Source of the DNA: a virus
Length of the DNA stretch: 64,000 nt
Strand: one strand, 5' to 3'
Virus record (IMG/VR): IMGVR_UViG_3300029812_000326
Coordinates: 32,001 to 96,000 of that record
Shown: positions 1 to 64,000 of the stretch, piece by piece
Numbering within the stretch: position 1 is the first letter of the stretch
How the letters are laid out: every line of letters starts with the position of its first letter
Position numbers and translations under genes: made by a program
Notes under the pieces: model-generated
Database searches by the model: none
The model's input: the letters and a program-made list of their open reading frames with translations, nothing else
What the model was told of the DNA's origin: nothing

Positions 1-2
1 AA

Positions 3-3000
3 TGGCATGCTTCAATTTCTAAACACTGGGCTGCGCGCAGACATGGTGCATGGCCTTCAATCCAAGAACTCAAACGGAGCATTAAGGAACGCAAAGCTCC
101 GCATTCCATGGATATTGTGCGGTTATATTCTGACATTGTGAAAGATGCCAAAATCCAAAGGAAGCCATATTTTAAGATGGAGCAGCAACTTAACCAAATT
201 CTTGGCGTCCTTGGTATGAGAAAAGATCCGGAAATGCTTCGCGAGATGTCAAAAGATACTGAAATCAAGAAAGCATTTCATGAAGTTCTTGGAAAATTTG
301 AAAGACGTCCGAAACAAACATTTATAGAATATGCTCTTAAAACTCCGGAAAGGCCTGCAGATTGGGCTCCACGTAGGCTTTCGACTACGTCATATATTAA
401 AAGATATGCAAAAGAAGCTCAATGGGATCCAGAAACTACAAATAATGTTTTAAAATTGCTTGGAGGAAAAGAATTATATTATGGTAAGAATATTCTTAGA
501 AAAGGCAACTTTTCAATGTTCAATGCTAGTTTTACTGCTGGTAAAGTAATAGATGTAATGGGGAAATGGAAGCTGCCTTTTATTAATTGGCATCCTTTCG
601 AACGAATGATGATTACGGGGATTCCTAAAATAGGAATTCCAAGCAAAGGTTCTGCATTCAGAATTCTTGACGAAAAACAATCTGCATTGATGGCTGAAGC
701 TGCCATCGACGCGGATTTAAATATTACTAGATCTCCGCAACTCAAAATTGGCGAATATTTTATGAGAATTGGGGATCACGTTTTTAGATTTAGTCCCGAA
801 AAACTTATTAAGCGAATCAGTGGACATTGGAAAGTCGGTGTTGATACAATTACGGCTGGAGAACGGAGATATTTCCAGGGCATGGTTGAAAGCCAAACCG
901 ATTATGAACATACTGGCTGGTTGGGTCATTTGCGACAAAAATTTGAATTAGGTCGATCTCCACATTTCATAGGACGGCGACTTAAAGAATATATTATCCA
1001 AGATTTTAATCCCGAAAGTCCTCATGTATTGATGCATGAAAAAGGAAAATTTGCTGGAATGCTCGAACGGCTCCAAGGAGATAAAATTTTTAGTCCCAGA
1101 GAACAAAAAGAATTCATAAATTATTCAAGGGCGATAGGTAGGCATTTATATGGATCAGAACAAAATGCTTTGGAGCTTTTCCATAACAATCAAGGCCTTA
1201 GAGGAAAAGTTCTTGATATCTTAGGTGGAGCAGATGCGAAAAAAGCCAAAAAGATTTTAAATGATGTAAACATTGATAAAGTGATTGACGATTTATCAAT
1301 GTTTGATTATGCATTACCAGAAATATATTCCCAAAGAACTGTTCAAGAAGTTCGCAGAGCTCTTCATGATGTACAAAATCTTGTGGGAGCTGATCGAGAA
1401 TTTTTATTAAGATCAAGAGCAACAGTTGTTGGTCAGGCTAGCAATTTATCTGTACAAGATTATCTTATGGGGCAATATTTTAAAAAGACACTAGAAAATT
1501 ACAGCAAAGTCGGAAAGATAACGGAGGATATGTATGATAAGATTTTTAAATCCATTGACGATGCAATTGTATCCAAATCAGAAAAATCCAAAGCTAAATC
1601 CTTATTTGCCAGCATGAAAATTAACAGGCCAATGTCTGAGCATCTAAATGTATATAGTGATCAAGAGGTAATTAATAGCTTGGATACTGTCGGACATCTT
1701 AAAGATATCATTTCCCCAAATGAAAATTTACTTAGAGATGTGTTTAAATTGGATTATAGGTCCCTCCGAGAATCTGCTAAGATAAATAGATTTATGCGGG
1801 ATACTCTTATCCCTCTCGAAATCCGGGGATATATGGGACCCATAAATGAAATCTGGAGAATTCAAGGTCATGGAGTCCCATCTGCCCCAAAAGATCTTTT
1901 TGGCGCGGCCCCGGGATTTGGAGACATGATTACAAGTAGTTTTAATAAATTCTTTAGAATTTCTGATTCCGCAACCCAAATAAATTATGAACCATATATT
2001 ACCAAACAAAGTATGCTTCTCCATAGATGGGCAATTAGGCCATTCAATATGACATTAGGCTGGATTGGTCTGGATTTACAATATAGGTCAAACGCTGAAT
2101 TTATGAAAAAATTCGCGATGAAACGCGCTTTGGCTATTCCTGCGGCCATTTATGGTTATCGTGCTATTGACACTTTTCTAACCGTAAATCCACTTTTAAA
2201 CCATACCATCTTTGATGACGGATTGACATCCGCTGGAGCCCAAATAATTGGAAAAGCAAATGTTGCTAGAGCTGAAGTATTTGATACATTGGGAATAACG
2301 GATAAAGCTCAATATTTAGAAGGACTCATGCCAGGATCTATGGAATCCCCCGCTGCAAAATTATTCAGAGCGGCCGCACTTCCGATTTTAGGAAGAAAAT
2401 TTGGTGGGGGACCAGGGCTTATGATTGGATTAGGAGCTTCAGCTGCAACAGGATTTGGTCTTCCTGATTTAACCAGATCTGCAGATGAACTTCGAGACGT
2501 TTATTCCGGAAGAAAGCTCGTACCTCATCGCAGCGGAAGATATTGGGAAACTTGTGTAACCCATTGCCCTATAATGACTTATAATGGAATAAAGTATCCT
2601 GAAGAAATAATTGTTGGAGATAAAATAAAAACATTTGATGGATCTGTTGGTAAAATATTGGCAAAATCCGAAAGAAAATTAATTCCTAATGAAACTGTTT
2701 ATAATATAAAAACCTCATTACCATTCAAAGTAGAACTAACTGGTAATCATGAATTATATATACTACGAAATGATGAATTGCGATGGATACCAACAGAAAA
2801 TATAATGACCACTGATTTATTGGCTATACCATTTCATAAACGGACTTATAAAAGGAAAAATTTATGGCTGCCAAACATATTAGATTGTTCCAAGATTTGG
2901 ACTGAGGGTGAAATATTATATCCAATGCAATTTAAATCTTGTTGGTCAAAGTCTACAAAAAATGGCATCCCCGCATCAATTCCTTTGACGAGAGAATTCG

Positions 3001-6000
3001 GGCGTTTAATAGGATATTATCTTGGTGATGGCAATGTTTTTAATAATGTTGGTAAAGCATATGGAATTGAATTTTGTTTTGATAAACACGAAATTTATTA
3101 TGCGGAAGATGTTCAAAATATAATTCATGAAATTTTTGGATTAAAATGTACAATTAGACGGAAAGGTTCTGGATATATAATTGTTCGCTGTTTGAATACA
3201 TTGGTTGGTCAACTATTCGAAACCATTTTTACGAGAAAAAAAATAGTTCCGGAATTTATTTATAATATATCAAATTCAGATTTTCATCGAGGCATTATTG
3301 AAGGACTATGGGAATCGGATGGGTCTGTTGATAAAACTGGAACTAATATTCAATTAAGTTTGGTAAATCCAAATATTATTTTATATGCATTTGAACAATT
3401 GTTGCGATTGGGCATAATTCCAACATTTCGAAAATCAGAAACAAACTATGAATCATTGAAAAAATTAAATCCAATTAAAAAGCAATATGGCGAAACATAT
3501 CATTTATATATTCCATCTAAATATAGAGTCAAGTTTTGGAAAAACATTCATATTAAAAAAGAAAAAAAGAGCCCAAAACCGAAACAATCTAAAATCAAAG
3601 ATACATGTTTAGTCGATGACAAATACTATTATATATCAATTTTAGATAAACAAACAATTCAATATGATGATTTGGTTTATGATTTTATGGTGGATCATAA
3701 TTTTAGTTATTGTGGTCCAACATGCACATATCATAATTCCAAATTGTCTTATTTTGGCGGAAGAATCAGATATTTTGAACCTAGTTGGTATACAAAAATT
3801 GTAAGTCAATATAAATATACGGACGCGGCATTGGGAACCAAGCTAGAATCATTATTATATACAGGCCCCTTAAGCGTATTAACAGATCCCTATCATTTCG
3901 AACGGGAGCATTTTTTCGATCGGCCTTATCCAACAACCGCTGGTCTTTTTTCAGATGTACCCGTAATTGGGTCAATCGCAGACATGACGATTGGAAGACT
4001 TTTAAAGCCTCAAGTTATGATGCATGAAGATGAATTAGAAGCAGCCCAAATGGGATTTGATGTAGAATCGAAAAATAGAATTTTACCCGGATACAATAAA
4101 AATACAATGCCACCTTTGCATGAAGCCCGACCTGGTTATTTTGCGCCAAGGCATACTATCCCATCAGTGAGCATGAAAGGAATGTTAGGAGATTCATTTT
4201 ATAGACTTACCGAAGCTGCTGGACTGCGAGGATTTATGACACAAGCGATATTGGGTCGAGAAGGGATCGGCCAATATGCCCCAGTGTATGATGATGCATC
4301 TGCAATTACTAGTTTCGGACATCAATTTTGGGACGCGGAAATAGGCGGTGGAATAATGTGTTTTGATGGGTCAACATTAATATCAACAACAAATGGATAT
4401 AAAAAAATATGTGATATCAAACCTGAAATGCAAATTGTCAATTTGTCAGGAATATATAAAATTAAAAACAAATTTAAAAGAATTCCAAATGATGATGATG
4501 AAATGTATGAAATATCTGTCAATTCACATCCTAATAAAATTAAAGTCACCGGAAATCATAAAGTACTGGCGCACAGAACCAAGTGCCATTGGAAATCGGA
4601 AAAATCGCATCGTCCAAATAATAATGGAATTTGTCCATATTGTAATAAAAAATTTGTCGAACATTTAAAAGAAATTAGAGTTTGTGATTTACGTCTTGGC
4701 GATTTTCTTATAACTCCGATCCCGATTGGACAAAATGAATACATTATTGATTTTGCAAAATATATGCCAATTTTCACAGATGATTTTGTTTATTCTCAAG
4801 GATCCAAAGAATTTTTTGAAATATATGAACGATTACAATTGGATGGTAATTTACAATATTCAGATTTTCATGATCAAAGATATTATGATGCGAAAAAATC
4901 TACTGGTAATCACAAAAAATGGATACGATATTTGCAATTAAATGAGGATTTATGTTATTTGATTGGATGGTGGATTGCAGAAGGCTGCATACAAAAGAGC
5001 ACTATGCACCTTATAATGCATAAAGATGAAATTGGTGTCGCCCATAAATTGGGTAATATCGCAAAACGATTACTTGGCATTGAAAATTACTATATTCGGT
5101 CTAATGGTGAAAATTGTATTAGTTTGTATTTTTCGCATCGGCCCTTTGTCAATTTTTTGAAAGCCGAATTTGGCTACGGATCACATAATAAATATATTTC
5201 GCATGACATTAAACAAATGAAAAATGAATATGTTTCCGCATTGTTGAAAGGACTCATGGAAGGAGATGGTTGGGAGAATGAATCCAAGGGTGGGTTTACA
5301 ACTGTTAGCCAACAGTTGTTATTGGATATGATAGAATTGTTTGCCAAATTGGGGAAATTGCCCCATGCATATAGTTATTATGAAATATCAAAAAATGGTG
5401 AGTATCCCCAGGGTGGAAAAAGGAAACCAACGTTGCGATATTATTTAAAATATAACAAAAATACACGTGGGCGATTCCATAATTTCATATTCAATAATAA
5501 ATTATATAAAAAAATTACAAAAATTGAACAAATTGATTGTCCACGGTTTTTGTATGATTTAGAAATTGAAGATGTTCATCAATATCAAGCAAATGGAATT
5601 ATTGCTCACAATAGTGAGGCTTGGAGAAGATTATATCCAAGAGAAAGATTTAAAAATTTGGTAAATCCAATCAGGAATTTGGCTCCAAATTGGTTGCCGG
5701 AAGAATTCAAAACTGGCGATCCATATTGTATTGGATTAGAATCATTGATTGATACAGAAAATGGATTGATAAAAGCAAAAGATGTTTCAGTAAATGATAG
5801 ATTAAAAACTCACGATGGTTCATATCGGCGAATCATGGCGGAAAAAATTAGAAATTTGAAACAAAATGAATTTGCATATGAATTCCGCATTACCGGATTG
5901 CCAGCAATTCCATCCACTATATTTTCTGAAGATCATCCCATTTTGGGATTAAAAAATTATGAAATTAAACAAATTCATAATAGGAAATATGGACAAAAAT

Positions 6001-9000
6001 ATTATCGCAAAATGCGTAATGCAAAATGTTACAATTTGAAAAAATTGCCGCATCCAAAATGGATTAAAACAAAAGATTTAAATCCAGGAGATTATGTTGC
6101 TTATCCGATTCCACAATATGAGGAAAAAAATATTATTATTGATATGGCAAAATATACTAAGTTCAAATACACTGATAGATGGATTTATCCAAAACATTGC
6201 CATCCGGAAATATATGAATATTTTTTATCCAATCCCTGCCCATATAATATTCAACAATTGGCTATAGAATTCAATGTTGAAGGAAGCACGTTGGATGCTA
6301 TTCGAGATCATATCAAAGCAAAACGCTACGCAATCCGGTATCCAAGATACATAGAATTTGATGAAGATTTAGCTGCACTTTGCGGATATTATGCTGCAGA
6401 AGGTTGGGCAGGAAACAATGGGGAAATTGGATTTGCGCTACATGTAAAAGAAAAATCTACAATTGTAAAATATTTGGATCATATTTTTAAAAAATTCATA
6501 AATCGAAGTGGAGAAATATATCAATATGAAAGAAATGGAAATGGAATTGACTATCGAATAGGTTCTGGTTATCTTGCTGATTTTTTGGGACAAATCGGGC
6601 ATGAAGCACATGAAAAGCATATTCCCAAAGAATTTTTTCATTTGCATAAATCATATTTAATTCCATTAATTAAAGCATATTTTGAGGGCGATGGTTGTTA
6701 TTTTTCAGATGGAAAACGCGCAAGATTTTCTGCAAAATCAGTTAGTTTACAATTATTATATGATATTAGAAATATATTATTATCCTGGGGCATAATAAGC
6801 AATATAAATTACGATCCTGGCGGCCGGACGTCAAAAATTGGAAATCAAATTATCCATGCTGGGATTTCATATAGTTTAAATATTAATTCAGAAAATGCAT
6901 TAAAATTGGCAAAATTGTTCCAAATTAAATTAAAATGCAATTCTAAAATGCTACATTCGTATTCATTCATCTACGATGGATATTTATGTATGCGCGTTAA
7001 TAATAAGCAAAAAGTTTCATGTGACCAAGTCATAGGATTTGAAATTGAAAACGATTCTTTTTGTGTATTAGGAATTGCAACTCATAATACTCACATCAAA
7101 GGGGGTTTGATTTTGCTTCCATCTCGCGCTCACGAAAAAATGTATCATGTGAAGCATAATTTTCCTATTGATTTAGAATATTTTGGATATGAACCCGGAG
7201 AGGCCGCAGGAAGACTATTGAAATTGATTAGACCGGAAAGAGAAGAAGAATATCATTATTCATTTATTAAAGAATTAATTCAAAAGCAATTATTGATGAA
7301 TAGGCAACTGCTATCCAAAGACGTGCCACTTTTTAATCCTTGGTCAAAGATTGAAGGGCATGTTGATGCTATTATTATGAATCAATCTGGAATTCCAGAA
7401 CTGATGCAAATAAAAGCAACTACTGCTGAAAAACTTGGATTCATGCAGCAGCCAAAACCGGCGCACGTATCTCAGCTCAATTTTGCTATGAGACAAATGA
7501 AGAAAAGATATGGACAAATACTTTATGTTGCGTCAGATAATCCAGAATTAAGTAAATCTTTTTATATAGAATATAATTCGGAACGATTTCGCAATGATAT
7601 GTCAAGAATAAATGAAGCTCGGGAATTGGCATCAGATATGTTACTCAAAGGCATTGGGCAAGTTGGAGAATCCTATTCCTATCCTGATAGATTACAAATT
7701 TTAGCCAATGTATCTCCGTGGGCTCCGGAATATAAAAAAGTTTTGAAGCAATGTAGATTGTTAAAAAGCCATGGATTACTGGATGAAGAAGATCAGGTTA
7801 AAGTAGACGAAGCCCGTAGGCAACATGATGCGATTATGAGGAAATTTGATTTTTATCCTCATCGATTTAGCCATGGTAAATGGCTTACTCCTGACCCAAC
7901 CTATAATTTGATGTCTCAGAATGAAAATATTAAAACTGCTGCAAAATATAATATTATTGAAAGATTAATGGGCGCAGCTTATGAACGATTATTGGAATTT
8001 GATATCCCGGTTGTCCATTCTAAATTGCTTCCATATTATACACCAGAACAAATGTACGAGAGACAAATTGGAGGCAGTTTCAGTGGGCAGTGGTCCAGAC
8101 CTATCCATGATTATATAAAACCCTGGTGGCATAGTTTTCTCTTATCAACGAATCCAGTTGCATCGGCGATTAAACTTGGATTTGCTGGTGGAGTATCTGC
8201 AGGCCCCCCCGGTGCCGCAGTTGGTTTGGGTGCGGGATTATTATATGGTGCTGGAAGAAGTGTCGCTGGTCCAGGAACTTGGGTTCCGAAAGAGGTCAGA
8301 AAAACCCGAGAAATCGATGAATATTTTGATGCTTTGGAATATATAAAAAATCGTCAATTATATGAACAAACCGGCGACCCGGAATATCTTAAGCGATCAA
8401 GAGAAACAATTTATGGTGTCACTCCTATGAGCACACCAGCCGAATTTTATAGATCGGTTCCGTATATGGAACGTCCATTTTTCTGGTCATTTGCTTCCAT
8501 ACAGGATAAAATTCAACAGGATAGAATTAAACAGCGGATTTCGCCAACCATGAGAAAACTTTTGGAGCACTATTGGTCTGGAGAGAAAAAATTTACTAAT
8601 CCAATGATAGAGGATTATAATCCAAATTTCCGAATGCCAGCGGAGGATTGGATGGGATGGAGAGAGGATATTCCATTGGAGGATATACAACTTAAAACTG
8701 TCAAAATGGAAGGGCTAGATTGTTTCATTCCTACGCAAAAATTATTGACACTAAATGGTCCAATCGAAATACAAAATGTTGAGATGGACACTGAATTAGT
8801 GAATGCCCAGGGAAAGTTGAAAACCCCAATCTGTATATTCAGAAAATTTTATAAAGGCGAAATGATTAAATTAGATTTTAAAGGAACGTATTTTGATTTA
8901 ACCGGAACAAAAACTCACGAATTGGAGATAGCCAAAAAATGCAGAAAATTTGTATTTAAAAAACAAAAACTTCAAGATGTGCGGAAATACAATAGATTAA

Positions 9001-9980
9001 AATTATATGGCTATAATTTCCCAGAAACATGCAAAAAATTCGATGATATTAAAATTTCGAAAGATTTAGGATTTATTCTTGGCTGGTTTTTGGCTGAAGG
9101 AAGTTATGTATATAATCCCCTAAATAAACAACCAAAAGGAATTGTATTTTCATTAAATATATTGGAAAATGATATTGCAAAAAAACTTCAAAGTAAAATT
9201 AATAAAATATTTGGTTGTAATGTTTCAATCCACGAACGAACATCTTCAACTTCTGGAAATCCATATTTGCAAGTTACATCATTTTCTGTCAAAATGGCGA
9301 GATTTATATATAAGTTAATCAATCCCAACGCAAAAACGAAATATCTACATCCAATTGTATTCAAATTTCCAATTCCGATTCTCGAGGAAATAATTCGTCA
9401 ATGGTTCAATGGTGATGGATGGAAAACAAACAAAGAGGTTTGTGTTTGTACCGCAAGCGAGAAATTGGCAATTCAGGGGTGGTATATAATGCGATCCTGT
9501 GGGATGGAAGCCGCGATACAAAAAGCAAAGCAATATGGATACAAACCAGGATTTAATTACAGAATCAGGATTGGTCGTAAAAAGGACAAGGAAATATTTT
9601 ATTCCAATTGGAAATATGTTCCATGGACCACATTGACGGTATCAAAAATATATCATGTTAATTATGAAGGCGATATTTATGATGTAGAAATGCCGAATAA
9701 TCATTATTATACAACAATTTGTGGAACTGTTCATAATTCCCATGATTTTGGATTGGGATGGAAACCTCAAGAATTAAGAATGCATAATTCTCCATATGCG
9801 GTCAAACCGATAGACATTTCCAGTCCTTCTGGAATATCCTATGGTCACGAAAATTTAGAATCGGCTGATGTAAAAAATTTTGTTCAAAACATTTTGCAAA
9901 GATATGGTATAACAAATACAAATGTAGCTGTTACAAAATCTCAGGGCAGTGGCGCGACCATATCATTAAATATTAATTAA
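3..9980 (+). CDS. Giant virion (ejection/tape-measure-type) protein with four inteins and a PD-(D/E)xK-like domain; 5' end lies outside the window
   Basis: Frame is open from position 3 (WHASISKHW...) into the 108 ATG. Glycine-zipper hydrophobic segments at ~2400-2459 and ~8175-8249. Position upstream of hub/baseplate genes. Confidence 0.65.
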   Translation, partial: WHASISKHWAARRHGAWPSIQELKRSIKERKAPHSMDIVRLYSDIVKDAKIQRKPYFKMEQQLNQILGVLGMRKDPEMLREMSKDTEIKKAFHEVLGKFERRPKQTFIEYALKTPERPADWAPRRLSTTSYIKRYAKEAQWDPETTNNVLKLLGGKELYYGKNILRKGNFSMFNASFTAGKVIDVMGKWKLPFINWHPFERMMITGIPKIGIPSKGSAFRILDEKQSALMAEAAIDADLNITRSPQLKIGEYFMRIGDHVFRFSPEKLIKRISGHWKVGVDTITAGERRYFQGMVESQTDYEHTGWLGHLRQKFELGRSPHFIGRRLKEYIIQDFNPESPHVLMHEKGKFAGMLERLQGDKIFSPREQKEFINYSRAIGRHLYGSEQNALELFHNNQGLRGKVLDILGGADAKKAKKILNDVNIDKVIDDLSMFDYALPEIYSQRTVQEVRRALHDVQNLVGADREFLLRSRATVVGQASNLSVQDYLMGQYFKKTLENYSKVGKITEDMYDKIFKSIDDAIVSKSEKSKAKSLFASMKINRPMSEHLNVYSDQEVINSLDTVGHLKDIISPNENLLRDVFKLDYRSLRESAKINRFMRDTLIPLEIRGYMGPINEIWRIQGHGVPSAPKDLFGAAPGFGDMITSSFNKFFRISDSATQINYEPYITKQSMLLHRWAIRPFNMTLGWIGLDLQYRSNAEFMKKFAMKRALAIPAAIYGYRAIDTFLTVNPLLNHTIFDDGLTSAGAQIIGKANVARAEVFDTLGITDKAQYLEGLMPGSMESPAAKLFRAAALPILGRKFGGGPGLMIGLGASAATGFGLPDLTRSADELRDVYSGRKLVPHRSGRYWETCVTHCPIMTYNGIKYPEEIIVGDKIKTFDGSVGKILAKSERKLIPNETVYNIKTSLPFKVELTGNHELYILRNDELRWIPTENIMTTDLLAIPFHKRTYKRKNLWLPNILDCSKIWTEGEILYPMQFKSCWSKSTKNGIPASIPLTREFGRLIGYYLGDGNVFNNVGKAYGIEFCFDKHEIYYAEDVQNIIHEIFGLKCTIRRKGSGYIIVRCLNTLVGQLFETIFTRKKIVPEFIYNISNSDFHRGIIEGLWESDGSVDKTGTNIQLSLVNPNIILYAFEQLLRLGIIPTFRKSETNYESLKKLNPIKKQYGETYHLYIPSKYRVKFWKNIHIKKEKKSPKPKQSKIKDTCLVDDKYYYISILDKQTIQYDDLVYDFMVDHNFSYCGPTCTYHNSKLSYFGGRIRYFEPSWYTKIVSQYKYTDAALGTKLESLLYTGPLSVLTDPYHFEREHFFDRPYPTTAGLFSDVPVIGSIADMTIGRLLKPQVMMHEDELEAAQMGFDVESKNRILPGYNKNTMPPLHEARPGYFAPRHTIPSVSMKGMLGDSFYRLTEAAGLRGFMTQAILGREGIGQYAPVYDDASAITSFGHQFWDAEIGGGIMCFDGSTLISTTNGYKKICDIKPEMQIVNLSGIYKIKNKFKRIPNDDDEMYEISVNSHPNKIKVTGNHKVLAHRTKCHWKSEKSHRPNNNGICPYCNKKFVEHLKEIRVCDLRLGDFLITPIPIGQNEYIIDFAKYMPIFTDDFVYSQGSKEFFEIYERLQLDGNLQYSDFHDQRYYDAKKSTGNHKKWIRYLQLNEDLCYLIGWWIAEGCIQKSTMHLIMHKDEIGVAHKLGNIAKRLLGIENYYIRSNGENCISLYFSHRPFVNFLKAEFGYGSHNKYISHDIKQMKNEYVSALLKGLMEGDGWENESKGGFTTVSQQLLLDMIELFAKLGKLPHAYSYYEISKNGEYPQGGKRKPTLRYYLKYNKNTRGRFHNFIFNNKLYKKITKIEQIDCPRFLYDLEIEDVHQYQANGIIAHNSEAWRRLYPRERFKNLVNPIRNLAPNWLPEEFKTGDPYCIGLESLIDTENGLIKAKDVSVNDRLKTHDGSYRRIMAEKIRNLKQNEFAYEFRITGLPAIPSTIFSEDHPILGLKNYEIKQIHNRKYGQKYYRKMRNAKCYNLKKLPHPKWIKTKDLNPGDYVAYPIPQYEEKNIIIDMAKYTKFKYTDRWIYPKHCHPEIYEYFLSNPCPYNIQQLAIEFNVEGSTLDAIRDHIKAKRYAIRYPRYIEFDEDLAALCGYYAAEGWAGNNGEIGFALHVKEKSTIVKYLDHIFKKFINRSGEIYQYERNGNGIDYRIGSGYLADFLGQIGHEAHEKHIPKEFFHLHKSYLIPLIKAYFEGDGCYFSDGKRARFSAKSVSLQLLYDIRNILLSWGIISNINYDPGGRTSKIGNQIIHAGISYSLNINSENALKLAKLFQIKLKCNSKMLHSYSFIYDGYLCMRVNNKQKVSCDQVIGFEIENDSFCVLGIATHNTHIKGGLILLPSRAHEKMYHVKHNFPIDLEYFGYEPGEAAGRLLKLIRPEREEEYHYSFIKELIQKQLLMNRQLLSKDVPLFNPWSKIEGHVDAIIMNQSGIPELMQIKATTAEKLGFMQQPKPAHVSQLNFAMRQMKKRYGQILYVASDNPELSKSFYIEYNSERFRNDMSRINEARELASDMLLKGIGQVGESYSYPDRLQILANVSPWAPEYKKVLKQCRLLKSHGLLDEEDQVKVDEARRQHDAIMRKFDFYPHRFSHGKWLTPDPTYNLMSQNENIKTAAKYNIIERLMGAAYERLLEFDIPVVHSKLLPYYTPEQMYERQIGGSFSGQWSRPIHDYIKPWWHSFLLSTNPVASAIKLGFAGGVSAGPPGAAVGLGAGLLYGAGRSVAGPGTWVPKEVRKTREIDEYFDALEYIKNRQLYEQTGDPEYLKRSRETIYGVTPMSTPAEFYRSVPYMERPFFWSFASIQDKIQQDRIKQRISPTMRKLLEHYWSGEKKFTNPMIEDYNPNFRMPAEDWMGWREDIPLEDIQLKTVKMEGLDCFIPTQKLLTLNGPIEIQNVEMDTELVNAQGKLKTPICIFRKFYKGEMIKLDFKGTYFDLTGTKTHELEIAKKCRKFVFKKQKLQDVRKYNRLKLYGYNFPETCKKFDDIKISKDLGFILGWFLAEGSYVYNPLNKQPKGIVFSLNILENDIAKKLQSKINKIFGCNVSIHERTSSTSGNPYLQVTSFSVKMARFIYKLINPNAKTKYLHPIVFKFPIPILEEIIRQWFNGDGWKTNKEVCVCTASEKLAIQGWYIMRSCGMEAAIQKAKQYGYKPGFNYRIRIGRKKDKEIFYSNWKYVPWTTLTVSKIYHVNYEGDIYDVEMPNNHYYTTICGTVHNSHDFGLGWKPQELRMHNSPYAVKPIDISSPSGISYGHENLESADVKNFVQNILQRYGITNTNVAVTKSQGSGATISLNIN
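2553..3737 (+). mobile_element. Intein 1 with LAGLIDADG endonuclease (395 aa)
   Basis: N-term C (RYWET|CVTH), block B TGNHE, LIGYYLGDG and IEGLWESDG motifs, C-term YHN|S. Confidence 0.95.
4359..5612 (+). mobile_element. Intein 2 with LAGLIDADG endonuclease (418 aa)
   Basis: GGGIM|CFDGST, TGNHK, LIGWWIAEG and LKGLMEGDG, YDLEIE...AHN|S. Confidence 0.95.
5727..7088 (+). mobile_element. Intein 3 with LAGLIDADG endonuclease (454 aa)
   Basis: GDPY|CIGLES, SEDHP, LCGYYAAEG and IKAYFEGDG, ATHN|T. Confidence 0.95.
8721..9737 (+). mobile_element. Intein 4 with LAGLIDADG endonuclease (339 aa)
   Basis: EGLD|CFIPTQ, TKTHE, ILGWFLAEG and IRQWFNGDG, YDVEM...VHN|S. Confidence 0.95.
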
Positions 9981-9982
9981 TC

Positions 9983-12900
9983 ATGCCAATTATTTACGAT
10001 CAGGAAGAGAATCAATTTCGCGATAGATTCGGATATTTATTTCCAACTGTTTTATTAGGTGGTGGGTTCATGGCCTGGAAAAAATATTATGGATCTCCAC
10101 AACTTGGAAGGAAATTTTCACCCCGCGCATTCATAGGGTTTGTCAAAGATCTAAGCTCCCAAGATTATTTAAGAAAATATCTTACAAGGCCGGATAAGCC
10201 AGAGCTTCCTCTTCAGCACAGACTAGTAGAAACTGCGGTAGAATATGAGAAAAGTAAATCGGTAATAGAATTTCTTACCGATGCTGATCTGAAAACTGTT
10301 CGTGAAATTGGTAAAGCCTTGCCAACTCCAATTAAAGTGGAAGAAATTGAATTTAAACGTCAGGTAATTAGACAATTCAATCCAGTAACCTATGATTTGG
10401 TAAGGAATAATTTAGAAAAGACACAAGAAGTATTTAATGAATTGCTCGAAAATGTTGAAGATTCTAAACATTTACAAAGTATTCTTAAACAACAACTTGA
10501 GCGATATAGATTTAGAAAATCCCATTTGCTTATATATTCGAAATTTTCAGAAATTATTAGTCCAGAAATGCTGAAAAGCGAAGCTGAGCAGACGGTTTTA
10601 ATGAGACAACTATGGGATACGCAAAAGAAACAAACTCAGGAAGCCAGAAGACTTGCACAAATACTTCAAAGAGAATCCCCGGAAACTATAGTAAATTTGA
10701 AAATTCCAAAAGTTTTAGAACGCGTTGATCCCGCCATTCTGATAGATGAAAGACGAGCGAGACTTCAGCCTGCTGGCAAAACAATCAATGATTCAGGTAT
10801 TAAATTGTCTTATACAGGTTATAAATCATTTCTTCAAACGCTCAGAAGAGCAAGAGTTGATTCCAAAGCTATTGCTGCAATTGAAACAATTGATCCAATA
10901 CTAAAGCAGCATTTAAATGAGCTTGCTCATACAAAAGCCCGAATTACATATGCATTACAAGATAATGCTTTTAATTTGCGAGCTGTAATCAAATTGTCTA
11001 TTCAAGTCAAAGAAGAAGGCAAAAGAGAAACCATTAACTTGAAGATCCCGCTCACTCGTGGTGGAAGATTAAGAGTCAATGGAACGCGTTGGATTCCTCA
11101 AAGATATAAAGGCATCAAACCACTCATTCCTGAAATAGAACGAATTGAATCTGATATTTATGAATCGATGATCCGTAATTTGAATAAAAGATTTAAGAAT
11201 GAAGTTTGGCATAGAATAATGGCTGGAGATGCCCGAGGTGGAGAACGAGCCATCAATACTTTAATTAAAGAGCCGATTGATGAAAGATTAATCATGGAGG
11301 TTGGATGTCCAGTACATGATTTCATTGAACAAAATGTAATTCAGGATGCTAAGCTTGGCTATTTATCTCCTACTCGCGGATTTAAAAATGAAGATGAAAG
11401 ACGTGCTGTGAGTGACCGATTTAAAAAAATGCAGAAACTTAAATTACTTCTGATGGAAGGCGATGGAAAATTAAAATTACCAAATAGGTATGCATTTATA
11501 GATTTTGAAACATTTGGAACAAAAACGAATTACCTGCCGCATCAGGTAACCATTGGAATAATTGAAAATGGCGCAGTTGTTGATTGGTATACAGGAAAAG
11601 TTGATCCTCGAAGTATTAATGCCAATTATGCTTTCCCGGAAATTGATTTGAAACTTTCATTCAAAGGAAAAACAAGAGAGCAGGTTATGAAAGAATTTGA
11701 TGAAATGGGGCAACCCATTAGTAAAATTCGAAAAGAGTTGGAGGATTTCCTGCGGAAAAATGCCAAAGGAGGAAAGCTTCCGGTTGCGGCTTGGAGTGCT
11801 AGTTTTGATGTGGATAGGGTAATGGGCCAGCAATTCTTAGGAGCCAAAGCCTATTTGGGAGAAACCTGGGATCCGATGGATCTCCAAAAAGCTATTGATC
11901 CAGATGTCCAAGCTTCAGTTTCTCTTAGATCTGTTGGACAATCGCGGAAAATTTTCATTCCGACATCTTCAAAGAAAGATTTGACTCTTAATAAGAAAGT
12001 TATTGAATCATTTAAAAAAGATCATAAACTAATGGCTATTTTGAAAGACAAAGATCCTGGATTTTATAGCAAATTGGCAAAAGCGATTTCTGAAAAACAA
12101 ATACGAAATCTAGTGATGCATGAAGCATCAATTGATGTACTTATGGCAAATAAAGTTTTTCAAGACATTGCGAAGGATATTAATTTACATTCTTCGGTAG
12201 TGATGCGCGATTTAAATGCAATGTTATTAGCATATCATCGCGCATTAACTCGCTCGATAAATCCAATAGACGTTAATCATTGGACTACCAGAGCATTGGG
12301 ACATAACTTCCCATCTCTTTCTCCTGCTCAGATTTTGCAAGGTAAATTTACGAACTTTGACATCAGAGATTTAGCTCCGCTTACGAATTTGGGCTTGGAT
12401 CCAACAAGACCATTTTATCAGCAATGGAACTCCGCGCGTCTGATTACCACCCATGTTCCTGACTTGGTCACGAAGACATATAAAAAGATCGCGAGTAGGC
12501 GCGGAGAAATTTTCAAATCGATGGATATATTAACAATTTTTAATCCATTAACTGCGGAAAATGCTGGCTTGATAGATTTTCAGGCCGCAGATGAAATGGC
12601 AATTAAAATGGTATCGAAATTGATTAGAATCCCTCACACTGGTAATTTGAAACTCATACCGGAACTCAAGGAGGCGTTTGAGCAGATAAAATCAGCAAAG
12701 ACTCCGAAAGATCGCGAAATTGTATTATCGAAATTGAGGCAGAAAATGGCGAAAGCCTATCAGAAGGGATCCCGGTTTAAAGAATGGCTGCCAGGATATA
12801 CTTTACTTGGAGAAGCGGAAGGATTTACATTTGATACTTCGACTCCATTAATGTCAGCGATTGAAAATATTGAATATAATAATGAAAATAGAGAAATAGC

Positions 12901-15900
12901 TATACGTCTTCAAACTGCCAGTTGTCCTGAAAAATATGGGCATCCAATGAAAATTTTTGCATATCCATATAAAGGAATGTTAACTCCAATAGAAGGATTA
13001 AGATCGATTACTTGGGTTGATGCCGTTCTTCGTAAAGATCTTGCAAAACGCGGCAGAATGTCAGTCATGTTAGGCCAAATTCAAAGATTGACTAGGAATT
13101 TCCAAACCATTCATTCGAAATTAACTCCATCCCAAACATTTCAATTTTTTGAAACAGTTAAAATTTTTGTGAATAAAATAAATTCAATGGGTGGTATTAA
13201 ATTAGATTGGCAAGTCAATAAAGGTAAACTTCAATTTATAGACGAAATAACGGGAAAAGAATGGCAAAAATTGGATCTCGGAAAAATTGAAAAAAATTGG
13301 TTACAATTTTCCGAAGGCGAATGGGTTAGATTTATGAAAGAATATTCCCAAAAAATCCGACATATGATGATTTCATTTGGGATTAAATATTCCAGACATG
13401 ATCCTCGCTTGCCTTATTGGACTCAAGGTCAACTTGAATCGATGCTATCAACTGAATGGGGTAGACGATATCCTAAAAAACTAGCATTTGCTGATTTGTC
13501 CCGAGCTGAACAAAATGTATTTCGGGAAAAAATAGAAGTAGAAATGCACGAACAATTATCAAAAAGTGAATTCTCCAAATTTTTTACAAAAGCAGAATTA
13601 GAACGTTGGAAATCCGGAACTTTAATGGAAGGCCATCTTTCTTTGATTCAACTATTCGGCGGTTCTTGGGGAATATTAGAAGTTACTCCGGCATCTAGAG
13701 CATATGAAGCCGGAGAATTATATGCTAAAGGTGCCGATATAAAAATCCCCAGCTTGGATGAATTAGTTGTGTCCGGACCAATAGCTCAAAGAATTGCTCG
13801 CACATTCACTGGCGAACAGCGCGATATGATGAATTATATGTCAAACATCCAGCCCCTTTTGAGATATGGAATCTTGCCTGAATCTCATTATCCAATTATA
13901 AAAGCCTCAGAAATAAATCTTGATCCTATGACAACTCATTTAGGATTTAAAGAGGAAATTGGAATCATAGAAGATAAATCTTTCAGAATTAAATGCGTTG
14001 AAACTGGGGAAATTTTTAATTCTTTGGAAGAAGTTCCAGACCGCTATTTGAAGCAATATACATTAAGACCCATGGGTATGAATGCATATATGCACCCAAA
14101 AACCTTGGAATCGATGTATGGACAACAACCAACTATAGTTGAATTCAATATAGGGAAAAAGAAGGTTTACCTTCCCAGACCGGCATTATCATTTATCAGA
14201 GGTGCGCCCGCCAGAGTCACGAAAAGCGGAGATCCTTATACCATCATTGGAAAAGAGATTCAAACATTTAAAAATCTATTGATTGCGGCATCAGATTACG
14301 AGAAAATTAAAGGGGACGAAGCAAAAGCCGCATTTGAAAGAAAGTTCTTTTCACGGGCTGAAGACTATAAAAATATGATATTAACGGATAAAAATGCATA
14401 TATAAAAATGACCAAACCAACGATTCCTGGAGTTCAAGGAAAGATTTCCATGGCATTTGCCCCCGGAATGGCTAAAGCGTTGGGATTGCCGCAAGATATG
14501 TTTAGCCATATAACTACAGGATTTGGGATACAGGGAGTATCTGTAAAGTCGATGGGCGAAGAATATTTTAATAAAGCCATGGATGTCCATCAAATAAAGG
14601 AAGGATCGAATGTTGGAAAATATAGAGGCGCCACAGGAATGGTTTATCCGAATAAAATGGCGTTTAGGGAAGCTCTTATTGAAGGTGAAGAATTACTTGC
14701 GGGAACTATTATCAGAACCCCCGCAGAAAACCGATTCGCATTTTTTGATACATTGATCACTGTTAAAAAAGATCAAGCAGCTGGAATGCGCCTCCAACTT
14801 AGAGAAGCATTAGCAACCCACTGTGATTATGATGGGGATATAGGGCGCCTAGTATTTGCCGAGTTTTCTCCCCAGGAGCAGGAGCAAGCTTTGAAAGATC
14901 TCATAAATAAGCAACACGTTGATAGAAAAGCACATGCAACATTAGCTGAAAGGATCAAAAAGCTTCAAGCAAATGTGCTTGAATATGAAACCGGCAAAGA
15001 CGTCGCAACCAAAAAACAGATTGTCAAGGAAATTGAACAAATTCAAGAACTTGAAAAAACAATGAACGTTAATGTCTATGGTCAAGGTATTTGGGTAAGG
15101 GAAGCTAAACCAAAAGCGATTCCAAAAGAAATTAAATTAGGAATTGGCGATGAAATGAGATTTCGAAAAATGAATTTGCATCAGTTTATGAAAGAATTGC
15201 CATCTATTGATCTTCCCGAAAGATTGATCAAATTACCGGGTGAAGAATTGGAACAACATCTTTCCAATATGCTTACGAAAACTGCTACAGCCTACTCGTA
15301 TAGAAAAGCAATGACCATGAGATCAGCAACTAAGCTATTTGGTGGAAAATTAACTGAACAATATTTGGACTTATATAATGAATTGGCCGGAAAAGTTACT
15401 GCATTCAAAAAAGTTCCATATGAAAAAGCTGAGCAAATAACTAGAGCTCTATTGGAACCAGAAGCTGCAGAATCGAAAAAAATTATGGGAGAAGTATTAA
15501 ATAGGGATGCGGAAGAACTTTGGCCACAATTTAAAGAATGGCATTCTGCACTAAATCGTGCCATGATGAGAAAGGAAGTTAATGAATTAATCAGTTCTGG
15601 AATGAAACGCGCCCCTATTACGGGTGGACAGTTGGCATTATGGGGTCCAAGTGCAGAAATCCCTGCTGCAGGAAAGACTCGCGCAATTTTAGACTTTTGG
15701 GGTAAAGAAAAGTTTCTTGATAGCTTTAAACGTCAAGGGAAAAAAGGCGGCATTGCAATTGCGTTGGCCGCGCTTGTCGCTCCGATTTTCCTGTCGCACG
15801 ATAATATATATGATAAAAAAGGATATCCAATAATTCCAACGAATTTCAACGTTGCTCAGCCAATATTCCCAGCCCCTATTCACATAATACCAAACGATCC

Positions 15901-16030
15901 ACCATCGCATCCTATAAGAACATTTAAACCTCAGATTATTGATCCTTTGCTTATTAATTTTGGTTCTGACAACAACTTAACAACAAGAAGGAATAGTGGC
16001 CAATATCCAAATGAATTGAGAAATTACTAG
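9983..16030 (+). CDS. Putative virion single-chain two-barrel RNA polymerase fused to a DEDDh 3'-5' exonuclease
   Basis: Exo motifs IDFET (11501), WSASFD (11792-11809), HEASID (12119-12136). RNAP motifs PMKIFAYPYKGML (12944-12982), IIRTP (R at 14714), HCDYDGD (DYDGD at 14825-14839). Confidence 0.72.
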   Translation: MPIIYDQEENQFRDRFGYLFPTVLLGGGFMAWKKYYGSPQLGRKFSPRAFIGFVKDLSSQDYLRKYLTRPDKPELPLQHRLVETAVEYEKSKSVIEFLTDADLKTVREIGKALPTPIKVEEIEFKRQVIRQFNPVTYDLVRNNLEKTQEVFNELLENVEDSKHLQSILKQQLERYRFRKSHLLIYSKFSEIISPEMLKSEAEQTVLMRQLWDTQKKQTQEARRLAQILQRESPETIVNLKIPKVLERVDPAILIDERRARLQPAGKTINDSGIKLSYTGYKSFLQTLRRARVDSKAIAAIETIDPILKQHLNELAHTKARITYALQDNAFNLRAVIKLSIQVKEEGKRETINLKIPLTRGGRLRVNGTRWIPQRYKGIKPLIPEIERIESDIYESMIRNLNKRFKNEVWHRIMAGDARGGERAINTLIKEPIDERLIMEVGCPVHDFIEQNVIQDAKLGYLSPTRGFKNEDERRAVSDRFKKMQKLKLLLMEGDGKLKLPNRYAFIDFETFGTKTNYLPHQVTIGIIENGAVVDWYTGKVDPRSINANYAFPEIDLKLSFKGKTREQVMKEFDEMGQPISKIRKELEDFLRKNAKGGKLPVAAWSASFDVDRVMGQQFLGAKAYLGETWDPMDLQKAIDPDVQASVSLRSVGQSRKIFIPTSSKKDLTLNKKVIESFKKDHKLMAILKDKDPGFYSKLAKAISEKQIRNLVMHEASIDVLMANKVFQDIAKDINLHSSVVMRDLNAMLLAYHRALTRSINPIDVNHWTTRALGHNFPSLSPAQILQGKFTNFDIRDLAPLTNLGLDPTRPFYQQWNSARLITTHVPDLVTKTYKKIASRRGEIFKSMDILTIFNPLTAENAGLIDFQAADEMAIKMVSKLIRIPHTGNLKLIPELKEAFEQIKSAKTPKDREIVLSKLRQKMAKAYQKGSRFKEWLPGYTLLGEAEGFTFDTSTPLMSAIENIEYNNENREIAIRLQTASCPEKYGHPMKIFAYPYKGMLTPIEGLRSITWVDAVLRKDLAKRGRMSVMLGQIQRLTRNFQTIHSKLTPSQTFQFFETVKIFVNKINSMGGIKLDWQVNKGKLQFIDEITGKEWQKLDLGKIEKNWLQFSEGEWVRFMKEYSQKIRHMMISFGIKYSRHDPRLPYWTQGQLESMLSTEWGRRYPKKLAFADLSRAEQNVFREKIEVEMHEQLSKSEFSKFFTKAELERWKSGTLMEGHLSLIQLFGGSWGILEVTPASRAYEAGELYAKGADIKIPSLDELVVSGPIAQRIARTFTGEQRDMMNYMSNIQPLLRYGILPESHYPIIKASEINLDPMTTHLGFKEEIGIIEDKSFRIKCVETGEIFNSLEEVPDRYLKQYTLRPMGMNAYMHPKTLESMYGQQPTIVEFNIGKKKVYLPRPALSFIRGAPARVTKSGDPYTIIGKEIQTFKNLLIAASDYEKIKGDEAKAAFERKFFSRAEDYKNMILTDKNAYIKMTKPTIPGVQGKISMAFAPGMAKALGLPQDMFSHITTGFGIQGVSVKSMGEEYFNKAMDVHQIKEGSNVGKYRGATGMVYPNKMAFREALIEGEELLAGTIIRTPAENRFAFFDTLITVKKDQAAGMRLQLREALATHCDYDGDIGRLVFAEFSPQEQEQALKDLINKQHVDRKAHATLAERIKKLQANVLEYETGKDVATKKQIVKEIEQIQELEKTMNVNVYGQGIWVREAKPKAIPKEIKLGIGDEMRFRKMNLHQFMKELPSIDLPERLIKLPGEELEQHLSNMLTKTATAYSYRKAMTMRSATKLFGGKLTEQYLDLYNELAGKVTAFKKVPYEKAEQITRALLEPEAAESKKIMGEVLNRDAEELWPQFKEWHSALNRAMMRKEVNELISSGMKRAPITGGQLALWGPSAEIPAAGKTRAILDFWGKEKFLDSFKRQGKKGGIAIALAALVAPIFLSHDNIYDKKGYPIIPTNFNVAQPIFPAPIHIIPNDPPSHPIRTFKPQIIDPLLINFGSDNNLTTRRNSGQYPNELRNY

Positions 16031-16032
16031 AA

Positions 16033-16048
16033 TTGAACTATAACAATA
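16033..16048 (+). repeat. 16-bp intergenic motif TTGAACTATAACAATA, copy 1 (candidate promoter)
   Basis: Exact copy at 30721-30736; both intergenic and upstream of HNH ORFs. Confidence 0.45.
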
Positions 16049-16100
16049 TTGAGATGATACATAGAAAAACAAAAGGAAAAGAAATCATAGGAGAATAAAT

Positions 16101-16298
16101 ATTTTTTATCGTATACAAATTTCGGGGAAATTTACTAAACCCATTAATATTCAAGGACTTGAAAACAACCTCGAATCCTTATTTAAAAATCTAACTGGAG
16201 AAAATGTAACCATTTTTAATAACAGTTCTCCAACTCCTAAAAGAGATTGGAAAAATCCATCTTCCGTCGGGATACAATTGAATCCTTTAAGGAAATAA
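16101..16298 (+). CDS. Unlisted 65-aa ORF with probable ATT start (MFYRIQISGKFTKPINIQGLENNLESLF...)
   Basis: SD AGGAGA at 16089-16094; open frame; ends with the operon's TAA-ATT-ATG junction into 16302. Confidence 0.55.
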   Translation: MFYRIQISGKFTKPINIQGLENNLESLFKNLTGENVTIFNNSSPTPKRDWKNPSSVGIQLNPLRK

Positions 16299-16301
16299 AT
16301 T

Positions 16302-16805
16302 ATGCCATATAAAGATCCAAAAAAACGAAAAGAATATCAGTAGGAATATTTACAAAAGAATAAAGAAAAATTAAAAATTCGCAGGCAGAAATATTATCAA
16401 GAAAATAAAGAAAAAATTAAAAAATATCTTCAAGAACATAAGGAAAGTGTTAAAAAACTTAAATTGAAATATATACGAAATCATCCGCATCGTGTTTGGG
16501 CAACGCATACCTTTAATGGTCATAAACACCGAAGATTTATAATTAATATTTCTATCGACGAACTTGAAGAAATTGCTAAAAATATAACTCATTGCCCTAT
16601 ATGTAATAGTGAATTCAAATGGAAACAAGAAAAACAATGTGATAATACACCATCTTTGGATCGGATTAATAATGGAAATAATATTGATAAAAATTCAGTT
16701 TGGATCATATGCAGTAAATGTAATCGAACAAAATCGAATAGGACTCTTAAAGAATTTATAAATTACTGTGAATTGGTTTCGAAAAAGGACTTTAATATCG
16801 AATAA
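16302..16805 (+). pseudogene. HNH-like (His-Me/endonuclease VII-type) homing endonuclease with in-frame TAG at codon 14
   Basis: MPYKDPKKRKEYQ*EYLQKNKE... is in frame with the 16464 ORF; CPIC...PSLDRINN...N...ICSKCNRTK. Confidence 0.75.
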
Positions 16806-16807
16806 TT

Positions 16808-19800
16808 ATGAAAGTATATAATCCAATAGAGTGGAATATTGGTGTGCATGGTGGCTATGATAACCCCGATGATGCTAGAAATATAGTGCAGCCTCTTTTT
16901 GATTTATTGAATTATTTAAATCGATGGTGTCAAGACCAGGGAATGAATCATATTATTATTACTTCTGGAAGACGGGAGGCAAAGTATAATGCTAGCATTG
17001 GAGGAAGCCCAACAAGCTATCATTTGACTGGGCATGCGGCAGATATTGCCATAATCGGGCGCTATAATAGATGGGAACAAACTATGATTTACAATTGGTT
17101 GCACACTGTATTTGCTGATCAACTTGCTCAAGTTTTATATCATGGTACTGGAGGTAATTATCATTTACATATAGGAATTCGGAAAGGATCTGAAGGCATG
17201 GGGCCACTTTTGGAAACTGAAAGCAAAAGTGAAGGAATTATTGAAGAAAAAAAGCCCGGAACCAATTCTTGCAACATTATGAATGATAATATTATGGGAT
17301 ATAATGAAACAATTGCGACTCAGATACCGCTTGATATTTATAAAACGAGCTATGAATTACTTCAGGATGTTACTGAAGAAGAAAAAATTGATCCGTTGAT
17401 TGCATTAGCTCAAAAACCAGGATCATTTAAATTTGGCGCATGTTGGCTAACCGTGCCTCCAACATCAATTGCTTTTACAGAACAAAACAATATTGTTGGA
17501 ATTCCAACCCTTCGTACTAAAGGCAATGTATATTGGAGAACTGGCATCAATTCAATAAACATGGACCTTGAATTTTTGTTTCCAGGATTGATTCAAATTA
17601 ATGACGAATTGAGACATATAATTGCTCAAATTAAAAGATGCCCATTTTTACCTTTCGAAAATTATTATTTGCATTCATTGATATTTCCGGAATTAAAATC
17701 TGCTAAGCCTCAACCTGATATCCCATATGAATTTACCACGGAAGAAAAAACGCAACATGAAAAACAAACTGGCACTCAGGATAGACTTCAACAGCAGCAA
17801 TGGCGATTGAAAAACAAAAAGATTATGGATATAGTCAAATCCGGAGATGAAAAAAGCCTGAAAGAATTTATTGAAAAAGGTAAAAAATATGGATATTTTA
17901 TTCAAGACGCGGAATCTCAAGAAGATAGACGCGAAAGAACTGAACAGCTTGAAAAGCTTTATGAATGGATGGGAAAATATAGACATATTGATGTGGATGA
18001 TACTAGTGGATTAAGCTACCGAGATCAACAAATGGTAGCGGCAATACGATCAATATCGATTACATCTGTGCCCGGATTTCCCAAAACTCTTCAAATGAAT
18101 TGTTCCTGTGATATTTTTAATTATTTTCCTTATACTTCTGCGTTTAGTTTCATAGAAAATGAAACAAAAAACGAAGTTCCGGTTTTCAATATTTCCAAAA
18201 GTGCACTGTTTGGAAAATATTATAAAGGAATGCTCACTAGAAATAATGCCCAAGAATTTAAAGATGCATTTGAATCCACAACAAAATTGGAAGCCATTGG
18301 ATCTGATGAACGTATGGATTATTTGCATCTGAGATATATTTATTCTAAAGAATCGAAAAACCGAGCAATATTAGCTCAAAGAGCTATATTGGAATATATA
18401 CAAGCGATCAAAGATTTTGGAGAAAGCTATGAAGCAGCGCCAGCTGCAGAATTATATCAAAATCTTTTCATATTTCTTACGCATCCCAATTTTGGAGGTT
18501 GGCAAAATCTATTTGATGCGCCTGGAAACGTAATAGATGCCATAAAAGAATTGGGAAAAGATGCAGTAATCGCAGGAAAAAGTATTATTGCTGTGGTGAA
18601 ATTTTATCAAGATTCTTTTGGGGAATATTTACTTGGCATAAATGCAAATAATGAAATATATGTCATAGGTAATAGGAAAGGGCGGGAATATTTCCTTCCA
18701 CTTAAAGATGCAATTAAAAATCCGGAATATCGGACAAGATTATTATTTTATATTAAAGATTATTCAGTTAAAATCCGATCGTTACAATATAATCAGCGGG
18801 ATTTGAAACTTGGAGATCAGAATTCTCAAATAGTTGGAATTTCAGCATCAATGGAAACAAAACTTGTGCCAATGAATATATTAGCATTTACGAAACCAAC
18901 TTTCCAACATCTTGGAAATTCAGAATGGGTTGTTACATTAACGGTTGAAACATCAGATCCAAATTTAATAAGAGATTTTCGCATGATGACTGAACGGCTC
19001 AATCAAACCGCCTTATCACAAATTGCAGTGTTACCGGAAATTCGGGATTATGCGGATCTTTCTGCGCAAATTGTTGAAGGACCATTTTTTAAACTTTTAG
19101 GAATAGAAAATATAATTCCTGGTAATTTCAGATATTCTACCGTGGAAGGAAAACCCGGCATATTCCATATTCAAATCGATTTTGTACAATCCGATTTAGA
19201 ATTGAAAACATATGAAGCACTTCAAGCTCCTGCATATTTTCCGTCTGATTTTATCAAATCATTCATTAAATTAATCCCAGTGTTATTGCTTGAAAATATT
19301 TCTTCTAAACTTGAAGCTGATTGGAATAATTATCACATTATTCATAAATATAAAATTGGAATGCAGCTTTTGCATCAAACATTAGAAAATTATCCGAAAT
19401 GGTCAAAATTTCTATTTTATTTATGTAAACCAATTCCAAAATCTTTATGTTCAGAATCAATTCCAGTCTATAAATTTATTCTTAATGACATAAGTTCCGA
19501 ATTAATTGCAAAAAAGCAACAAAAAGATTTATTTAAATGGGATTGGAAAGATATCCTTATGTACGCCGGTGCATATTTTACTGCAAGATTGGGGGCGGGA
19601 CCGGGTCCAGTTGGTGATGTAAGAGCCCATTCAGGTGCGATGGCAGCAAAATTTACATTTACGAATTTACTTAACACTACAATATTTGCGGCATATAAAG
19701 GTGCCGTTGGACGACAATTGAAAGCAACGTTGAATGAAGCCATAAATAGGGAAAATGTTCCGTCCGAATTAAAGATTGATTCAACAGAAAATGGACGGAA

Positions 19801-22800
19801 ACTTCTTGAACTTATAAGAGAAAATCAAAAATATCTCCATATCAGAAATTCGACGTATCCTGATTTGGAACTTCCAATTATCGCAGATTCTCCTGATTTT
19901 TGGTTTTTCCGAGAACCATTATATAATGATAACATTCGAGAATTTGCCGATGTAATAGTCAGTGGGCATGAAGATATAGTTCTTAAATTGGCGAAACTTA
20001 ATTCTATGAATAAACAAGGAAAAGCAACTACCCAATTGGCTAAATTAGATCAAATTGCTAAAGAAGCCAAAATTAAAGAAGTTTTGGTTTCAGAAGAACT
20101 CAATAAAAATTTATTGAGCTATTTAAGAGATGCAAATGAAGATTTACAATTCAATATAGAAAGATCTAAAGATCTTAAAGAAAATGCACATCTTATGATG
20201 GAAACAAAGCGAAATAAATCTCAAGAATATTCGGGGCGCGCAGATGAATCGACATTAAGAAGCAGATTATCAAGGATTAAACATGATATGGAATATTATA
20301 ACGATTCGTTGAAAATTATAAATTTAATAGAATTAAAAAACATGGATTTCCAAACTACGGGCGATCTGTTGGATATTGCATTAGTTTTAGCAAAAAATTG
20401 GGGAATTTGTACTCCGAGGGATGCGCAACTTGAAAAACAAATGCTTCAAGATGCTATGAATCTTGATGAAAATAAAACTTTAAGATTGGGTCGGGCATTT
20501 CCAACTTTTAAATTATATTTTATAGAAAAAGATAAAGAAGAATGGTTATTGTTTGATGATTTTTATGGATATGGCGCAGTAAAAGAAATTCAAATAAGGA
20601 AAATTAGAAAATCTCCGATTCATACTGCGGTAGTTACATTATCAAATATCACTAATGTACTTCAGGATATTCATGCTCCAAAGAATGAAAATATTTCTAA
20701 ATCAGAAACGGCAGAAGAGCAACCAAATATTGACACTATGCTTCTTCAAGAAGGTTGTGAAATAATGATTAAGATGGGCTATGAAAATGATTCCAATAAA
20801 TTGAAAGTTGTATTTCAAGGATCGATTGTAAGTATACAGCCCGGACCAGAATTGCAATTTATTGCACAAGGGTGGGGAGCAGAGCTTGGCCAGCCAATTC
20901 AAGATTTTAGTGTTGGAAAATGGAGCACAATTCGGGATTTCGGAGATATAGCGACCGCAATTTTAAATAAAGTTTCTGGATTGAGGCATTTTGGAACAAC
21001 ATATAATTTAGCAGAAATGTTTGATGATCTACCAAATATTCAATACAGATCTGATCGTCGAGAAACATATGTTGGTAGATTGAAAAATTGGTCGCTTCAA
21101 GGATTGGGGCTAAATCCACTGCTTGATCATAGAGACGACAACGTTTGGTTGCCATATCATAGTCCTCCCAGCATTTGGTCGCTAGCCCATATTATAGAAG
21201 GAAAAGGATTTGCATTTGATTGGAGAGTATATAATAAAACCGCGTGGGATGCACTTGATGAGGTATTGAAATATATGCCGGGATATATTATGAAGATTTT
21301 GCCTTATAATGAAGATAATTTGCAGTCTGCTAGATGCACATTATATATAGGCCCAAGGGATGGATATTATATGGCTACGGATGATTCAGAAGTTGTCAAC
21401 AGGACATCGGAACATGATAAATATCAAGAAAGAAGAAATAGATGGTACATGCGCGTTAAAGGCATAAAAGCACCAACGAAACAAGAATTGATAATTAAAC
21501 TTAGAAATTTTAACATAGATTATGATAGCAATACAAGTATAATTTATAAAGAATTTATAAATCAAAACATTATTTGTCAAAATGATGAATGCAGCTTAAT
21601 GAAAGCAAGTCCATTTAATCCAACAGTAGTTCAATGGAGTGGACAATTATATACCATGGAAATTCTATTTGGAGGAAACGAAATATGTCATAAAATTAAT
21701 AAAGAACATTGGAAAAGACAATATTTTAATGTTTTAAATGGTTCAGGTATGACACGGGCCATCATGATATATGATGTTTATGACAAACTTCATTTCAAAG
21801 ATTTTGAAAGAGTCTACGGTAAAGCTAGCCTCTTTGAACGAGCAACTGAAGGAGTAGAAAGATTTACTTATGGGAAAGACGATAATCCTAAAAGGCTGGC
21901 CGGAAAACGAGGATGGAAACGAGCATGTAAAACTCATTTTATTGATAGTTATCATCACATAATTGAAAATAATATGAAAGCTTCGCGCGAAAATATGTAT
22001 AATAAGGTTCACTTAATCTATCCAAAAGGCGAACCTCAAATGGCTGCAAATGAAACGCAACTTAAAACTGGAGATTTATCTGAATTTGAAATGCTTGCAG
22101 ATGACAATATAAAACCTGATATGATAAGAACGCATAAATTATTTTTTACCAATATTGACGTTGATCGAACAAGAAATTTTATAGATTCAATTGGAAATGT
22201 TCTTAAAGGTCTTGGGCAAACGATTGGACTTAATGATCGTGGGAATTTTCCCGATATTCCACCATACGCAATAGTAGCGAATACGATACTCGCTGAAGAT
22301 TTGAAAGATATGTATGATGGAGAAATTATTATTTTGCTCGATCCAAATATTGATATTCATGATGTAGTCTATATATACGATGATGTAAATGAAATTTATG
22401 GGCCAGTTGGAGTAAAAGAAATTTATCATTATTTCTCTATGGCACATGGAGCTTATACAGTAATTGTGCCCGATCTTATGTCATATCCCAGTAATCTAGA
22501 ACAAACTGTTGAATTGGGTTATGCTTCAGCATTATATGCAGCATTAATTAAAATAGTCCTTGGTGGCATTTTAATTGGTGGAGGCGGCGCGCTTTTGGCT
22601 GGGAATTTGCTTGGACCATGGACTGGAGTAGGAGTCGCGGGATTTAGTTTGGCATTTACGTATAAACTTGCTTCTTCTATAGGTTCTGGTGGAATAAATA
22701 AACTCATGGGAAGAGAGGGTTCTGAATTCGTGCCCATATGGAGAAAGGGTGCCCCATTTCTTGCTGGAATGGATGGATATAGAAAAGATGATCTTATAGT

Positions 22801-22942
22801 TCATTATATGGATAAAATTACTCGAATAAGTGGAACGTTTAAACAACTGAGTGCAAGCCTAATTGGATTAAGAGATAAGCCAGAAGGTACACAAATGGCA
22901 TTACCAATTCTTGGATATAAAAACGAAAATTTAATTTTTTAA
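16808..22942 (+). CDS. Baseplate hub/tail-tip protein with N-terminal M15 zinc peptidase
   Basis: ITSGRR, SYHLTGHAAD, HLHIG (M15 Zn ligands); lies just before gp25-like and J-like genes; C-terminal glycine-rich hydrophobic segment. Confidence 0.7.
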   Translation: MKVYNPIEWNIGVHGGYDNPDDARNIVQPLFDLLNYLNRWCQDQGMNHIIITSGRREAKYNASIGGSPTSYHLTGHAADIAIIGRYNRWEQTMIYNWLHTVFADQLAQVLYHGTGGNYHLHIGIRKGSEGMGPLLETESKSEGIIEEKKPGTNSCNIMNDNIMGYNETIATQIPLDIYKTSYELLQDVTEEEKIDPLIALAQKPGSFKFGACWLTVPPTSIAFTEQNNIVGIPTLRTKGNVYWRTGINSINMDLEFLFPGLIQINDELRHIIAQIKRCPFLPFENYYLHSLIFPELKSAKPQPDIPYEFTTEEKTQHEKQTGTQDRLQQQQWRLKNKKIMDIVKSGDEKSLKEFIEKGKKYGYFIQDAESQEDRRERTEQLEKLYEWMGKYRHIDVDDTSGLSYRDQQMVAAIRSISITSVPGFPKTLQMNCSCDIFNYFPYTSAFSFIENETKNEVPVFNISKSALFGKYYKGMLTRNNAQEFKDAFESTTKLEAIGSDERMDYLHLRYIYSKESKNRAILAQRAILEYIQAIKDFGESYEAAPAAELYQNLFIFLTHPNFGGWQNLFDAPGNVIDAIKELGKDAVIAGKSIIAVVKFYQDSFGEYLLGINANNEIYVIGNRKGREYFLPLKDAIKNPEYRTRLLFYIKDYSVKIRSLQYNQRDLKLGDQNSQIVGISASMETKLVPMNILAFTKPTFQHLGNSEWVVTLTVETSDPNLIRDFRMMTERLNQTALSQIAVLPEIRDYADLSAQIVEGPFFKLLGIENIIPGNFRYSTVEGKPGIFHIQIDFVQSDLELKTYEALQAPAYFPSDFIKSFIKLIPVLLLENISSKLEADWNNYHIIHKYKIGMQLLHQTLENYPKWSKFLFYLCKPIPKSLCSESIPVYKFILNDISSELIAKKQQKDLFKWDWKDILMYAGAYFTARLGAGPGPVGDVRAHSGAMAAKFTFTNLLNTTIFAAYKGAVGRQLKATLNEAINRENVPSELKIDSTENGRKLLELIRENQKYLHIRNSTYPDLELPIIADSPDFWFFREPLYNDNIREFADVIVSGHEDIVLKLAKLNSMNKQGKATTQLAKLDQIAKEAKIKEVLVSEELNKNLLSYLRDANEDLQFNIERSKDLKENAHLMMETKRNKSQEYSGRADESTLRSRLSRIKHDMEYYNDSLKIINLIELKNMDFQTTGDLLDIALVLAKNWGICTPRDAQLEKQMLQDAMNLDENKTLRLGRAFPTFKLYFIEKDKEEWLLFDDFYGYGAVKEIQIRKIRKSPIHTAVVTLSNITNVLQDIHAPKNENISKSETAEEQPNIDTMLLQEGCEIMIKMGYENDSNKLKVVFQGSIVSIQPGPELQFIAQGWGAELGQPIQDFSVGKWSTIRDFGDIATAILNKVSGLRHFGTTYNLAEMFDDLPNIQYRSDRRETYVGRLKNWSLQGLGLNPLLDHRDDNVWLPYHSPPSIWSLAHIIEGKGFAFDWRVYNKTAWDALDEVLKYMPGYIMKILPYNEDNLQSARCTLYIGPRDGYYMATDDSEVVNRTSEHDKYQERRNRWYMRVKGIKAPTKQELIIKLRNFNIDYDSNTSIIYKEFINQNIICQNDECSLMKASPFNPTVVQWSGQLYTMEILFGGNEICHKINKEHWKRQYFNVLNGSGMTRAIMIYDVYDKLHFKDFERVYGKASLFERATEGVERFTYGKDDNPKRLAGKRGWKRACKTHFIDSYHHIIENNMKASRENMYNKVHLIYPKGEPQMAANETQLKTGDLSEFEMLADDNIKPDMIRTHKLFFTNIDVDRTRNFIDSIGNVLKGLGQTIGLNDRGNFPDIPPYAIVANTILAEDLKDMYDGEIIILLDPNIDIHDVVYIYDDVNEIYGPVGVKEIYHYFSMAHGAYTVIVPDLMSYPSNLEQTVELGYASALYAALIKIVLGGILIGGGGALLAGNLLGPWTGVGVAGFSLAFTYKLASSIGSGGINKLMGREGSEFVPIWRKGAPFLAGMDGYRKDDLIVHYMDKITRISGTFKQLSASLIGLRDKPEGTQMALPILGYKNENLIF

Positions 22943-22952
22943 AGGAGAAATT

Positions 22953-23531
22953 TTGATCAAGTTCTTTTCGCACATAGAGGAATACGACGGAAAAACCAAT
23001 CAAATTAAAGTCAAAGATGATGGAGGCATTGTTTATGTGGTGCCTCTTGCATTTGATGGTAGTATGATAAGAATAGATAAATATACTCCTGTAATTGTCA
23101 TAATGTCAGATCAAGCAATGGGCGATATTGATTTCGATAGTGAACAAAGAATCAGAATTGACGCAGTTGCAATTCCAATTTATAATAAGGAAAGATTGAA
23201 TCCAGATGAAGTTACTAATACTAGGAAACAAATTGGAAAAATAGCTAATAAGAAAATTGAATCTTATATAGAAACAGGAAATTCGGTTTGTATACATTCT
23301 GGCCATGCCGGAAAACAAACATTGACAGTTACTGGTAATCAAACTATAGTTGAAGATGCTAAATTTATGAATCCGGATTTTTCATATGGCGATTTTGCAT
23401 CTCCTGAAAATTTTCTATTAAGATTCCGTCCCGATTTTCCATATATATTACCTGAATTATTACCAAATGCAGATATATTTAAAAAAGCGGCGAAATTGGG
23501 CAAGGCATTGATTAAATTGATGAGGAATTAA
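22953..23531 (+). CDS. Hypothetical baseplate/spike-region protein
   Basis: TTG start with AAGGAG SD; synteny between hub and gp25-like gene. Confidence 0.45.
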   Translation: MIKFFSHIEEYDGKTNQIKVKDDGGIVYVVPLAFDGSMIRIDKYTPVIVIMSDQAMGDIDFDSEQRIRIDAVAIPIYNKERLNPDEVTNTRKQIGKIANKKIESYIETGNSVCIHSGHAGKQTLTVTGNQTIVEDAKFMNPDFSYGDFASPENFLLRFRPDFPYILPELLPNADIFKKAAKLGKALIKLMRN

Positions 23532-23578
23532 AATGGCTAAAAAGATAAATCGATGGTCAATGAAATGGAGAATATTAC

Positions 23579-24052
23579 ATGAGCGAAACCGATTTAATGT
23601 TATCTTATGAAGGTGGAGGAATTATCACAGACGACGGAGATTTAAAGTTGGTGCAAGATTTAGATGCTTTATCAAGAGAAGTTAGCAGAATAGTGCGAAC
23701 AGTTAATCCTGCATGGAAAATATATTCTAATATTGGGGCTGGAATAGGAGAATTCGTTGGGGAACCAAATACTCGTGGAACGGCTTTAGAAATCACAAAA
23801 CGCCTGAATTATGTGTTAAATCAAAATCAAATAGCTTATCCCGGACGCCTATTTGCCCGAGTGGTCCCATCTGGAGATGAATCATTATTGATTTTTATTT
23901 TCTTAAAAGATAGTCGGGGGACGCGGCTTCTCGATAAGGAAGTGTTTAATTTTATAGATGGCATAGCCGGACATATTTATGATCCCGCTGAAGTTAAAGA
24001 AATTGTACCTAATATTCGACATTCAGAACCAACGAATCCATATCTTAGGTAA
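23579..24052 (+). CDS. gp25/gpW-like baseplate (sheath initiator) protein
   Basis: DGDLKLV...NIGAGIGEFVGEPNT pattern, 157 aa, directly before J-like gene. Confidence 0.7.
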   Translation: MSETDLMLSYEGGGIITDDGDLKLVQDLDALSREVSRIVRTVNPAWKIYSNIGAGIGEFVGEPNTRGTALEITKRLNYVLNQNQIAYPGRLFARVVPSGDESLLIFIFLKDSRGTRLLDKEVFNFIDGIAGHIYDPAEVKEIVPNIRHSEPTNPYLR

Positions 24053-24056
24053 TATT

Positions 24057-24129
24057 GCGGAATTCAATAGCGAATGTCTAACCATTATGTGTGCATTGTA
24101 ATTGTTCGAAAAATAACAAAGTTTTATAG
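24057..24129 (+). pseudogene. Remnant of HNH endonuclease C-terminus
   Basis: Reads NV*PLCVHCNCSKNNKVL*; shares GCGGAATTCA and TGCATTGTAATT with the HNH at 30861-30911. Confidence 0.75.
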
Positions 24130-24135
24130 AAAGGA

Positions 24136-25380
24136 GTGATCACTTTGAGATTCTTAAGCAAAAGCAAAGACCAATTGATGCAAGAATCCAAAAATTATTT
24201 GATTGAAAATACCGAACTTAGAAATTTCAAACCGGGCAGTGTAATTCGATCAATTTTGGAAACTATAAATGGTCATATTGCGGAACAATATGAAATTATG
24301 ACAATGAATTTATTGCAAACATATGTAACGACTGCAGTTGGAGATGCACTTGATGAAATTGGAACTCTATTTGGATTAGTTAGAAATGAATCTCAACGGG
24401 CGATTGACACCTCTCATGCTAATTTTAGGTTTTATATTGATACATTGACTGGATACACCGCACAAACATTAGCTTCTGAACAATATATTGCAAATCAAAA
24501 TTCTGAGATTCCAGAAGTGTATGTTCATGAAAATAGTTTCACGATTCCAGCAGGAACTACAATATTTGCTGGTGATATTACTTACAAAACTACTGAAGAT
24601 GCGACGTTTTCCATGTCAACTACCGAAGTATATGTGCCCATTGTGGCGTCTGGATATGGACCATCTTTTAATATTCCGGCTTATCAATTGAAATCCTATA
24701 CATTGGGCGCCGAATTTTCCATAATTTCAAAATATTTTCATTGCGAAAATAGTCAAACTATAAGCTCTGGCAAATTCCAAGAAAGTGATGATGAACTTAG
24801 ATATAGGATAATTCATGCCCATGTGGATAGTGCTAAAGCCAATGAAATAAGTATACGTTTGGCAGCCTTATCTATTCCGGGTGTGATTGATATTGTCCTT
24901 CGAGAATATGCCGCTGGCATTGGAACATTTGCTGTTCATGTTATTGCGGAATCTCCTATTCCAAATGCTGGTTTGTTAAGCGCAGTCCAACAAGCAGTTG
25001 ATTCCACAAGAGCATTTGGAATTAAAGCTTTGGTTCAATATCCCGATTATAAAGGATTCGAAGGAACATTCAAATTGAGATTTATTCTTGAAACAACTGC
25101 GGATGAAAAAGTTTTAATTATGCAACAAGTTAAGATTGCCGCCGAATTATATATAAATAATTTGGGATTCGGCGGAGAATTTGTAGCTAACGAATTGATC
25201 CAAAGAATCATGGAAATCAATAATAAAATCAAAGATGTTTCTATTGTTACGTTTGGGGCTGGGAACTACAATCCCATAACTGGAATTAACGAAGATTACA
25301 ATCCGTTGATTTTTATGAACCAGCAAGTCGCGCAGGACGAAATGTGCATCGCTACCCCCGGAGGTATAGTAATTTGTTAA
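24136..25380 (+). CDS. Baseplate J-like wedge protein
   Basis: TAVGDALDEIG..FGLVR, IPAGT, ESDDELRYRI, ALSIPGV motifs. Confidence 0.85.
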   Translation: MITLRFLSKSKDQLMQESKNYLIENTELRNFKPGSVIRSILETINGHIAEQYEIMTMNLLQTYVTTAVGDALDEIGTLFGLVRNESQRAIDTSHANFRFYIDTLTGYTAQTLASEQYIANQNSEIPEVYVHENSFTIPAGTTIFAGDITYKTTEDATFSMSTTEVYVPIVASGYGPSFNIPAYQLKSYTLGAEFSIISKYFHCENSQTISSGKFQESDDELRYRIIHAHVDSAKANEISIRLAALSIPGVIDIVLREYAAGIGTFAVHVIAESPIPNAGLLSAVQQAVDSTRAFGIKALVQYPDYKGFEGTFKLRFILETTADEKVLIMQQVKIAAELYINNLGFGGEFVANELIQRIMEINNKIKDVSIVTFGAGNYNPITGINEDYNPLIFMNQQVAQDEMCIATPGGIVIC

Positions 25381-25389
25381 AGTTCAAAA

Positions 25390-27189
25390 ATGTTTGAAAT
25401 TTATAAAATATTACTTGATAAACATCTCGAATATCCACGATGGATGGATGTGGCAAATAATCCTAGGGATCCAATCTATCAGGCTATAGATATACATAAA
25501 AATCTACCTCTTCATATGACATCGCAGGTGCAGCCGCTGCTTGATGTATTTCATTGGAACGAACTTGAATTCCATACTATTATTAATGAATCTGGGAATT
25601 TTTTTGGAGACGGATGGGAAATTAAAAATGTAATAGATTATTCCGATTATGAAACGGACATTCCTACGAGTTTAGAATATATATTGACATTTTCTGGAGA
25701 ATTTCCTCCTGGTATCTATGAAAATTTATATTCAATTTGTTATGTGGATGATCTATCTGGATTTTTTTATGTTGCGGGAACCAGTGGGATTTATTCTATG
25801 GACTTGACTGGTTCAATATATGAATCATACTATTATAATTCGCGCCCCGTTGAAACGAAATTGAATATATTAAATGGGATGGCAACGTTGGATTGTTCCC
25901 CAATATTTGGTTCTTTCCATTTGTATAATATTTATAATCTTGATGCATTTGATAATGCAATTGAAATAGATGAAGACCAATATATTTTATCGGGTAATTA
26001 TATTTATATTCCAAATATTAGCGGCGTTTATTTGGCTGAATATAATTGCTGTTTATATCAGCCTCCTATAAATTTAAAAACAAAGAAAAAACCATGGTGC
26101 CATTATTCAGATAGTGGATTCTTAATATTTGGAAATTCATATGAATATGATGGCACACATATACATCTTGAAGATTGTGACATAGAATCCAGCGCGGATC
26201 GAACATTTTCTATTACTCCATTTAATTGCAGACCTTGGAAGTCATTAGAAATCTGCTATGAATATATAAGGCAATATCACATATTCTGGGATTCCTCTTC
26301 GCAATTGACAATATATCCTGTTTCGGGGGAAAATTTTTATCCGAAGCCTTCGGCATTTTCTCAAACATTAGAAAGTGATATAAATGCGTATTATTATGAT
26401 GGAAAATTATATGGAGAATATGTTCCTGGAAGTTCGGCATATTATAAATTCGAAATCAGTGGCGATTATTCTGAAGAATTATTAGATATTTATCCCGTAA
26501 ATGCGGGAATTTTAGATATTTTTTATTGGACACATGCCGCGATTTGTTATCCAATATCCGGACATAGTGCTTTAGAATATTCTGAATCAGGAGATATAAA
26601 TGACTACGTAATGGCTGGAAATCATTATGTTCCATCTACAATTGTTGATTTTTATGGGGATTCCGAATTTAGAGAACAAATTCGATCTGCCCCCATTAGT
26701 CGATTTTCTGCGAAAAAATTCATATATTGCAAAGGTATGACTAAATATTTTGATAAAACATTTTTCTTAACTGATGAATTGGTAATATATGATGATCATG
26801 GGAATCGTTATTATATATTGACAAAAACGCCAGAAGTATATTATATAGTTGACGGAACTGGCAATATTTATAGTCGTTCATATATGCATTTAGAATATAA
26901 TCCAGAAATTAAAGTAGTTGGATTGACATCCGTTGGGGACTACTTAGTTATTGGTTTATATTATAAAAGATTTATATTGATTTATTATAATCCGAGGACT
27001 GGGAAAAAAATTGGTTACGAATTCCAATTTGAATTGAAAGATCCGAAAGATTTTACCATTGGATATGATCGATTATATATTTTAGACGACAATAAAATAC
27101 ACGAAATTAAATTGAGACATGATTATAGTATATATGTCAATAATATGACATATCTACGAGAAAATTATGACAGAATTTGGAAAATCTGA
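25390..27189 (+). CDS. Baseplate-associated structural protein (YPxWM family)
   Basis: Tyr/acidic beta-rich; N-term similar to 28848 ORF, C-term similar to 27193 ORF. Confidence 0.5.
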   Translation: MFEIYKILLDKHLEYPRWMDVANNPRDPIYQAIDIHKNLPLHMTSQVQPLLDVFHWNELEFHTIINESGNFFGDGWEIKNVIDYSDYETDIPTSLEYILTFSGEFPPGIYENLYSICYVDDLSGFFYVAGTSGIYSMDLTGSIYESYYYNSRPVETKLNILNGMATLDCSPIFGSFHLYNIYNLDAFDNAIEIDEDQYILSGNYIYIPNISGVYLAEYNCCLYQPPINLKTKKKPWCHYSDSGFLIFGNSYEYDGTHIHLEDCDIESSADRTFSITPFNCRPWKSLEICYEYIRQYHIFWDSSSQLTIYPVSGENFYPKPSAFSQTLESDINAYYYDGKLYGEYVPGSSAYYKFEISGDYSEELLDIYPVNAGILDIFYWTHAAICYPISGHSALEYSESGDINDYVMAGNHYVPSTIVDFYGDSEFREQIRSAPISRFSAKKFIYCKGMTKYFDKTFFLTDELVIYDDHGNRYYILTKTPEVYYIVDGTGNIYSRSYMHLEYNPEIKVVGLTSVGDYLVIGLYYKRFILIYYNPRTGKKIGYEFQFELKDPKDFTIGYDRLYILDDNKIHEIKLRHDYSIYVNNMTYLRENYDRIWKI

Positions 27190-27192
27190 ATT

Positions 27193-27615
27193 ATGAGCGA
27201 ATCCGTTAAAAATTTCAACTGGTATTACAACAACAATAATGGTGACTATGAATTGTCTTGGGAGCATATGTCTGAAGCCGGCGCATTATTTATTGGCATA
27301 TCTGATATTCGGTTTTTGGATTTTGGGGATTGTGACAATATTGGGAATGCAATTTCCCATACATTTGGTGGCAATTTGAATGCATACTATGTTGCAATTT
27401 ATAAACCAACTGCCGATGTGGCAACGAAAATTAAAATTTATCCTCCTGGATTGTTGATGCGCGGTTATCAAGATGCTACTATAGGGAAAGATAATATCTT
27501 ATATATTGCAGATGGGATGGATTTATTAAAAATACAATTGTTTTTCGATTTTTGTAAAATTGTTGGTGGAAAGATATATACAAAAGAATTATATAATCGT
27601 CTGAGGATATTCTAA
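27193..27615 (+). CDS. Structural protein; last ~50 aa paralogous to C-terminus of 25390 ORF
   Basis: DATIGKDNILYIAD...IYTKELYNRL vs DFTIGYDRLYILDD...TYLRENYDRI. Confidence 0.5.
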   Translation: MSESVKNFNWYYNNNNGDYELSWEHMSEAGALFIGISDIRFLDFGDCDNIGNAISHTFGGNLNAYYVAIYKPTADVATKIKIYPPGLLMRGYQDATIGKDNILYIADGMDLLKIQLFFDFCKIVGGKIYTKELYNRLRIF

Positions 27616-27622
27616 TTTTATT

Positions 27623-28369
27623 ATGAAGATGAAAAAATGGTCTCAAAAGTATGGTGATTGTTGTATTGAATGTGGAACTACAGAAATTCCCCATAAAGGG
27701 CATGGATTGTGTAAAAAATACTGGGAAAAAAATTATCACAAAAAATATGATATTGAACATAAAGATGCTCTGCAAAAATATAGACACAATTATTATAAAC
27801 GAAACAGAAATAAAATTCTTATACGAAATAAACTTCGAGAAGCAAAAAATAAAGCTGCGCTTAAAATATATAACAAGATATATAAAAAAAAGTATTATCA
27901 AAATAATAAAACTAAATGTGAAAAATATCGTCGAAAATATTATCAGGAACATAAAAGAAAAATCATAGAAAATACTTTGCAGTATTATAATGATAACAAG
28001 AATCAAATGGATATAAAAAGAAAAAAATACCGACAATCATTAAATGGCAAAAGTATTTGTAAAATAACCAAACGAAAGTATAGGGCCCGGAAAAAGGGTG
28101 TTGATTTTTGGACCAAAGAGATGACTATTCGTTGGTGGTGGATGTTGGACGCAACTGAGGGATATTGTCCAATGTGTGGGAATCCATTTGATAATGGGGA
28201 ACATAAATTTACAATGGATCATATATTACCATTGAATTTAGTAGATAAATTAGGAAAAACTGAAGCAATTAAATTAGGCGCAATTCATCACATAGATAAT
28301 GTTCAAGTATTATGCATGAAATGCAATAGCAAAAAACATACGAAAATTCCAATATCAAAAAAGCAATGA
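27623..28369 (+). CDS. Freestanding HNH homing endonuclease (KWSxKY family)
   Basis: KKWSQKY..CIECG..GHGLC; CPMCG..TMDHILP...HHIDNVQVLCMKCNSKK. Confidence 0.9.
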   Translation: MKMKKWSQKYGDCCIECGTTEIPHKGHGLCKKYWEKNYHKKYDIEHKDALQKYRHNYYKRNRNKILIRNKLREAKNKAALKIYNKIYKKKYYQNNKTKCEKYRRKYYQEHKRKIIENTLQYYNDNKNQMDIKRKKYRQSLNGKSICKITKRKYRARKKGVDFWTKEMTIRWWWMLDATEGYCPMCGNPFDNGEHKFTMDHILPLNLVDKLGKTEAIKLGAIHHIDNVQVLCMKCNSKKHTKIPISKKQ

Positions 28370-28848
28370 TGAATTTTTATCATCCAAGCACTGGAAATCC
28401 CATATTTGTTTCCGGAATTGTATTCAGTGGCATAGAAGGAATAGATTGTCAAATACCAATTGATGAATTCCAATCAAGGACTTATGATGGGATGGGATCA
28501 GAATTAAATAATACGAAATATATAAATAAATATTTTGCCGAATCCAATAGATCAGTAAATAGGAAGCTATCTGAATTTGAAACAGAATATACAACGATTA
28601 AAATTACTGGCTTAGATGGCGACGAATATATTACTGCTTATGGGGAAACTCAGATAGAGCCGCCTGGTGGAAGCGGTAATGCATTGATATATGCATTTTG
28701 CCCAGGATATGAAGAATGGTACGAATTGGATAACTGTGCTGGAAAATCTATGAAATTAGATGTTGATGCCGGAATAACTTATATAGGCTTATCTGTAAAA
28801 TTAATAAAAGCCACGGATGGTCCTATAATTAATTTTTTGATTTATTAA
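28366..28848 (+). CDS. Hypothetical structural protein
   Basis: ATGA/TAATG overlaps with neighbours; SG-rich like neighbouring virion proteins. Confidence 0.5.
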   Translation: MMNFYHPSTGNPIFVSGIVFSGIEGIDCQIPIDEFQSRTYDGMGSELNNTKYINKYFAESNRSVNRKLSEFETEYTTIKITGLDGDEYITAYGETQIEPPGGSGNALIYAFCPGYEEWYELDNCAGKSMKLDVDAGITYIGLSVKLIKATDGPIINFLIY

Positions 28849-29675
28849 TGAATACGACTCTCAATATATTGCTTGAAAAATATCCCAATTGGATGAGATT
28901 GCGAAAAGTGGGAGATCCCATTCGAAGAATTTTCGAGTCTCTAGGAATTCAATTGCTTAACCTTGAAAGAGGGAATAGGCGGTCGTATTATAGCAGTTTT
29001 TTAGTCACAAGCGACGTAGATGCGGATTCCAACTATAATATGTATTATGTTCTTTCGGGAGATATTAATGAATTGAATACAATTTCTGGCTATTGTGATA
29101 CCATGGACGCTACTGGTGAAATAAATCTTATAAAATTAAATGAAGACGAAACTGAAAATTATTATCCAACTCGCGGATTCGCAATAGAAAAGATTTCACT
29201 GCCAGCATCCGGATATGTCACTGGACTTTGCTATCTGGACGAAATTGTATCGGGCGAGTTATTAATTAGCTATGACCAATGCTATTCGATATATTCTTTG
29301 GATGAAAATTATAATTCTTCAAATGGTATTTCGTATTGTTTAGCCACGGCTGATTTTTACTTAGAATTTGAACCACTTTCTGGAGATTTATATAGGGCTG
29401 ATTTATTTCATAAACCATTAACTTATGAATTCAAGGATATATATGACGAAGATGTTCCAATTAGTGGTATTTTCGTAGAAGATCAATATGCATTTGCTTT
29501 TGAAAATAATTTACAAAATTTTGGTAGAATTTTAGCTCACATGACATATGAATTATGCGCATGTCCTTATCGAATTAAAACTGATATGTATCGGTGGCAG
29601 TATTTTTATGAATCAGAAATGCCAGATATATTGTTGGCTAATTATGTAGTGCTTTCGGGATCGGAATTATGCTAA
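28848..29675 (+). CDS. Structural protein, N-terminal part of a 25390 paralog
   Basis: ILLEKYPNWM..DPI vs ILLDKHLEYPRWM..DPI. Confidence 0.5.
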   Translation: MNTTLNILLEKYPNWMRLRKVGDPIRRIFESLGIQLLNLERGNRRSYYSSFLVTSDVDADSNYNMYYVLSGDINELNTISGYCDTMDATGEINLIKLNEDETENYYPTRGFAIEKISLPASGYVTGLCYLDEIVSGELLISYDQCYSIYSLDENYNSSNGISYCLATADFYLEFEPLSGDLYRADLFHKPLTYEFKDIYDEDVPISGIFVEDQYAFAFENNLQNFGRILAHMTYELCACPYRIKTDMYRWQYFYESEMPDILLANYVVLSGSELC

Positions 29676-29719
29676 GAATATACGCTTCAAATAAATTAAA
29701 TAAAAAAATGAGATAAATT

Positions 29720-30691
29720 ATGTTAGAAAGCGGCGTGTATTTAACGTGGAATAGGATATCATTTGAATTTTCAAATACCATTTCGGGGGATTACGTTTAT
29801 TTGAAATGTGATCCATATGATGTCTTGCCGGGAGAAGTTACAAAAGTGGAATTTGATTATCAAACATTCCACTGTGAGCAACATATTGGCGATGAGGTTC
29901 ATATTTTTGCTGATAATCTTCTCGAAGATTCCGTAAGATGTTTTATTCCAAATCCAAATGACAATAATCCGATTTTTTATCAACCCAGCCTTAATTTTGT
30001 ATATGATTCTGATGTTTCCGGATCGATTCCACTATATCCAATTGAATTTTCTGGGAATTATTATCCAGATGATATGTATTTATATTTGCCATGTGCTGAT
30101 ACATATTACATTACATATTATACCCAAGATTCCAAAACGTATTATCCCAGAGGGAAGCCGTCACATAAAATGTGGCCGGATGTTGATTATACTTGGAATG
30201 CAGATTATGAACTAAGGAATGGAATTGTATGTCCATCAACGGTTTTGACTTTATGTGATCCAGACAAACATATAAATCGGGCGCTCACTTCAAGTCCGCA
30301 AAGTGCATTTACGGTCTATCAGCAAATTTATTTCTGCGGATCCGCATTTGATATTAGAAATAGTAAATTCTTATTTATTAATCATAAAGGCTTTTTGGCA
30401 AGCGAGAGCGGAGAAAAATGGTACGTCAGGTATCCGGAAGAAAGGACAAAAACGGCTATTTTGAATCCTCAATCCAAACAAACAATAAATGGAAACGCCG
30501 CGGAGCTTAAAGAATTGCAGTGCTTTGAACCAAATTGGGATATCACTTTCCGGAGCATGGTTAATTATCAAAATTATATTTTATTGATTGGCGATTACGA
30601 TGGAAAATTATTTTTATTCATATTGGACCCGGTCCGGCTCCCGAAAATTATTAAGCACATAGAAATCAACAACTTAGATGATGTTATATAA
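29720..30691 (+). CDS. Structural protein, probable middle part of a 25390 paralog
   Basis: Similar composition; C-term NYILLIGDY..LFLFILDP resembles DYLVIGLY..FILIYYNP of 25390. Confidence 0.45.
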   Translation: MLESGVYLTWNRISFEFSNTISGDYVYLKCDPYDVLPGEVTKVEFDYQTFHCEQHIGDEVHIFADNLLEDSVRCFIPNPNDNNPIFYQPSLNFVYDSDVSGSIPLYPIEFSGNYYPDDMYLYLPCADTYYITYYTQDSKTYYPRGKPSHKMWPDVDYTWNADYELRNGIVCPSTVLTLCDPDKHINRALTSSPQSAFTVYQQIYFCGSAFDIRNSKFLFINHKGFLASESGEKWYVRYPEERTKTAILNPQSKQTINGNAAELKELQCFEPNWDITFRSMVNYQNYILLIGDYDGKLFLFILDPVRLPKIIKHIEINNLDDVI

Positions 30692-30720
30692 AACGAAATT
30701 TGGTTGGGGAAAATTGGGAT

Positions 30721-30736
30721 TTGAACTATAACAATA
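30721..30736 (+). repeat. 16-bp motif TTGAACTATAACAATA, copy 2
   Basis: Exact match to 16033-16048. Confidence 0.45.
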
Positions 30737-30742
30737 GCGAAA

Positions 30743-30934
30743 ATGCAAGAAATCAATACTATGAAGAAATGGTCTAAAAAATATGATTGTTGCCAAAAAT
30801 GTGGAGAATATGTTGGAATTAATAAACTTACGATGGATCATATAATTCCTATTTCGAAAGGCGGAATTCATCATATAAATAACGTTCAGCCTTTGTGTAT
30901 GCATTGTAATTCAATAAAGCATAATTCAATTTAA
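30743..30934 (+). CDS. Internally deleted mini-HNH endonuclease (KWSxKY family)
   Basis: KKWSKKYDCCQKCG joined directly to KLTMDHIIPISKGG.HHINNVQPLCMHCN. Confidence 0.8.
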   Translation: MQEINTMKKWSKKYDCCQKCGEYVGINKLTMDHIIPISKGGIHHINNVQPLCMHCNSIKHNSI

Positions 30935-32616
30935 TGGTTACTGAAATAAAACAATTCATTCGTGTACCGATCTGGAATTCTTTCGACGAATTCGGTCTTC
31001 TTTTAGGCTTAGAGCGTTTGCCCGGAGAAACTAATCGGGAATTCAGGCTCAGAATCTATAATGCGGGCAAATATTTTGGATCTGCAACGAAGCAAGGATT
31101 GGTTAACGCACTAAGTATTGAACTTGGATGTTGCCAATATAATGCAACTAATAAAACATTTTTCTTTCTTTCATATCAACCAGTGCTTCGTGATCCTGGA
31201 ACTAATGATCAGCTTTCATTTAGAGTTTGGGTGAACAATGAAGAATGGCAAAATTTTGATCTTCATCCTGATGCCGAAAATTATTTTAAATTATGGAAAT
31301 TGGAAAATGGGGCAACAACCCGAATATTAGAAATTAGTGACACATTCAATAATGGCGAACCATTAAAAATCATCTATTATAGAATTGAAGATAATGAACC
31401 GGAAAGATGGGTTGATGAATATGAATATCCGAATGAAAGATTTATGGCATATAAGAAGGAAACTCCAGTTTCTGGGCAAATTGAATTCTTTGAATTAAAT
31501 GATCCCGATTTTAAAAATGAATATCTTTTGGATGGGGACGGAAATCCAAAGCAAATTTATAAATCTTTTGTTGAAGAAATTCATCGGATTTATCCAATAT
31601 TATGGAATAAATTCATTTGGGATTACACCGCATTTGATTGTGGTGATGAAAAGATAACTGGACTCGAACATTTGCCATCAAGATTTGATGCATCGAGAAC
31701 ATATATAACATCTGGAGATTTTATTTCCGGAGTAGGATATGGAACTGATTGTGCAGTCCATGATGGCATTACACATATTAATTATGAGCAAAAAGTTTTA
31801 ATTCATCCTGGATATTTTACGTTGTGTGATTACGAATTTTATTTATTTGGACATAAATGTAGAGAACTGCCCCCTGCCAGTGGAAGCGTTGAATTATTTG
31901 AATTTAATGATCCAATAATCATAACTAATATATCTGGACAATGTTATTGGGACGATAATTTTGCTGAACCTTGGACTGATTATAATATTGATACTCACTA
32001 TTTGCACGTTCAAGATTTGTCAGGATGCATCAGCGGCGATTGGGATCCCAATGTGTGGGATGTGCCTTGGTTTACAATCGATAATTCTGGGGCTATTGAA
32101 ATAAGTGGAGAAAAACCATACGAAGAACATTATATTGAATATGGGTGCTTGAGTGGAAATTATGAATGTGACATTGATTTTAATCCTTGCCATTTTGCAA
32201 ATTTTACTGATAATTTTCTTGTAATTAGATTGGGACCGTTGGTCCCTGATACAATTGAAGTAACCTATGTTGATTGGTACATAAAGCGAAAATCTAACGA
32301 ATATGATGCAAATACTAGTGGATGCTATCCAGATAATGATATTACTATCAGAGTTGATATATATGATAAATGGAGAGCCCCAATCAATGATCCATCTTAT
32401 TCGGCAGAATTTTCTATATATTATAATGAACTGGAAATTGCCAGCGCCATTGAAAATTTATCAGATGATGGAAGTTGTTGGCATACATTTCACGATTTAA
32501 CAGAACGAAATTTAGTGGATCCTCATGATTTCTTGGTAACTGTGACATTATTGAAAGATGTAATTGCTACAAATCTTAAGGGATATTTAACTATTCCATT
32601 TGGAATTGAGGCATAA
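30934..32616 (+). CDS. Baseplate wedge-type protein
   Basis: WNSFDEFGLLLGLERLPGETNREFRLRI...ATKQGL motif reminiscent of P2 gpI-type wedge N-termini. Confidence 0.6.
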   Translation: MVTEIKQFIRVPIWNSFDEFGLLLGLERLPGETNREFRLRIYNAGKYFGSATKQGLVNALSIELGCCQYNATNKTFFFLSYQPVLRDPGTNDQLSFRVWVNNEEWQNFDLHPDAENYFKLWKLENGATTRILEISDTFNNGEPLKIIYYRIEDNEPERWVDEYEYPNERFMAYKKETPVSGQIEFFELNDPDFKNEYLLDGDGNPKQIYKSFVEEIHRIYPILWNKFIWDYTAFDCGDEKITGLEHLPSRFDASRTYITSGDFISGVGYGTDCAVHDGITHINYEQKVLIHPGYFTLCDYEFYLFGHKCRELPPASGSVELFEFNDPIIITNISGQCYWDDNFAEPWTDYNIDTHYLHVQDLSGCISGDWDPNVWDVPWFTIDNSGAIEISGEKPYEEHYIEYGCLSGNYECDIDFNPCHFANFTDNFLVIRLGPLVPDTIEVTYVDWYIKRKSNEYDANTSGCYPDNDITIRVDIYDKWRAPINDPSYSAEFSIYYNELEIASAIENLSDDGSCWHTFHDLTERNLVDPHDFLVTVTLLKDVIATNLKGYLTIPFGIEA

Positions 32617-33762
32617 ATGCCAAATAGTTGTTCGTTAATCACCGTTCAAGAAAAAGTTGAGAGAAAGTGCATGGTTCCATTGGCATTTGTCTCTGGGGGC
32701 GAAGCAGTTCCTGGAACGGCTTCATTCGGAATGGATCATTCCAATGAAATATTTCAAAATGTTTCAGAAAAAACTGGATTTTTTACTCTCGAAGCCATAT
32801 TAGGGCAATATATGGAATTGCCGTATGATCAATATGGAGATCTACTGGGCAAAAATTATCTCAATATGTTTATATTTACTCCATATTCCATATTTGAAGG
32901 AATAGAATATTCCGATGAATATAACAAAATGATGCTTCCATATAAGTATGAACTGCGGTATGATCATTTGGCTCGGAGTAAAAGTCCGGCCGCCCATATT
33001 CGCATTTTCGATCATAACGGCAAGGAAATACCAAAAGAATACTACATGATTTTAGTATTTGGTTCTCAACATTTTTCAATATTGCCGGGTTCATTGGATC
33101 CGCGAGCTTATGGTCCATTTATAACAGAAAAATCCCAAGTTGATTGTGCCAAGGCGCGAGCATGTCAAGGCAAAAATATTTGGGGTGAAGATTGGAGCAC
33201 AAGTTTATATAGAGAGCGCAGACTTTGGGAATATGCACATCCGGAACTTGAAAGACCTCCCATAAGCGGAAATTTTCCTGTGGATGAAACTGAAGGTTAT
33301 TGGAATAGAACGGATGATGGCCGCTATTCTGAAGAGGAATTTGAAAACATGTATGTTTCCGAAGATGGCTATTGGGGACAAACCTTGTCTGGAGGACACG
33401 TTATATATGATGATATATATGATCGTGGACCAGCAATTTTTCCCGGTCTTTCGGGCCAGATTGGATATTTAACTTCATACAAATATCTTAGTGGAGATGA
33501 TTACTACGAAGATAGTACACCATATCGGGTAGTTTTGCTATTACCAGAATTTTTGTGTTTCCAAGATGGTTTGACCATATGGGTTGAATATAATAAATTT
33601 GTAAAATATAATGATGATGAAGAATTTATTGAATTTTTTCATCCAGGATATAGAGAAATTGTCAATCCGGAATTAATTATTAAGCATGGTGTGGATTATA
33701 CTTTTGCAATTGTTGATGGAAAACTAAGTGTTGTTTGGATTAATACAGATTTTATAATATAA
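32617..33762 (+). CDS. Hypothetical structural protein
   Basis: 381-aa ORF in operon, acidic/aromatic composition. Confidence 0.45.
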   Translation: MPNSCSLITVQEKVERKCMVPLAFVSGGEAVPGTASFGMDHSNEIFQNVSEKTGFFTLEAILGQYMELPYDQYGDLLGKNYLNMFIFTPYSIFEGIEYSDEYNKMMLPYKYELRYDHLARSKSPAAHIRIFDHNGKEIPKEYYMILVFGSQHFSILPGSLDPRAYGPFITEKSQVDCAKARACQGKNIWGEDWSTSLYRERRLWEYAHPELERPPISGNFPVDETEGYWNRTDDGRYSEEEFENMYVSEDGYWGQTLSGGHVIYDDIYDRGPAIFPGLSGQIGYLTSYKYLSGDDYYEDSTPYRVVLLLPEFLCFQDGLTIWVEYNKFVKYNDDEEFIEFFHPGYREIVNPELIIKHGVDYTFAIVDGKLSVVWINTDFII

Positions 33763-33772
33763 TGGGAATCTA

Positions 33773-35863
33773 ATGGGTAATACTTATTATATAAGACACT
33801 TCGCAGGATCTGATGCCAACACTGGATTATCTGCTGACCAAGCGTGGAGAACACTAAATCGCGCACGAATCTCCGTTGCTCCCGGTGATACCGCCTACGT
33901 AGGAGCTGGAGATTATACCCTATCTGGCGAATCCAAAGATTTTCTTGGATTTCGAGAAGGATCATCTCTCAGTCCGATTCATTATATTGGAGATTATGAT
34001 GGATCTCATACGGGAGATGCCGGTGAAGTAAAAACTTCATATGCTGCGGTGGAACGCGGATGGGGAATTATTGAAAATTTTGATTTTTGCGGTTATTTTC
34101 AACAAGGTGCGTCGTATTTCGGTACAATAATTATTGATGCTGCAGCAAGAGATCCAGATGAATGTAGAGTGAAATTCGAAAGATGTAAGATAGCTGAAAG
34201 ATGTTGGATCGATTCAGTTAGCACAATATTTGAAAATTGCTATATGAATTACAAGGAAAATGCTGGAACGGAATGCATATATGTGTTAAACAATACAACT
34301 TTCCATCATGCTATAACATTAACTTTAAGGCATTGCACGGTAATTCAAACCAACACGAACGAACCAAATATATTCTTTGCTGTAACTGATCTAGCATATT
34401 TTTATTCAAAAAATAATTTATTTATTAATTTTAATATGAATCCAGTTCCTTGGAGTAAAGGGATATATCAGTCAAATACTGTCACTGCACTCATTACCTA
34501 TTCCGATTATAATCATTTTGAACATTATAGGGCGCTCCATTATTGGGTAGGGGCGACTGGTTGGTATTATTCAGATCTGGTACATTGGCAAGATTCTACA
34601 GGGCGTGATACTCATAGCACCGAAGGTTGGGCACATTTGATGTCATTCACCACATTCTTTGATGGATATAAATTGAAAGACATTTCTCCTTGTATTGGGA
34701 CTGCAGCAGGTGGACAATACGATGACATAGAAGGAAATGTTCGGGATGGCAGCGCTCCAGACAAAGGATGTTATGAATGGCAAGGTGATCCAATCAGCCT
34801 TATCAAAACATATTTTGTGCGGAAATCTGGCAATGATGCAAATGACGGACTCTCCAAAGAAAATGCATTTCTGACATTGAGAGCAGCCACTGATGTCATC
34901 AGCCAATACGAAACTTGCTACATTGGAGCGGGCACTTATGACGAAGTTCTTTATATGCCAAATTCGGGCGATTATACTCAATATATCGGAGATTTAGATG
35001 GGAATTATACAGGCGACGAAGGTGAAGTACATATTGAAGCGATGATGAATGTATGCAGTAAAGAGCCATATCAATTATCTATCATAAATCATCACGTTTG
35101 TTTGGAAAATTTACATTTCTTTGATGAATATTTTGCTAGTCCATTTTGGCGGGCGAGTGTATTAACTCCCGGCACCCATGGATGCATTTTTTCGAAAGTT
35201 AGAGCAGATAAAAGCTTTGCTATGGGAAATACACATTGTTCGAAAATAGTAAATTGTGTAGCATGGCCAATGGCATCGTCAGAACCCGGATTTACGGCGA
35301 TTGCATTTGCTATAGGTCAAACAAATTGGATTTATCATAATACATTCATTCATAATACTGGACAAGGTCCCGCAGCAGGTTCGGCGGCTGCTATTGGTAA
35401 ATACGGTATAATAAAGAATAATATTTTTGTATCACTTAGTGAAAATACCCCAGCATTGGATACTGGAGTGGGCGATGTTATGAATATTGATTATAATTTC
35501 TATCAATATAATCCCACTATTGGCGCCGACATGCATAGTAATTATGCTGATTTGGAAACATGGCAGGCAGTTGAAGGACATGATGAAAATGCTCTTGAAG
35601 GAGATCCACTATTTGAGGCAGATGGATATCATATTAAACCTATCTCTCCCTGTGTGGATATGGCAAATGGTGCTCTCCTTTTTGGAATGGCGGCTCCAAT
35701 TGACGAAGATATAGACGAAGATTTTCGACCTCTTGGTGCAGGTTCGGACATTGGCGCGGATGAAGTTGATTTTCCCCCGCTATTTGAGGAAAATCTTTAT
35801 GTTAAAGTACCAATGGCAAATATAATCCGATTTATAACTCCAGATTATGCGAATAGGCGATAA
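33773..35863 (+). CDS. Tandem right-handed beta-helix (pectin lyase-like) protein, probable receptor-binding/depolymerase
   Basis: Two modules, each starting (T)Y(Y/F)xR..G.DAN.GLS...A..TL and ending SPC.......D.....R.....D.G..E. Confidence 0.7.
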   Translation: MGNTYYIRHFAGSDANTGLSADQAWRTLNRARISVAPGDTAYVGAGDYTLSGESKDFLGFREGSSLSPIHYIGDYDGSHTGDAGEVKTSYAAVERGWGIIENFDFCGYFQQGASYFGTIIIDAAARDPDECRVKFERCKIAERCWIDSVSTIFENCYMNYKENAGTECIYVLNNTTFHHAITLTLRHCTVIQTNTNEPNIFFAVTDLAYFYSKNNLFINFNMNPVPWSKGIYQSNTVTALITYSDYNHFEHYRALHYWVGATGWYYSDLVHWQDSTGRDTHSTEGWAHLMSFTTFFDGYKLKDISPCIGTAAGGQYDDIEGNVRDGSAPDKGCYEWQGDPISLIKTYFVRKSGNDANDGLSKENAFLTLRAATDVISQYETCYIGAGTYDEVLYMPNSGDYTQYIGDLDGNYTGDEGEVHIEAMMNVCSKEPYQLSIINHHVCLENLHFFDEYFASPFWRASVLTPGTHGCIFSKVRADKSFAMGNTHCSKIVNCVAWPMASSEPGFTAIAFAIGQTNWIYHNTFIHNTGQGPAAGSAAAIGKYGIIKNNIFVSLSENTPALDTGVGDVMNIDYNFYQYNPTIGADMHSNYADLETWQAVEGHDENALEGDPLFEADGYHIKPISPCVDMANGALLFGMAAPIDEDIDEDFRPLGAGSDIGADEVDFPPLFEENLYVKVPMANIIRFITPDYANRR

Positions 35864-35866
35864 TAT

Positions 35867-36586
35867 ATGAATCAGAAAGAATTTTGGTTTCCTGAAATAT
35901 CAAAAGGATTTTTTAAATACAACCGGAAATTCTATTCAACATTTTCTATGATAGCAGCTTTAGGTCACGCTGTCGATTGGCATAAGGATCCTGTAGTTCC
36001 AATTAAAACTGAACGTGGGCATTATTGTGGAAAAATTTCGAAAGAAAGAGTGAAAATAATTGATCCTTATACTGTTCAAGTTCAGCATAAACCATTATAT
36101 TTTTGGGATGGTCCCCGCGATCCGGAATTATTTAACGAATATTATGGCTATTCAAAAAACATTGATGGTCCGGATCAAGGAAGCATATTTGATACTGACC
36201 ATGATATAAGTCCGAGCGGTGAAATCATTGCAAATAATCCATGGCCAAGATATATACCTCCACATCTATTGGATGCGCCCGTTTGCGATGAAGATTATGG
36301 TTTTTGGCCAGAAAATGATGCGTTGGCTGAGAGCGAACCAGCATATTCCCATGGAATTGATATCTACATAAATAGAATATTAATAGGCAATGAAATTATT
36401 GAAACATATGATTTTTGGAATGGGTTGATAATTTTTAAATATCCAATAAATCCGGAGGATGTTATTGAGGTAACATATTTATATGAACAAGTTAAAGCGG
36501 TTATTCCTGATGTAAATCTCAATCCTATATATCCGGAAATGCCCTGTAGTGGGGAAACAGAATTCATTGAGTGTATAAAAGTTTAG
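35867..36586 (+). CDS. Hypothetical structural protein
   Basis: 239-aa ORF; YDFWNGLIIF...IEVTYLY Ig-like segment. Confidence 0.45.
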   Translation: MNQKEFWFPEISKGFFKYNRKFYSTFSMIAALGHAVDWHKDPVVPIKTERGHYCGKISKERVKIIDPYTVQVQHKPLYFWDGPRDPELFNEYYGYSKNIDGPDQGSIFDTDHDISPSGEIIANNPWPRYIPPHLLDAPVCDEDYGFWPENDALAESEPAYSHGIDIYINRILIGNEIIETYDFWNGLIIFKYPINPEDVIEVTYLYEQVKAVIPDVNLNPIYPEMPCSGETEFIECIKV

Positions 36587-36589
36587 AAT

Positions 36590-37225
36590 ATGATATATTA
36601 TCCGCGCGAAAATTTATACAGATTTTGGATTATTGAAGATGATCTGGTTGAAAGATCTTCGGTTATCAATGTTCGGAAACTTAATGCGAAAACTGGTGAC
36701 ATTTCTAATGTTGGAGAAGATGAACTTTTGGTTGGAGACGAATCCGTTGCCAGTATCGTTAAACGCAAATTGTCCATTGTTGATGTTCGTAATCGTCCAG
36801 AATTAATAGATCCGAAAACTGCAATATATAAACAGCCAGAAGTTGATTATTATACGGATATTGGCTATGCAGATGGATTGCCATATCAAGGCGATGCAGT
36901 CATAATTATTAATATTCCATTCTCCAAATTGAAACAATTGGCAAAAAAAATTCATGATCAGTCATATAATTCATTGGGCATCAATTCTGATATTCAACAT
37001 ATTATATATGAAAATTATTCACAGGAATTTGGTGACTGTGGAATATCGAATATTTTGGAATTGAAAGAACTTTATGCTTGGGATGATACTGACATGGATG
37101 ATGTTAATAAATATATGGATTTTATAAATAATTGCTATGAAGACGCTAAAGCATTGGTTAAAAAAATTATAAAAAAATATTTAGCCTTTGGAATTTTACC
37201 TATTGTACAATATATCAATACATGA
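36590..37225 (+). CDS. Hypothetical structural protein
   Basis: 211-aa ORF in operon; DIGYADGLPYQGDAVIII motif. Confidence 0.45.
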   Translation: MIYYPRENLYRFWIIEDDLVERSSVINVRKLNAKTGDISNVGEDELLVGDESVASIVKRKLSIVDVRNRPELIDPKTAIYKQPEVDYYTDIGYADGLPYQGDAVIIINIPFSKLKQLAKKIHDQSYNSLGINSDIQHIIYENYSQEFGDCGISNILELKELYAWDDTDMDDVNKYMDFINNCYEDAKALVKKIIKKYLAFGILPIVQYINT

Positions 37226-39897
37226 AATATTTAACTTCGTATCGTAATATTATTCCAATTTCGCAACGATTAGAATTCGAAAAGCATTTGCGACAACAAG
37301 TTGATAAAGGCAGAATTCGTAGCGAAATGGAATTTGCAGATCAACTTAAAGATGCAGTCGGTCAAATTGATCCAAGCAATAAACCGATTTTCATAGTTAG
37401 TTTGGCAAATCTGTGGTCTAAAACAAATAGTAAAGTTTATAATGGAATGATGGACAACGCAAAAATTGATTTATTTGCACTATTTAAAGAAAACAATTTA
37501 TCAAATTATATTTTGGGCTTGCAAGAAAATATTAGCAAAGATTTCAATGACAACGTTTATGATGCAATTGTAAATTTGCAGGGAGAAATTGCTTCGCAGA
37601 AAATTAAATTCGAAAATAAACAGGGACAAAAAGCAACAATATATGAATCATTCACAGACATTACTGGAAGAACGTTAGCAGATGTTATTGTACGACATGG
37701 AGCACTCACACTAGATAATTATTCTGCTGAAGTTCATATCTATACTTTGGAAAATGCTGAAGTGTATCGGTATCCCAGTGCGGGTATAAATTTATTTGTT
37801 TCCGCCGGGAATGATGTAGAACTTAATCCGTCAATCCTACAGCCAGGACTATCTCAAGGATATTGGTCGGAAGCAATTTTAAGCGATGCAGTGCCATCAT
37901 TACTCTTTCAAGATGATGATATTGTTCCATGGAACAAACTATTTCGCGGGATTTTAGTAATTTTGCGATTGACATTTGCAACGCCCATATCAATGAATGC
38001 GCTGGATATTGATCCTTTTACCATATTTGACGTCCGAATACCATGGCTCCGCTATAAATTGGAAGATTCAGAAAATTGGAATTATGTCATAAAAGATGAT
38101 ACGCGAATCAATGGAATGGGCCGCGAAATAATAAATTTCCGGAATTTTGACAGAGTAAATCATGTTAAAATATTGGAAATTCCGTTTTGGCAAATTAATG
38201 CATATGCAAATAGATACACAATTTCTGCTGGAACGAAAGAGGAATTGGATCTTTGGCAAGACATTTTAAATGGAAAATATAAAAATTTGGAAGCAAGTAA
38301 ACATGAAGCATTATATAATCCTATTGAAGAAACTAATTATGACGAAGCTATATATAAATTATTCGAACAAAAAAATCTGTCTAAAAGTTTGGAAAATATA
38401 GCAAAGTTTTTAGGAATTGAAAATAAAAAATTTAGGCGGGTGGGTTCCAAAATTGTTTTAGAAAATTTAAAAATTGAAAATCCATTTTTCACACAAAGCG
38501 AAAAATACGAATATGTGTATGGAGCATATTCAATATTACCAATGGATATAAAATATAAACCATTTGGTGTGTTTTCGTCTTCTCCAATTAATATTGTGGA
38601 ACAACCGATTAATTCGTTTTCAATAAGTGCCGCGGAGGAAGAACCAGCAATCTGTAGTATAAATTATTTTATAAAATTGGATTCAGGACAAAAGTATGGA
38701 TTGGTTCCCAAAGGTAAAATAAAAATTCGTGAACATTTGTCAATTACATCCGACGAAAAATCGTTTCCAAGAGCATATTACACGGATGGTTTATGTTCTG
38801 AAGAATATACTATTCAAACTGATTGTGAAATTAAACAATTAAATAAATTTATTCCAACATTTTATATTGACAATGATAAAGATATCAACGTTTATAGAAA
38901 TGGAACCCAATTGTCGGGCGTTGTAGTTGATCCAAAAGAACGGTATGCATATATTGATGTAACGGGAACTCTTACTGATTATAGAGAAATAGTTGCATCA
39001 GATGTCATTATGATAGAATATGATATGGATCCCTTGTATCAACCGCCAGGAAAAAAACAATTTAATCCATTTTATTCGGAAACGGAAGGAATTGTTGATA
39101 CATATATATTATCTTTAGAAGGCGGCGCCCCATTAGATATTTACCGGGGTTATGATTTATATGTTGGATTCCCTGATACTCAATGGTTTTTGATGAGCGG
39201 AGGCACATTTGTAGTAACTGAAAATACAATATTAGTATCAGGTATGGCAGTTCAATCCTTGGTAGACGAATGTGAAATTAATGTTATGGGAATAAAATTT
39301 ATGTTTGAATATTATTCCACAATTGATGATTTTAATGGAAATTTAGGACGGCGAGATTTTGCTGGAAGTCCTTATATTGTGGATTTGATCCAAGCTCATA
39401 CATGTAGATCAAAAATTGATCCAGCAGGATCTATGCCAGAATTAGAAATTGTGCCTATAAAAACATTATCATTGCAGCGTTTTTCTGGTAAATTTAAATT
39501 GACAAATTATATAATTGAATTGCCTGTTAGACCCATAATTAATTTTAGGCTTTATAATTATAATGGCACATGGAAAGATGAACCAGGCACAGAAGAAACA
39601 TATTCACCTATAGAAGTTAAAATTGGGGATATTATAGCTATTGATAGAACGAATTATTTTGAAAAACATCAAAGTTTGCATCCATATAGCGAAATTGGAC
39701 AATACGAATTTTATTTAAAGGGAAATAAATTATATTTTAATGCCGAATCTGCAAACGCCGATATAACGATATCTTTTAGATATATTGGGAAAATTGCCAA
39801 TTTATTGATAGAATATAACACGAATGTTATGCACATTTCATCATATACACCAATTATTCAAAATTACATATTAAATTTGGGAATGATAAATGTATAG
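37222..39897 (+). CDS. Baseplate/fibre-attachment protein, TPxI family paralog 1
   Basis: N-term helical KPIF..YN....DL; C-term YTPIIQNYIL. Confidence 0.5.
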   Translation: MKYLTSYRNIIPISQRLEFEKHLRQQVDKGRIRSEMEFADQLKDAVGQIDPSNKPIFIVSLANLWSKTNSKVYNGMMDNAKIDLFALFKENNLSNYILGLQENISKDFNDNVYDAIVNLQGEIASQKIKFENKQGQKATIYESFTDITGRTLADVIVRHGALTLDNYSAEVHIYTLENAEVYRYPSAGINLFVSAGNDVELNPSILQPGLSQGYWSEAILSDAVPSLLFQDDDIVPWNKLFRGILVILRLTFATPISMNALDIDPFTIFDVRIPWLRYKLEDSENWNYVIKDDTRINGMGREIINFRNFDRVNHVKILEIPFWQINAYANRYTISAGTKEELDLWQDILNGKYKNLEASKHEALYNPIEETNYDEAIYKLFEQKNLSKSLENIAKFLGIENKKFRRVGSKIVLENLKIENPFFTQSEKYEYVYGAYSILPMDIKYKPFGVFSSSPINIVEQPINSFSISAAEEEPAICSINYFIKLDSGQKYGLVPKGKIKIREHLSITSDEKSFPRAYYTDGLCSEEYTIQTDCEIKQLNKFIPTFYIDNDKDINVYRNGTQLSGVVVDPKERYAYIDVTGTLTDYREIVASDVIMIEYDMDPLYQPPGKKQFNPFYSETEGIVDTYILSLEGGAPLDIYRGYDLYVGFPDTQWFLMSGGTFVVTENTILVSGMAVQSLVDECEINVMGIKFMFEYYSTIDDFNGNLGRRDFAGSPYIVDLIQAHTCRSKIDPAGSMPELEIVPIKTLSLQRFSGKFKLTNYIIELPVRPIINFRLYNYNGTWKDEPGTEETYSPIEVKIGDIIAIDRTNYFEKHQSLHPYSEIGQYEFYLKGNKLYFNAESANADITISFRYIGKIANLLIEYNTNVMHISSYTPIIQNYILNLGMINV

Positions 39898-40855
39898 ATA
39901 TTTAGTAGTTTCGCCATATACAATCAATAGAAGTAAAGCGAAACAATATTTTGATGAATTTTTAATTCATCTCAATGCGCCTGGAATTAAAGGAACTTAT
40001 ACATTTTTTGAAGAATTAATGAAGCTTACCGCACAATTTTATTCTTCAATATCGAAACCCACATTTGGACATCAATTTATGGTTGACAAACGGGAGAGTC
40101 CATCATCAGGAAAAATGAATGAAACATGGACAATATTCAATGAGGATTTATATATTATATTTGACCAACAAAATGTTATTGATAATTGTTTAATAACAAA
40201 TTTTAATTATTTTCAAACCAAAAAGGAAAATATATTAAATAGGATTAAAATATGTAGTGAAAAATTGAATATAGCTTCTGCTATAACACAATCAAAAGAT
40301 TCTCCCATTTTTGAAATTAAAGAAAATTTTGATACGATAAGCAATATTGATTTTGAATTAATACCCGAACAAGATGTGGCGACATATGATCAATTTCTTG
40401 GTGGTATAACATTGAGAAGTTCAATAGGAAATAAGGCAAATAAAAAAGATATATCGAAATTTGAAGTTAAAATTTATTGGAATGGCAAAGAAATAGTTGA
40501 AGAAGAATTGTTGAATTCTCCGGACATAAATGATGGGAAACTTTATGGAGTTAATGCTGACCGTGGAGAAAATGGCATAAGAATAGGTTTAACATCTTTA
40601 TCAAAAGCGCCACAATATATTGAACCGCCGGAAGAATTGGAAGAAGAGCCGATAGAAGAAGAAGTCAAGGGTCCAAAGGAAGGCGATACTAGAACATTGA
40701 CAAAAAGTAAAAAAATAAGAGTTGGTTTATCAGATAAAACTATGACCATAACATTATTTCAAATATATAAAAATGGGCAATGGGTTAGGATAGGCGTAGA
40801 AATTTGTATTGATGGTAAATGCAGCACATCGTCCGATTTTAGTGCGTGGGATTAA
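39890..40855 (+). CDS. TPxI family paralog 2, N-terminal part
   Basis: KPTF..PSSGKMN....DLYIIF matches N-termini of 37222 and 42744. Confidence 0.5.
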   Translation: MYRYLVVSPYTINRSKAKQYFDEFLIHLNAPGIKGTYTFFEELMKLTAQFYSSISKPTFGHQFMVDKRESPSSGKMNETWTIFNEDLYIIFDQQNVIDNCLITNFNYFQTKKENILNRIKICSEKLNIASAITQSKDSPIFEIKENFDTISNIDFELIPEQDVATYDQFLGGITLRSSIGNKANKKDISKFEVKIYWNGKEIVEEELLNSPDINDGKLYGVNADRGENGIRIGLTSLSKAPQYIEPPEELEEEPIEEEVKGPKEGDTRTLTKSKKIRVGLSDKTMTITLFQIYKNGQWVRIGVEICIDGKCSTSSDFSAWD

Positions 40856-42183
40856 ATGGTGAATTAATTATGGCATTAACTGAATTATACATAAATAAAA
40901 TTTTTGACGTAGAAACTGACCAAGCTAATGTGGAAAGTTTTGCGGAAATAGAACGAATAATTTTGCTTGATCAAGAAGTTCCCGCAATTGAACGAGCTAA
41001 AAATGAAATTGCACATAAAATTGGAACTAAGAAAACAACTGCAATGTTTCATCAACCATTTTCATCTAAAACAGATTTGAAAAATAATAAATTAACAGCT
41101 CAATATATTATTTCTTTAAAACAAGCAAAACCTGTGAATCAAATAACACTTACAAGTCATAATTTTGGAGAAAATTGTTATTTGAAAGTGAATGAATTAA
41201 AAATTTTTGATGGCACATTAAAGGAAATTCCAACATTTAAGCGGGGAGCCGCAATTGTTCAAGAAGTATCAACAAAGATGGCTGATAATCAATATGCGCG
41301 CACCATCCGATGGTTATTTCCTGCAACTAATGTGTCACAAATTATACTTGAATTAGAACAAACAAATTATTATCCTGTGCGATATTCATTGGCGTGTTAT
41401 TGTCCTTATTACCTCGTGGCAGGAAAGATTGATACTTCAGCAAATCCTAGCGAAGCTAAATTAATTGATATTTCTTGCAAAGCACTGTTTAATGATATAG
41501 TAAAAAGTTTCGGACCAGAAGCATTAACAAATATTGAAGCAGTTAATTCAGCATTAGATTTTTCTGTTGCTGAATTAGCAAAATATTACGATTTTTATAT
41601 GAATTATGGACCGGGATTGCCTCCTGGCGCCCTTGGAAAGTTGGCTCCTTTGCCAGAATTTAAATTGAACACGGACGTTGGTCAAAACGGAATTTTCACA
41701 GTTCCTCGAGAGGAATCAAATCGATATAGATATGCAATAGGAATAGCTGATATTAGTCTTGGATTGATGAACTATGACATCGCGTCCATATTTGTTTCGA
41801 AACCTCATAGAATTAAACAATTGAGCGAAATTTCATTGGAAGTCAATGATTTTATACCAATAGAATTTGGGGTTGGCGAATGGATGAAATATTATATATC
41901 ATTTGATAATGGTGTGTCATATATAAGAATAAATCCAATAAATTACAATGATATTAAATTTGCAGATAATCTTGTAATCCCGAAAACAATATATTGCAAT
42001 TCAGATATTTCTGATGAATATAAAAATAGAAATCCAAGTGGGATTCATGCTTATTATGATTCCGATTCGAAAATTGAAAATGTCCGACTCAAAGTTGAAC
42101 TATTTCGTCCATCCGAACTTGAATATAAAAATTTTACTCCAATACTTTATTCATACACATTAAAAATTAAATTAACGAGATAA
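40846..42183 (+). CDS. TPxI family paralog 2, C-terminal part (start may be 40870)
   Basis: YRYAIGIADI, FVSKP, KYYIS, C-term FTPILYSYTL. Confidence 0.5.
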   Translation: MGLNGELIMALTELYINKIFDVETDQANVESFAEIERIILLDQEVPAIERAKNEIAHKIGTKKTTAMFHQPFSSKTDLKNNKLTAQYIISLKQAKPVNQITLTSHNFGENCYLKVNELKIFDGTLKEIPTFKRGAAIVQEVSTKMADNQYARTIRWLFPATNVSQIILELEQTNYYPVRYSLACYCPYYLVAGKIDTSANPSEAKLIDISCKALFNDIVKSFGPEALTNIEAVNSALDFSVAELAKYYDFYMNYGPGLPPGALGKLAPLPEFKLNTDVGQNGIFTVPREESNRYRYAIGIADISLGLMNYDIASIFVSKPHRIKQLSEISLEVNDFIPIEFGVGEWMKYYISFDNGVSYIRINPINYNDIKFADNLVIPKTIYCNSDISDEYKNRNPSGIHAYYDSDSKIENVRLKVELFRPSELEYKNFTPILYSYTLKIKLTR

Positions 42184-42747
42184 ATGAATAAAAAATGGTC
42201 CAAAAAATATGATCGTTGTCAAAAATGTGGAACCACGGGAAGTCCGCATGCCGGGCATGGATTATGTAGAAAATGCCATGAAATATGGTATTATAATAAT
42301 CCAAAAGGAAATAAAATTAAACAAAAAGTTGCAAAAAAATATCATAGTTCAGAAAAAGGCAAACTTGTATTTCGAAATGCAACTAAAAAATGGAGGTTGT
42401 TGCATCAAGAAGAAATAAGAATTTATTCTAAAGAATATAATCAACGCCCAGAAATAAAGAAGAATAACATAATAAAAACAAATATTCGTCGGGCGCGGAA
42501 AAAATCCGTAGATTTTTGGTCTGAAGAAATGTCTGAACGATGGGAATGGATAATAGATGCAACAGAGGGATATTGTCCATGTTGTGGAGAACCATTTGAT
42601 AATGGAAAACATAAACTTACAATGGATCATATAATTCCATTAACTCCAAAATCAGGAGATCCACAAGGAATTCATCATATTGATAATGTTCAAGTATTAT
42701 GTAAAAGTTGTAATAGTTCAAAACATAATAGGTTGGAACCGAAATGA
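42184..42747 (+). CDS. Freestanding HNH homing endonuclease (KWSxKY family)
   Basis: KKWSKKYDRCQKCG..GHGLC; DATEGYCPCCG..TMDHIIP..HHIDNVQVLCKSCN; nuclease region near-identical to 27623 gene. Confidence 0.9.
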   Translation: MNKKWSKKYDRCQKCGTTGSPHAGHGLCRKCHEIWYYNNPKGNKIKQKVAKKYHSSEKGKLVFRNATKKWRLLHQEEIRIYSKEYNQRPEIKKNNIIKTNIRRARKKSVDFWSEEMSERWEWIIDATEGYCPCCGEPFDNGKHKLTMDHIIPLTPKSGDPQGIHHIDNVQVLCKSCNSSKHNRLEPK

Positions 42748-45278
42748 GTATAAGCAAAGAACAAATCTTAGCATTTACGAATGCAACTATAAAATATTTT
42801 ATTTTTGACAAGGGTGTAATGCCCAGTCCATGGAAAATATTTAGTTATCTTGATAATTATTTAAAAGAAAATGATATCATATTGGGTTTTCCAATTTTCA
42901 AAGCCTATCATCAGCCAGAAAATGGGCAATCGAATTTGAAAGAATATAATAGAAATATTAAAGATTTAACTTTTGATTTGACAATATTTTATAATGAGCT
43001 TATAAATCAAGGCGCAAGGATTCTAGATTTTTTCAGCTCATCAGAAATACAATATAGATCATTATTACAAAATTTGAAAAAATTAGTATTTGATTTTGAA
43101 AATTTGTTAAATTACGAATCGGCTAATTATGTTGTAGGAGACAATTTTTCTGATTATTCTAAAGTTGATTTGCGTAATACTACCGCAAAAATTGATACGG
43201 CGGCGGGAAAAATTGTTATTGGTGATGGACAGTCAAACAAATTAGATTTGTCATTTTATCAGGATATATCTGAACCACCAAATTTGGAAATTTTAGTGCC
43301 TTATATTTCGAGAACTAAATTACCAGAAAATGCATTTTCAAATATTTTGATATCTACGAATAACATTTGGACTGAAATATTGTTAACGGAAAGTCCTAAA
43401 GGCTGCTCATTGCGATTTGAATTGCCGCTGACAAAGACGGGGAAAAATGTTGAAATAAATCGAATTTATATTAGTTTGATGTCTCCCAAAATAACCAACG
43501 TAAACGTTGAATATTTACGAGATGGGAATTGGAAACAAATTTTTGATGAAAATATTGATGATATAGATGTTATATCATTCCGACCAATAATGACAAATAA
43601 GTTGCGCTTTATTTTGTCAAAAATTGAACCGGATTCGAATTATGGGAGCAAATATTTTTATCATTTCGGAATTAAACAAATTGAACTTTATAAATTCAAT
43701 GCCGGACAAATGGCTCAATTTAGGTCAAAGCCATTAAATATAGATGCTAACGAACAAGAGGATATAGGAATAGGAGAAATAACGTTAGAAGCCGATGAAA
43801 ATATTCCAGAAGATACCTCAATCGAATATTATATTGCAGAAAATCCTTATTTAACGGGATCATTTGTTCTTGATTCAGATCATGATGTTATTGTTGATGA
43901 TCAATATGGAGAAGATTCAGTATTTATTGTCGGCAACACTGGCTTTACTCGTTGGTGGGAAATTGCTGATTCTGGAATTTCTATTTTATCGGGAGAATTA
44001 CCTAGCGGGGAATTTAGATGGATACAAATTGAACCTATAAATCGTTCAGGAGCAACGAAAACAGCAATTAATTTTGATTATTTAACAGAAGCAAATAATA
44101 ATGAATTCTCCGATGGTTATATATTGAAAATTGATAATTTTGCAGAAACTTTCAGTATTGGGGATCTTAAATTATATAAAATTTATGAATGGTTTGATCC
44201 CATTGATGCGGGAAAGCAAGTTGTCCCATTGAAAATAAAAGTATATGCGGGAAAAAATTGTTGGCTATTCGAAGAAAAATTTTATGAACATACACAATAT
44301 TTTGAAACAAATGGAATTTTGGAAGATGGGGAATGTGTAATGAATGGCTCATATAAAAAACGCATTCTTCATAATTCAATAATATCTGTAAGATCCGCGG
44401 GTTCACTGGAAAAATATGAACCAATTGAAGATTATGTTGTCATATACGGCACACCAGAATTTGGCGCAACAATTAGATCCAATGTTGGTAATATGATAGC
44501 GGAAGCAGATGAAACTCTACCAATAACATATATTTATGGTGTTAATTTCTTAACTTCGAGATATATATACAAATGCTATATTAATTTGCCAAAAAATGTT
44601 TATGAAAATGTGCAAGAATCGAATGCGGAAATCCCTAAAATTAAATTTATTTGGTGGAATACTGATATTGGAAAAATTAAAACAATTTCAATAACAAATT
44701 TCGATGATGATATGGTTGAATTAAGTAAGCATGTTGAATATGAATATGAACATAATATGAGTCGAACAATTCAACTTATTGATATAGGAAGAGGATTTGG
44801 AACATTTGAGATAGAAATTGAATTCGATATTCCCGAAGATATACTTAACGCTGAAAGTGATATTGCACGTAAAATATTAGATGAATTTAATCCGATTTCG
44901 CGTGTAATATTGCCCCAATATCTTGAACCAAGTGCGTGGAATGAGCCCTTATATCAAATTGGTAGTGATACCTTAAAATATATGACACATAAATATGATC
45001 ATACGAAGTTTGCACTTTATCAGGAATCAAATGGAAGATACGTATTACTCACAAATAATATGGGACAATTTTTAGGCAGCACGAGATTGGTTTTTAAAAA
45101 TGAAATTTTGGATTCGCAGACTGGATTCTTAGGTATAGACCCTTCAGAATTTTTTGATATTTCATTTAAAGTAGTAAATAAAATATGTGATTCACTATTA
45201 TTTAGAGCAGTTTTAAAAAGTCAAATTGATACAACACCTGAAATTCGTTCATATAAATTGATAATCAAAAATGAATAA
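42744..45278 (+). CDS. TPxI family paralog 3
   Basis: FPIF..YNRN..DL; YHFGIKQI; FRSKP; IEYYI; C-term TTPEIRSYKL. Confidence 0.5.
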   Translation: MSISKEQILAFTNATIKYFIFDKGVMPSPWKIFSYLDNYLKENDIILGFPIFKAYHQPENGQSNLKEYNRNIKDLTFDLTIFYNELINQGARILDFFSSSEIQYRSLLQNLKKLVFDFENLLNYESANYVVGDNFSDYSKVDLRNTTAKIDTAAGKIVIGDGQSNKLDLSFYQDISEPPNLEILVPYISRTKLPENAFSNILISTNNIWTEILLTESPKGCSLRFELPLTKTGKNVEINRIYISLMSPKITNVNVEYLRDGNWKQIFDENIDDIDVISFRPIMTNKLRFILSKIEPDSNYGSKYFYHFGIKQIELYKFNAGQMAQFRSKPLNIDANEQEDIGIGEITLEADENIPEDTSIEYYIAENPYLTGSFVLDSDHDVIVDDQYGEDSVFIVGNTGFTRWWEIADSGISILSGELPSGEFRWIQIEPINRSGATKTAINFDYLTEANNNEFSDGYILKIDNFAETFSIGDLKLYKIYEWFDPIDAGKQVVPLKIKVYAGKNCWLFEEKFYEHTQYFETNGILEDGECVMNGSYKKRILHNSIISVRSAGSLEKYEPIEDYVVIYGTPEFGATIRSNVGNMIAEADETLPITYIYGVNFLTSRYIYKCYINLPKNVYENVQESNAEIPKIKFIWWNTDIGKIKTISITNFDDDMVELSKHVEYEYEHNMSRTIQLIDIGRGFGTFEIEIEFDIPEDILNAESDIARKILDEFNPISRVILPQYLEPSAWNEPLYQIGSDTLKYMTHKYDHTKFALYQESNGRYVLLTNNMGQFLGSTRLVFKNEILDSQTGFLGIDPSEFFDISFKVVNKICDSLLFRAVLKSQIDTTPEIRSYKLIIKNE

Positions 45279-45281
45279 ATT

Positions 45282-45557
45282 ATGATCAACAAATTTCGAT
45301 ATAGCAGAAGAATTTTTCGTTCGAATTATCCACTGTCTTCAAGAACGTGGGGAGCAATATTAGAAGAAATACAATCAATTTTTTGTCAATATTTCGGAAA
45401 TACGATAAATAAAGAAAAAATTGCAACTGGAATTGTTGGCGAATTAATTGATGAATTATCAACGTTCTATACTGAGACATGGGGGAATTCTGACGAAACA
45501 AATGCGAATTTTATGAATTTATTGACAAATATAAAACATTCATTGTCGAAGAAATAA
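45282..45557 (+). CDS. Small structural protein similar to N-terminus of 45574 ORF
   Basis: FRSNYPLSS...EEI vs FRGPLSS...EEI. Confidence 0.45.
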   Translation: MINKFRYSRRIFRSNYPLSSRTWGAILEEIQSIFCQYFGNTINKEKIATGIVGELIDELSTFYTETWGNSDETNANFMNLLTNIKHSLSKK

Positions 45558-45573
45558 ACGTTGGAGGTGAGAA

Positions 45574-46704
45574 ATGAATTTGACCCGGTGGCATCAAGCA
45601 TTTCGCGGACCATTATCTAGCGAACTGCTAAATCGCGCATTTGAAGAAATTTATGAGGAATTAGGCAAAGCAATCGAATATGTACAGCATCTATCGGAAA
45701 ATAAGCAAACATTAACTGATGCCCTATCATATCAATTGAATGCAATTGCTGGGATTTACGGAGCAGAAAATACAGCTGTAGGCAATATGAATACTACTCG
45801 AGGAATTCTGCATAGGAATATGTACATTGATACAGGAATAACTAATGCCGCGGGCACGGTTCAAGCTACGATAAATGCGATGTATGGCATTGCGCATTTG
45901 CCGATTGGTCGCAAATTATCGATGGTTCCACAAGAAAAAAATGTTTATGGGGAAAGCGTTGCTGATTCCCTAATTAAAATTTATTTGGATGATGATTTGC
46001 AACCATCGGATGCAAATATCTACGAAATGTTACATAGAAAAGTGAACGCAATATGGTTTGGAAAAAATGTTGGCGCTGCGCTTAAAGTTATAAGAATAAA
46101 TTTTCCGAAAGCGCCTAATACTAAATTGAATTATATTGAATTTCAACCGGCGCCGATACTCAATGAAACTATTGATAATATTCAAATAAGAAATTATAAT
46201 AATTTATATCAATCGCCATATGACGGATGTCCCGCGGTAAATAATAATACTATGCTGTGTTTCGAAAATAATTCATTTAATGATTCTATTCAATTTGAAT
46301 TGATGCCATGGAATATCGATGGTGGAATTTGTGGGATGAAATATTTTGATTGTGGTTATGCAGATTATATTGGGGCGGCCAATATTAGATTTATTATGTC
46401 AACTGCGGCACCTGGAACGATTAATACAATTACTCATATTTTTCATGAACCAAACAATTTGAATTTTGTCCATCCTGGACCCAATTATTTAGGATTTTTA
46501 GATAATCCACCTGTAAAAATTAGTCTTCGGAAAAATAGCCATGCGGGAACTTTATTATGGGATAACGTTAATTATGCTTATCCGCAAGATAGCGGCATTC
46601 CCATAACTGCGGGGGGAATTACAGATATTTATATCGAAATTGAATTTATAAAGATGAATGACAGTACACCGATCTTCCAAAATATTACAATTTATTATGA
46701 TTAA
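45574..46704 (+). CDS. TPxI family paralog 4 (short)
   Basis: GGAGGTGA SD; C-term STPIFQNITI. Confidence 0.5.
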   Translation: MNLTRWHQAFRGPLSSELLNRAFEEIYEELGKAIEYVQHLSENKQTLTDALSYQLNAIAGIYGAENTAVGNMNTTRGILHRNMYIDTGITNAAGTVQATINAMYGIAHLPIGRKLSMVPQEKNVYGESVADSLIKIYLDDDLQPSDANIYEMLHRKVNAIWFGKNVGAALKVIRINFPKAPNTKLNYIEFQPAPILNETIDNIQIRNYNNLYQSPYDGCPAVNNNTMLCFENNSFNDSIQFELMPWNIDGGICGMKYFDCGYADYIGAANIRFIMSTAAPGTINTITHIFHEPNNLNFVHPGPNYLGFLDNPPVKISLRKNSHAGTLLWDNVNYAYPQDSGIPITAGGITDIYIEIEFIKMNDSTPIFQNITIYYD

Positions 46705-46719
46705 GAGGTTATAAATAAA

Positions 46720-47682
46720 ATGGGACAAATATTTGCCGATACTGATAAATTTACTGCTGGCGAAATACCTAAAGTTACTAAATTCCAGCGCATTGTTAAT
46801 TATTTGAATCGTCATATAATGCATCGGAAAAATAAAATAAAAAGTCCGGGCAATTATGAACATTGGTCAGAATGTCTTAAATATGATGATGGCAATAGTG
46901 GCATATCTGTTTATGACAAATTAAAACAGCAACTTAATCCAAATGTTGATGATAGAAAATGTGCAACAGTATGTTTATCAAGGAATCCTGATATTAATGC
47001 AAGCTCAATATTATATAGGACTTCTTATAATTTTACGTGCAATGGGTCCCGAGATGAGGAAGAATTCCAAAAAGCATGGACGCTAATTAGCCAACGGGGA
47101 CTAGGAAAAATATTTTTTAGAAAAGGCATATATGAATTTGAAAAGACTTCTTATTTGCAATTTCCCGCGCATGAACAAGAAAATAAGCCATTTTGTATAG
47201 TAATTGAAGGAGAACAGGGTGCACAATTGCATCATAAAATTCCATTTACAGCAGAAGATAATGCCATGTTTGTTCTTCAAACGGAAAATGGATATGTATA
47301 TCAACCAACATTAATATTTAAAAATTTAGTATTTTTAGGCGGATTAAATACTTCGAGATTTATGAAACTAAATGAAAATGCAACTTTGCCTTACACTATT
47401 ATATTTGATCGTTGTGCATTTTGGATTCGAGATGAATCAATGGAACGGGATTGGTCATCATTAGATTTATCTGGAAATAATAAAATTGGACATATTTATT
47501 TTAATGAATGTTATTTTCGCAGAATATATTTATCTAAAACTTATCCATCTGGATTTGTGGGACATTTGGGACATATAATTAAAGCTGATAAGTTGGCATT
47601 GATTAAAACTGAAAATTGCATATTTGAAGATCGAGGAAATCGGCACGATTGGGATAAATTCAAATATGTGCATCCGGTATAA
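46720..47682 (+). CDS. Tailspike-like beta-helix protein 1 (YEHW family)
   Basis: NYEHWSE anchor motif; IFFRKGIY, IEGE, FKNL.F, FDRC.F beta-helix repeats. Confidence 0.6.
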   Translation: MGQIFADTDKFTAGEIPKVTKFQRIVNYLNRHIMHRKNKIKSPGNYEHWSECLKYDDGNSGISVYDKLKQQLNPNVDDRKCATVCLSRNPDINASSILYRTSYNFTCNGSRDEEEFQKAWTLISQRGLGKIFFRKGIYEFEKTSYLQFPAHEQENKPFCIVIEGEQGAQLHHKIPFTAEDNAMFVLQTENGYVYQPTLIFKNLVFLGGLNTSRFMKLNENATLPYTIIFDRCAFWIRDESMERDWSSLDLSGNNKIGHIYFNECYFRRIYLSKTYPSGFVGHLGHIIKADKLALIKTENCIFEDRGNRHDWDKFKYVHPV

Positions 47683-47685
47683 AAT

Positions 47686-48288
47686 ATGATAGCAAAATGT
47701 ATTTGTGAAGACGGAAGAATAATTGTATGTCCATTTGGTTATTTTCCGGGTAGCATAATACCAAATGAAGTTTGTGATTTTTGGGAAGGACACGATCCTG
47801 ATGATCCAGTCGGAGGAGATCCTGGAGATCAAGATTTAAGTTTGCCCGCAATTCATATTACAGATTGTGGTCAAACATCAATAAAATTTTGTGATTTCCA
47901 AGGACAAAATTGTATTATAGCAGTTAAATCAACTTCTGCACAACCCCAAAATCTTATATTTCATGGAAATAAAATTTTATTATTTGGATATAATATGTTG
48001 GATTCAGTTTATTTTAATTCGATATTTTATACGTATAATGTAAAAGGTTCATTGACCGATAATATATTTATTGGATTGTTGACGGAAACTCCAGGTGGTG
48101 GAATTATTTATGCAACAAGATTTGCTGGAACGTTTAAACCAGAGCCGCTATTTAATATATTGACATTCCCGCAAGTGGGTGCCCAAAATTATAGTCAAAC
48201 CCCCGCATATTGGTTTTGGGGATGCGATCCTCGGGGTGCTAATCTTTGGTTTGGAAGGCATTTTGCAAATATCTATGAGGTGGAATAA
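47686..48288 (+). CDS. Probable C-terminal continuation/partner of tailspike 1
   Basis: Same frame as 46720 after TAA-AAT; beta-helix-like IKFCDF, FHGNKI, TDNIF. Confidence 0.4.
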   Translation: MIAKCICEDGRIIVCPFGYFPGSIIPNEVCDFWEGHDPDDPVGGDPGDQDLSLPAIHITDCGQTSIKFCDFQGQNCIIAVKSTSAQPQNLIFHGNKILLFGYNMLDSVYFNSIFYTYNVKGSLTDNIFIGLLTETPGGGIIYATRFAGTFKPEPLFNILTFPQVGAQNYSQTPAYWFWGCDPRGANLWFGRHFANIYEVE

Positions 48289-49514
48289 TGAAATTTGAAA
48301 CCCAATTGTGGAAACGTTGGGAATTTCCTTCATATGAAAAATTAAATTCCTTGATAGAAGGCATAAATAAACATATTAAACACAGAAAAACGCTGACTGG
48401 AATTTTCGAATATACCGATCCTGATGGCAATTATGAACATTGGGCATCAGTGGTTCGTTGTCTTGCATTTCCTGATGTTCAATGGGCATTAGATAATGAG
48501 CCTTCAGGAACATTTGATACTTATAATTCGGCAATTATAGTTGCTCCTGAATCTAGAAGAGCATATGTATCCGCTGATTATTATGTTGATAATCCGTCTG
48601 CAGATTTGCCGGCAATTCTGGATGCAGCGGCCGGAGCAACTGTATTTTTCCTTGCTGGTGATTATCTTTTTACAACGGATTTTACGATAAATAATCCGGC
48701 GACTCTAATTGGTGAATCTTCTGCTACTACGAGGTTCATATTTTCAAATGGAATGCGATTACTATATTCTGGCAATGCGGATTCTGCTGCAGCACCAGTA
48801 AGATTTAAAAATTTATTATTTCAAGGTAGCTATGAGGAATTCATTGCAGGGATTGGTATGACATTTGATAAATGTATTTTTTATTATCAAAGTGCTTCGC
48901 ATGAGATTGCGGCTGTTACGGGTTTAATAGAAACATCCGCTGGAGATTATCCAGGAGAATTACGAATTGATAATTGTCAATTTATAATTCATGGACCAGG
49001 AATGGCATTTGGTTCTAGCGATGCTATAATTTATGAAAATCTTATTGCAATAAAGCATGATTATGGCAAATTATATGTTGTAGATTCTGTAATTGACTAT
49101 TATTTTGGTCCATCAGTATATTTTCAATATGGAATTTATGCTACAAAATATTTGAAAATTTCTAATTCAAGAATTGTAACATATGATGAGACTATATTTT
49201 TTGATGGTGCAACCGAAAATTTAATAATTAAAAATTGCGAATTAGGCAGAAAGCGATTTGAAGATTCGTCAGGAGTTGTTCTTATTAGCGATGCTATCCA
49301 TACTTGTGTAACTCGGACTAAAATACAATATACTACTGGTCCTGCATCAGCAACAAAATTTGCAATTTATCAATTGGGCACATTTAATGGATTTATTGGT
49401 ATGAATGTATTTAATACCAATATTGATGTCAATGGTAATACGATTTCTAATTATAATGGATTTAATTCCATTGTAGAAAAAGATTTGGTATTTAACTTTT
49501 TACAGTATCCATAA
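48288..49514 (+). CDS. Tailspike-like beta-helix protein 2 (YEHW family)
   Basis: NYEHWAS; VFFLAGDY; LIGES; FKNLLF. Confidence 0.6.
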   Translation: MKFETQLWKRWEFPSYEKLNSLIEGINKHIKHRKTLTGIFEYTDPDGNYEHWASVVRCLAFPDVQWALDNEPSGTFDTYNSAIIVAPESRRAYVSADYYVDNPSADLPAILDAAAGATVFFLAGDYLFTTDFTINNPATLIGESSATTRFIFSNGMRLLYSGNADSAAAPVRFKNLLFQGSYEEFIAGIGMTFDKCIFYYQSASHEIAAVTGLIETSAGDYPGELRIDNCQFIIHGPGMAFGSSDAIIYENLIAIKHDYGKLYVVDSVIDYYFGPSVYFQYGIYATKYLKISNSRIVTYDETIFFDGATENLIIKNCELGRKRFEDSSGVVLISDAIHTCVTRTKIQYTTGPASATKFAIYQLGTFNGFIGMNVFNTNIDVNGNTISNYNGFNSIVEKDLVFNFLQYP

Positions 49515-49523
49515 GGAGTATTT

Positions 49524-50849
49524 GTGGGTGAATTATTTCTTAAATTTGGACGTTTTAAAAAGCTTGCTGCGAAAATCCTTAATAAATTGACGCACAAGTT
49601 GAACGACCATACTAATGCGTGTGGACACATCCCATCATATCCCGGCGATCAATATGAGCATTGGGCTTCTGCATTTAAATTTGATGATATTTCATTAGAA
49701 GAAGCACTTAATAATAGAGAAACAAGTGCCATATTAGATTCTAAATGCGGATCTCTCATAATAGCACAATCTGCTGATCGGGCAGATCAAGGATTTGTGG
49801 CTGATGTTGATCATTTCCAAGATACTTTACATTCTGCTATTGATGCTGTCCATGATTTTGACGGAGCATCTATTCTTGTTTTAAGTGGAACATATTATTT
49901 TGATGATTCATTTAGATGCCATGCAGATGTTGAAATTATTGGGGAATCAAAAGATTGTGTAAAATTTGTTACTAATTTTTCCGATAATGAAATTCTCCAT
50001 CTTTCAAAAGGAACATTTAGAAATATAACATTTATTTCTGAAACAGGTAAATATTTTATTGGTGGAGTAGTAAGCGTTGGGGCATCTGATTATTATTATA
50101 CTGAAAGTAGTTATCCGGTAGATTTGATATTTGATAATTGTAATTTTGAATTTAGATCTGATGATCTTAGTTCTACGTTGCAATTTGATTTTAATCGCTC
50201 TGTTCCATATACATATTGTCGCGTAGTTTTTAATGAATGTGATTTTATAAATTATAGAACTGCTTCTCCACCTGTTTTGCGGGCCGTGATATGTGTTCAA
50301 TTGCTGCATTGTTTAAATGCACCGCCCAAATTTATATTTAACAAGTGCAATTTTTATTACGGCGATGAAGCAACTGCCAATTATGAACGTTGGTTATATA
50401 TGTATTCAGAATTTCGTCCCTCAACCGGGCATGGGGAAAATACTTCGGAAGAGCAAGTTACTAAAGCAACATTTTATCGATGTAATATCTATAATAGTCC
50501 TTCTGCTGCTGTAATAAACTATCATAATCCAATTTGTGGTAGCAATTTTGGTTTGGAAATGTATCATTGTAATCTTGAAACTAAAACTCCCCATGCCATA
50601 TATGCAACGCTTGGTGGGTTAATATTCATGCGATTATTTTTCAATAATTTTACCACTACAGGATTATGTTTCTATCAATATGATAATGAAAATTATGACT
50701 ATAATTTGAATACTTTAGCATTTATATATAATATAACAGATCAATTGTTTCCAACCACCATCAATAATAATTTGATACTTTACTGGAATACAAATATTGT
50801 GAGAACTGGTAATACAAATCCTTTGTATCAAGGAGATGTGGTATTCTGA
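49524..50849 (+). CDS. Tailspike-like beta-helix protein 3 (YEHW family)
   Basis: QYEHWAS; ILVLSGTY; IIGES; FRNITF; GTG start with AAGGAG SD. Confidence 0.6.
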   Translation: MGELFLKFGRFKKLAAKILNKLTHKLNDHTNACGHIPSYPGDQYEHWASAFKFDDISLEEALNNRETSAILDSKCGSLIIAQSADRADQGFVADVDHFQDTLHSAIDAVHDFDGASILVLSGTYYFDDSFRCHADVEIIGESKDCVKFVTNFSDNEILHLSKGTFRNITFISETGKYFIGGVVSVGASDYYYTESSYPVDLIFDNCNFEFRSDDLSSTLQFDFNRSVPYTYCRVVFNECDFINYRTASPPVLRAVICVQLLHCLNAPPKFIFNKCNFYYGDEATANYERWLYMYSEFRPSTGHGENTSEEQVTKATFYRCNIYNSPSAAVINYHNPICGSNFGLEMYHCNLETKTPHAIYATLGGLIFMRLFFNNFTTTGLCFYQYDNENYDYNLNTLAFIYNITDQLFPTTINNNLILYWNTNIVRTGNTNPLYQGDVVF

Positions 50850-50880
50850 TAAATAAGTGGTTTCAAAATAAGGAGTTAAT

Positions 50881-51276
50881 ATGGGAACCCATCCTGTATC
50901 TTTTAATCAATTAACTATTGCCATAGAAATAATAGAAAAGAATCTTGAAGCTTTGACATTAACTGTTACTAATATGGTTCAACATATTTCCACGGGTATT
51001 CCTTCAAAACGCGATTTAGATAGAATTCGTCAAGAAATAGTGTTGATGAAAGAATCCGGAGATTATTCTGGAAATCAAATTGGAAATATCAATGATGCAG
51101 ATTTGCGAGCAATGTTAGAACTGAAACCTACATTGGATAATCTTATTGCTATGATGGAATCTTTTGATGATTGGAAAACATCTACAAATAGTACTATAAA
51201 TCAAATTAGTAGCCAATTGCAAGCAGTTCAATTACAATTATCGGCATTGGAAAGAAGAGTAGTAGCATTGGAGTAA
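50881..51276 (+). CDS. Coiled-coil protein (fibre-associated?)
   Basis: Heptad C-term ISSQLQAVQLQLSALERRVVALE; AAGGAG SD. Confidence 0.5.
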   Translation: MGTHPVSFNQLTIAIEIIEKNLEALTLTVTNMVQHISTGIPSKRDLDRIRQEIVLMKESGDYSGNQIGNINDADLRAMLELKPTLDNLIAMMESFDDWKTSTNSTINQISSQLQAVQLQLSALERRVVALE

Positions 51277-51279
51277 TAT

Positions 51280-51666
51280 ATGAGCGGCTATAAAAAAGCT
51301 TCATATGTAAAAGGTCCACTTCGGCGCATTTCTAGCTTTTTGTTTGTAAGAAAAAATGGATCTATTGATGTTAATGTATTGGCATTAGGTAGTGTAAAAT
51401 CTACTGTGATTGAATTCACTACTAATGAATCTGTCAAGTTGCCTGGGGTAGCTTATCCAAAACGCAAATCATTAACATTATGTCCTATTATTGATTCTTC
51501 CGGAATGTTTTATATTGGTGGTTCTGATGTTACAGTTGATAATGGATTACCATTAAGTTCTTTGGAATATTATTCTATAGATATTGGTGAAAATGCTGAT
51601 TTATGGGGTGTTGCCGATACGTCGGGTGAAGTGAGAATTTTAGAACTTGCTGAATATGATAATTAA
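51280..51666 (+). CDS. Small beta-sandwich virion protein
   Basis: RKSL....[12 protein letters not shown]...VRILELA pattern. Confidence 0.5.
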
Positions 51667-51686
51667 TTTATTTCAAAGAAGATATT

Positions 51687-52997
51687 ATGTCTAATCCAAT
51701 TATGCCAAGTAGTGGTGGAGAATCGAAAGACAAAACTCCTCCAATAATTGGTGGAGATGAATGTGAACAAGGATCTACTTGTGATGTAGATACCACACCT
51801 CCAGTTATATCTCCTCCTTCTTGTGGATGGGGGGTTGCTGGAGCCCGAGGGTATCCAGGATTGCCAGGACCGCAAGGTCCACAAGGAGAGCAAGGAATTC
51901 CTGGGATCAGTGGTGAACCCGGGGAAGCTGGACTTCAAGGAGATCCTGGTATGAGCGGTGAACCGGGAGAGCAAGGCCCACAGGGACCAGAAGGCCCAGA
52001 AGGCCCAGAGGGGCCTCCAGGATCAGGAGGATGGCAGACTTTAGATGATATTTGCGCGGTTGGAAATGAAACAGATTATGATATTCATACATCTGGGGAT
52101 TTGATTGTAGACCATTCGGGAATGTTTGGGAAAGATATATTTCTTAATTGGGATGGACCAGATGATGATAGTTATTTATATTTTTATGACGGAGCATCTC
52201 CTACTGGGCGACATTTAAAATGGAACAATGCGTCCAGTAGATTTGAATTTAATGAAGATGTCCGTTGTGCAGAATTAGAGGGCGGGAAAAATATTCATAT
52301 AAATATCTATCATAATGATGTTGACGCAGTCATGCATTTTTATAAACCCGGTGCAGGATATGAATTTTTTAAATGGGATAAAACTAATAATAAATTTGTT
52401 CTTAGTGATAAAATAGAAATCGGCGGAAATACAACTGTTTTGGGGAGTATTTATGGACATTCAAATATTGTGGCTTATGGAGATTTATTAGTTAATTATG
52501 ATTATGGAGATGTCGATGCGCAAATAAGATTTTTCAAATCCGATTCAAACGAAGAATATCTTAAATGGAATAAAACCCACAATTGGTTTGAATTCTCAGA
52601 TGATCTCCATGTGGGCGGCGGAATATCTGGTTCTTTCTTTATAATAGGGGATCTTGCACTTCCTGGTAGTCCAGTTGAAGGAACTATAGCATATGATTCA
52701 ACTTCTGGGGAATTCTTCGGATGGGATGGGAGTGTATGGGATCCATTTAGTGGTGAAGTTGGAATAAGTGGAGAGCCTGGACAACAGGGAATATCAGGAG
52801 AACCGGGAGAACAAGGATCTCCAGGAGATATCAGTCAAGCAACTTTAGATTTCGTATGTGATAATTCGAATGAAACAGATCAGGATATTCACACATCGGG
52901 AGATTTGATTGCAGATGAAACTCTCGAAGCCAGAAGAATTGAATTGAATAAAAATATGAATTACGAAGACGTTGTTATTTATTTTTACTTTCCCTAA
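51687..52997 (+). CDS. Collagen-like tail fibre, segment A
   Basis: 21 GXY triplets (51831-52019) plus 8 more (52752-52823); TLDxxC..ET..DIH.SG modules; ends mid-repeat (VVIYFYFP). Confidence 0.8.
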
Positions 52998-53019
52998 TCC
53001 ATAATGGAGGAAATATTGA

Positions 53020-53565
53020 ATGGGTAGAAAATTACTTAATTTAACTGGGCAAAGATTTGGAAGATTAATTGTTTTAAAATTTGCTGGTAGGAATAAATTT
53101 AGTCAAACCCGCTGGCTATGTAAATGTGATTGTGGAATGGAAAACATTGTTTCCAGTGTGAATTTAAGAAATGGAAATACAAAAAGTTGTGGATGCTTGA
53201 GGAACGAAACTGCATCTCAAACATGTAAGAAACGCTTGGAATCTAATCATCCTCGATGGAAAGGCTTTACATACGATAGTAATGGATATGTTTTAATTCA
53301 TCTTGGAAGAAAAAAATATATACGTGAGCATATTCTTGTAATGGAACAACATTTAGGAAGAAAATTATTAAAAGATGAAAATATTCATCATAAGAACGGA
53401 ATCAGGGATGATAACCATTTGGAGAATTTGGAATTATGGACACATGCCCATCCTTGTGGTCAAAGAGTTTCAGATATGATTAAATTCTGTGAAGAATATT
53501 TAATTCAATATAATCCGTCTAGAATAAAAAAATTAAAGTATAATGATTTAATCAATTATAACTAA
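53020..53565 (+). CDS. HNH_3-type homing endonuclease with DLTGQRFG/CxCxCG/KSCGC N-terminal domain
   Basis: NLTGQRFGRL, WLCKCDCG, TKSCGC, EH.LVME..LGR.L..E.IHHKNGIRDDNHLENL. Confidence 0.9.
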   Translation: MGRKLLNLTGQRFGRLIVLKFAGRNKFSQTRWLCKCDCGMENIVSSVNLRNGNTKSCGCLRNETASQTCKKRLESNHPRWKGFTYDSNGYVLIHLGRKKYIREHILVMEQHLGRKLLKDENIHHKNGIRDDNHLENLELWTHAHPCGQRVSDMIKFCEEYLIQYNPSRIKKLKYNDLINYN

Positions 53566-53585
53566 GAGAAAGGAGGTGAAATCGC

Positions 53586-54119
53586 TTGAGTTTCACTACA
53601 TTTAAATACAGCGTTGCTCGAGGTCGGTTTGAATTCACGGCTCCAGCTCAGATTTCAGGAGAATTATATGTTGATGGCTCTGGAATGTTCGAAGATGATA
53701 TTTATTTACATTATAAGGGTCCAGATGGAGATCAATATATATTCTTCTATGATGATAGTGCGCCTGATAACGAATGGCTGAAATGGGACGAAGCGGATGA
53801 TCGTTTTGAATTCAGCAATGATCTTTATGTCGAAGGTGCTGGACTCATTTCAGAAATATCCGGACATGCATATGCTGCTGAAGGCGATACATTGGATGTT
53901 GTATGCGGCAGAGGGCATGAAACGCAATATGATATCCATAGTTCTGGAACGATTACCGCCGATGTAGATCTGGATGCTGGAGTGGACGTGAATGCCGGCG
54001 GTGATATAAATGCTGGTGCGGATGTGACTGCAGGTGGAGATGCAAAAATCGATGGAAATGTCCATGTCAATTTTGATGCAGGTGCCGGCGATCCAACGGT
54101 TTTCTTTTATTATTCCTGA
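53586..54119 (+). CDS. Tail fibre segment B
   Basis: TTG start with AAGGAGGTGA SD; starts and ends mid-repeat. Confidence 0.75.
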   Translation: MSFTTFKYSVARGRFEFTAPAQISGELYVDGSGMFEDDIYLHYKGPDGDQYIFFYDDSAPDNEWLKWDEADDRFEFSNDLYVEGAGLISEISGHAYAAEGDTLDVVCGRGHETQYDIHSSGTITADVDLDAGVDVNAGGDINAGADVTAGGDAKIDGNVHVNFDAGAGDPTVFFYYS

Positions 54120-54120
54120 T

Positions 54121-54150
54121 TAAGAATAGCAAATGGGACTTGCTTTCTTA
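54121..54150 (+). promoter_or_regulatory. Hairpin TAAGAA(T)AGCAA-loop-TTGCTTTCTTA followed by a T-rich tract
   Basis: 11-bp inverted repeat right after the segment B stop. Confidence 0.45.
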
Positions 54151-54168
54151 TTCTTTTCTGGAGGAAAT

Positions 54169-54270
54169 ATGTTTGAATATTTTAAATGGTCTAGGAAATT
54201 TGATTGTTGTATTGAATATGGAACCGTAGAAAGACCGTATTATGCTAAAGGATTTGGAGCGATAAAATGA
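54169..54270 (+). pseudogene. 33-aa remnant of KWSxKY HNH N-terminus (MFEYFKWSRKFDCCIEYGTVERPYYAKG)
   Basis: Aligns with KWSQKYGDCCIECGTTEIPHKGHG; GGAGG SD; TGA overlaps next ATG. Confidence 0.75.
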
Positions 54271-55940
54271 GTTTGGAATATCTGAAATTTAACATTTCTA
54301 ATGACAGATTTGAATTCAGTGATGATATACATATTTCTGGATGCGGATCTTTCTGTGAATTATCTGGGTCTTACTATGGATTATCTGGAGATTATATCTC
54401 TCATCGTGATGATACATCTAATCCTCACGAAGTAACATTTGATCAAGCCAGAGATCAACAGGGAGGCTCTGACGTAACATTGGCAGAACTTGAAGAATTG
54501 ACCGATGGCTCTGTAACTGTATTGCATGCTCATGCTGGCGGCGGAGCAGATACTTTGGATAATGTTTGTGATCGGGGAAATGAGACAAACCAAGATATAC
54601 ATAGCTCGGGCACGGTGTATGCTGATCGTTCCCTAATGACCGATGGTGATGTAGAAATCGCCGATGATTTGAATGTTGGTGATGATGCATCCATATCGGG
54701 CGATTTACATGTTGTGGGCACTTTCTATACGGATGGTGAAATTCATGCTGGTAATTCTATTTTTGCGACAGGCGATTTAAAAGCAACTAATAATCTTTAT
54801 TTAAATAGCAATAATGATAATCAAGATGCTGTTGTTCATTTTTACAAACCCACTGCAGGCGAAGAAACTCTGAGATGGGATAAAACAGATCTTCGTTTTG
54901 AATTTAGTGATGATTTACAAGTTCAAGGCAAATTATTAGTTGATAATTCAGGAACATTTGAAACGGGATTATTTTCAAAAGATGATGTTTATTTTTCTCG
55001 CGATCTTTACATTGAAGAGGATATTCTCTGTGAATGGGATGCTTATATAAAAAGTTTAATTCTTAATAAAAACTTTCACAATACTACTGCGCAAATTATT
55101 TTCAGAAAACCTACTTCTGGATTTGAATCTTTAACATGGAATAAAGGTACAAATAGATTTTTATTGAGTAATGATTTACAAATTCAAGGTGATCTTTATA
55201 TAGATGAATCCGGAACATTCGGCGATCAAGTAGTAGTTGACGCATCAGGAATTTATTATGAAGCGAATGATCAACATACTCACATATCTGATTTCCTTGC
55301 TGGATTGCCTGGGCTTATGTTTAATACATCATCGGAGAAGTGGCAATATTGTAATGATGGCTCTACTTGGGCGGATATTGGGAGTGGTGGTGCCGGTGCT
55401 GGAAGCATACTTCTTCCTGTTGAAGGCGCCGCTCTTGGTGATGGAACAGTTGGTTCAGCTGCGCCGGCTCTAAGTCTTGTTACAACTTCGGATGCCGATG
55501 ATCCTCAGTGCAGAACATTTTGCCTACGATTTGATGCCAGCACGGATGAACATTGCTTCTGGCAATTCCGACTACCTGCTGATTATAGTTCTGGCGGAAG
55601 ACTTAAAGTTCAATTTTATAATGTTAGTGCTCAATTAAATGATATAAAAACTGCACAATTTGAAGGATGTCTCCAAGCTGTAACTCCTGGTGATGCAACA
55701 ATTATGACTGCTCTTGATCTGACAACGGATGGTGGTGGTTGGGTTGGAACACTTAAGACCTTGACATCGGGCACAACAGCTGGAAGATTATATGAATCAT
55801 CTATTGATATGGCTTCCAATCTCGATGGAATGGTTGCTGGAGATTTTATACAATTTGGATTAAGAAGAGATGTTAGTGATGACGATGCTACAGGAGATAT
55901 GGCAGTGATTGCAGTAACATTCGAATATAACTATGCATAA
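54267..55940 (+). CDS. Tail fibre segment C with C-terminal jelly-roll-like tip domain
   Basis: Starts mid-repeat (LEYLKFN...RFEFSDD); same repeats as A and B; C-term F.LP.DY..G...GD.I....RD domain. Confidence 0.75.
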   Translation: MSLEYLKFNISNDRFEFSDDIHISGCGSFCELSGSYYGLSGDYISHRDDTSNPHEVTFDQARDQQGGSDVTLAELEELTDGSVTVLHAHAGGGADTLDNVCDRGNETNQDIHSSGTVYADRSLMTDGDVEIADDLNVGDDASISGDLHVVGTFYTDGEIHAGNSIFATGDLKATNNLYLNSNNDNQDAVVHFYKPTAGEETLRWDKTDLRFEFSDDLQVQGKLLVDNSGTFETGLFSKDDVYFSRDLYIEEDILCEWDAYIKSLILNKNFHNTTAQIIFRKPTSGFESLTWNKGTNRFLLSNDLQIQGDLYIDESGTFGDQVVVDASGIYYEANDQHTHISDFLAGLPGLMFNTSSEKWQYCNDGSTWADIGSGGAGAGSILLPVEGAALGDGTVGSAAPALSLVTTSDADDPQCRTFCLRFDASTDEHCFWQFRLPADYSSGGRLKVQFYNVSAQLNDIKTAQFEGCLQAVTPGDATIMTALDLTTDGGGWVGTLKTLTSGTTAGRLYESSIDMASNLDGMVAGDFIQFGLRRDVSDDDATGDMAVIAVTFEYNYA

Positions 55941-55967
55941 ACAATGGCTATTTGAATAGGAAAATCT

Positions 55968-56654
55968 ATGAGTATAGAATTTACAAATGCAGCTTCAAAA
56001 TATGCGTGGGTTGATAGAACACCATTTGAAATAAATGGACCTTTGACTGTGTCTCTTTGGCTTTACGTAAAAACTCTTACGGCCTGGAATGGAATTTATA
56101 CTATGGGACTAAATTCAGGTATAAATCTCTTTATGACAGATGGTATTAAATTGCGATCATTTGTAAGAGAAAAAACACCCATTCGATGGCAATTCAATGA
56201 TTCAACAAATAATATTAATGCAAATCAATGGTATCACGTTTGCCAAGTTGTAACAGCAGATAATATGCATCTTTATATAGATGGAGTTGATCAAGAAGCA
56301 ATCAGTCCTGGAGGATATGGAGGGGATATAAATTATCCAGATGTTTATGATTGGCGCATCAGTGGATATAATGATCAAGAATTTGATGGTATGATAGAAG
56401 ATTTAGCTTATTGGAATAAGGAGCTTAGTATAGCACAAATTCTTTTATTGGCTAAATCTTATAAGAAAAGAATACCATTACAAATTCAACCTGCTAATTT
56501 GATGCTTTATCTTCCATTTGATGAAGCAAATATTGGAGCTGCATATGGAACAGCGTATGATTGGAGTGGTAATGGACGGAATGCAACACCAAGCGGTCCT
56601 CCAATAGGAGCAAAAGGAATTTTATCTTATCCGTCAAAGATCGTTATGGTATAA
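55968..56654 (+). CDS. LamG/concanavalin A-like lectin domain protein
   Basis: TVSLW, NQWYHV, LYIDG, FDGMIEDLAYWNKELS, YLPFDE, DWSGNGRNAT. Confidence 0.85.
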   Translation: MSIEFTNAASKYAWVDRTPFEINGPLTVSLWLYVKTLTAWNGIYTMGLNSGINLFMTDGIKLRSFVREKTPIRWQFNDSTNNINANQWYHVCQVVTADNMHLYIDGVDQEAISPGGYGGDINYPDVYDWRISGYNDQEFDGMIEDLAYWNKELSIAQILLLAKSYKKRIPLQIQPANLMLYLPFDEANIGAAYGTAYDWSGNGRNATPSGPPIGAKGILSYPSKIVMV

Positions 56655-56657
56655 AAT

Positions 56658-57224
56658 ATGATTGATCATATTGTAGGCATAGATGAAGTTGGAAGAGGCT
56701 GTTTAGCCGGTCCAGTCGTTGCATGTGCAATTATGACCAACTATTCTGCAATTCCCCTATGTTGTCGGGATTCTAAGAAATTTACTGAAACCCGCAGGAA
56801 ATTCGTGGCCCGCATATGTCTTCCCTACGTAAATAAAATAGCATTTGGAACGATTTCAAATGAAATTATAGATGAATTTGGCATTAAAAATGCTACGAAG
56901 TTAGCTATGACCAGAGCATATGAAAAACTTAATCCCAATCATGATATTGTATACATCGATGGCATAGATGGAATAGGAATCAAAGATGAAATTGTTGTGC
57001 CTCATGGAGATGACCTAATTCCCTGGATATCATTGGCTTCCATATATGGCAAAATCTATAGAGATTTCATAATGATTCAGTATTCTGAGATGGAAGAATA
57101 CAAAATGTACAATTTGGATAGGAACAAAGGCTATCTTACGCATGAGCACAAAGTGGCGATTGATAGGTACGGATTGTCGAATATTCACCGACAATCATTC
57201 AGTTGGGAGAATTCTTGGAAATAA
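56658..57224 (+). CDS. rnhB: Ribonuclease HII
   Basis: GIDEVGRGCLAGPV, DSKK, IDG, ISLASI.GK..RD, KGY...H, IHRQSF. Confidence 0.95.
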   Translation: MIDHIVGIDEVGRGCLAGPVVACAIMTNYSAIPLCCRDSKKFTETRRKFVARICLPYVNKIAFGTISNEIIDEFGIKNATKLAMTRAYEKLNPNHDIVYIDGIDGIGIKDEIVVPHGDDLIPWISLASIYGKIYRDFIMIQYSEMEEYKMYNLDRNKGYLTHEHKVAIDRYGLSNIHRQSFSWENSWK

Positions 57225-57307
57225 CGCGGATTTACATTGCAAAAGTCCCAGAATTGATCGAGCGTGGAAATAAGGATGGAAGATGGCTTTCAAAGAAAAG
57301 GGGAATC

Positions 57308-57332
57308 TGGCATCCTATGCCATGTATTTTTT
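57308..57332 (+). terminator. Possible intrinsic terminator between convergent blocks
   Basis: TGGCAT-CCT-ATGCCA hairpin then TGTATTTTTT. Confidence 0.35.
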
Positions 57333-57379
57333 AATGCTTTAATATCACAATTTTAATTACTTTGTAGTCATATAAAAAT

Positions 57380-58447
57380 TCAATCCGATTCATAATACGA
57401 GCTCCGCGGGGATTTGACCAATAATTCATTAAAAAATTTGATGAATTCAACGGCAATTTTTTCTGGGGAATATTTTTTTGCATATTGAATCATTTTTTGT
57501 TGCACGGTTTGAGATTTTTCTTTATCATGAAAAAGTTCAATTAATAATTGATGTAAATTATTTACATTTTGATATTTAATTACTTCATCGGAAAATAAAT
57601 GGAAAAAATCCGATCCATCTGGTACCAATATTGGACATCCCGCTCCAATTATTTGAAATGCTGTAGATGAAACAACGCCATAATCTTTTTTTATGAATTT
57701 ATGCAATACAATAGCATCTGAAGCGGATATGTAATCATCAAATCTTCGATGAGACAATATTTCTTGTCGAATAATCATCCAGGATGACATATTTGATTTT
57801 TCAAAAAATTTCTTATCAGGTGAAGCAAGAATAAGCAAAATTGATTCATCTTTCAAATTATCGGATAAATATCGAAGATATAGTTCATATCCTCTTTGAC
57901 AAAATGAAAGAATTATCCGTTTATCTTGAGGCAAATTTAATTTTTTCCTGGCATCTTGTTTATTTCTTTTTCTTATTGGAAAACAAGGAAAAGGAATTAA
58001 TTGAGCATTTGAATAAATTTTCTTTAGAAATTCCTGACGTTCAGTAAAATATATTACGCCATCCCAAAGGAATTGATAAAAATTAGGATTATTTGGCAGT
58101 TGATTTTCATGAACAATTTGAATTATAATTTTGCTACGTCTATAAATATTGGGAATAATTTTTATTAATTTTTCCATTGGAAATATCATAATATCTTGAA
58201 TTATGAAAACATCGAATTCTTGAGATAAAATGGGTGCTGGATCAAGAAAATTGGTTTGTTGGGTGCCTATGCAACGGATTACATAATTTTCATCTTTGTT
58301 AGTAATATGGGTACCATGAAAATCATTTTTAATAAAGGTAAAGATGGTAAGTTCATGCCCCATTTCAATCCAGCTTTTTCCAATTGATTCTGCATGAATA
58401 GCAACTCCGCTATCTGTGTTCCAAGCGGACAGCATGCCTATTTTCAT
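57380..58447 (-). CDS. GT-B (GT4-like) glycosyltransferase
   Basis: MKIGMLSAWN..SGVA.H; ARKKLNLP; YISASDAIV; GCPIL; YS.EKIA..F. Confidence 0.8.
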   Translation of the reverse strand: MKIGMLSAWNTDSGVAIHAESIGKSWIEMGHELTIFTFIKNDFHGTHITNKDENYVIRCIGTQQTNFLDPAPILSQEFDVFIIQDIMIFPMEKLIKIIPNIYRRSKIIIQIVHENQLPNNPNFYQFLWDGVIYFTERQEFLKKIYSNAQLIPFPCFPIRKRNKQDARKKLNLPQDKRIILSFCQRGYELYLRYLSDNLKDESILLILASPDKKFFEKSNMSSWMIIRQEILSHRRFDDYISASDAIVLHKFIKKDYGVVSSTAFQIIGAGCPILVPDGSDFFHLFSDEVIKYQNVNNLHQLLIELFHDKEKSQTVQQKMIQYAKKYSPEKIAVEFIKFFNELLVKSPRSSYYESD

Positions 58448-58459
58448 CTGTTTCGCCTT

Positions 58460-58780
58460 TTACTTTTGATGTAATATTAATCGCCGTTTTAACCAAGATA
58501 TTACGGCGCTTCTGAAGCTTCTCAATATCTTTTTCTCATTAGTATGTTTTTTATCAGATTCAATAAGAACTTTTTTCATAATATTTTCAAGATCTAAACT
58601 GATATCTCGGGACGAACAGTAATCAAGCATTACAGAAATATCAATGCATTCTTCTTCAAGTTGCCTTATGAATAATGTAGTATCGGCGCTTGTATCTGGG
58701 AGCATTCCGCCAAGGAGTCTGACATATTTATGAATGTATTCGTTATATTTTAAGATTGGCTCGCCCGCTTCTTTACACAT
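58460..58780 (-). CDS. Hypothetical protein
   Basis: 106-aa ORF in the minus-strand block. Confidence 0.45.
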   Translation of the reverse strand: MCKEAGEPILKYNEYIHKYVRLLGGMLPDTSADTTLFIRQLEEECIDISVMLDYCSSRDISLDLENIMKKVLIESDKKHTNEKKILRSFRSAVISWLKRRLILHQK

Positions 58781-61089
58781 TCTTCGTGTGCTTTTTTATA
58801 GATCTCTGAATATTTCCGTCCTAAAATTTTCCAAGATCTAGTTTTTTGATATTCTTTAACTTTATCCAATTCTTTATTGTAAATTTGTTGGTTTTCGTAT
58901 AATTTTGTTATCTCTTCTGCCAAAGCTATAGAATTAAAATTACCATGAGGGAAATTCTTAACATCATAAAATGCTGGTGAACTGCTTGTTATTATTGGAG
59001 TTCCTGCGCCCAGACATGTGCATGCTGCGCCAGAAACTCCTTGACATTTCATAATGGCATACATAAATAAACCAATATGAGATCTGGCACATAATTCTGA
59101 TACTTCTTGATCAGATAGGAAATTTTCGATAAGTTTTACATTTGTATTCTTTGACATTGATCTTATATGTTCCAAATATTTTTGTTGCGTTCCCGATTTA
59201 TCTCCTGGATGAACTGAAGTTTGAAGAATAATTTCATGTGGGAATTTTAAATATTTATCGCAATCAACGACCAATTCAAATCCTTTTGATGGATGAGCAA
59301 ATCCTGAGCTAATGATTGTGAACTTGGAAAATCTTTCTTTGTCAGATTTATATGAATCGCAACCATGTGGGATCACCATCACCTTCTTTCTAAATGAAGG
59401 CCATTGTTCTAATATATCGGCAAAGAATTGATTATGCACAATTGGAATAGAGTGTTTAGACCATTCTATTATCTCTTCAAAATATTGGATATTTTGGCTG
59501 TCAGTTGAAGTTGGACATGTGTGATGAGTAATAAAAATCGGTATTCCCATATCGTGCATTGCAGATATAAATGCTCTAAATCTAGGTTTATTCGCCCAAT
59601 ATAATGCCCATTCATTCTGGATGTGAATTACATTGATTCCTTCTTTTCGAATTATTTCATACGTATTTATAAGTTCGCTGGGATTTTTGGACCAACATGG
59701 AATGGCTTTAAGTGTACTCTGTTCTTTTGGATCCATTGTATCAGCCGCTAATATGATAGGATTAGGTTCGACGTGTTGATATGAATTTCTACTATAGCGT
59801 GCGATTCCACATCGCTCATTCCATGTTGTCATCACTCCGACCTTAAGTTCTTCAGGAACTTTGTATTTGGGGAATTTTTTCTTTTCAAGAATCATAGGAG
59901 AAACAAAGGCAGTATTTTTCGAAGTATCAATTTGTTCTAAAAATTCATCCCAACGTTCATATTGTTTTTCCCAAGTATGATTTTTGGCGAATTCAATTCC
60001 ACTCTTTGAATACTGGTTTCTCAATTTTTCATTTTTGTATAATTTATATAATTTTTTCGCAGCATATTGGACATCGGGTATTTGCATCAATTGTCCTGTT
60101 ATTATCTCGGGATACTTCGCTTTAACCTTGACAGGTTCACCAAATTGATATGCATATTCTTTAAACGAATTAGCATTTGTAAATACCATTGGCACACCAC
60201 ATGCTGCACTTTCTAAAGCAGTGATACCGAATCCTTCTCGTGAAGACAGCAAAATTTGAACGTCGGCAGCATTATAGATTAAATTTACCTGTTCGGGCGT
60301 AATACCATGACCAACTTTAAGATTTGATAATACAGCTTTATCGTTTAAATCATATCGATTAACAAATTCTTTCAAATCATATCCGCGAGCTTCGTGGAAA
60401 TTACAATGAAAATATATTTTTGAGTTTGGAATATTTGCCAATTTGAATGCTTCCATTGCTCCACATGGGTTTTTTCTCATCCCATTTCGACTGATAAATA
60501 ACACAACAAATGCATTTTCGTCACCAACCAATTGTTTTTTGAGTTGTTTCTTCGTTATTTCGCCCAATGGCTTAAATATATCTGGTTCATATCCCGGATA
60601 GATTACGGTTTTCACCAGATCATGACCACAAAGTTTTCGAATTTCGTCTTTACAGAATTTTGTTTGACCAACAACGTGATTGAATTCTTCCATTGTTCGA
60701 ATCCAATCAATAGTTTCGAATGGGGTTCGCATTATTTTGGGAGATCCTTCACTATCTATTGGACTATACCATATTGATTGAAATGAATTTCTCCCTTTGA
60801 ATTTTGAAATATAATAAACCATCCAAAGATCTCCAGTTGTCCACACAATATCAGGTCTGAATTCTTCAATCACTTTTGGAAACAGTTTAAGACCCCATTT
60901 ATCTCTTTGATCGGTGGCATTATAAACCTTAAATGGCATTTTTTCCATGTCTCCTCGGGCCCACCAACCCATGTATTGAATCTCATGTCCTTGTTCATGC
61001 CAATGAGTAGCTAGATGTCGTCCAATGGTACCATATCCACTGGTGAGCTGTGGTGCGTCTGTTATCATTAAAATTTTATGTTTTTTCAT
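58750..61089 (-). CDS. Tandem two-domain GT4-like glycosyltransferase
   Basis: Domain 1: TSGYG, RKN, EGFGITALESAACGVP. Domain 2: VGVMTTWNERCGIARYS, SKG, SGA...GTPIITS. Confidence 0.88.
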   Translation of the reverse strand: MKKHKILMITDAPQLTSGYGTIGRHLATHWHEQGHEIQYMGWWARGDMEKMPFKVYNATDQRDKWGLKLFPKVIEEFRPDIVWTTGDLWMVYYISKFKGRNSFQSIWYSPIDSEGSPKIMRTPFETIDWIRTMEEFNHVVGQTKFCKDEIRKLCGHDLVKTVIYPGYEPDIFKPLGEITKKQLKKQLVGDENAFVVLFISRNGMRKNPCGAMEAFKLANIPNSKIYFHCNFHEARGYDLKEFVNRYDLNDKAVLSNLKVGHGITPEQVNLIYNAADVQILLSSREGFGITALESAACGVPMVFTNANSFKEYAYQFGEPVKVKAKYPEIITGQLMQIPDVQYAAKKLYKLYKNEKLRNQYSKSGIEFAKNHTWEKQYERWDEFLEQIDTSKNTAFVSPMILEKKKFPKYKVPEELKVGVMTTWNERCGIARYSRNSYQHVEPNPIILAADTMDPKEQSTLKAIPCWSKNPSELINTYEIIRKEGINVIHIQNEWALYWANKPRFRAFISAMHDMGIPIFITHHTCPTSTDSQNIQYFEEIIEWSKHSIPIVHNQFFADILEQWPSFRKKVMVIPHGCDSYKSDKERFSKFTIISSGFAHPSKGFELVVDCDKYLKFPHEIILQTSVHPGDKSGTQQKYLEHIRSMSKNTNVKLIENFLSDQEVSELCARSHIGLFMYAIMKCQGVSGAACTCLGAGTPIITSSSPAFYDVKNFPHGNFNSIALAEEITKLYENQQIYNKELDKVKEYQKTRSWKILGRKYSEIYKKAHEECVKKRASQS

Positions 61090-61098
61090 GAAATTCCC

Positions 61099-61383
61099 CT
61101 ATTTGTACAAACGCTTTTTAATTGATAACTTAAATTTACTAAACCAGGTTAATTTTTTCAATTTGAAAAATTTTATATCTTTTGTTACAATAACTACTGG
61201 GCGATTCATAACTCCGGATAATTGGGATCCCAAATCAGTTGTTTCATTATCGATATCATTAGTATTCATTTGCACTATAAGCACATCATTGATATCATTT
61301 AATTCTGACAGATCATACACTTTATATTTTCCTTTAGCCGAGAAAATCTCAATTGGGTTTAATTTAAGCATTACTTCTCGCAT
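61099..61383 (-). CDS. Hypothetical protein
   Basis: 94-aa ORF overlapping neighbours. Confidence 0.45.
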   Translation of the reverse strand: MREVMLKLNPIEIFSAKGKYKVYDLSELNDINDVLIVQMNTNDIDNETTDLGSQLSGVMNRPVVIVTKDIKFFKLKKLTWFSKFKLSIKKRLYK

Positions 61384-61562
61384 ATGCCACCTTTAAGCTT
61401 TTTTATAGCATAAATGAAGTGCCGGCGAACCCATTCTCCACTCCATCCTATTTTTTTACCAACACTATCAAAAGATGATTTATTTGTTATTTTGTCCCAT
61501 AATATAATTAAGCACGGCAATGGGATCTTATTTAATATTTTTGCAAAGATCAAATGATTCAT
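61371..61562 (-). CDS. Small sigma-region-4-like HTH protein
   Basis: SFDSVGKKIGWSGEWVRRH...AIKKLK. Confidence 0.55.
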   Translation of the reverse strand: MNHLIFAKILNKIPLPCLIILWDKITNKSSFDSVGKKIGWSGEWVRRHFIYAIKKLKGGICEK

Positions 61563-61680
61563 GCTGATCTAGGTCTTTCCTTCTTTTTTCTTTTCCATTT
61601 TCCAGGATTTCGAACACTTTATTTCCGCGGAGAATAAATTTGACTTTCCCAGATTTGTCTTTAATTTTTATTAGATCCAT
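61528..61680 (-). CDS. Unlisted 50-aa ORF (MDLIKIKDKSGKVKFILRGNKVFEI...)
   Basis: Fills the gap between 61661 and 61562 ORFs and overlaps both. Confidence 0.45.
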   Translation of the reverse strand: MDLIKIKDKSGKVKFILRGNKVFEILENGKEKRRKDLDQHESFDLCKNIK

Positions 61681-62533
61681 GTCTATTTATTATATTGAAA
61701 AATGTTTGTTTTGAACACTTCCATTTTTCCAAAATATCTATTACACGAATGGTGGCATATTCTTTACAAATTTGTTTCTCTTCTTCATAAGTAAACTTTT
61801 GCCTGCGCCATTTTATATGACAATGTTTATTGAATGGACACCAATTAAAGCACCGATGATGTTTTGTTTTCTGCAGAATGGAATCTGAATTTTGTATGAA
61901 TTTGCCATATTTATGTACATAGCTTGCGAATGCTTTGTGACTAGGTTCCCCATAATATTCTCGCTGGAAAATCATATTTTTAAACGAATAAACCATATAT
62001 GTTATCATTGGTACATCATATAATGATTTGTAATACTGATTCAATGCCAATGGTGCAAATTGGGCAAATCTTCTTTCAATTTTGGAACTGTCAGGAAATG
62101 GAAAGCATTTGATAAATATCAATGATCTATCCGATCTCACAAATATTAAATCTGTCCAAATCTCTACAGTTGCATCATTCAATTTTTCAAGAGTAATTTT
62201 TACCGATGGACCAACTTCATAATCATCATTGTGCCCGTCGGCAAATTTAGAAATAATATTATATAAGGTCATAGCCATGACATCTGCATATTTTTTATAT
62301 CCTGTTGGAAGATTCGGAATTTTGGTTATGTTTAATCCGGCAATGAATTCATATATTCTGTTTTTTTCCACTGCAATATTTGATAGAAAGAGTGGTTCAG
62401 CTTGTTTCAAATATTTCCATAGATCTTCTTGTATTATCTTTTTTATATTTAATTCTGGATTCTCGTTGGCAAATATAAAATAATTTGGGCAGTACATAAA
62501 ATTTCGGAGATCCCATTCATCATGTAATTGCAT
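61661..62533 (-). CDS. Cas4/PD-(D/E)xK-like protein (possibly catalytically degenerate) with C-terminal HTH
   Basis: FMYCP...CFNWCPFNKHC four-Cys pattern; TDLIF...IFIK; GGAGG SD. Confidence 0.55.
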   Translation of the reverse strand: MQLHDEWDLRNFMYCPNYFIFANENPELNIKKIIQEDLWKYLKQAEPLFLSNIAVEKNRIYEFIAGLNITKIPNLPTGYKKYADVMAMTLYNIISKFADGHNDDYEVGPSVKITLEKLNDATVEIWTDLIFVRSDRSLIFIKCFPFPDSSKIERRFAQFAPLALNQYYKSLYDVPMITYMVYSFKNMIFQREYYGEPSHKAFASYVHKYGKFIQNSDSILQKTKHHRCFNWCPFNKHCHIKWRRQKFTYEEEKQICKEYATIRVIDILEKWKCSKQTFFNIINRHGSNKN

Positions 62534-62568
62534 TTGTTCCTCCGATGTAAATTTTATTTGCTCCCAAT

Positions 62569-64000
62569 TTAAAACGATTCATGCCGCTTTTCCCTATTTT
62601 TGAATCCTCCAATATTTGGACCGCTAATTGACTGGTATTGTGATTCTTCATCTTCTTGCAGTTCATAAAATTGTCCCATATAGTCTCTGAATTTGAAATA
62701 AATATTGCCTTTATAATCTGTCTCTTTGTTCTTTGCTATTATCAATTTTAGAATTGGGCGTTTTTTCGATATGCCAGATAATATATCTCGTGAAGATTCC
62801 GCTGGATCATCCCAAGTCCATTTACTATCTTTATTCAAATGAAGATCATTATGCATTAACCAAACATAATCAGTATCATATGAGATTTGAACTGTATCTT
62901 TTAAATCCAAAATTGTTGGCTCGTCATATATGGATTGGGATTTTCTCAATTCCACCGTCATAAATAGTGGCACGTCGTATTTGATTGCTATATATTTTAA
63001 TCTTTCCGAACATATAGTGTTCTTGATTCTCGGATCATGACTCAGATAATCGGTTAATTTATGAAAATTATCCAAAATAACTATTATCTTTTTGCCCGGA
63101 TAATTAGTCTGGCTCTGCCTAATATAGTGTTCAAGATGATCTGTTGTCGTTCCGTCTACAGCATCGAAAACTATGAATCTATGTCGCATTTCCCGTATTA
63201 GATCCCAACCGTAGCTCCATCTATACATTTCCTGTTCATTTAAACGTCGCGGCTTTCGAACTTTTGCCAATGGTAAATCTTGTGTAACGCTTATAATCCC
63301 CTGAAGAATTTTGCTTTTACTATCATCTATAGACATAAAGATTATTCTTACATCTGGATTGGCAATTGCAACATTAAACATCAAATAACGAAGGAAGCTG
63401 GTCTTGCCAGCGCCAGGACTGGCCCCAATTGATATAAGGGATCCATATGTCGGTAATCCATCCAGAACTCTATGTAGCTTAGGAAATATATCAACATTTT
63501 GTTTTGCTGGATTAATAGTGGTACCAAATTTGAAGCCAAGCTCCGTTGGCTGGGTCAATAATTTTTCTTTCAAAAGAACTATATTCTGCTCGTAATTTAG
63601 CAATGGGTCTCTCTTCGCATGAAATGAGATTTCAATCTCTTCGATTTTATTCAAAGAATCAGCTATTACCAGCTTTGCGTTCTCTCCCTTTTGAATTCTG
63701 TTTCTCATTCCATCTACTACATAATTTATTTTGACGGATTTGGCAGAGTCCTTAAGTAATTTCCTCCGATCAATTTCATTCATTATAACTTGCAATGGTA
63801 TATCGACTTTTCCCGACAAGATCTTAGCGAAAAGATATTGATGAACATTATCAACATCTGAAACTATTTTATCTACCATCGCATCCATGAACTTTGTTTT
63901 GTCTTCGATATCTGAATGATCTAATACCCATTCAAATGCTGTGAATTGTTTCAATTTCAGAAAATTTTCCAAATTATATTGTCGAATATATTCATCGCCA
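62569..64000 (-). CDS. DnaB-like replicative helicase, probably C-terminal part of a primase-helicase fusion (5' end outside window)
   Basis: GASPGAGKTS, ILDNFH, VELRK, DLKDT..I.YD.D, IAKNK; frame open to window edge with DEYIRQYNLENF (TOPRIM-end-like). Confidence 0.85.
   Translation of the reverse strand, partial: GDEYIRQYNLENFLKLKQFTAFEWVLDHSDIEDKTKFMDAMVDKIVSDVDNVHQYLFAKILSGKVDIPLQVIMNEIDRRKLLKDSAKSVKINYVVDGMRNRIQKGENAKLVIADSLNKIEEIEISFHAKRDPLLNYEQNIVLLKEKLLTQPTELGFKFGTTINPAKQNVDIFPKLHRVLDGLPTYGSLISIGASPGAGKTSFLRYLMFNVAIANPDVRIIFMSIDDSKSKILQGIISVTQDLPLAKVRKPRRLNEQEMYRWSYGWDLIREMRHRFIVFDAVDGTTTDHLEHYIRQSQTNYPGKKIIVILDNFHKLTDYLSHDPRIKNTICSERLKYIAIKYDVPLFMTVELRKSQSIYDEPTILDLKDTVQISYDTDYVWLMHNDLHLNKDSKWTWDDPAESSRDILSGISKKRPILKLIIAKNKETDYKGNIYFKFRDYMGQFYELQEDEESQYQSISGPNIGGFKNREKRHESF

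Follow-up and report, generated by a model that had tools for sequence, protein, structure and literature searches.

Two-barrel RNA polymerases (RNAPs) borne in the tail or virion have been published for the long-tailed Thermus phage P23-45, for crAss-like podoviruses and, as multisubunit enzymes, for phiKZ-like phages. In P23-45 the enzyme is gp96, a tail-borne two-barrel RNAP that shares its chain with the tape measure protein of the tail (Chaban et al. 2024, PMC10770324). The crAss-like podovirus phi14:2 encodes gp66, a giant chain of 2,180 aa with a mostly unassigned fold (bioRxiv 10.1101/2020.03.07.982082), and YonO of SPbeta (839 aa) is encoded outside the structural module and is not packaged. 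The residues universal to two-barrel RNAPs, eight in all, are named in PMC2919709. They include an invariant R-x-P (Rpb1 R446/P448, QDE-1 R962/P964), a basic pair in barrel B (Rpb2 K979/K987, QDE-1 R738/K743) and a barrel-B Asp for the second Mg2+ (Rpb2 D837, QDE-1 D709) (PMC2919709). Among the two-barrel enzymes there is also a DNA polymerase, archaeal PolD (PMC10770324).

Here we describe ORF-B, a giant gene from the 108,870-bp record of a giant, uncultured phage with a contractile tail; its coordinates refer to the window, the stretch of 64,000 nt that was analysed. From its sequence and setting, we think it reasonably likely that ORF-B represents a new single-chain polymerase of the two-barrel kind, one that has diverged very far, is fused to a DEDDh exonuclease and is delivered by way of the tail. 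The first-pass annotation of this DNA had proposed a virion-packaged two-barrel RNAP at this place. That proposal stands in part: it is supported by the conservation of the motifs, by the genomic setting and by the reappearance of the signature in other phages at the corresponding slot, whereas "virion-packaged" and "RNA", as opposed to another nucleic acid, are matters of interpretation.

Genomic setting of ORF-B

ORF-B starts 2 nt after the stop codon of ORF-A and is the middle one of three giant genes.

1..9980 (begins upstream of the window), plus strand: ORF-A, giant protein of 3,615 aa with four inteins and a Cas4-like domain (Pfam, PHROGs)
9983..16030, plus strand: ORF-B, candidate polymerase chain (P0001), single open frame of 2,015 aa
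16808..22942, plus strand: ORF-C, baseplate hub / tail lysin of 2,044 aa with an N-terminal Peptidase_M15_3 domain (also phrog_20474)

The contractile tail operon recognized earlier was found again, with sheath and tube genes preceding ORF-A and ORF-B, gp25-like and Baseplate-J-like genes downstream, and the giant hub-like gene adjoining ORF-B. The slot from the tail chaperones to the hub is filled by two giant genes, ORF-A and ORF-B, neither of which was matched by the tape-measure (TMP) families of Pfam. ORF-A matched LAGLIDADG_3 (5e-39) and Intein_splicing (4.5e-26) in Pfam as well as phrog_1706, and in a tblastn search ORF-C matched the hub proteins of 0305phi8-36 (gp147) and vB_AbaM_ME3. 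The A-B-C gene order is kept across very diverged phages: in locus L011, which carries a relative of ORF-B, the upstream gene is 46% identical to the C-terminal extein of ORF-A and the downstream gene is 34% identical to ORF-C.

Hydrophobic ends are common to ORF-B and its giant neighbours ORF-A and ORF-C. The C-terminal helix is the sole ORF-B segment with a mean Kyte-Doolittle value above 1.5 over 19 residues; the N-terminal segment stays below 1.5 in the same 19-residue window, and its invariant residues were read from an alignment of five ORF-B family sequences (A1).

10031..10078, plus strand: N-terminal Gly-rich hydrophobic segment (~residues 17-32), read from the translation, with G26, G28 and A31 invariant in A1
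15737..15808, plus strand: C-terminal hydrophobic helix (~residues 1919-1942), followed by a Pro-rich tail (Kyte-Doolittle)

The phage also encodes a DNA polymerase, a primase-helicase and a sigma factor. No second, paralogous polymerase was found in three related viral records (36-53% complete), and no repeated promoter-like motif in the non-structural regions was convincing.

Conservation of the catalytic signature

Translation of ORF-B placed the three motifs quoted by the first-pass annotation where it had read them. The lysine motif PMKIFAYPYKGML covers residues 988-1000 (12944-12982), the R of IIRTP is residue 1578 (14714), and DYDGD occupies residues 1615-1619 (14825-14839), 37 residues past R1578. 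The pattern D.DGD is expected by chance 0.025 times in a protein of the size and composition of ORF-B and 0.45 times across all ORFs of at least 100 aa in the record, in which it was found once, in ORF-B; taken alone, this occurrence is not decisive.

We therefore turn to conservation.

12848..13117, plus strand: candidate beta-type barrel (barrel B), ~residues 956-1045, with E961, K990, K997, D1013, R1023 and R1025 invariant
13697..13780, plus strand: second candidate for barrel B, or a block of other function, residues 1239-1266, with R1239, E1242, E1245, K1249 and G1250
14417..14872, plus strand: candidate beta'-type barrel (barrel A), ~residues 1479-1630, by its invariant residues and R-to-D spacing
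15260..15328, plus strand: bridge-helix-like segment, ~residues 1760-1782, with invariant T1765-K1766

Relatives were gathered from 1.8 billion representatives, which held only three full-length clusters; word-indexed searches returned close relatives only, and two distant loci and one fragment came from IMG/VR, JGI metagenomes and GTDB genomes. The resulting family has six full-length members, all metagenomic, at 26-88% identity, and 276 of the 2,015 ORF-B columns (13.7%) are invariant. Conservation in homologs had been named beforehand as a check on the polymerase proposal, and K990, K997, R1578, P1580, D1615, D1617, G1618 and D1619 did not vary in any of the six full-length relatives, even at 26% identity. 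When windows along the 2,015 residues were ranked by conservation, the DYDGD block shared first place among those of 8 aa and the RxP block among those of 12 aa, and the most conserved 20-aa window fell in the alternative block 1239-1266. In barrel A the invariant set comprises G1486-K1487, P1494, G1501, R1578-x-P1580, H1613, D1615, D1617, G1618 and D1619, and the six invariant barrel-B residues are kept in the fragment (P0006) too.

K990 and K997, 7 residues apart, form the only invariant basic pair at a spacing of 4-9 upstream of barrel A, and this pair likely marks the beta-type barrel. The only invariant acids within range of K990 are E961 and E971, both Glu; known enzymes use Asp. Block 1239-1266 appears less likely to seat the two lysines (as R1239/K1249), because no invariant acid lies upstream of it. 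The invariant catalytic candidates of ORF-B would correspond to the eight residues of PMC2919709, but with Glu replacing the barrel-B Asp. The spacing from R to D is 37 aa in ORF-B, compared with 35 in E. coli beta', 38 in gp96, 39 in gp66 and 43 in YonO, and the Gly that follows the second lysine is shared with beta, YonO, gp66 and gp96.

EF-hand and RecJ/DHH identities for the DxDGD block were also considered and were rejected, because the ORF-B family alignment does not agree with the details of these motifs. By eye, the segment at ~1760-1782 recalls the "LKTA...Y..RR" core of the bridge helix of E. coli beta'.

An exonuclease domain within ORF-B

11402..12142, plus strand: DEDDh-type 3'-5' exonuclease domain (~residues 474-720), from PF16473, phrog_192 and invariant residues

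PF16473 (Rv2179c-like) matched ORF-B at E 4.6e-5 and 23.6 bits, under the cut-off of 27 bits, and matched four of seven family members; phrog_192, "DNA polymerase exonuclease subunit", matched at E 7.7e-6. No match to this region was found among PDB sequences. In the family D507, E509, H713 and D718 never vary and either D or E occupies position 609, so that the Exo I DxE, the Exo II and the Exo III H-x4-D motifs of DEDDh exonucleases (DnaQ / RNase T / Rv2179c-like) are kept in all members. With these motifs and a sub-threshold Pfam score, ORF-B is best described as carrying a predicted DEDDh 3'-5' exonuclease domain. Unlike usual DEDDh exonucleases, this domain sits inside a giant protein of a tail module. 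To our knowledge, a fused DEDD exonuclease occurs in no RNAP.

Sequence and fold searches

Searches for known RNAP relatives gave no homologue. ORF-B had no tblastn match among the INPHARED phages, and phmmer and profile searches against PDB sequences returned chance matches only. In searches of Pfam and PHROGs with the whole protein and its sub-regions, at E values up to 10, the exonuclease alone was matched; PF00623 and PF05183 matched nothing in the whole record, with no match of PF05183 to ORF-B at E <= 10. The barrel-A profile found nothing in the records of phi14:2, P23-45, 0305phi8-36 and E. coli, and ORF-B showed no homology to gp145 or gp146 of 0305phi8-36. Alignments of the family by hhalign with gp66, beta, beta', gp96 and YonO were not significant, and that with residues 1-1200 of gp96 held nothing past the motif. 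The hhalign signal of barrel A with beta' and gp96 was reached by 2-3 of 100 shuffles and rests on DxDGD itself, and Smith-Waterman comparison with beta and beta', with shuffles, gave z values of 0.9-1.4.

As a sensitivity control, we used YonO as the query against 0305phi8-36, for which a YonO-like gene has been reported (PMC7824862); the query missed this gene. Therefore, negative sequence searches in the two-barrel superfamily say little. AlphaFold2 models of residues 740-1900 and 1455-1830 reached pLDDT values of 42 and 49, with the motif regions below 50 and no double-psi barrels seen. Because these models are of low confidence, the fold searches were uninformative: Foldseek and VIA-align returned helical noise only. 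A whole-part search of the ESM Atlas with ORF-B was likewise uninformative.

The same slot in other phages

Six further phage contigs were recruited through hub homology only, which gave a synteny test of the signature. In these contigs the hub is directly preceded by a gene without HMM similarity to ORF-B. Nevertheless, each of the six slot proteins contains exactly one DxDxD-type match, at 72-77% of its length (0.80 in ORF-B), and one RxP 39-75 aa before it. With a DxDxD background of 0.128 per 1,000 aa, the chance that all six match is ~6e-5. Moreover, in full-length hhalign comparisons of the ORF-B family with four slot proteins, the K997 region came first (E 0.016) and DxDxD third, and the two were collinear. 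One slot protein, L027, also contains DNA_pol_A_exo1 (E 4e-27) upstream of its DxDxD; no exonuclease was detectable in four others. The putative exonuclease-plus-signature architecture hence recurs in two slot families that lack mutual sequence similarity, that of ORF-B and that of L027.

These observations bear on the possibility that ORF-B is a structural protein of the tail lumen, a tape measure or an ejection protein, that carries an exonuclease and in which RxP...DxDGD is a site for metal binding or protein contact, with no polymerase activity. Its place in the tape-measure neighbourhood, its length of ~2,000 aa and its hydrophobic ends fit such a protein, as does the analogous trio gp145-gp146-gp147 of the Bacillus phage 0305phi8-36, whose middle gene lacks a DxDxD and carries a tape-measure annotation. 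In addition, Ca2+-binding loops look similar to DxDGD, and neither fold nor profile support for a polymerase was obtained. However, the ORF-B block has neither the position-6 Gly nor the position-12 Glu of an EF-hand loop, the partners specific to RNAPs (RxP at the right spacing, the Lys pair and the acid) are all invariant, the signature recurs at the same relative position in unrelated slot proteins, and the tape-measure families of Pfam do not match ORF-B. We consider this reading without a polymerase improbable.

The exonucleases raise another alternative, namely, that ORF-B is a two-barrel polymerase that acts on DNA with its exonuclease in cis, either as a virion-delivered enzyme for DNA synthesis or end repair, with PolD-like chemistry, or as a proofreading polymerase, and not simply as a transcriptase. 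An exonuclease N-terminal to the polymerase core is the typical order in proofreading DNA polymerases, and it precedes the polymerase-like core in both sequence-unrelated slot families; PolD shows that two-barrel enzymes include DNA polymerases. Against this, the phage encodes a separate DNA polymerase and primase-helicase, the characterised two-barrel enzymes of phages are all RNAPs, and the four other slot proteins have no detectable exonuclease. A polymerase that acts on DNA in this way seems a rather remote prospect to us.

Equally remote, in our estimate, is a non-virion polymerase that acts late in the cell on late genes and lies among tail genes incidentally: non-virion two-barrel RNAPs do exist in P23-45 and SPbeta, but the position between ORF-A and the hub is kept in very diverged phages, the 2-nt gap couples ORF-B tightly to structural genes, its hydrophobic ends resemble those of both giant neighbours, and a sigma factor is on hand for late transcription by the host enzyme.

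Proposed delivery and action of ORF-B

For the favoured reading, a two-barrel polymerase delivered from the tail, we infer the fold, RNA synthesis, packaging, ejection and the role of the exonuclease; packaging in the virion is deduced from gene position only. The chain would consist of a lysine-bearing beta-type barrel (~956-1045), a connector of ~430 aa and a beta'-type barrel (~1479-1630). In the second barrel D1615, D1617 and D1619 would bind the catalytic Mg2+, and R1578 would position the 3' end and the NTP. ORF-B may be expressed late, together with the tail genes, and the virion would carry the protein, most likely next to ORF-A in the lumen of the tail. Contraction of the sheath would eject it once the hub lysin ORF-C has opened the wall, its hydrophobic ends could anchor it at the membrane, and there it would begin transcription of the incoming DNA with the first genes; later, transcription would pass to the host RNAP under the direction of the phage sigma factor. 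The phage probably injects its own polymerase.

It is conceivable, though we regard it as unlikely, that the exonuclease and the two-barrel core act on the same nascent strand; ORF-B would then be without precedent among two-barrel polymerases in having its own DEDD nuclease for proofreading or trimming. It might be a transcriptase that proofreads, or else be injected to resect the end of the incoming DNA and copy it. On this view the architecture would have arisen, or been retained, in at least two slot families. Known RNAPs offer no parallel to the 3'-5' exonuclease in cis that two unrelated slot families contain, an arrangement that raises the question of whether a two-barrel enzyme can be paired with proofreading of the DnaQ type or with the processing of ends. 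If our reading is true, the occurrence of a single-chain enzyme near the tape-measure position in large phages with contractile tails is new, its recurrence across unalignable lineages would mean that polymerase delivery through the tail is widespread and old, and the superfamily, which is used in reasoning on the origin of transcription, would gain a new sequence family.

Comparison with gp96, gp66 and QDE-1-type enzymes

A published precedent for a tail-borne two-barrel RNAP is gp96. Like the chain proposed here, it has both barrels in one polypeptide, whose gene sits in the tail module and immediately precedes those for the distal tail. In both proteins the DxDGD triad is preceded by RxP (by 38 aa in gp96 and 37 aa in ORF-B) and the chain contains a membrane or hydrophobic segment, and for gp96, too, no sequence similarity to other RNAPs can be detected beyond the motif. 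The two also differ: gp96 is part of a long tail that does not contract and has 5,002 aa, in contrast to the contractile tail and 2,015 aa of ORF-B; its polymerase is N-terminal, whereas the putative core makes up the C-terminal 55% of ORF-B; its metallopeptidase is part of the chain, while the peptidase is in the neighbouring gene, ORF-C, in our phage; and it has no fused DEDDh exonuclease. Activity and packaging of gp96 were shown experimentally, whereas ORF-B is known here from its sequence. We regard ORF-B as standing outside the gp96-type tape-measure-fused RNAPs; at most, it may work like gp96.

ORF-B shares with gp66 the size of a ~2,000-aa giant chain, most of its fold being unassigned, and, as proposed, the order of beta-type before beta'-type barrel; the RxP of gp66 lies 39 aa before its triad. 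However, gp66 is a podovirus protein with DFDID as its triad, a connector of only ~140 aa and no exonuclease. The connector proposed for ORF-B, at ~430 aa, is three times as long as that of gp66 or QDE-1.

YonO and the eukaryotic QDE-1-type RNA-dependent RNA polymerases (RdRPs; PF05183) have the same eight-residue catalytic constellation as that proposed for ORF-B, in which the candidate barrel-B acid is Glu. The distance from E961 to K990 is 29 aa, equal to that from D709 to R738 in QDE-1, and the lysine motifs of YonO and ORF-B look alike. In a language-model look-up with ORF-B residues 1470-1650, a cluster with PF05183 RdRP appeared at rank 3 with a score of 0.83, which points weakly toward RdRPs and serves as a lead only.

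Conservation of the putative catalytic motifs in ORF-B

Translation of ORF-B, the 2,015-aa candidate polymerase, placed all three motifs (the paired lysines, RxP and DYDGD) exactly where the first-pass annotation had put them. D.DGD is expected 0.025 times in ORF-B and 0.45 times over all ORFs of the record, and was observed once, in ORF-B. Relatives are very few: a search of 1.8 billion representatives yielded three clusters when grouped at 50% identity, and the family counts six full-length members, all metagenomic, and two fragments. P0001 (ORF-B itself) to P0003 are at 84-88% identity, and the distant relatives L011, L012 and P0005 at 26-30%.

Invariant columns in this family numbered 276 of 2,015, and every residue required by the RNA polymerase (RNAP) hypothesis is among them: E961, K990, K997, G1486-K1487, R1578, P1580, H1613, D1615, D1617, G1618 and D1619. 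The DYDGD block was the joint top 8-aa window for conservation in ORF-B and the RxP block the joint top 12-aa window. Upstream of barrel A, the candidate beta'-type barrel, K990/K997 formed the sole invariant basic pair with a spacing of 4-9 residues. The first-pass annotation had staked its reading on conservation of the lysines and of RxP...DYDGD in homologs, and all of these residues proved invariant. The motif observation is real and far beyond chance.

Comparison with reference RNA polymerases

The eight residues described as universal in two-barrel RNAPs are, in QDE-1, D709, R738, K743, R962, P964 and D1007/1009/1011 (PMC2919709). ORF-B has a candidate for each, but Glu replaces the Asp of barrel B, the candidate beta-type barrel. 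The spacing from D709 to R738 in QDE-1 (29 aa) equals that from E961 to K990 in ORF-B, and a Gly follows the second lysine in all five enzymes compared, ORF-B included. The distance from the Arg of RxP to the first Asp ran from 35 to 43 aa.

Spacing from Arg to first Asp
E. coli beta': 35 aa
ORF-B: 37 aa
P23-45 gp96: 38 aa
phi14:2 gp66: 39 aa
YonO: 43 aa

By eye, a G-K...P...G segment of ORF-B about 90 aa before RxP looks like the strand that opens barrel A in E. coli beta', and a T-K-T-A segment about 150 aa past the triad looks like the bridge helix.

None of the sequence or profile methods applied linked ORF-B to a known RNAP, which is usual for the two-barrel superfamily; the authors of the P23-45 study likewise report no sequence link to known RNAPs for gp96 (PMC10770324). 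As a control, a YonO sequence search of 0305phi8-36 missed the published YonO-like RNAP gene of that phage (PMC7824862), which is encoded away from its giant tail-gene trio. ORF-B is outside every described RNAP family. Two AlphaFold2 runs on ORF-B reached pLDDT values of 42 and 49, with the catalytic segments below 50. Double-psi barrels were not seen in these low-confidence models and, owing to the poor confidence, fold searches with them returned noise.

Genomic context

The window spans bases 32001-96000 of an IMG/VR record that is 108,870 bp long with a CheckV completeness of 53%, which suggests a full phage genome of about 200 kb.

Features of the window and of L004, a later part of the same record
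Upstream of window: terminase, portal, protease, major head protein, 905-aa tail sheath
108-9980 (start at record base 31133): ORF-A, 3,615 aa, tail-module protein
8181-8258: Gly/Ala-rich hydrophobic stretch near the C-terminus of ORF-A
9983-16030: ORF-B, 2,015 aa
15737-15808: hydrophobic helix near the C-terminus of ORF-B
16464-16805: 113-aa ORF between ORF-B and ORF-C, weak zinc-ribbon matches (E ~0.004)
16808-22942: ORF-C, 2,044 aa, M15 peptidase at N-terminus, hub-like
22559-22657: Gly/Ala-rich hydrophobic stretch near the C-terminus of ORF-C
27623-28369: HNH / endonuclease VII gene within the baseplate module
L004:570-3098 (-): primase-helicase
L004:5812-6726 (+): Cas4-like gene, separate from the domain in ORF-A
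L004:7628-8653 (-): phage sigma factor (phrog_351, E 2e-22)
L004:8820-12017 (-): DNA polymerase, 1,065 aa, adjoining the sigma factor gene

ORF-A, ORF-B and ORF-C are three giant genes running in the same direction after the head and sheath genes. ORF-C is similar to the hub proteins of 0305phi8-36 and vB_AbaM_ME3, and is followed by a gp25-like sheath initiator, a Baseplate-J-like wedge and fibre genes. The contractile-tail neighbourhood described by the first-pass annotation was thus recovered, with the sheath upstream and the hub and baseplate genes downstream. In L011, a 227-aa ORF occupies the matching position in the ORF-B/ORF-C gap.

ORF-A carries several inteins (Pfam LAGLIDADG_3 in 5 stretches, E 5e-39; Intein_splicing, E 4.5e-26), and residues 2389-2510 of its window part match a Cas4-like domain (phrog_1706). 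Together with the HNH / endonuclease VII gene, these inteins show the structural operon to be rich in mobile endonucleases. The ORF-A relative in L011 has an apparent intein remnant as well. The sigma factor and DNA polymerase genes lie at record bases about 101627-106016, and the polymerase seems to contain an endonuclease insertion (phrog_4645, residues 639-828).

A recurrent signature upstream of the hub

With ORF-C, the hub protein, as the query in place of ORF-B, an IMG/VR search returned nine further contigs. A complete ORF of 1,537-2,322 aa lay directly upstream of the hub, in what we call the slot, in six of them, and the A-B-C gene order was kept throughout the loci compared. The ORF-B family HMM matched none of the six slot ORFs. 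In each, a DxD[GA]D or D[FYW]DxD motif occurred exactly once, 72-77% of the way along the chain (80% in ORF-B), and was preceded by a single RxP at a distance of 39-75 aa. The background, measured on 48 further ORFs from these contigs, was 0.128 matches per 1,000 aa; the chance of a match in all six is then about 6e-5, position and RxP being left out of the calculation.

Four of the six slot proteins form one BLAST-linked group. When the ORF-B family was compared with this group by hhalign over the full length, the K997 region ranked first (E 0.016); at this point the group has a conserved basic residue, set in an 'HKG'-like context some 500 aa ahead of the triad. The region of DxDxD ranked third and was collinear with the K997 match. 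This alignment favours K990/K997 as the barrel-B lysines over the alternative 1239-1256 block, and makes the long connector a trait common to ORF-B and the slot group. The two-barrel polymerase chemistry proposed for ORF-B is probably right. A polymerase in the slot is not universal, since in another hub-related contig (L023:3506-9608) it contains two ORFs (1,291 and 745 aa) devoid of an RNAP-type motif; there is only a DVDID, at residue 1185 of the 1,291-aa ORF.

Proposed delivery from the tail

The annotation also proposed that the polymerase is ejected with the genome. Co-transcription with tail genes, the conserved position between ORF-A and the hub, the hydrophobic stretches and the P23-45 precedent lead us to infer virion packaging of ORF-B; this part of the reading is plausible, and we lean modestly towards the full statement of polymerase plus delivery. 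ORF-A, ORF-B and ORF-C each have a hydrophobic, Gly/Ala-rich stretch close to the C-terminus, and the three proteins may jointly form a membrane conduit after ejection. The middle gene of the analogous giant trio in 0305phi8-36, gp146, has no similarity to ORF-B, and DxDxD is absent from gp145 and gp146. This trio (record 46786-65979) comprises gp145 (1,930 aa), gp146 (2,537 aa, annotated as tape measure) and the hub gp147, all detected in virions.

An exonuclease domain preceding the polymerase signature

DEDDh residues are conserved in all ORF-B family members in the region of about 474-720, where profile matches were weak yet consistent. The slot protein of another phage (L027:1087-6546, 1,820 aa), which has no sequence similarity to ORF-B, contains a strong DNA_pol_A_exo1 3'-5' exonuclease match (residues 234-389, E 4e-27) followed by lysine and DxDxD motifs, with DFDKD at residue 1396. 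The recurrence of this order in both proteins argues for a functional link between exonuclease and two-barrel signature. The exonuclease might trim backtracked RNA, resect the end of the incoming DNA so that a template is exposed, or carry out true proofreading. A replicative role of ORF-B is unlikely, because a DNA polymerase, a primase-helicase and a sigma factor are encoded elsewhere in the phage genome; ORF-B and the sigma-directed host RNAP could plausibly divide labour.

Follow-up and report, generated by a model that had tools for sequence, protein, structure and literature searches.

A phage tail-module protein that combines an intact DnaQ-type exonuclease domain with candidate two-barrel RNA polymerase motifs

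A 64,000-nucleotide stretch of the uncultured virus record IMGVR_UViG_3300029812_000326 (hereafter the window) encodes a large protein, P0001, in which an intact and conserved DnaQ-type exonuclease is found in the same chain as motifs of two-barrel RNA polymerases (RNAPs), where the polymerase identity of the chain is assigned by these motifs only. The literature collection searched contained no account of a two-barrel RNAP that carries a fused DEDD domain, in agreement with the first-pass annotation of this DNA, whose author knew of no characterised enzyme with such an architecture. We favour, with about even confidence, the interpretation that P0001 is a single-chain two-barrel RNAP-like enzyme that is delivered together with the phage DNA, and that its built-in 3'-end nuclease acts in cis, probably on RNA.

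Results

P0001 contains a DEDDh exonuclease domain with complete catalytic motifs

The Exo I, Exo II, and Exo III motifs IDFET, WSASFD, and HEASID are complete, lie where the first-pass annotation had placed them, and share a common frame with each other and with the distal DYDGD motif of the P0001 ORF (Table 1). As had also been noticed, an aromatic residue replaces the usual His of Exo II, which is W in P0001 and W, F, or Y across the family. The spacing between Exo II and Exo III is 104 residues in P0001, compared to about 60 residues in E. coli epsilon. A usable AF2 model of the domain required an alignment of 8 rows, as a single-sequence run gave a pLDDT of 34. The model obtained from this alignment is moderately confident (pLDDT 50-86) and predicts an RNase H-like alpha/beta fold, with Exo I on strand beta-1, Exo II at the junction of beta-4 and the following helix, and Exo III on the last helix of the domain, in line with the DEDDh exonuclease proposed for this segment at first pass.

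Table 1. Features of the P0001 gene and its neighbours (window coordinates)
Feature	Position	Strand	Remarks
Upstream ORF1, 3615 aa, start 868 nt before the window	1..9980	+	inteins and nuclease-like region
ORF of P0001 (ORF2)	9983..16030	+	one uninterrupted frame, 2015 aa
DEDDh (DnaQ-fold) 3'-5' exonuclease domain	11468..12190	+	residues ~496-736
Exo I, IDFET (D507, E509)	11498..11512	+	starts at residue 506; predicted strand beta-1, model E8-17
Exo II, WSASFD (D609)	11792..11809	+	starts at residue 604; beta-4 end/helix start, model 105-116
Exo II-Exo III insertion, ~45 extra residues, mostly helical	11855..12082	+	model pLDDT 36-58
Exo III, HEASID (H713, D718), the 'h' of DEDDh	12119..12136	+	starts at residue 713; predicted helix H220-241
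Candidate beta-type barrel motif P-M-K-I-F-A-Y-P-Y-K-G (K990, K997)	12944..12976	+	motif level
Candidate beta'-type barrel segment I-I-R-T-P...H-C-D-Y-D-G-D (R1578, P1580, D1615, D1617, D1619)	14708..14839	+	motif; fold unconfirmed
DYDGD	14825-14839	+	residue 1615
Hydrophobic C-terminal segment, possible membrane anchor	15746..15808	+	Kyte-Doolittle
Downstream ORF3, 2044 aa, N-terminal M15 peptidase	16808..22942	+	Pfam Peptidase_M15_3, E 6.9e-10
gp25-like gene and Baseplate_J	23579-25380		after ORF3

The domain was matched by PF16473 (Rv2179c-like 3'-5' exoribonuclease) with E values of 8.6e-6 to 2.9e-7. Scanned in six frames, the complete 108,870-bp record contained a single match to this family (window 11492-11815, E 2.9e-7, 26.4 bits), where the domain score of ~26 bits is about 1 bit below the curated gathering cut-off of 27 bits. 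PHROG 192 ('DNA polymerase exonuclease subunit') matched at E 7.7e-6, and the best sequence match of the family profile in the PDB was the PolC exonuclease domain 2p1j (E 0.026). Alignment to E. coli DnaQ by hhalign matched the Exo I and Exo II motifs of the two to each other (E 0.0019), with P0001 Exo II opposite NAAFD of DnaQ, and PF00929 (RNase_T) had no match in the record. Judged by its motifs, predicted fold, and conservation, the segment from about residue 496 to 736 is a catalytically complete DEDDh 3'-5' exonuclease.

The best structural matches of the domain in BFVD are stand-alone phage DEDDh exonucleases, and its structural neighbours include T4 DexA and the CBASS-associated Cap18. 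DNA-acting DEDDh enzymes (epsilon, TREX, ExoI, ExoX, and DinG-exo) matched nearly as well as RNases. Since the Z gap between RNA-acting and DNA-acting matches is about 1-2, and a gap of 1 unit is treated as a tie in this comparison, the structure matches do not settle whether the substrate is RNA or DNA. RNA is weakly suggested by the best Pfam match, which is to an exoribonuclease family.

The exonuclease domain is an ancestral part of a rare protein family

Full-length relatives of P0001 have 2000-2055 aa and are 88, 84, 30, 29, and 26% identical to it. The family is very rare, with about 6 metagenomic contigs and no cultured members. Against 1.84 billion representatives, a full HMMER scan retrieved 3 clusters of full-length proteins together with 2 fragments, and added IMG/VR scans with the relatives P0004 and P0005 as queries found one more fragment and nothing else. 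Word-index searches returned close relatives only, and neither tblastn against 50,697 phage records nor a scan of genome contigs found any relative.

All five predicted catalytic positions are retained in every relative found, including those at 26-41% identity. Residues I506, D507, F508, and E509 of Exo I are invariant among full-length relatives, and F608 of Exo II and H713, A715, D718, V719, and N723 of the Exo III region are likewise invariant. Position 609 of Exo II is D in the clade of the window protein and in P0006, and E in the homologs from loci L004 and L005 and in P0005, which represent two clades. The dN/dS ratio is 0.04-0.08 for the exonuclease domain and 0.04-0.10 across the entire length of P0001. 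When identity to distant clades is compared along the protein, the top two stretches are the DxDGD block (0.43) and the Exo I block (0.40).

The domain is internal and has a fixed position along the chain in all lineages, and the fusion was present in every homolog found, across independent metagenome contigs. The search of 1.84 billion representatives yielded neither this domain on its own nor the protein lacking its exonuclease. The recurrence of the fusion and of its gene neighbourhood on independent contigs implies that P0001 is not an assembly chimera, a possibility that had been raised at first pass and is now excluded, and that the domain is not a decayed one. These sequence comparisons establish the exonuclease domain as an ancestral part of P0001 family proteins that is under purifying selection.

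Two invariant sites resemble the barrel motifs of two-barrel RNAPs

According to the first-pass annotation, the exonuclease immediately precedes the RNAP barrels. It does lie on the N-terminal side of both candidate sites, but it is not adjacent to them, as it ends near residue 736, whereas the beta-like site is found near residue 990 and DxDGD at residue 1615. The beta-like site is an invariant K-x6-K upstream of DxDGD that resembles the beta motif GDKxAxRHGxKG, although a short motif of this type is not significant alone. P988, K990, and K997 are invariant among relatives, and the site reads KFFAGTHKGV in L004, similar to E. coli beta GDKMAGRHGNKGV. At the beta'-like site, I1577, R1578, P1580, E1582, H1613, D1615, D1617, G1618, and D1619 are invariant, and the distance from R-x-P to the first Asp is 37 residues in P0001 compared to 35 in E. 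coli beta'; phi14:2 gp66 and P23-45 gp96 were included in the comparison of this R-x-P...DxDGD pattern. The beta-like site precedes the beta'-like site, which is the order expected in single-chain enzymes. From these motifs and the genomic context, we infer that the P0001 chain is a single-chain two-barrel RNAP. Language-model neighbours of P0001 carry PF05183 (RdRP; score 0.77), which is a weak lead only, and the only ESM Atlas match of residues 1200-1780 was an unnamed viral cluster (0.75).

The putative RNAP identity put forward at first pass is supported by the two invariant sites and their context, but a double-psi beta-barrel was not confirmed in any of the profile or fold comparisons. 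Alignment of the family by hhalign gave probabilities of <1% against E. coli beta', E. coli beta, YonO of SPbeta, and residues 1-1200 of P23-45 gp96, and of 0.2% against phi14:2 gp66. Searches of gp66, beta', beta, and gp96 (YonO left out) with the family HMM (hmmsearch --max) were negative, phmmer and family profile searches of the PDB returned no RNAP, and Pfam scans with the E threshold relaxed to 10 gave no match to an RNAP family. Six-frame searches with PF00623 (Rpb1_2) and PF05183 had no match, and neither did PF00940 (T7-type RNA_pol), although this last search is uninformative because its control was silent as well. No RNAP was listed among the structural matches, whether by Foldseek (PDB and BFVD) or in two runs of VIA-align, and the lists were filled by the exonuclease domain. 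Because the 1200-residue AF2 model is unreliable beyond this domain (residues 737-1694 are mostly at pLDDT <50, with ~26 at DxDGD), these structure searches are uninformative on the fold of the polymerase part. The known divergent virion RNAPs gp66 and gp96 likewise lack profile similarity, as reported by their authors (bioRxiv 10.1101/2020.03.07.982082; PMC10770324).

The P0001 gene is located in a conserved tail module

In this uncultured phage with a contractile tail, the P0001 gene belongs to the tail module and is found between the genes for sheath and baseplate, in the conserved order ORF1, ORF2 (P0001), ORF3, gp25-like, and baseplate J. From this position, with the conserved synteny and the C-terminal hydrophobic segment as further hints, P0001 probably leaves the virion together with the DNA, as do P23-45 gp96 and the crAss-like gp66. 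ORF1 has Pfam matches to Intein_splicing and LAGLIDADG_3, and its nuclease-like region matches phrog_1706 (Cas4-like, E 4.9e-9). In both L004 and L005, the C-terminal part of ORF1 is conserved upstream of the P0001 homolog and an ortholog of ORF3 is found downstream. The record, which CheckV estimates to be 53% complete, also codes for a primase-helicase and for a DNA polymerase that has an exonuclease region.

Discussion

To our knowledge, all known two-barrel RNAPs fix or rescue 3' ends by means of their own active site and Gre/TFIIS-type factors. DNA polymerases are known to have dedicated DEDD proofreaders, and nidovirus RNA replicases use one in the form of a separate subunit. In the interpretation that we favour for P0001, the exonuclease would serve the polymerase in cis, where it would act at RNA 3' ends and remove misincorporated or backtracked ends or clear short abortive RNAs. 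It would thereby replace Gre/TFIIS-type factors, which a stand-alone injected enzyme would be unable to recruit. It is a tentative further step, and a doubtful one, to see in P0001 an injected two-barrel RNAP that, by means of its fused DEDDh domain, would be the first transcriptase to contain its own dedicated nuclease for proofreading or editing of 3' ends. As a counterpoint to proofreading, a handful of early genes has no obvious need of high transcription fidelity.

The exonuclease could instead be an independent, co-delivered weapon, uncoupled from polymerisation, that attacks accessible 3' ends of nucleic acids belonging to the host or its defences (host RNA, primers, and the DNA or RNA of defence systems, for example), and whose fusion to P0001 only ensures early entry. 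Phages commonly have stand-alone DEDDh exonucleases, the best BFVD matches of the domain are such enzymes, and DexA and Cap18 are among its neighbours; moreover, the nuclease-like region of ORF1 suggests a cargo of several enzymes. We nevertheless consider a weapon fairly unlikely, given that the domain is internal at a fixed site in every lineage and not terminal, that conservation of the Exo I block is similar to that of the DxDGD block, and that neither part was found without the other among the 1.84 billion representatives. Action of the exonuclease on DNA, by trimming or resection of the 3' end of the entering genome or of a nick, would provide a single-stranded template or start site to a polymerase unable to open duplex DNA. 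Such a limitation is known for gp66, which in vitro transcribes single-stranded or denatured DNA and not duplex DNA (bioRxiv 10.1101/2020.03.07.982082), and the near-equal match to DNA-acting DEDDh enzymes is compatible with a DNA substrate. Yet resection of the incoming end, which had been offered at first pass, is geometrically awkward, because 3'-5' resection leaves the 5'-ended strand, on which, we infer, an RNAP would move outward to the terminus. A co-delivered DNA 3' exonuclease would also threaten the phage genome itself, and the Cas4/RecB-type region of ORF1 (PHROG) is a better candidate for generating a 3' overhang, all of which makes resection by P0001 quite unlikely.

Two other explanations question the polymerase. 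The chain could be a tail-lumen or ejection protein that carries a nuclease, where DxDGD and K...K are structural or otherwise used; all profile and fold tests for RNAP relatedness were negative or uninformative, and the gene is located where tape-measure and ejection proteins are found. This explanation is unlikely in view of H-x-D-x-DGD and R-x-P, which occur at the canonical distance and are invariant across 26-30% identity, a pairing that, roughly estimated, fewer than 1 in 1000 proteins as long as P0001 (and probably far fewer) would show by chance. The beta-like KF(F)AGxHKG site is found upstream, in single-chain order, and the accepted divergent virion RNAPs gp66 and gp96 are also detectable only through the DxDGD-type motif. 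A two-barrel DNA polymerase or primase, similar to PolD and equipped with a DnaQ-type proofreader, had been listed at first pass and is highly improbable. Among known enzymes, a chain that joins a polymerase to a 3'-5' DEDD exonuclease does typify proofreading DNA polymerases, and the PolC exonuclease is the best PDB match. The DP1 protein of PolD, however, is a Mre11-like phosphoesterase and not a DEDD enzyme. PolD shows that two-barrel cores can copy DNA, but its exonuclease, DP1, is not part of the polymerase chain and forms a subunit of its own (PMC4996933). A DNA polymerase or primase is further disfavoured because the record already codes for enzymes of both kinds, a primase-helicase and a DNA polymerase that has its own exonuclease region, and the P0001 gene is in the tail module, outside the replication module.

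If the P0001 chain is a two-barrel polymerase, as we favour, the DnaQ-type domain inside it would represent a third solution to 3'-end correction, and P0001 would offer a one-protein system for the role of a 3' nuclease in transcription, including fidelity, backtrack rescue, and clearing of abortive RNAs. It would also be a further independent case in which a phage has placed an RNAP-like enzyme in its module for the tail or for ejection. Were the chain not a polymerase, P0001 would remain an unusual ejected nuclease cargo. The wider biological reach of either outcome is limited by the small number of metagenomic contigs and the lack of a cultured member.

Known DEDDh enzymes (Orn/REXO2, ERI1-3 (3'hExo), RNase T, Pol III epsilon, PolC-exo, TREX1/2, and Rv2179c) share Exo I-III and the His general base with the P0001 domain, at an identity of only 9-19%. 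The P0001 domain differs from them by its insertion between Exo II and Exo III, by the aromatic residue and, in two clades, the Glu of Exo II, and by its place inside a chain of 2015 aa, near residue 500. Nidovirus nsp14 ExoN, from eukaryotic RNA viruses, is a separate protein in complex with nsp12, which is a right-hand RdRp and not a two-barrel enzyme. DinG of Staphylococcus aureus (8zef, 9ii8) does have an N-terminal DEDDh exonuclease, but this is fused to an SF2 helicase in a cellular repair protein.

Among virion RNAPs, P0001 and the crAss-like enzyme phi14:2 gp66 (PDB 6VR4) are both single chains of about 2000-2200 aa, in which RNAP motifs occur among ~1600 otherwise unassignable residues. 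The gp66 protein is delivered from the virion, as gene position suggests for P0001. The gp66 motif is DFDID instead of DxDGD, no nuclease domain has been described in gp66, and gp66 comes from a podovirus-like Crassvirales genome, while P0001 comes from a myovirus. P23-45 gp96 is a tape-measure-fused virion two-barrel RNAP that likewise came to notice within a tail protein solely through its DFDGD motif, and its report mentions neither an exonuclease domain nor the word 'nuclease' (PMC10770324). Like P0001, gp96 is a giant tail-module protein recognisable as an RNAP essentially only via DxDGD, and pre-early transcription at entry is presumed for both. Unlike in P23-45, the module is divided here among three ~2000-aa proteins of a contractile-tailed phage, and sequence similarity between gp96 and P0001 is undetectable. 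The metallopeptidase and hydrophobic segments of gp96 have counterparts in ORF3 and at the C-terminus of P0001, respectively. The C-terminal hydrophobic segment has a Kyte-Doolittle mean of at least 1.6 over 19 residues and is found at the equivalent site in the window protein and in the homologs from L002, L004, and L005.

Exonuclease domain of the ORF2 protein

The complete Exo I, Exo II and Exo III motifs that the first-pass annotation had placed in a putative polymerase chain are present and all in frame in ORF2 (P0001). Sequence-profile searches pointed marginally, and consistently from one search to the next, to a DEDD domain at residues ~496-736. The Pfam Rv2179c-like profile (PF16473), whose cut-off is 27 bits, scored 23.6-26.4, and the domain by itself gave E 8.6e-6. 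The profile matched 4/6 exonuclease-domain segments and 4/5 full-length family members; across all six frames of the record, the domain was its only match (E 2.9e-7). ORF2 also matched PHROG 192, 'DNA polymerase exonuclease subunit' (E 7.7e-6). Searched as a profile, the domain reached the exonuclease domain of PolC (2p1j, E 0.026) and 3'hExo (E 0.93), and hhalign aligned its Exo I and Exo II motifs with the corresponding motifs of E. coli DnaQ (E 0.0019).

Positions of ORF2, its motifs and other features of the record. Positions are those of the window unless prefixed; the window spans bases 32001-96000 of the 108,870-bp IMG/VR record, along which G000:C1 counts, and L008 is a stretch of the same record.
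Feature	Length	Residue(s)	Position (nt)	Strand
ORF1	3615 aa		1-9980 (starts 868 nt before the window, at G000:C1:31133)	
Cas4-like region of ORF1		2389-2510 (from ATG at 108)	~7272-7637	
ORF2 (P0001)	2015 aa		9983-16030	+
IDFET (Exo I)		506	11498	
WSASFD (Exo II)		604	11792	
HEASID (Exo III)		713	12119	
DYDGD		1615	14825	
Hydrophobic segment of ORF2			15746-15808	
ORF between ORF2 and ORF3	113 aa		16464-16805	
ORF3	2044 aa		16808-22942	
Free-standing HNH endonuclease gene			27623-28369	
Glycosyltransferase-like protein	779 aa		58750-61089	-
DNA polymerase gene			L008:7819-11016 = G000:C1:102819-106016	-

A single-sequence AlphaFold model of the domain had a pLDDT of 34, and the model used covered residues 495-1694 with an 8-row alignment. 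This model was poor overall (mean pLDDT 47); its first ~240 residues were usable (pLDDT blocks 50-86), with the element order beta1-beta2-beta3-helices-beta4-helix-beta5-helices. D507 and E509 are modelled on beta-1, D609 where beta-4 passes into the next helix, and H713 and D718 at the opening of the last helix, and these predicted positions are those expected for DEDD enzymes. The top 50 Foldseek matches in the PDB were all DEDD exonucleases (E from 1e-4, target-normalised TM 0.56-0.61), including the S. aureus DinG exonuclease domain, Cas2-DnaQ, PolC-exo, ExoI, 3'hExo, T4 DexA, REXO2/Orn, ExoX, epsilon, QIP and TREX, and the BFVD structural matches were stand-alone phage exonucleases. Within the limits of a predicted model, model and structural searches agree with assembly of the motifs into an RNase H-like DEDD fold. 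By every feature open to in silico testing, the ORF2 domain belongs to the DEDDh superfamily, with no subfamily placement, and it is very probably an exonuclease.

Conservation of the fusion

With residues 470-1669 as the query, HMMER run without filters on 1.84 billion representative proteins returned only 3 full-length clusters (85, 33 and 30% identity) and 2 fragments. Relatives on IMG/VR and JGI contigs were 88% (L001), 84% (L002), 30% (L004) and 29% (L005) identical, and none were found among 185,579 species genomes. The ORF2 family is very small. The fusion is conserved among these homologs: the domain occupies the same position in every full-length relative, and a fragment of 41% identity (P0006) starts inside the domain and runs on into downstream sequence. 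I-D-F-E of Exo I and H-x-A-x-x-D-V-x-x-x-N of Exo III are invariant; in Exo II, Phe is invariant and the next residue is Asp in two lineages, Glu in three sequences. By identity to the distant clades, the Exo I block (0.40) and the DxDGD block (0.43) are the most conserved parts of ORF2. dN/dS of the domain is 0.04-0.08 among three close relatives, the same as in the rest of the chain, and the gene order ORF1, ORF2, ORF3, 192-aa ORF, gp25-like and baseplate J recurs in the 30%-identity clade. An assembly chimera, raised earlier as a danger to this reading, is thus discounted by the shared domain position and the synteny kept in that clade. Since domain position, motif conservation, dN/dS and gene order are all kept, we conclude that the fusion is ancient, under selection and no assembly artefact, and that a complete DEDDh active site is maintained at a fixed internal position in a giant tail-module protein.

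Probable polymerase identity of the ORF2 chain

Two-barrel RNAPs are defined by a pair of barrels, one carrying DxDxD and one that supplies two basic residues (PMC7824862). The ORF2 family has invariant I-R-x-P-x-E and H-x-D-x-D-G-D, with 37 residues from R-x-P to the first Asp compared to 35 in E. coli beta', and the surrounding hydrophobic pattern resembles that of beta' and of the virion RNAPs gp96 (Thermus phage P23-45) and gp66 (crAss-like phage phi14:2). An invariant P-x-K-x6-K lies ~620 residues upstream; in the distant clade this site, KFFAGTHKGV, is similar to GDKMAGRHGNKGV of beta. Among ESM-Atlas clusters, the nearest 'named' ones carry PF05183 (RdRP), with scores of 0.76-0.77 that are leads only by the tool's own rating. 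The RNAP proposed in the first-pass annotation is supported by these RNAP-like motifs and not by profiles or structure: every profile test of the family for RNAP relatedness was negative, and the AlphaFold model was uninformative around the motifs. As a precedent, the P23-45 virion RNAP was recognised inside a tape measure protein by its DFDGD motif and showed no further similarity that could be detected (PMC10770324), and gp66 has ~1600 residues without detectable homologs (bioRxiv 10.1101/2020.03.07.982082). At the motif level, the ORF2 chain is likely an RNA polymerase.

Proposed function of the nuclease

DEDDh enzymes require a free 3'-OH, so candidates for the substrate are the 3' ends of the nascent RNA and of the entering DNA, short abortive RNAs and host nucleic acids. 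We favour RNA 3'-end editing. The ORF2 protein would leave the virion with the DNA, as suggested by its gene position, a conserved C-terminal hydrophobic segment and the analogy with gp96 and gp66; it would then synthesise RNA, and its exonuclease would handle RNA 3' ends in cis. The hydrophobic segment, ~75-95 residues before the C-terminus and with equivalents in L002, L004 and L005, may anchor the protein in a membrane once it has been ejected. Action in cis is favoured because the domain is not found apart from the polymerase-like chain. Exoribonucleases (Rv2179c-like, Orn/REXO2, ERI1-3) provide both the best family match and the top structural neighbours, which weakly favours an RNA substrate, the margin over DNA enzymes being only ~1-2 Z units in the structural comparison. 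An RNA substrate is also favoured because a linear genome would be put at risk by a DNA 3' exonuclease entering with it.

Resection of the entering DNA 3' end, proposed earlier as a source of template, would be a poor way to support inward early transcription: 3'-5' resection leaves a 5'-ended strand, on which an RNAP would transcribe outward, towards the terminus, and this ill-suited polarity again favours RNA. The phage encodes replication enzymes of its own, which makes the earlier suggestion that the chain is a DNA polymerase unlikely.

The first reading knew of no characterised enzyme of this architecture, and the literature searched contained no report of a DEDDh or other exonuclease domain fused to a two-barrel, DPBB, crAss-like or virion RNAP. 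The gp96 (PMC10770324) and gp66 (bioRxiv 10.1101/2020.03.07.982082) papers mention no nuclease, whereas ORF2 has an exonuclease domain. Functional parallels are nidovirus nsp14 ExoN with the RdRp, which are not fused, and proofreading DNA polymerases such as PolC. In eukaryotic RNAi, DEDDh nucleases work beside two-barrel RdRPs (ERI-1 with RRF-3, and QIP in Neurospora), and none of these is known to be fused. Relative to the literature searched, ORF2 would add a new accessory catalytic domain to the known single-chain virion RNAP-like proteins. A DEDDh plus polymerase-like architecture would surprise transcription specialists and is directly testable with one recombinant protein; its reach is limited by a tiny, uncultured family, and the polymerase identity stands at the motif level.

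Genome context and neighbouring genes

The record is a contractile-tailed phage. Genes for the large terminase, portal, protease, major head protein and tail sheath lie upstream of the window; gp25-like sheath initiator, Baseplate_J and tail-fibre genes come after ORF1-ORF3, and the far end encodes a primase-helicase as well as a DNA polymerase that has an exonuclease region. The record is 53% complete (CheckV) and has the IMG/VR class 'provirus', which may merely reflect trimming of an incomplete sequence from a larger lytic phage, perhaps a jumbo phage. The DNA polymerase gene matches phrog_262 (E 1.1e-34), and an endonuclease-like stretch at residues 639-828 of its product (phrog_4645, E 5.2e-9) may be an intein or inserted homing endonuclease. 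Adjoining the replication genes, on the opposite strand, is the gene of a protein whose residues 3-387 match a glycosyltransferase (phrog_2170, E 5.1e-37). P0001 is assigned in the protein database to a contig of 130,853 bp.

ORF1 contains Pfam domains for intein splicing (Intein_splicing, E 4.5e-26) and of the LAGLIDADG homing-endonuclease type (LAGLIDADG_3, E 5e-39); ~337 residues (3198-3535) are missing from the L004 and L005 orthologs, which implies that at least the last intein is absent there. Another ORF1 region matches phrog_1706, 'CRISPR/Cas system associated' and Cas4-like (E 4.9e-9), and phrog_2506, 'exonuclease' (E 6e-4), and gave no match in a Pfam search. This Cas4/RecB-like region may be another nuclease, located in the protein that adjoins the polymerase-like one; speculatively, if it were a 5'-3' nuclease, its polarity would be more suitable for making template than that of the ORF2 domain. 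ORF3 has an N-terminal Peptidase_M15_3 domain (E 6.9e-10) and a large 'endolysin' PHROG match near its C-terminus (phrog_20474, E 8.6e-59), is directly followed by baseplate genes, and may be a tape-measure or cell-wall-piercing protein. In domain content, ORF1-3 as a set are reminiscent of the P23-45 tape measure protein, a single chain of 5002 aa. The tail/baseplate block also holds a free-standing HNH endonuclease gene (Pfam HNH E 1.1e-7). The 113-aa ORF between ORF2 and ORF3 has weak zinc-ribbon and HNH matches (E 0.004-0.06) and may be a small mobile endonuclease; the L004 ORF at this position is 227 aa and is unrelated by BLASTP.

Follow-up and report, generated by a model that had tools for sequence, protein, structure and literature searches.

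[quoted passage not shown] The products of adjacent genes, gp34, gp35, gp36 and gp37, are joined end to end and the distal protein carries a receptor-binding tip, an arrangement resembling the locus described here. Unlike in T4, both joints of this locus cut through a sequence repeat, in the same loop each time, and the partners thereby have complementary halves of a single unit; to our knowledge, joints bisecting a repeat have not been reported for the T4 fibre. Modular receptor-binding proteins, such as the T7-like gp17 anchors and branched tailspikes, combine a conserved N-terminal adaptor with variable distal domains, and their tips are swapped between relatives. The adaptor at our locus differs from gp17-type anchors in that it is half of a shaft repeat and recurs at two successive joints. 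In the donor-strand complementation of chaperone-usher pili (Fim and Pap), a strand of the neighbouring subunit completes a beta unit, giving ordered head-to-tail chains. The likeness is one of working principle only, since fold, organism and assembly machinery are unrelated; unlike pili, the chain proposed here would be homotrimeric at every level, with the upstream C-terminus as donor.

Genes in pieces with an endonuclease gene in the gap have also been described. In phage Aeh1, insertion of the HNH gene mobE made the split in nrdA and supplied new tails that are required for assembly (PMC3045599). The nrdA pieces are translated separately and are thought to reassemble, which makes them comparable to the segments studied here, and in both cases a free-standing HNH gene lies between pieces of what seems to be one protein. 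Yet, at our locus, relatives lacking the HNH gene are split at the same points and the ends carry no extra tails. In fractured genes, split inteins flank a free-standing endonuclease gene (PMC2677866). These also share with our locus a gene in pieces and an endonuclease gene in the gap, but our locus has no intein halves and no Hint domain, and its ends stop inside a repeat.

Here, we analyse three genes, A, B and C, in a 64,000-nt stretch of DNA from a large phage (hereafter the window; positions 32,001 to 96,000 of IMG/VR record IMGVR_UViG_3300029812_000326). The original prediction had read them as a tail fibre split twice at the same position of its repeat, with pieces assembling by completing each other's half repeat.

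Results

All features described below lie on the plus strand of the window. The locus closes a virion structural module, in which the genes upstream of A match virion structural and baseplate families of PHROG, and it has the layout expected of a multi-protein tail fibre, with neighbouring genes that encode fibrous proteins and a tip domain on the distal one. Segment A (51687-52997, 436 aa in the ORF list) has an N-terminal region and two collagen-like stretches, together with three intact repeats (residues 149-193, 201-243 and 263-308 by the repeat profile) and, at its C-terminus, a first-half repeat (half match at residues 418-434). Its collagen part (PF01391 in Pfam, E 1e-13) matches PHROG tail-fibre families, and the collagen-like repeats imply a trimer. 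The protein ends in ..VVIYFYFP, and this final half repeat (52938..52994) is the first strand of the repeat, matching profile positions 5-21 only.

Segment B (53586-54119, 177 aa) opens with a second-half repeat and closes with a first-half one; between them lie one intact repeat, a GxETxxDIH motif and a short stretch resembling a beta-helix. No attachment domain other than the half repeats is recognisable in it. A ribosome-binding site, GGAGG (53572..53576), is read 9 nt before a TTG start, and an in-frame TGA at 53577 makes the TTG at 53586 the sole possible start. The N-terminus reads MSFTTFKY..RFEF, and its half repeat (MSFTTFKYSVARGRFEFTAP, 53586..53645) matches profile positions 30-43 and is predicted by AlphaFold to form a hairpin (E6-9/E14-17). 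The C-terminal half repeat (..DGNVHVNFDAGAGDPTVFFYYS, 54051..54116), ending in ..PTVFFYYS, matches positions 2-22 with 19 bits. Segment C (54267-55940, 557 aa) starts with ATG, with GGAG 7 nt upstream, and reads MSLEYLKF..RFEF. Its initial half repeat (MSLEYLKFNISNDRFEFSDDIH, 54267..54332; profile positions 29-47, 27 bits) is a second half with a conserved SGCGSFCELSG adaptor, followed by two intact repeats and the C-terminal tip domain. The ORF list thus agrees with the end sequences first described for the three segments, and B and C each have their own Shine-Dalgarno site and start, as had been claimed.

The repeat belongs to a widespread family that has neither a Pfam model nor a solved structure and that comprises 273 representatives when clustered at 50%. 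For our 47-position profile we used 565 intact copies, taken from about 146 proteins of the family. Given the positions matched by the four ends, both cuts fall in the loop at positions 22-29, which bears out the prediction of a common register. At the B-C joint (J2), the two halves joined score 49.7 bits across positions 2-47, i.e. they make a full-length repeat of typical score (interquartile range of intact full-length copies, 44.8-66.7 bits), without extra residues that would represent tails on the fragments. The A-B joint (J1) scores only 14.5-15.9 bits when joined and is a degenerate copy, with the register unchanged. The end of A fits the start of C better (36 bits) than that of B, so the profile score leaves the order of the pieces unexplained. 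All three segments are in frame with one another, at offsets of 1899 and 2580 nt, and the same is true of the related contig L008. Among the 157 family proteins inspected, only those of the split group terminate in a lone first strand. Second-half-like motifs (..RFEF.., ..R.FTG..), in turn, follow unrelated domains with no preceding first half in other family members, and hence an N-terminal half may need no partner strand.

Two metagenome contigs, L008 and L009, have the same A-B-C layout, with spacers of 33 and 42 nt and no HNH gene. This split form is known from no more than a handful of contigs, and a search for unsplit homologues gave no close one among the 273 family representatives. Between the window and L008 silent sites are saturated (dS 1.2-1.5), and omega is 0.03-0.16 over the end of A, B and the start of C, the half-repeat ends being included in these low-omega stretches. 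The end of A is 84% identical in amino acids (omega 0.07) and B is 92% identical (dS 1.5, omega 0.03). By this measure the pieces are under purifying selection, and in both lineages A, B and C are uninterrupted ORFs that have their starts and Shine-Dalgarno sites. The short L008 spacers also carry Shine-Dalgarno sites, and two in-frame TAA codons each; recoding of TAA in L008 was considered and rejected because the long ORFs stay uninterrupted with translation table 11. Since relatives without the HNH gene are split identically and silent sites are saturated, the split predates the present HNH gene. Judged from these comparisons, the boundaries between the genes are of long standing and conserved in this phage lineage.

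Spacer 1 (52998..53585) is 588 nt long and holds a free-standing HNH endonuclease gene (53020-53565, 181 aa), identified by matches to PF13392 HNH_3 (E 1.3e-8, exceeding the curated cut-off) and phrog_20891 (E 1e-24). The gene is single-copy in the genome (G000) and its relatives are scattered across unrelated phages. It is missing from L008 and L009, where the same site has 33 nt, and blastn similarity between the window and L008 breaks at 53000 and restarts at 53591. The HNH gene looks like a later occupant of a pre-existing intergenic joint. Only 22 and 20 nt of spacer 1 lie outside the HNH ORF, and cmscan found no Rfam intron family at E<=1 in 51000-57000, in line with the claim that the spacers are too tight for a ribozyme core.

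Spacer 2 (54120..54266, 147 nt, against 42 nt in L008) was described from the L008 alignment and RNA folds. It contains a relic of the ribosome-binding site and opening 7 codons of a gene of C type (54159-54189) and an insert of about 65-100 nt that weakly resembles HNH sequence, followed by a new GGAG and ATG for C. Three collinear tblastx pieces link it to the HNH gene (including 26 aa at 42% and 15 aa at 47%; sum E 0.004). A 45-codon ORF (54133-54270) has no Pfam family at E <= 0.1, and its sole PHROG match is to phrog_6351, a family of unknown function that is not an HNH family (E 0.019). Hence, of the spacer contents originally proposed, the HNH gene in spacer 1 is clear and the HNH remnant in spacer 2 is weakly supported. 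The left edges of the two window spacers have 27 nt in common at 74% identity, and the J2 spacer of L008 retains ATGGGACGA (M-G-R), which resembles the MGR start of the HNH protein. The two joints are also flanked by conserved sequence that is similar between them. A hairpin follows the stop codon of B, with an identical loop (ATGGGAC) and different stems in the window and L008. The end of the upstream gene may also pair with the next ribosome-binding site, possibly giving translational coupling. These hairpins and the stem are no better than shuffled sequences (z -1.1 and -1.3) and are a lead only. Scans for promoters and terminators stayed at background level.

AlphaFold modelled a fused L008 chain, made of the end of A, B and the start of C, with the three-strand pattern of B's intact repeat at both joints, J2 having a pLDDT of 87-93. 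This is a single-chain model from a shallow and untidy alignment, with a mean pLDDT of 60, and its contacts are not readable, so that strand partners are inferred. When B of the window is folded alone its C-terminal half has no strand, whereas the end of L008 B forms one when the start of C is present, in a comparison of two models with separate alignments and 92% identical B sequences. The fused model is compatible with end-to-end assembly. Searches with both AlphaFold models gave no significant similarity to a solved fold, among which T4 gp34/gp37, T7 gp17 and the triple beta-helix are the known fibre folds: the best Foldseek E was 0.21 and the best VIA-align Z a weak 3.3; several weak rows were spikes or fibres of phages or secretion systems, but the top row was not. 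Sequence searches of the PDB gave collagen only and no match to the repeat, and these searches yielded no hit to the T4 fibre proteins in sequence or in fold.

The fibre appears modular, as originally suggested. Both ends of B occur in P0012 (165 aa) and P0046 (222 aa), with a different middle in P0046/P0158 (222 aa), and P0163, which finishes in GDPTIFFHFQ, is a further middle cassette with these conserved ends. The C-type adaptor precedes three different tips, and the tips of C in the window, of L008 (1197 aa) and of L009 (394 aa) differ. The N-terminal 34 aa of C are common to P0005, P0159 and P0160, and a query with its first 60 residues retrieved the P0005 cluster alone, which makes the adaptor a rare one in the data at present. 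The tip domain of C is shared with P0002, P0003 and P0006 (44-48% identity for P0002 and P0003), and P0002 and P0006 match the tail-fibre family phrog_5668. Mosaic exchange at a DTLDxVCDxG motif occurs within genes too. Wider searches added little: in the phage database neither megablast of the region nor tblastn of B and C found anything; querying IMG/VR with A, with C and with alignments of the B and C types gave no close relative and one distant repeat protein, L016; a search of GTDB genomes gave no split relative, with distant repeat proteins in MAGs only; and the ESM Atlas returned only unnamed viral clusters.

Discussion

On balance, we lean towards A, B and C being separately translated pieces of one trimeric fibre whose half repeats dock head to tail. 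A would be the proximal part with its collagen-like stretches, B a short connector cassette and C the carrier of the distal tip. Every boundary lies at the turn between strands one and two of a three-strand, 47-residue repeat; an upstream protein thus ends in an unpaired first strand and the downstream one begins with the remaining hairpin. Most likely, the upstream strand pairs with the downstream hairpin and one repeat is rebuilt across the joint. That the half repeats complete one another in this way is suggested by the profile scores, by the conserved ends found on different cassettes and tips, and by the comparison of single-chain AlphaFold models. If so, the conserved ends would serve as universal connectors between which middle cassettes and tips can be exchanged. 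That such cassettes snap together, each joint made of an upstream donor strand and a downstream acceptor hairpin in a connector undescribed for phage fibres, is a bolder proposal that we put forward as tentative. The HNH gene of spacer 1 and the decayed insert of spacer 2 would be secondary invaders of intergenic joints.

One might instead suppose that an HNH element with a target in the repeat DNA split a continuous gene at two copies and was later lost (L008) or decayed (spacer 2 of the window), the pieces having stayed functional. A sequence-specific target would account for the single shared register, the frame is common to the pieces in either genome, an intact HNH gene sits at J1 and a weak remnant at J2, and the common left edges of the spacers and the M-G-R of L008 point the same way. 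The Aeh1 nrdA/mobE pair provides a published precedent (PMC3045599), on which the original prediction drew. Yet, the analogy is not supported as an account of the cause, since L008 and L009 are cut at the same two points without an HNH gene, through very short and tidy spacers with Shine-Dalgarno sites. The split is also older than the saturation of silent sites, no close unsplit homologue was found among the 273 representatives, and the ends lack the insertion-derived tails of NrdA-a/b. Moreover, free-standing endonuclease genes usually settle between genes, and a single split followed by duplication of a cassette would also yield the same register. We thus find it unlikely that HNH elements cut this gene twice; an older endonuclease may have made the first cut.

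Another unlikely reading, of similar standing, is that these are fibre proteins whose half repeats stay unpaired, the boundaries being borders of recombination modules and docking taking place via other surfaces or other virion proteins. It would fit the second-half motifs that occur without a first half, the poor profile fit of the J1 halves, the failure of profile scores to predict the observed order and the mosaic exchange at DTLDxVCDxG inside genes. It fits less well with two boundaries in the same 7-residue loop at ends under strong purifying selection, with the lack of another recognisable attachment domain in B, with the restriction of lone-first-strand endings to the split group, and with a predicted strand at the end of B only when the start of C is present.

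It is very improbable that the pieces become one chain post-transcriptionally, whether through splicing of the RNA, a split intein, bypass by the ribosome or read-through of the stop codons. The shared frame in both genomes and the hairpin after the B stop, with the same loop on different stems, might evoke such a process. But there is no Rfam intron match and relatives have spacers of only 33-42 nt; the Pfam search of the three segments detected neither an intein nor a Hint domain, and their ends break off exactly within the repeat. In-frame stops number two TAA in each short spacer and seven in spacer 2 of the window, spacer 1 of the window holds a whole gene, and A, B and C are each provided with a Shine-Dalgarno site and a start of their own. 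By eye, we found no matching take-off and landing codons for bypass and, in the L008 spacers, no CCN landing site with an open continuation. Bypass of the T4 gene 60 type, across a gap of about 50 nt, was rejected given window spacers of 588 and 147 nt. Decay of a fibre gene in a defective prophage, evoked by the 'provirus' label of the IMG/VR record (53% complete) and the relic sequence in spacer 2, is barely credible, given that all three ORFs, each with a start and a Shine-Dalgarno site, are intact in either lineage and that omega is 0.03-0.16 at saturated dS against an independent relative of the same layout.

If, as we favour, the half repeats dock, they would provide a simple portable connector for trimeric fibres, explaining how connectors and tips are exchanged with the rest of the fibre undisturbed, and would offer a defined seam for engineering the host range of laboratory phages. 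Were the joints to work as donor strand and acceptor hairpin, fibre length and tip could be altered by adding, dropping or swapping whole genes. The locus also looks like a clean natural case of a homing endonuclease settling in an existing joint, not breaking a gene. It thus calls for caution in the reading of genes in pieces.

Results

The long + strand gene run of the window, which includes three giant ORFs, terminates at three consecutive tail-fibre genes and an HNH endonuclease gene. These are A (51687-52997, +, 436 aa), the HNH gene (53020-53565, +, 181 aa), B (53586-54119, +, 177 aa, TTG start) and C (54267-55940, +, 557 aa), with a 45-codon ORF (54133-54270) between B and C. Several proteins of the same run match PHROG virion structural, baseplate wedge and tail fibre families. 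The source record, 108,870 bases in IMG/VR, is labelled a provirus and rated 53% complete. The giant ORFs, of 3325 aa (open at the 5' end), 2015 aa and 2044 aa, lie upstream of the structural module (3-22942). Two collagen-like stretches in A (PF01391, E 1e-13) also match several PHROG tail-fibre families, and B and C stay below threshold for every Pfam and PHROG family. A LamG/concanavalin-like protein (PF13385, E 1.3e-18) is encoded 3' of the tip gene (55968-56654), and likewise in the related metagenome contig L009 (3027-3218); it could be a conserved fibre partner, e.g. a chaperone or accessory adhesin. Elsewhere in this virus, outside the window, a 307-aa open frame (G000:C1:21942-22346, locus L003) matches C residues 95-223 (E 1.5e-12) over the GNETxQDIH motif and a beta-helix-like stretch. 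A motif scan found no full repeat in this frame, which may be a second fibre-like protein.

The ends of A, B and C read exactly as in the original prediction, which placed both breaks in the same loop of the repeat and gave B and C their own ribosome-binding sites and starts. The latter are confirmed: B has a TTG with GGAGG 9 nt upstream, the sole possible start since an in-frame TGA lies just before it, and C an ATG with GGAG 7 nt upstream. For the register, we built a 47-position profile seeded with intact copies and refined on family proteins, leaving out the split forms, which converged at 565 copies. The end of A covers profile positions 5-21 and the start of B 30-43, the end of B 2-22 and the start of C 29-47, so that both cuts fall in one loop (22-29), as had been proposed. 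When joined, the end of B and the start of C give a single match over positions 2-47 with 49.7 bits, within the interquartile range of intact full-length copies (44.8-66.7). The end of A joined to the start of B gives 14.5-15.9 bits, a degenerate copy in the same register.

Searching 1.84 billion cluster representatives with B retrieved 273 family members, the majority of them long proteins with many intact repeats, and a few of them small proteins cut at both ends as B is. Among the latter, P0012 (165 aa) is 88% identical to B and P0046/P0158 (222 aa) have a different middle; all start M.FTTFKYS..GRFEF and finish DPTL[FY]F[NY]F[SP]. Another of these small proteins, P0163, ends in GDPTIFFHFQ. 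Homologues of C (including P0005, P0159 and P0160) share its starting half repeat and the SGCGSFCELSG adaptor, followed by differing bodies. The lineage is rare in present data, as the first 60 residues of C retrieved only the P0005 cluster. The repeat family also occurs on contigs binned to candidate-phyla bacteria, since three tandem genes of a Candidatus Peribacteria MAG contig (L014 5398-9565) encode signal-peptide-bearing proteins with the repeat ..DIYLQFG....TL.FN..N.RFEFS.D.Y.NG; the genes may belong to a prophage or code for cell-surface proteins.

A scan of JGI metagenomes yielded two contigs, L008 and L009, both with the layout A, B, C and neither with the HNH gene anywhere. Their A-like gene finishes in ..DIEIIFYFP and a stop, followed by a 33-nt spacer, a B gene of 177 aa (GTG start, AAGGAG upstream), a 42-nt spacer and a C-type gene beginning MSFEYFKWNILNNRFEF. 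Nucleotide alignment (blastn) of L008 with the window gives 80-83% identity flanking each spacer and leaves window positions 53001-53590 as an insertion. Silent sites are saturated between the two (dS 1.2-1.5) and replacement changes are few, with omega of 0.07 for the end of A, 0.03 for B and 0.16 for the start of C. Such values indicate that all pieces are under purifying selection. As the same split is found in relatives free of HNH, with saturated dS and low omega, it is old and conserved. All three genes share one reading frame in the window (starts 51687, 53586 and 54267), a feature missing from the original prediction, and also in L008 (1, 1255 and 1819/1831). All four spacer lengths (588, 147, 33 and 42 nt) are divisible by three, with a chance of about 1 in 81 if independent, and hence so are the lengths added by the two window inserts (555 and 105 nt).

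The HNH gene matches PF13392 (E 1.3e-8) and phrog_20891 (E 1e-24), and relatives of its family are scattered among unrelated phages, the pattern expected of a mobile gene. Just 22 and 20 nt of the first spacer lie outside its ORF, in line with the claim that the spacers leave no room for a ribozyme core, and no intron family of Rfam was matched between 51000 and 57000 at a permissive threshold. The second spacer retains a ribosome-binding site of the L008 type and the first seven C-type codons (54159-54189, 83% identical to L008 1820-1854), followed by some 100 nt absent from L008 and then by a second start region heading the real C gene. This insert shares three collinear tblastx pieces with the HNH gene (26 aa at 42%, 15 aa at 47%; sum E 0.004 in a small search space). 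It has no Pfam match, and its sole PHROG match is weak (phrog_6351, unknown function, E 0.019). Hence, the HNH gene proposed for the first spacer is there, and the remnant proposed for the second is weakly suggested by these similarities, as a putative decayed endonuclease insert.

The left edges of both window spacers have 27 nt in common at 74% identity, including GGAGGAAATAT. A hairpin follows the stop of B in the window (54121-54150) and in L008 (1799-1817), with an identical 7-nt loop, ATGGGAC (AUGGGAC), and different stems (AGCAA/TTGCT vs GAGATC/GATCTC). The loop includes an ATG, which in L008 opens a mini-ORF starting M-G-R (cf. the HNH start MGRK). An outer stem joins the final codons of B to the ribosome-binding site that follows. 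Yet, these folds are no better than those of shuffled sequence (z about -1), so that translational coupling is only a lead. In L008, an identical 16-mer, TTCTATTTTCCTTAAT, occurs at 1205-1220 and 1774-1789. It spans the final 13 nt of each gene, A-like and B-like, including the TAA stop, and the following base, and its identity exceeds what the common FYFP and stop demand; gene conversion between the joints may account for it, as may a conserved RNA or DNA element.

Other ways of joining the pieces were rejected. Read-through would have to pass two in-frame TAA codons in each short L008 spacer, seven in-frame stops in the second window spacer and a whole gene in the first, and TAA recoding in L008 is improbable, given long ORFs that stay open under table 11. 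Bypass would need matching take-off and landing codons, and none were found. For intron splicing, no ribozyme was found, the spacers of the relatives being just 33-42 nt, and for split inteins, no Hint domain was found, the ends stopping within the repeat.

Half-repeat docking was approached with a fused chain (L008 1000-2100, read through four TAA codons under table 6), a single chain rather than a trimer, in which linkers of 13 and 16 residues connect the end of A to B and B to the start of C, and which was folded by monomer AlphaFold with 59 family sequences. Mean pLDDT is just 60, the confident parts being the repeats. The strands of the intact repeat of B (135-141, 144-153, 158-161) recur at the A/B joint (66-71, then 87-94 and 99-102) and at the B/C joint (256-260, then 280-286 and 291-294; pLDDT 87-93). 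In contrast, B of the window folded alone retains its N-terminal hairpin (6-9, 14-17) and intact repeat, with no strand in its C-terminal half repeat. This difference, read from the strand assignments of two models that differ in sequence and alignment, would be expected if the last strand of B needs the hairpin of C. Some family proteins carry second-half-like motifs immediately after unrelated domains, which speaks against pairing being strictly required. Comparison with solved structures, by fold and by sequence, returned no significant match; several weak rows are spikes or fibres of phages and secretion systems, although neither search has one as its top row.

The tip gene appears to be modular. 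L008 and L009 have 99.3% identity across A, B and the tip-gene start, and differ by a 2409-nt in-frame block within it (L008 1945-4412 vs L009 1945-2003). The block contains a pectate-lyase-like beta-helix, and a 59-nt repeat coding for DTLDxVCDRG..TDQDI lies at its edges, which points to tip length polymorphism, probably by recombination at the DTLDxVCDRG motif. Window C and the L008 tip share in place only their first 34-37 residues, other matching modules being located elsewhere in the L008 tip. Middle cassettes with the same two ends have different bodies (P0046, P0163). This agrees with exchangeable parts joined by conserved connectors.

Discussion

How did the split arise? An ancient endonuclease with its target inside the repeat may have cut two copies of it; a single split may have been followed by duplication of the joint-to-joint cassette; or stop and start signals may have arisen in place within the loop. 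The shared frame of all pieces in both genomes may be left over from a continuous gene in which the pieces arose in place. The only history excluded by the data is one in which the present HNH gene made the cut recently, which the identical layout of the HNH-free L008 and L009 and the saturated silent sites rule out.

Head-to-tail docking of half repeats would work like the donor-strand complementation of pili. In full-text literature searches we met no description of strand complementation for tail-fibre proteins. The nearest functional parallel is the long tail fibre of T4, in which separate gene products connect by their ends and gp36 attaches to the N-terminal region of gp37 (PMC3004832). 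We found no homology to the T4 proteins. The precedent originally invoked, Aeh1 nrdA split by mobE (PMC3045599), also has an endonuclease between the pieces. Yet, two of its defining features, unsplit endonuclease-free relatives and insertion-derived tails, are absent here: relatives without HNH are still split and there are no such tails. The original observation holds, and part of its interpretation is supported. We would file the locus as a multi-protein tail fibre variant in which the homing endonuclease is an ordinary, secondary passenger. The conserved split in the same register makes a specific, testable prediction on how the fibre pieces connect.
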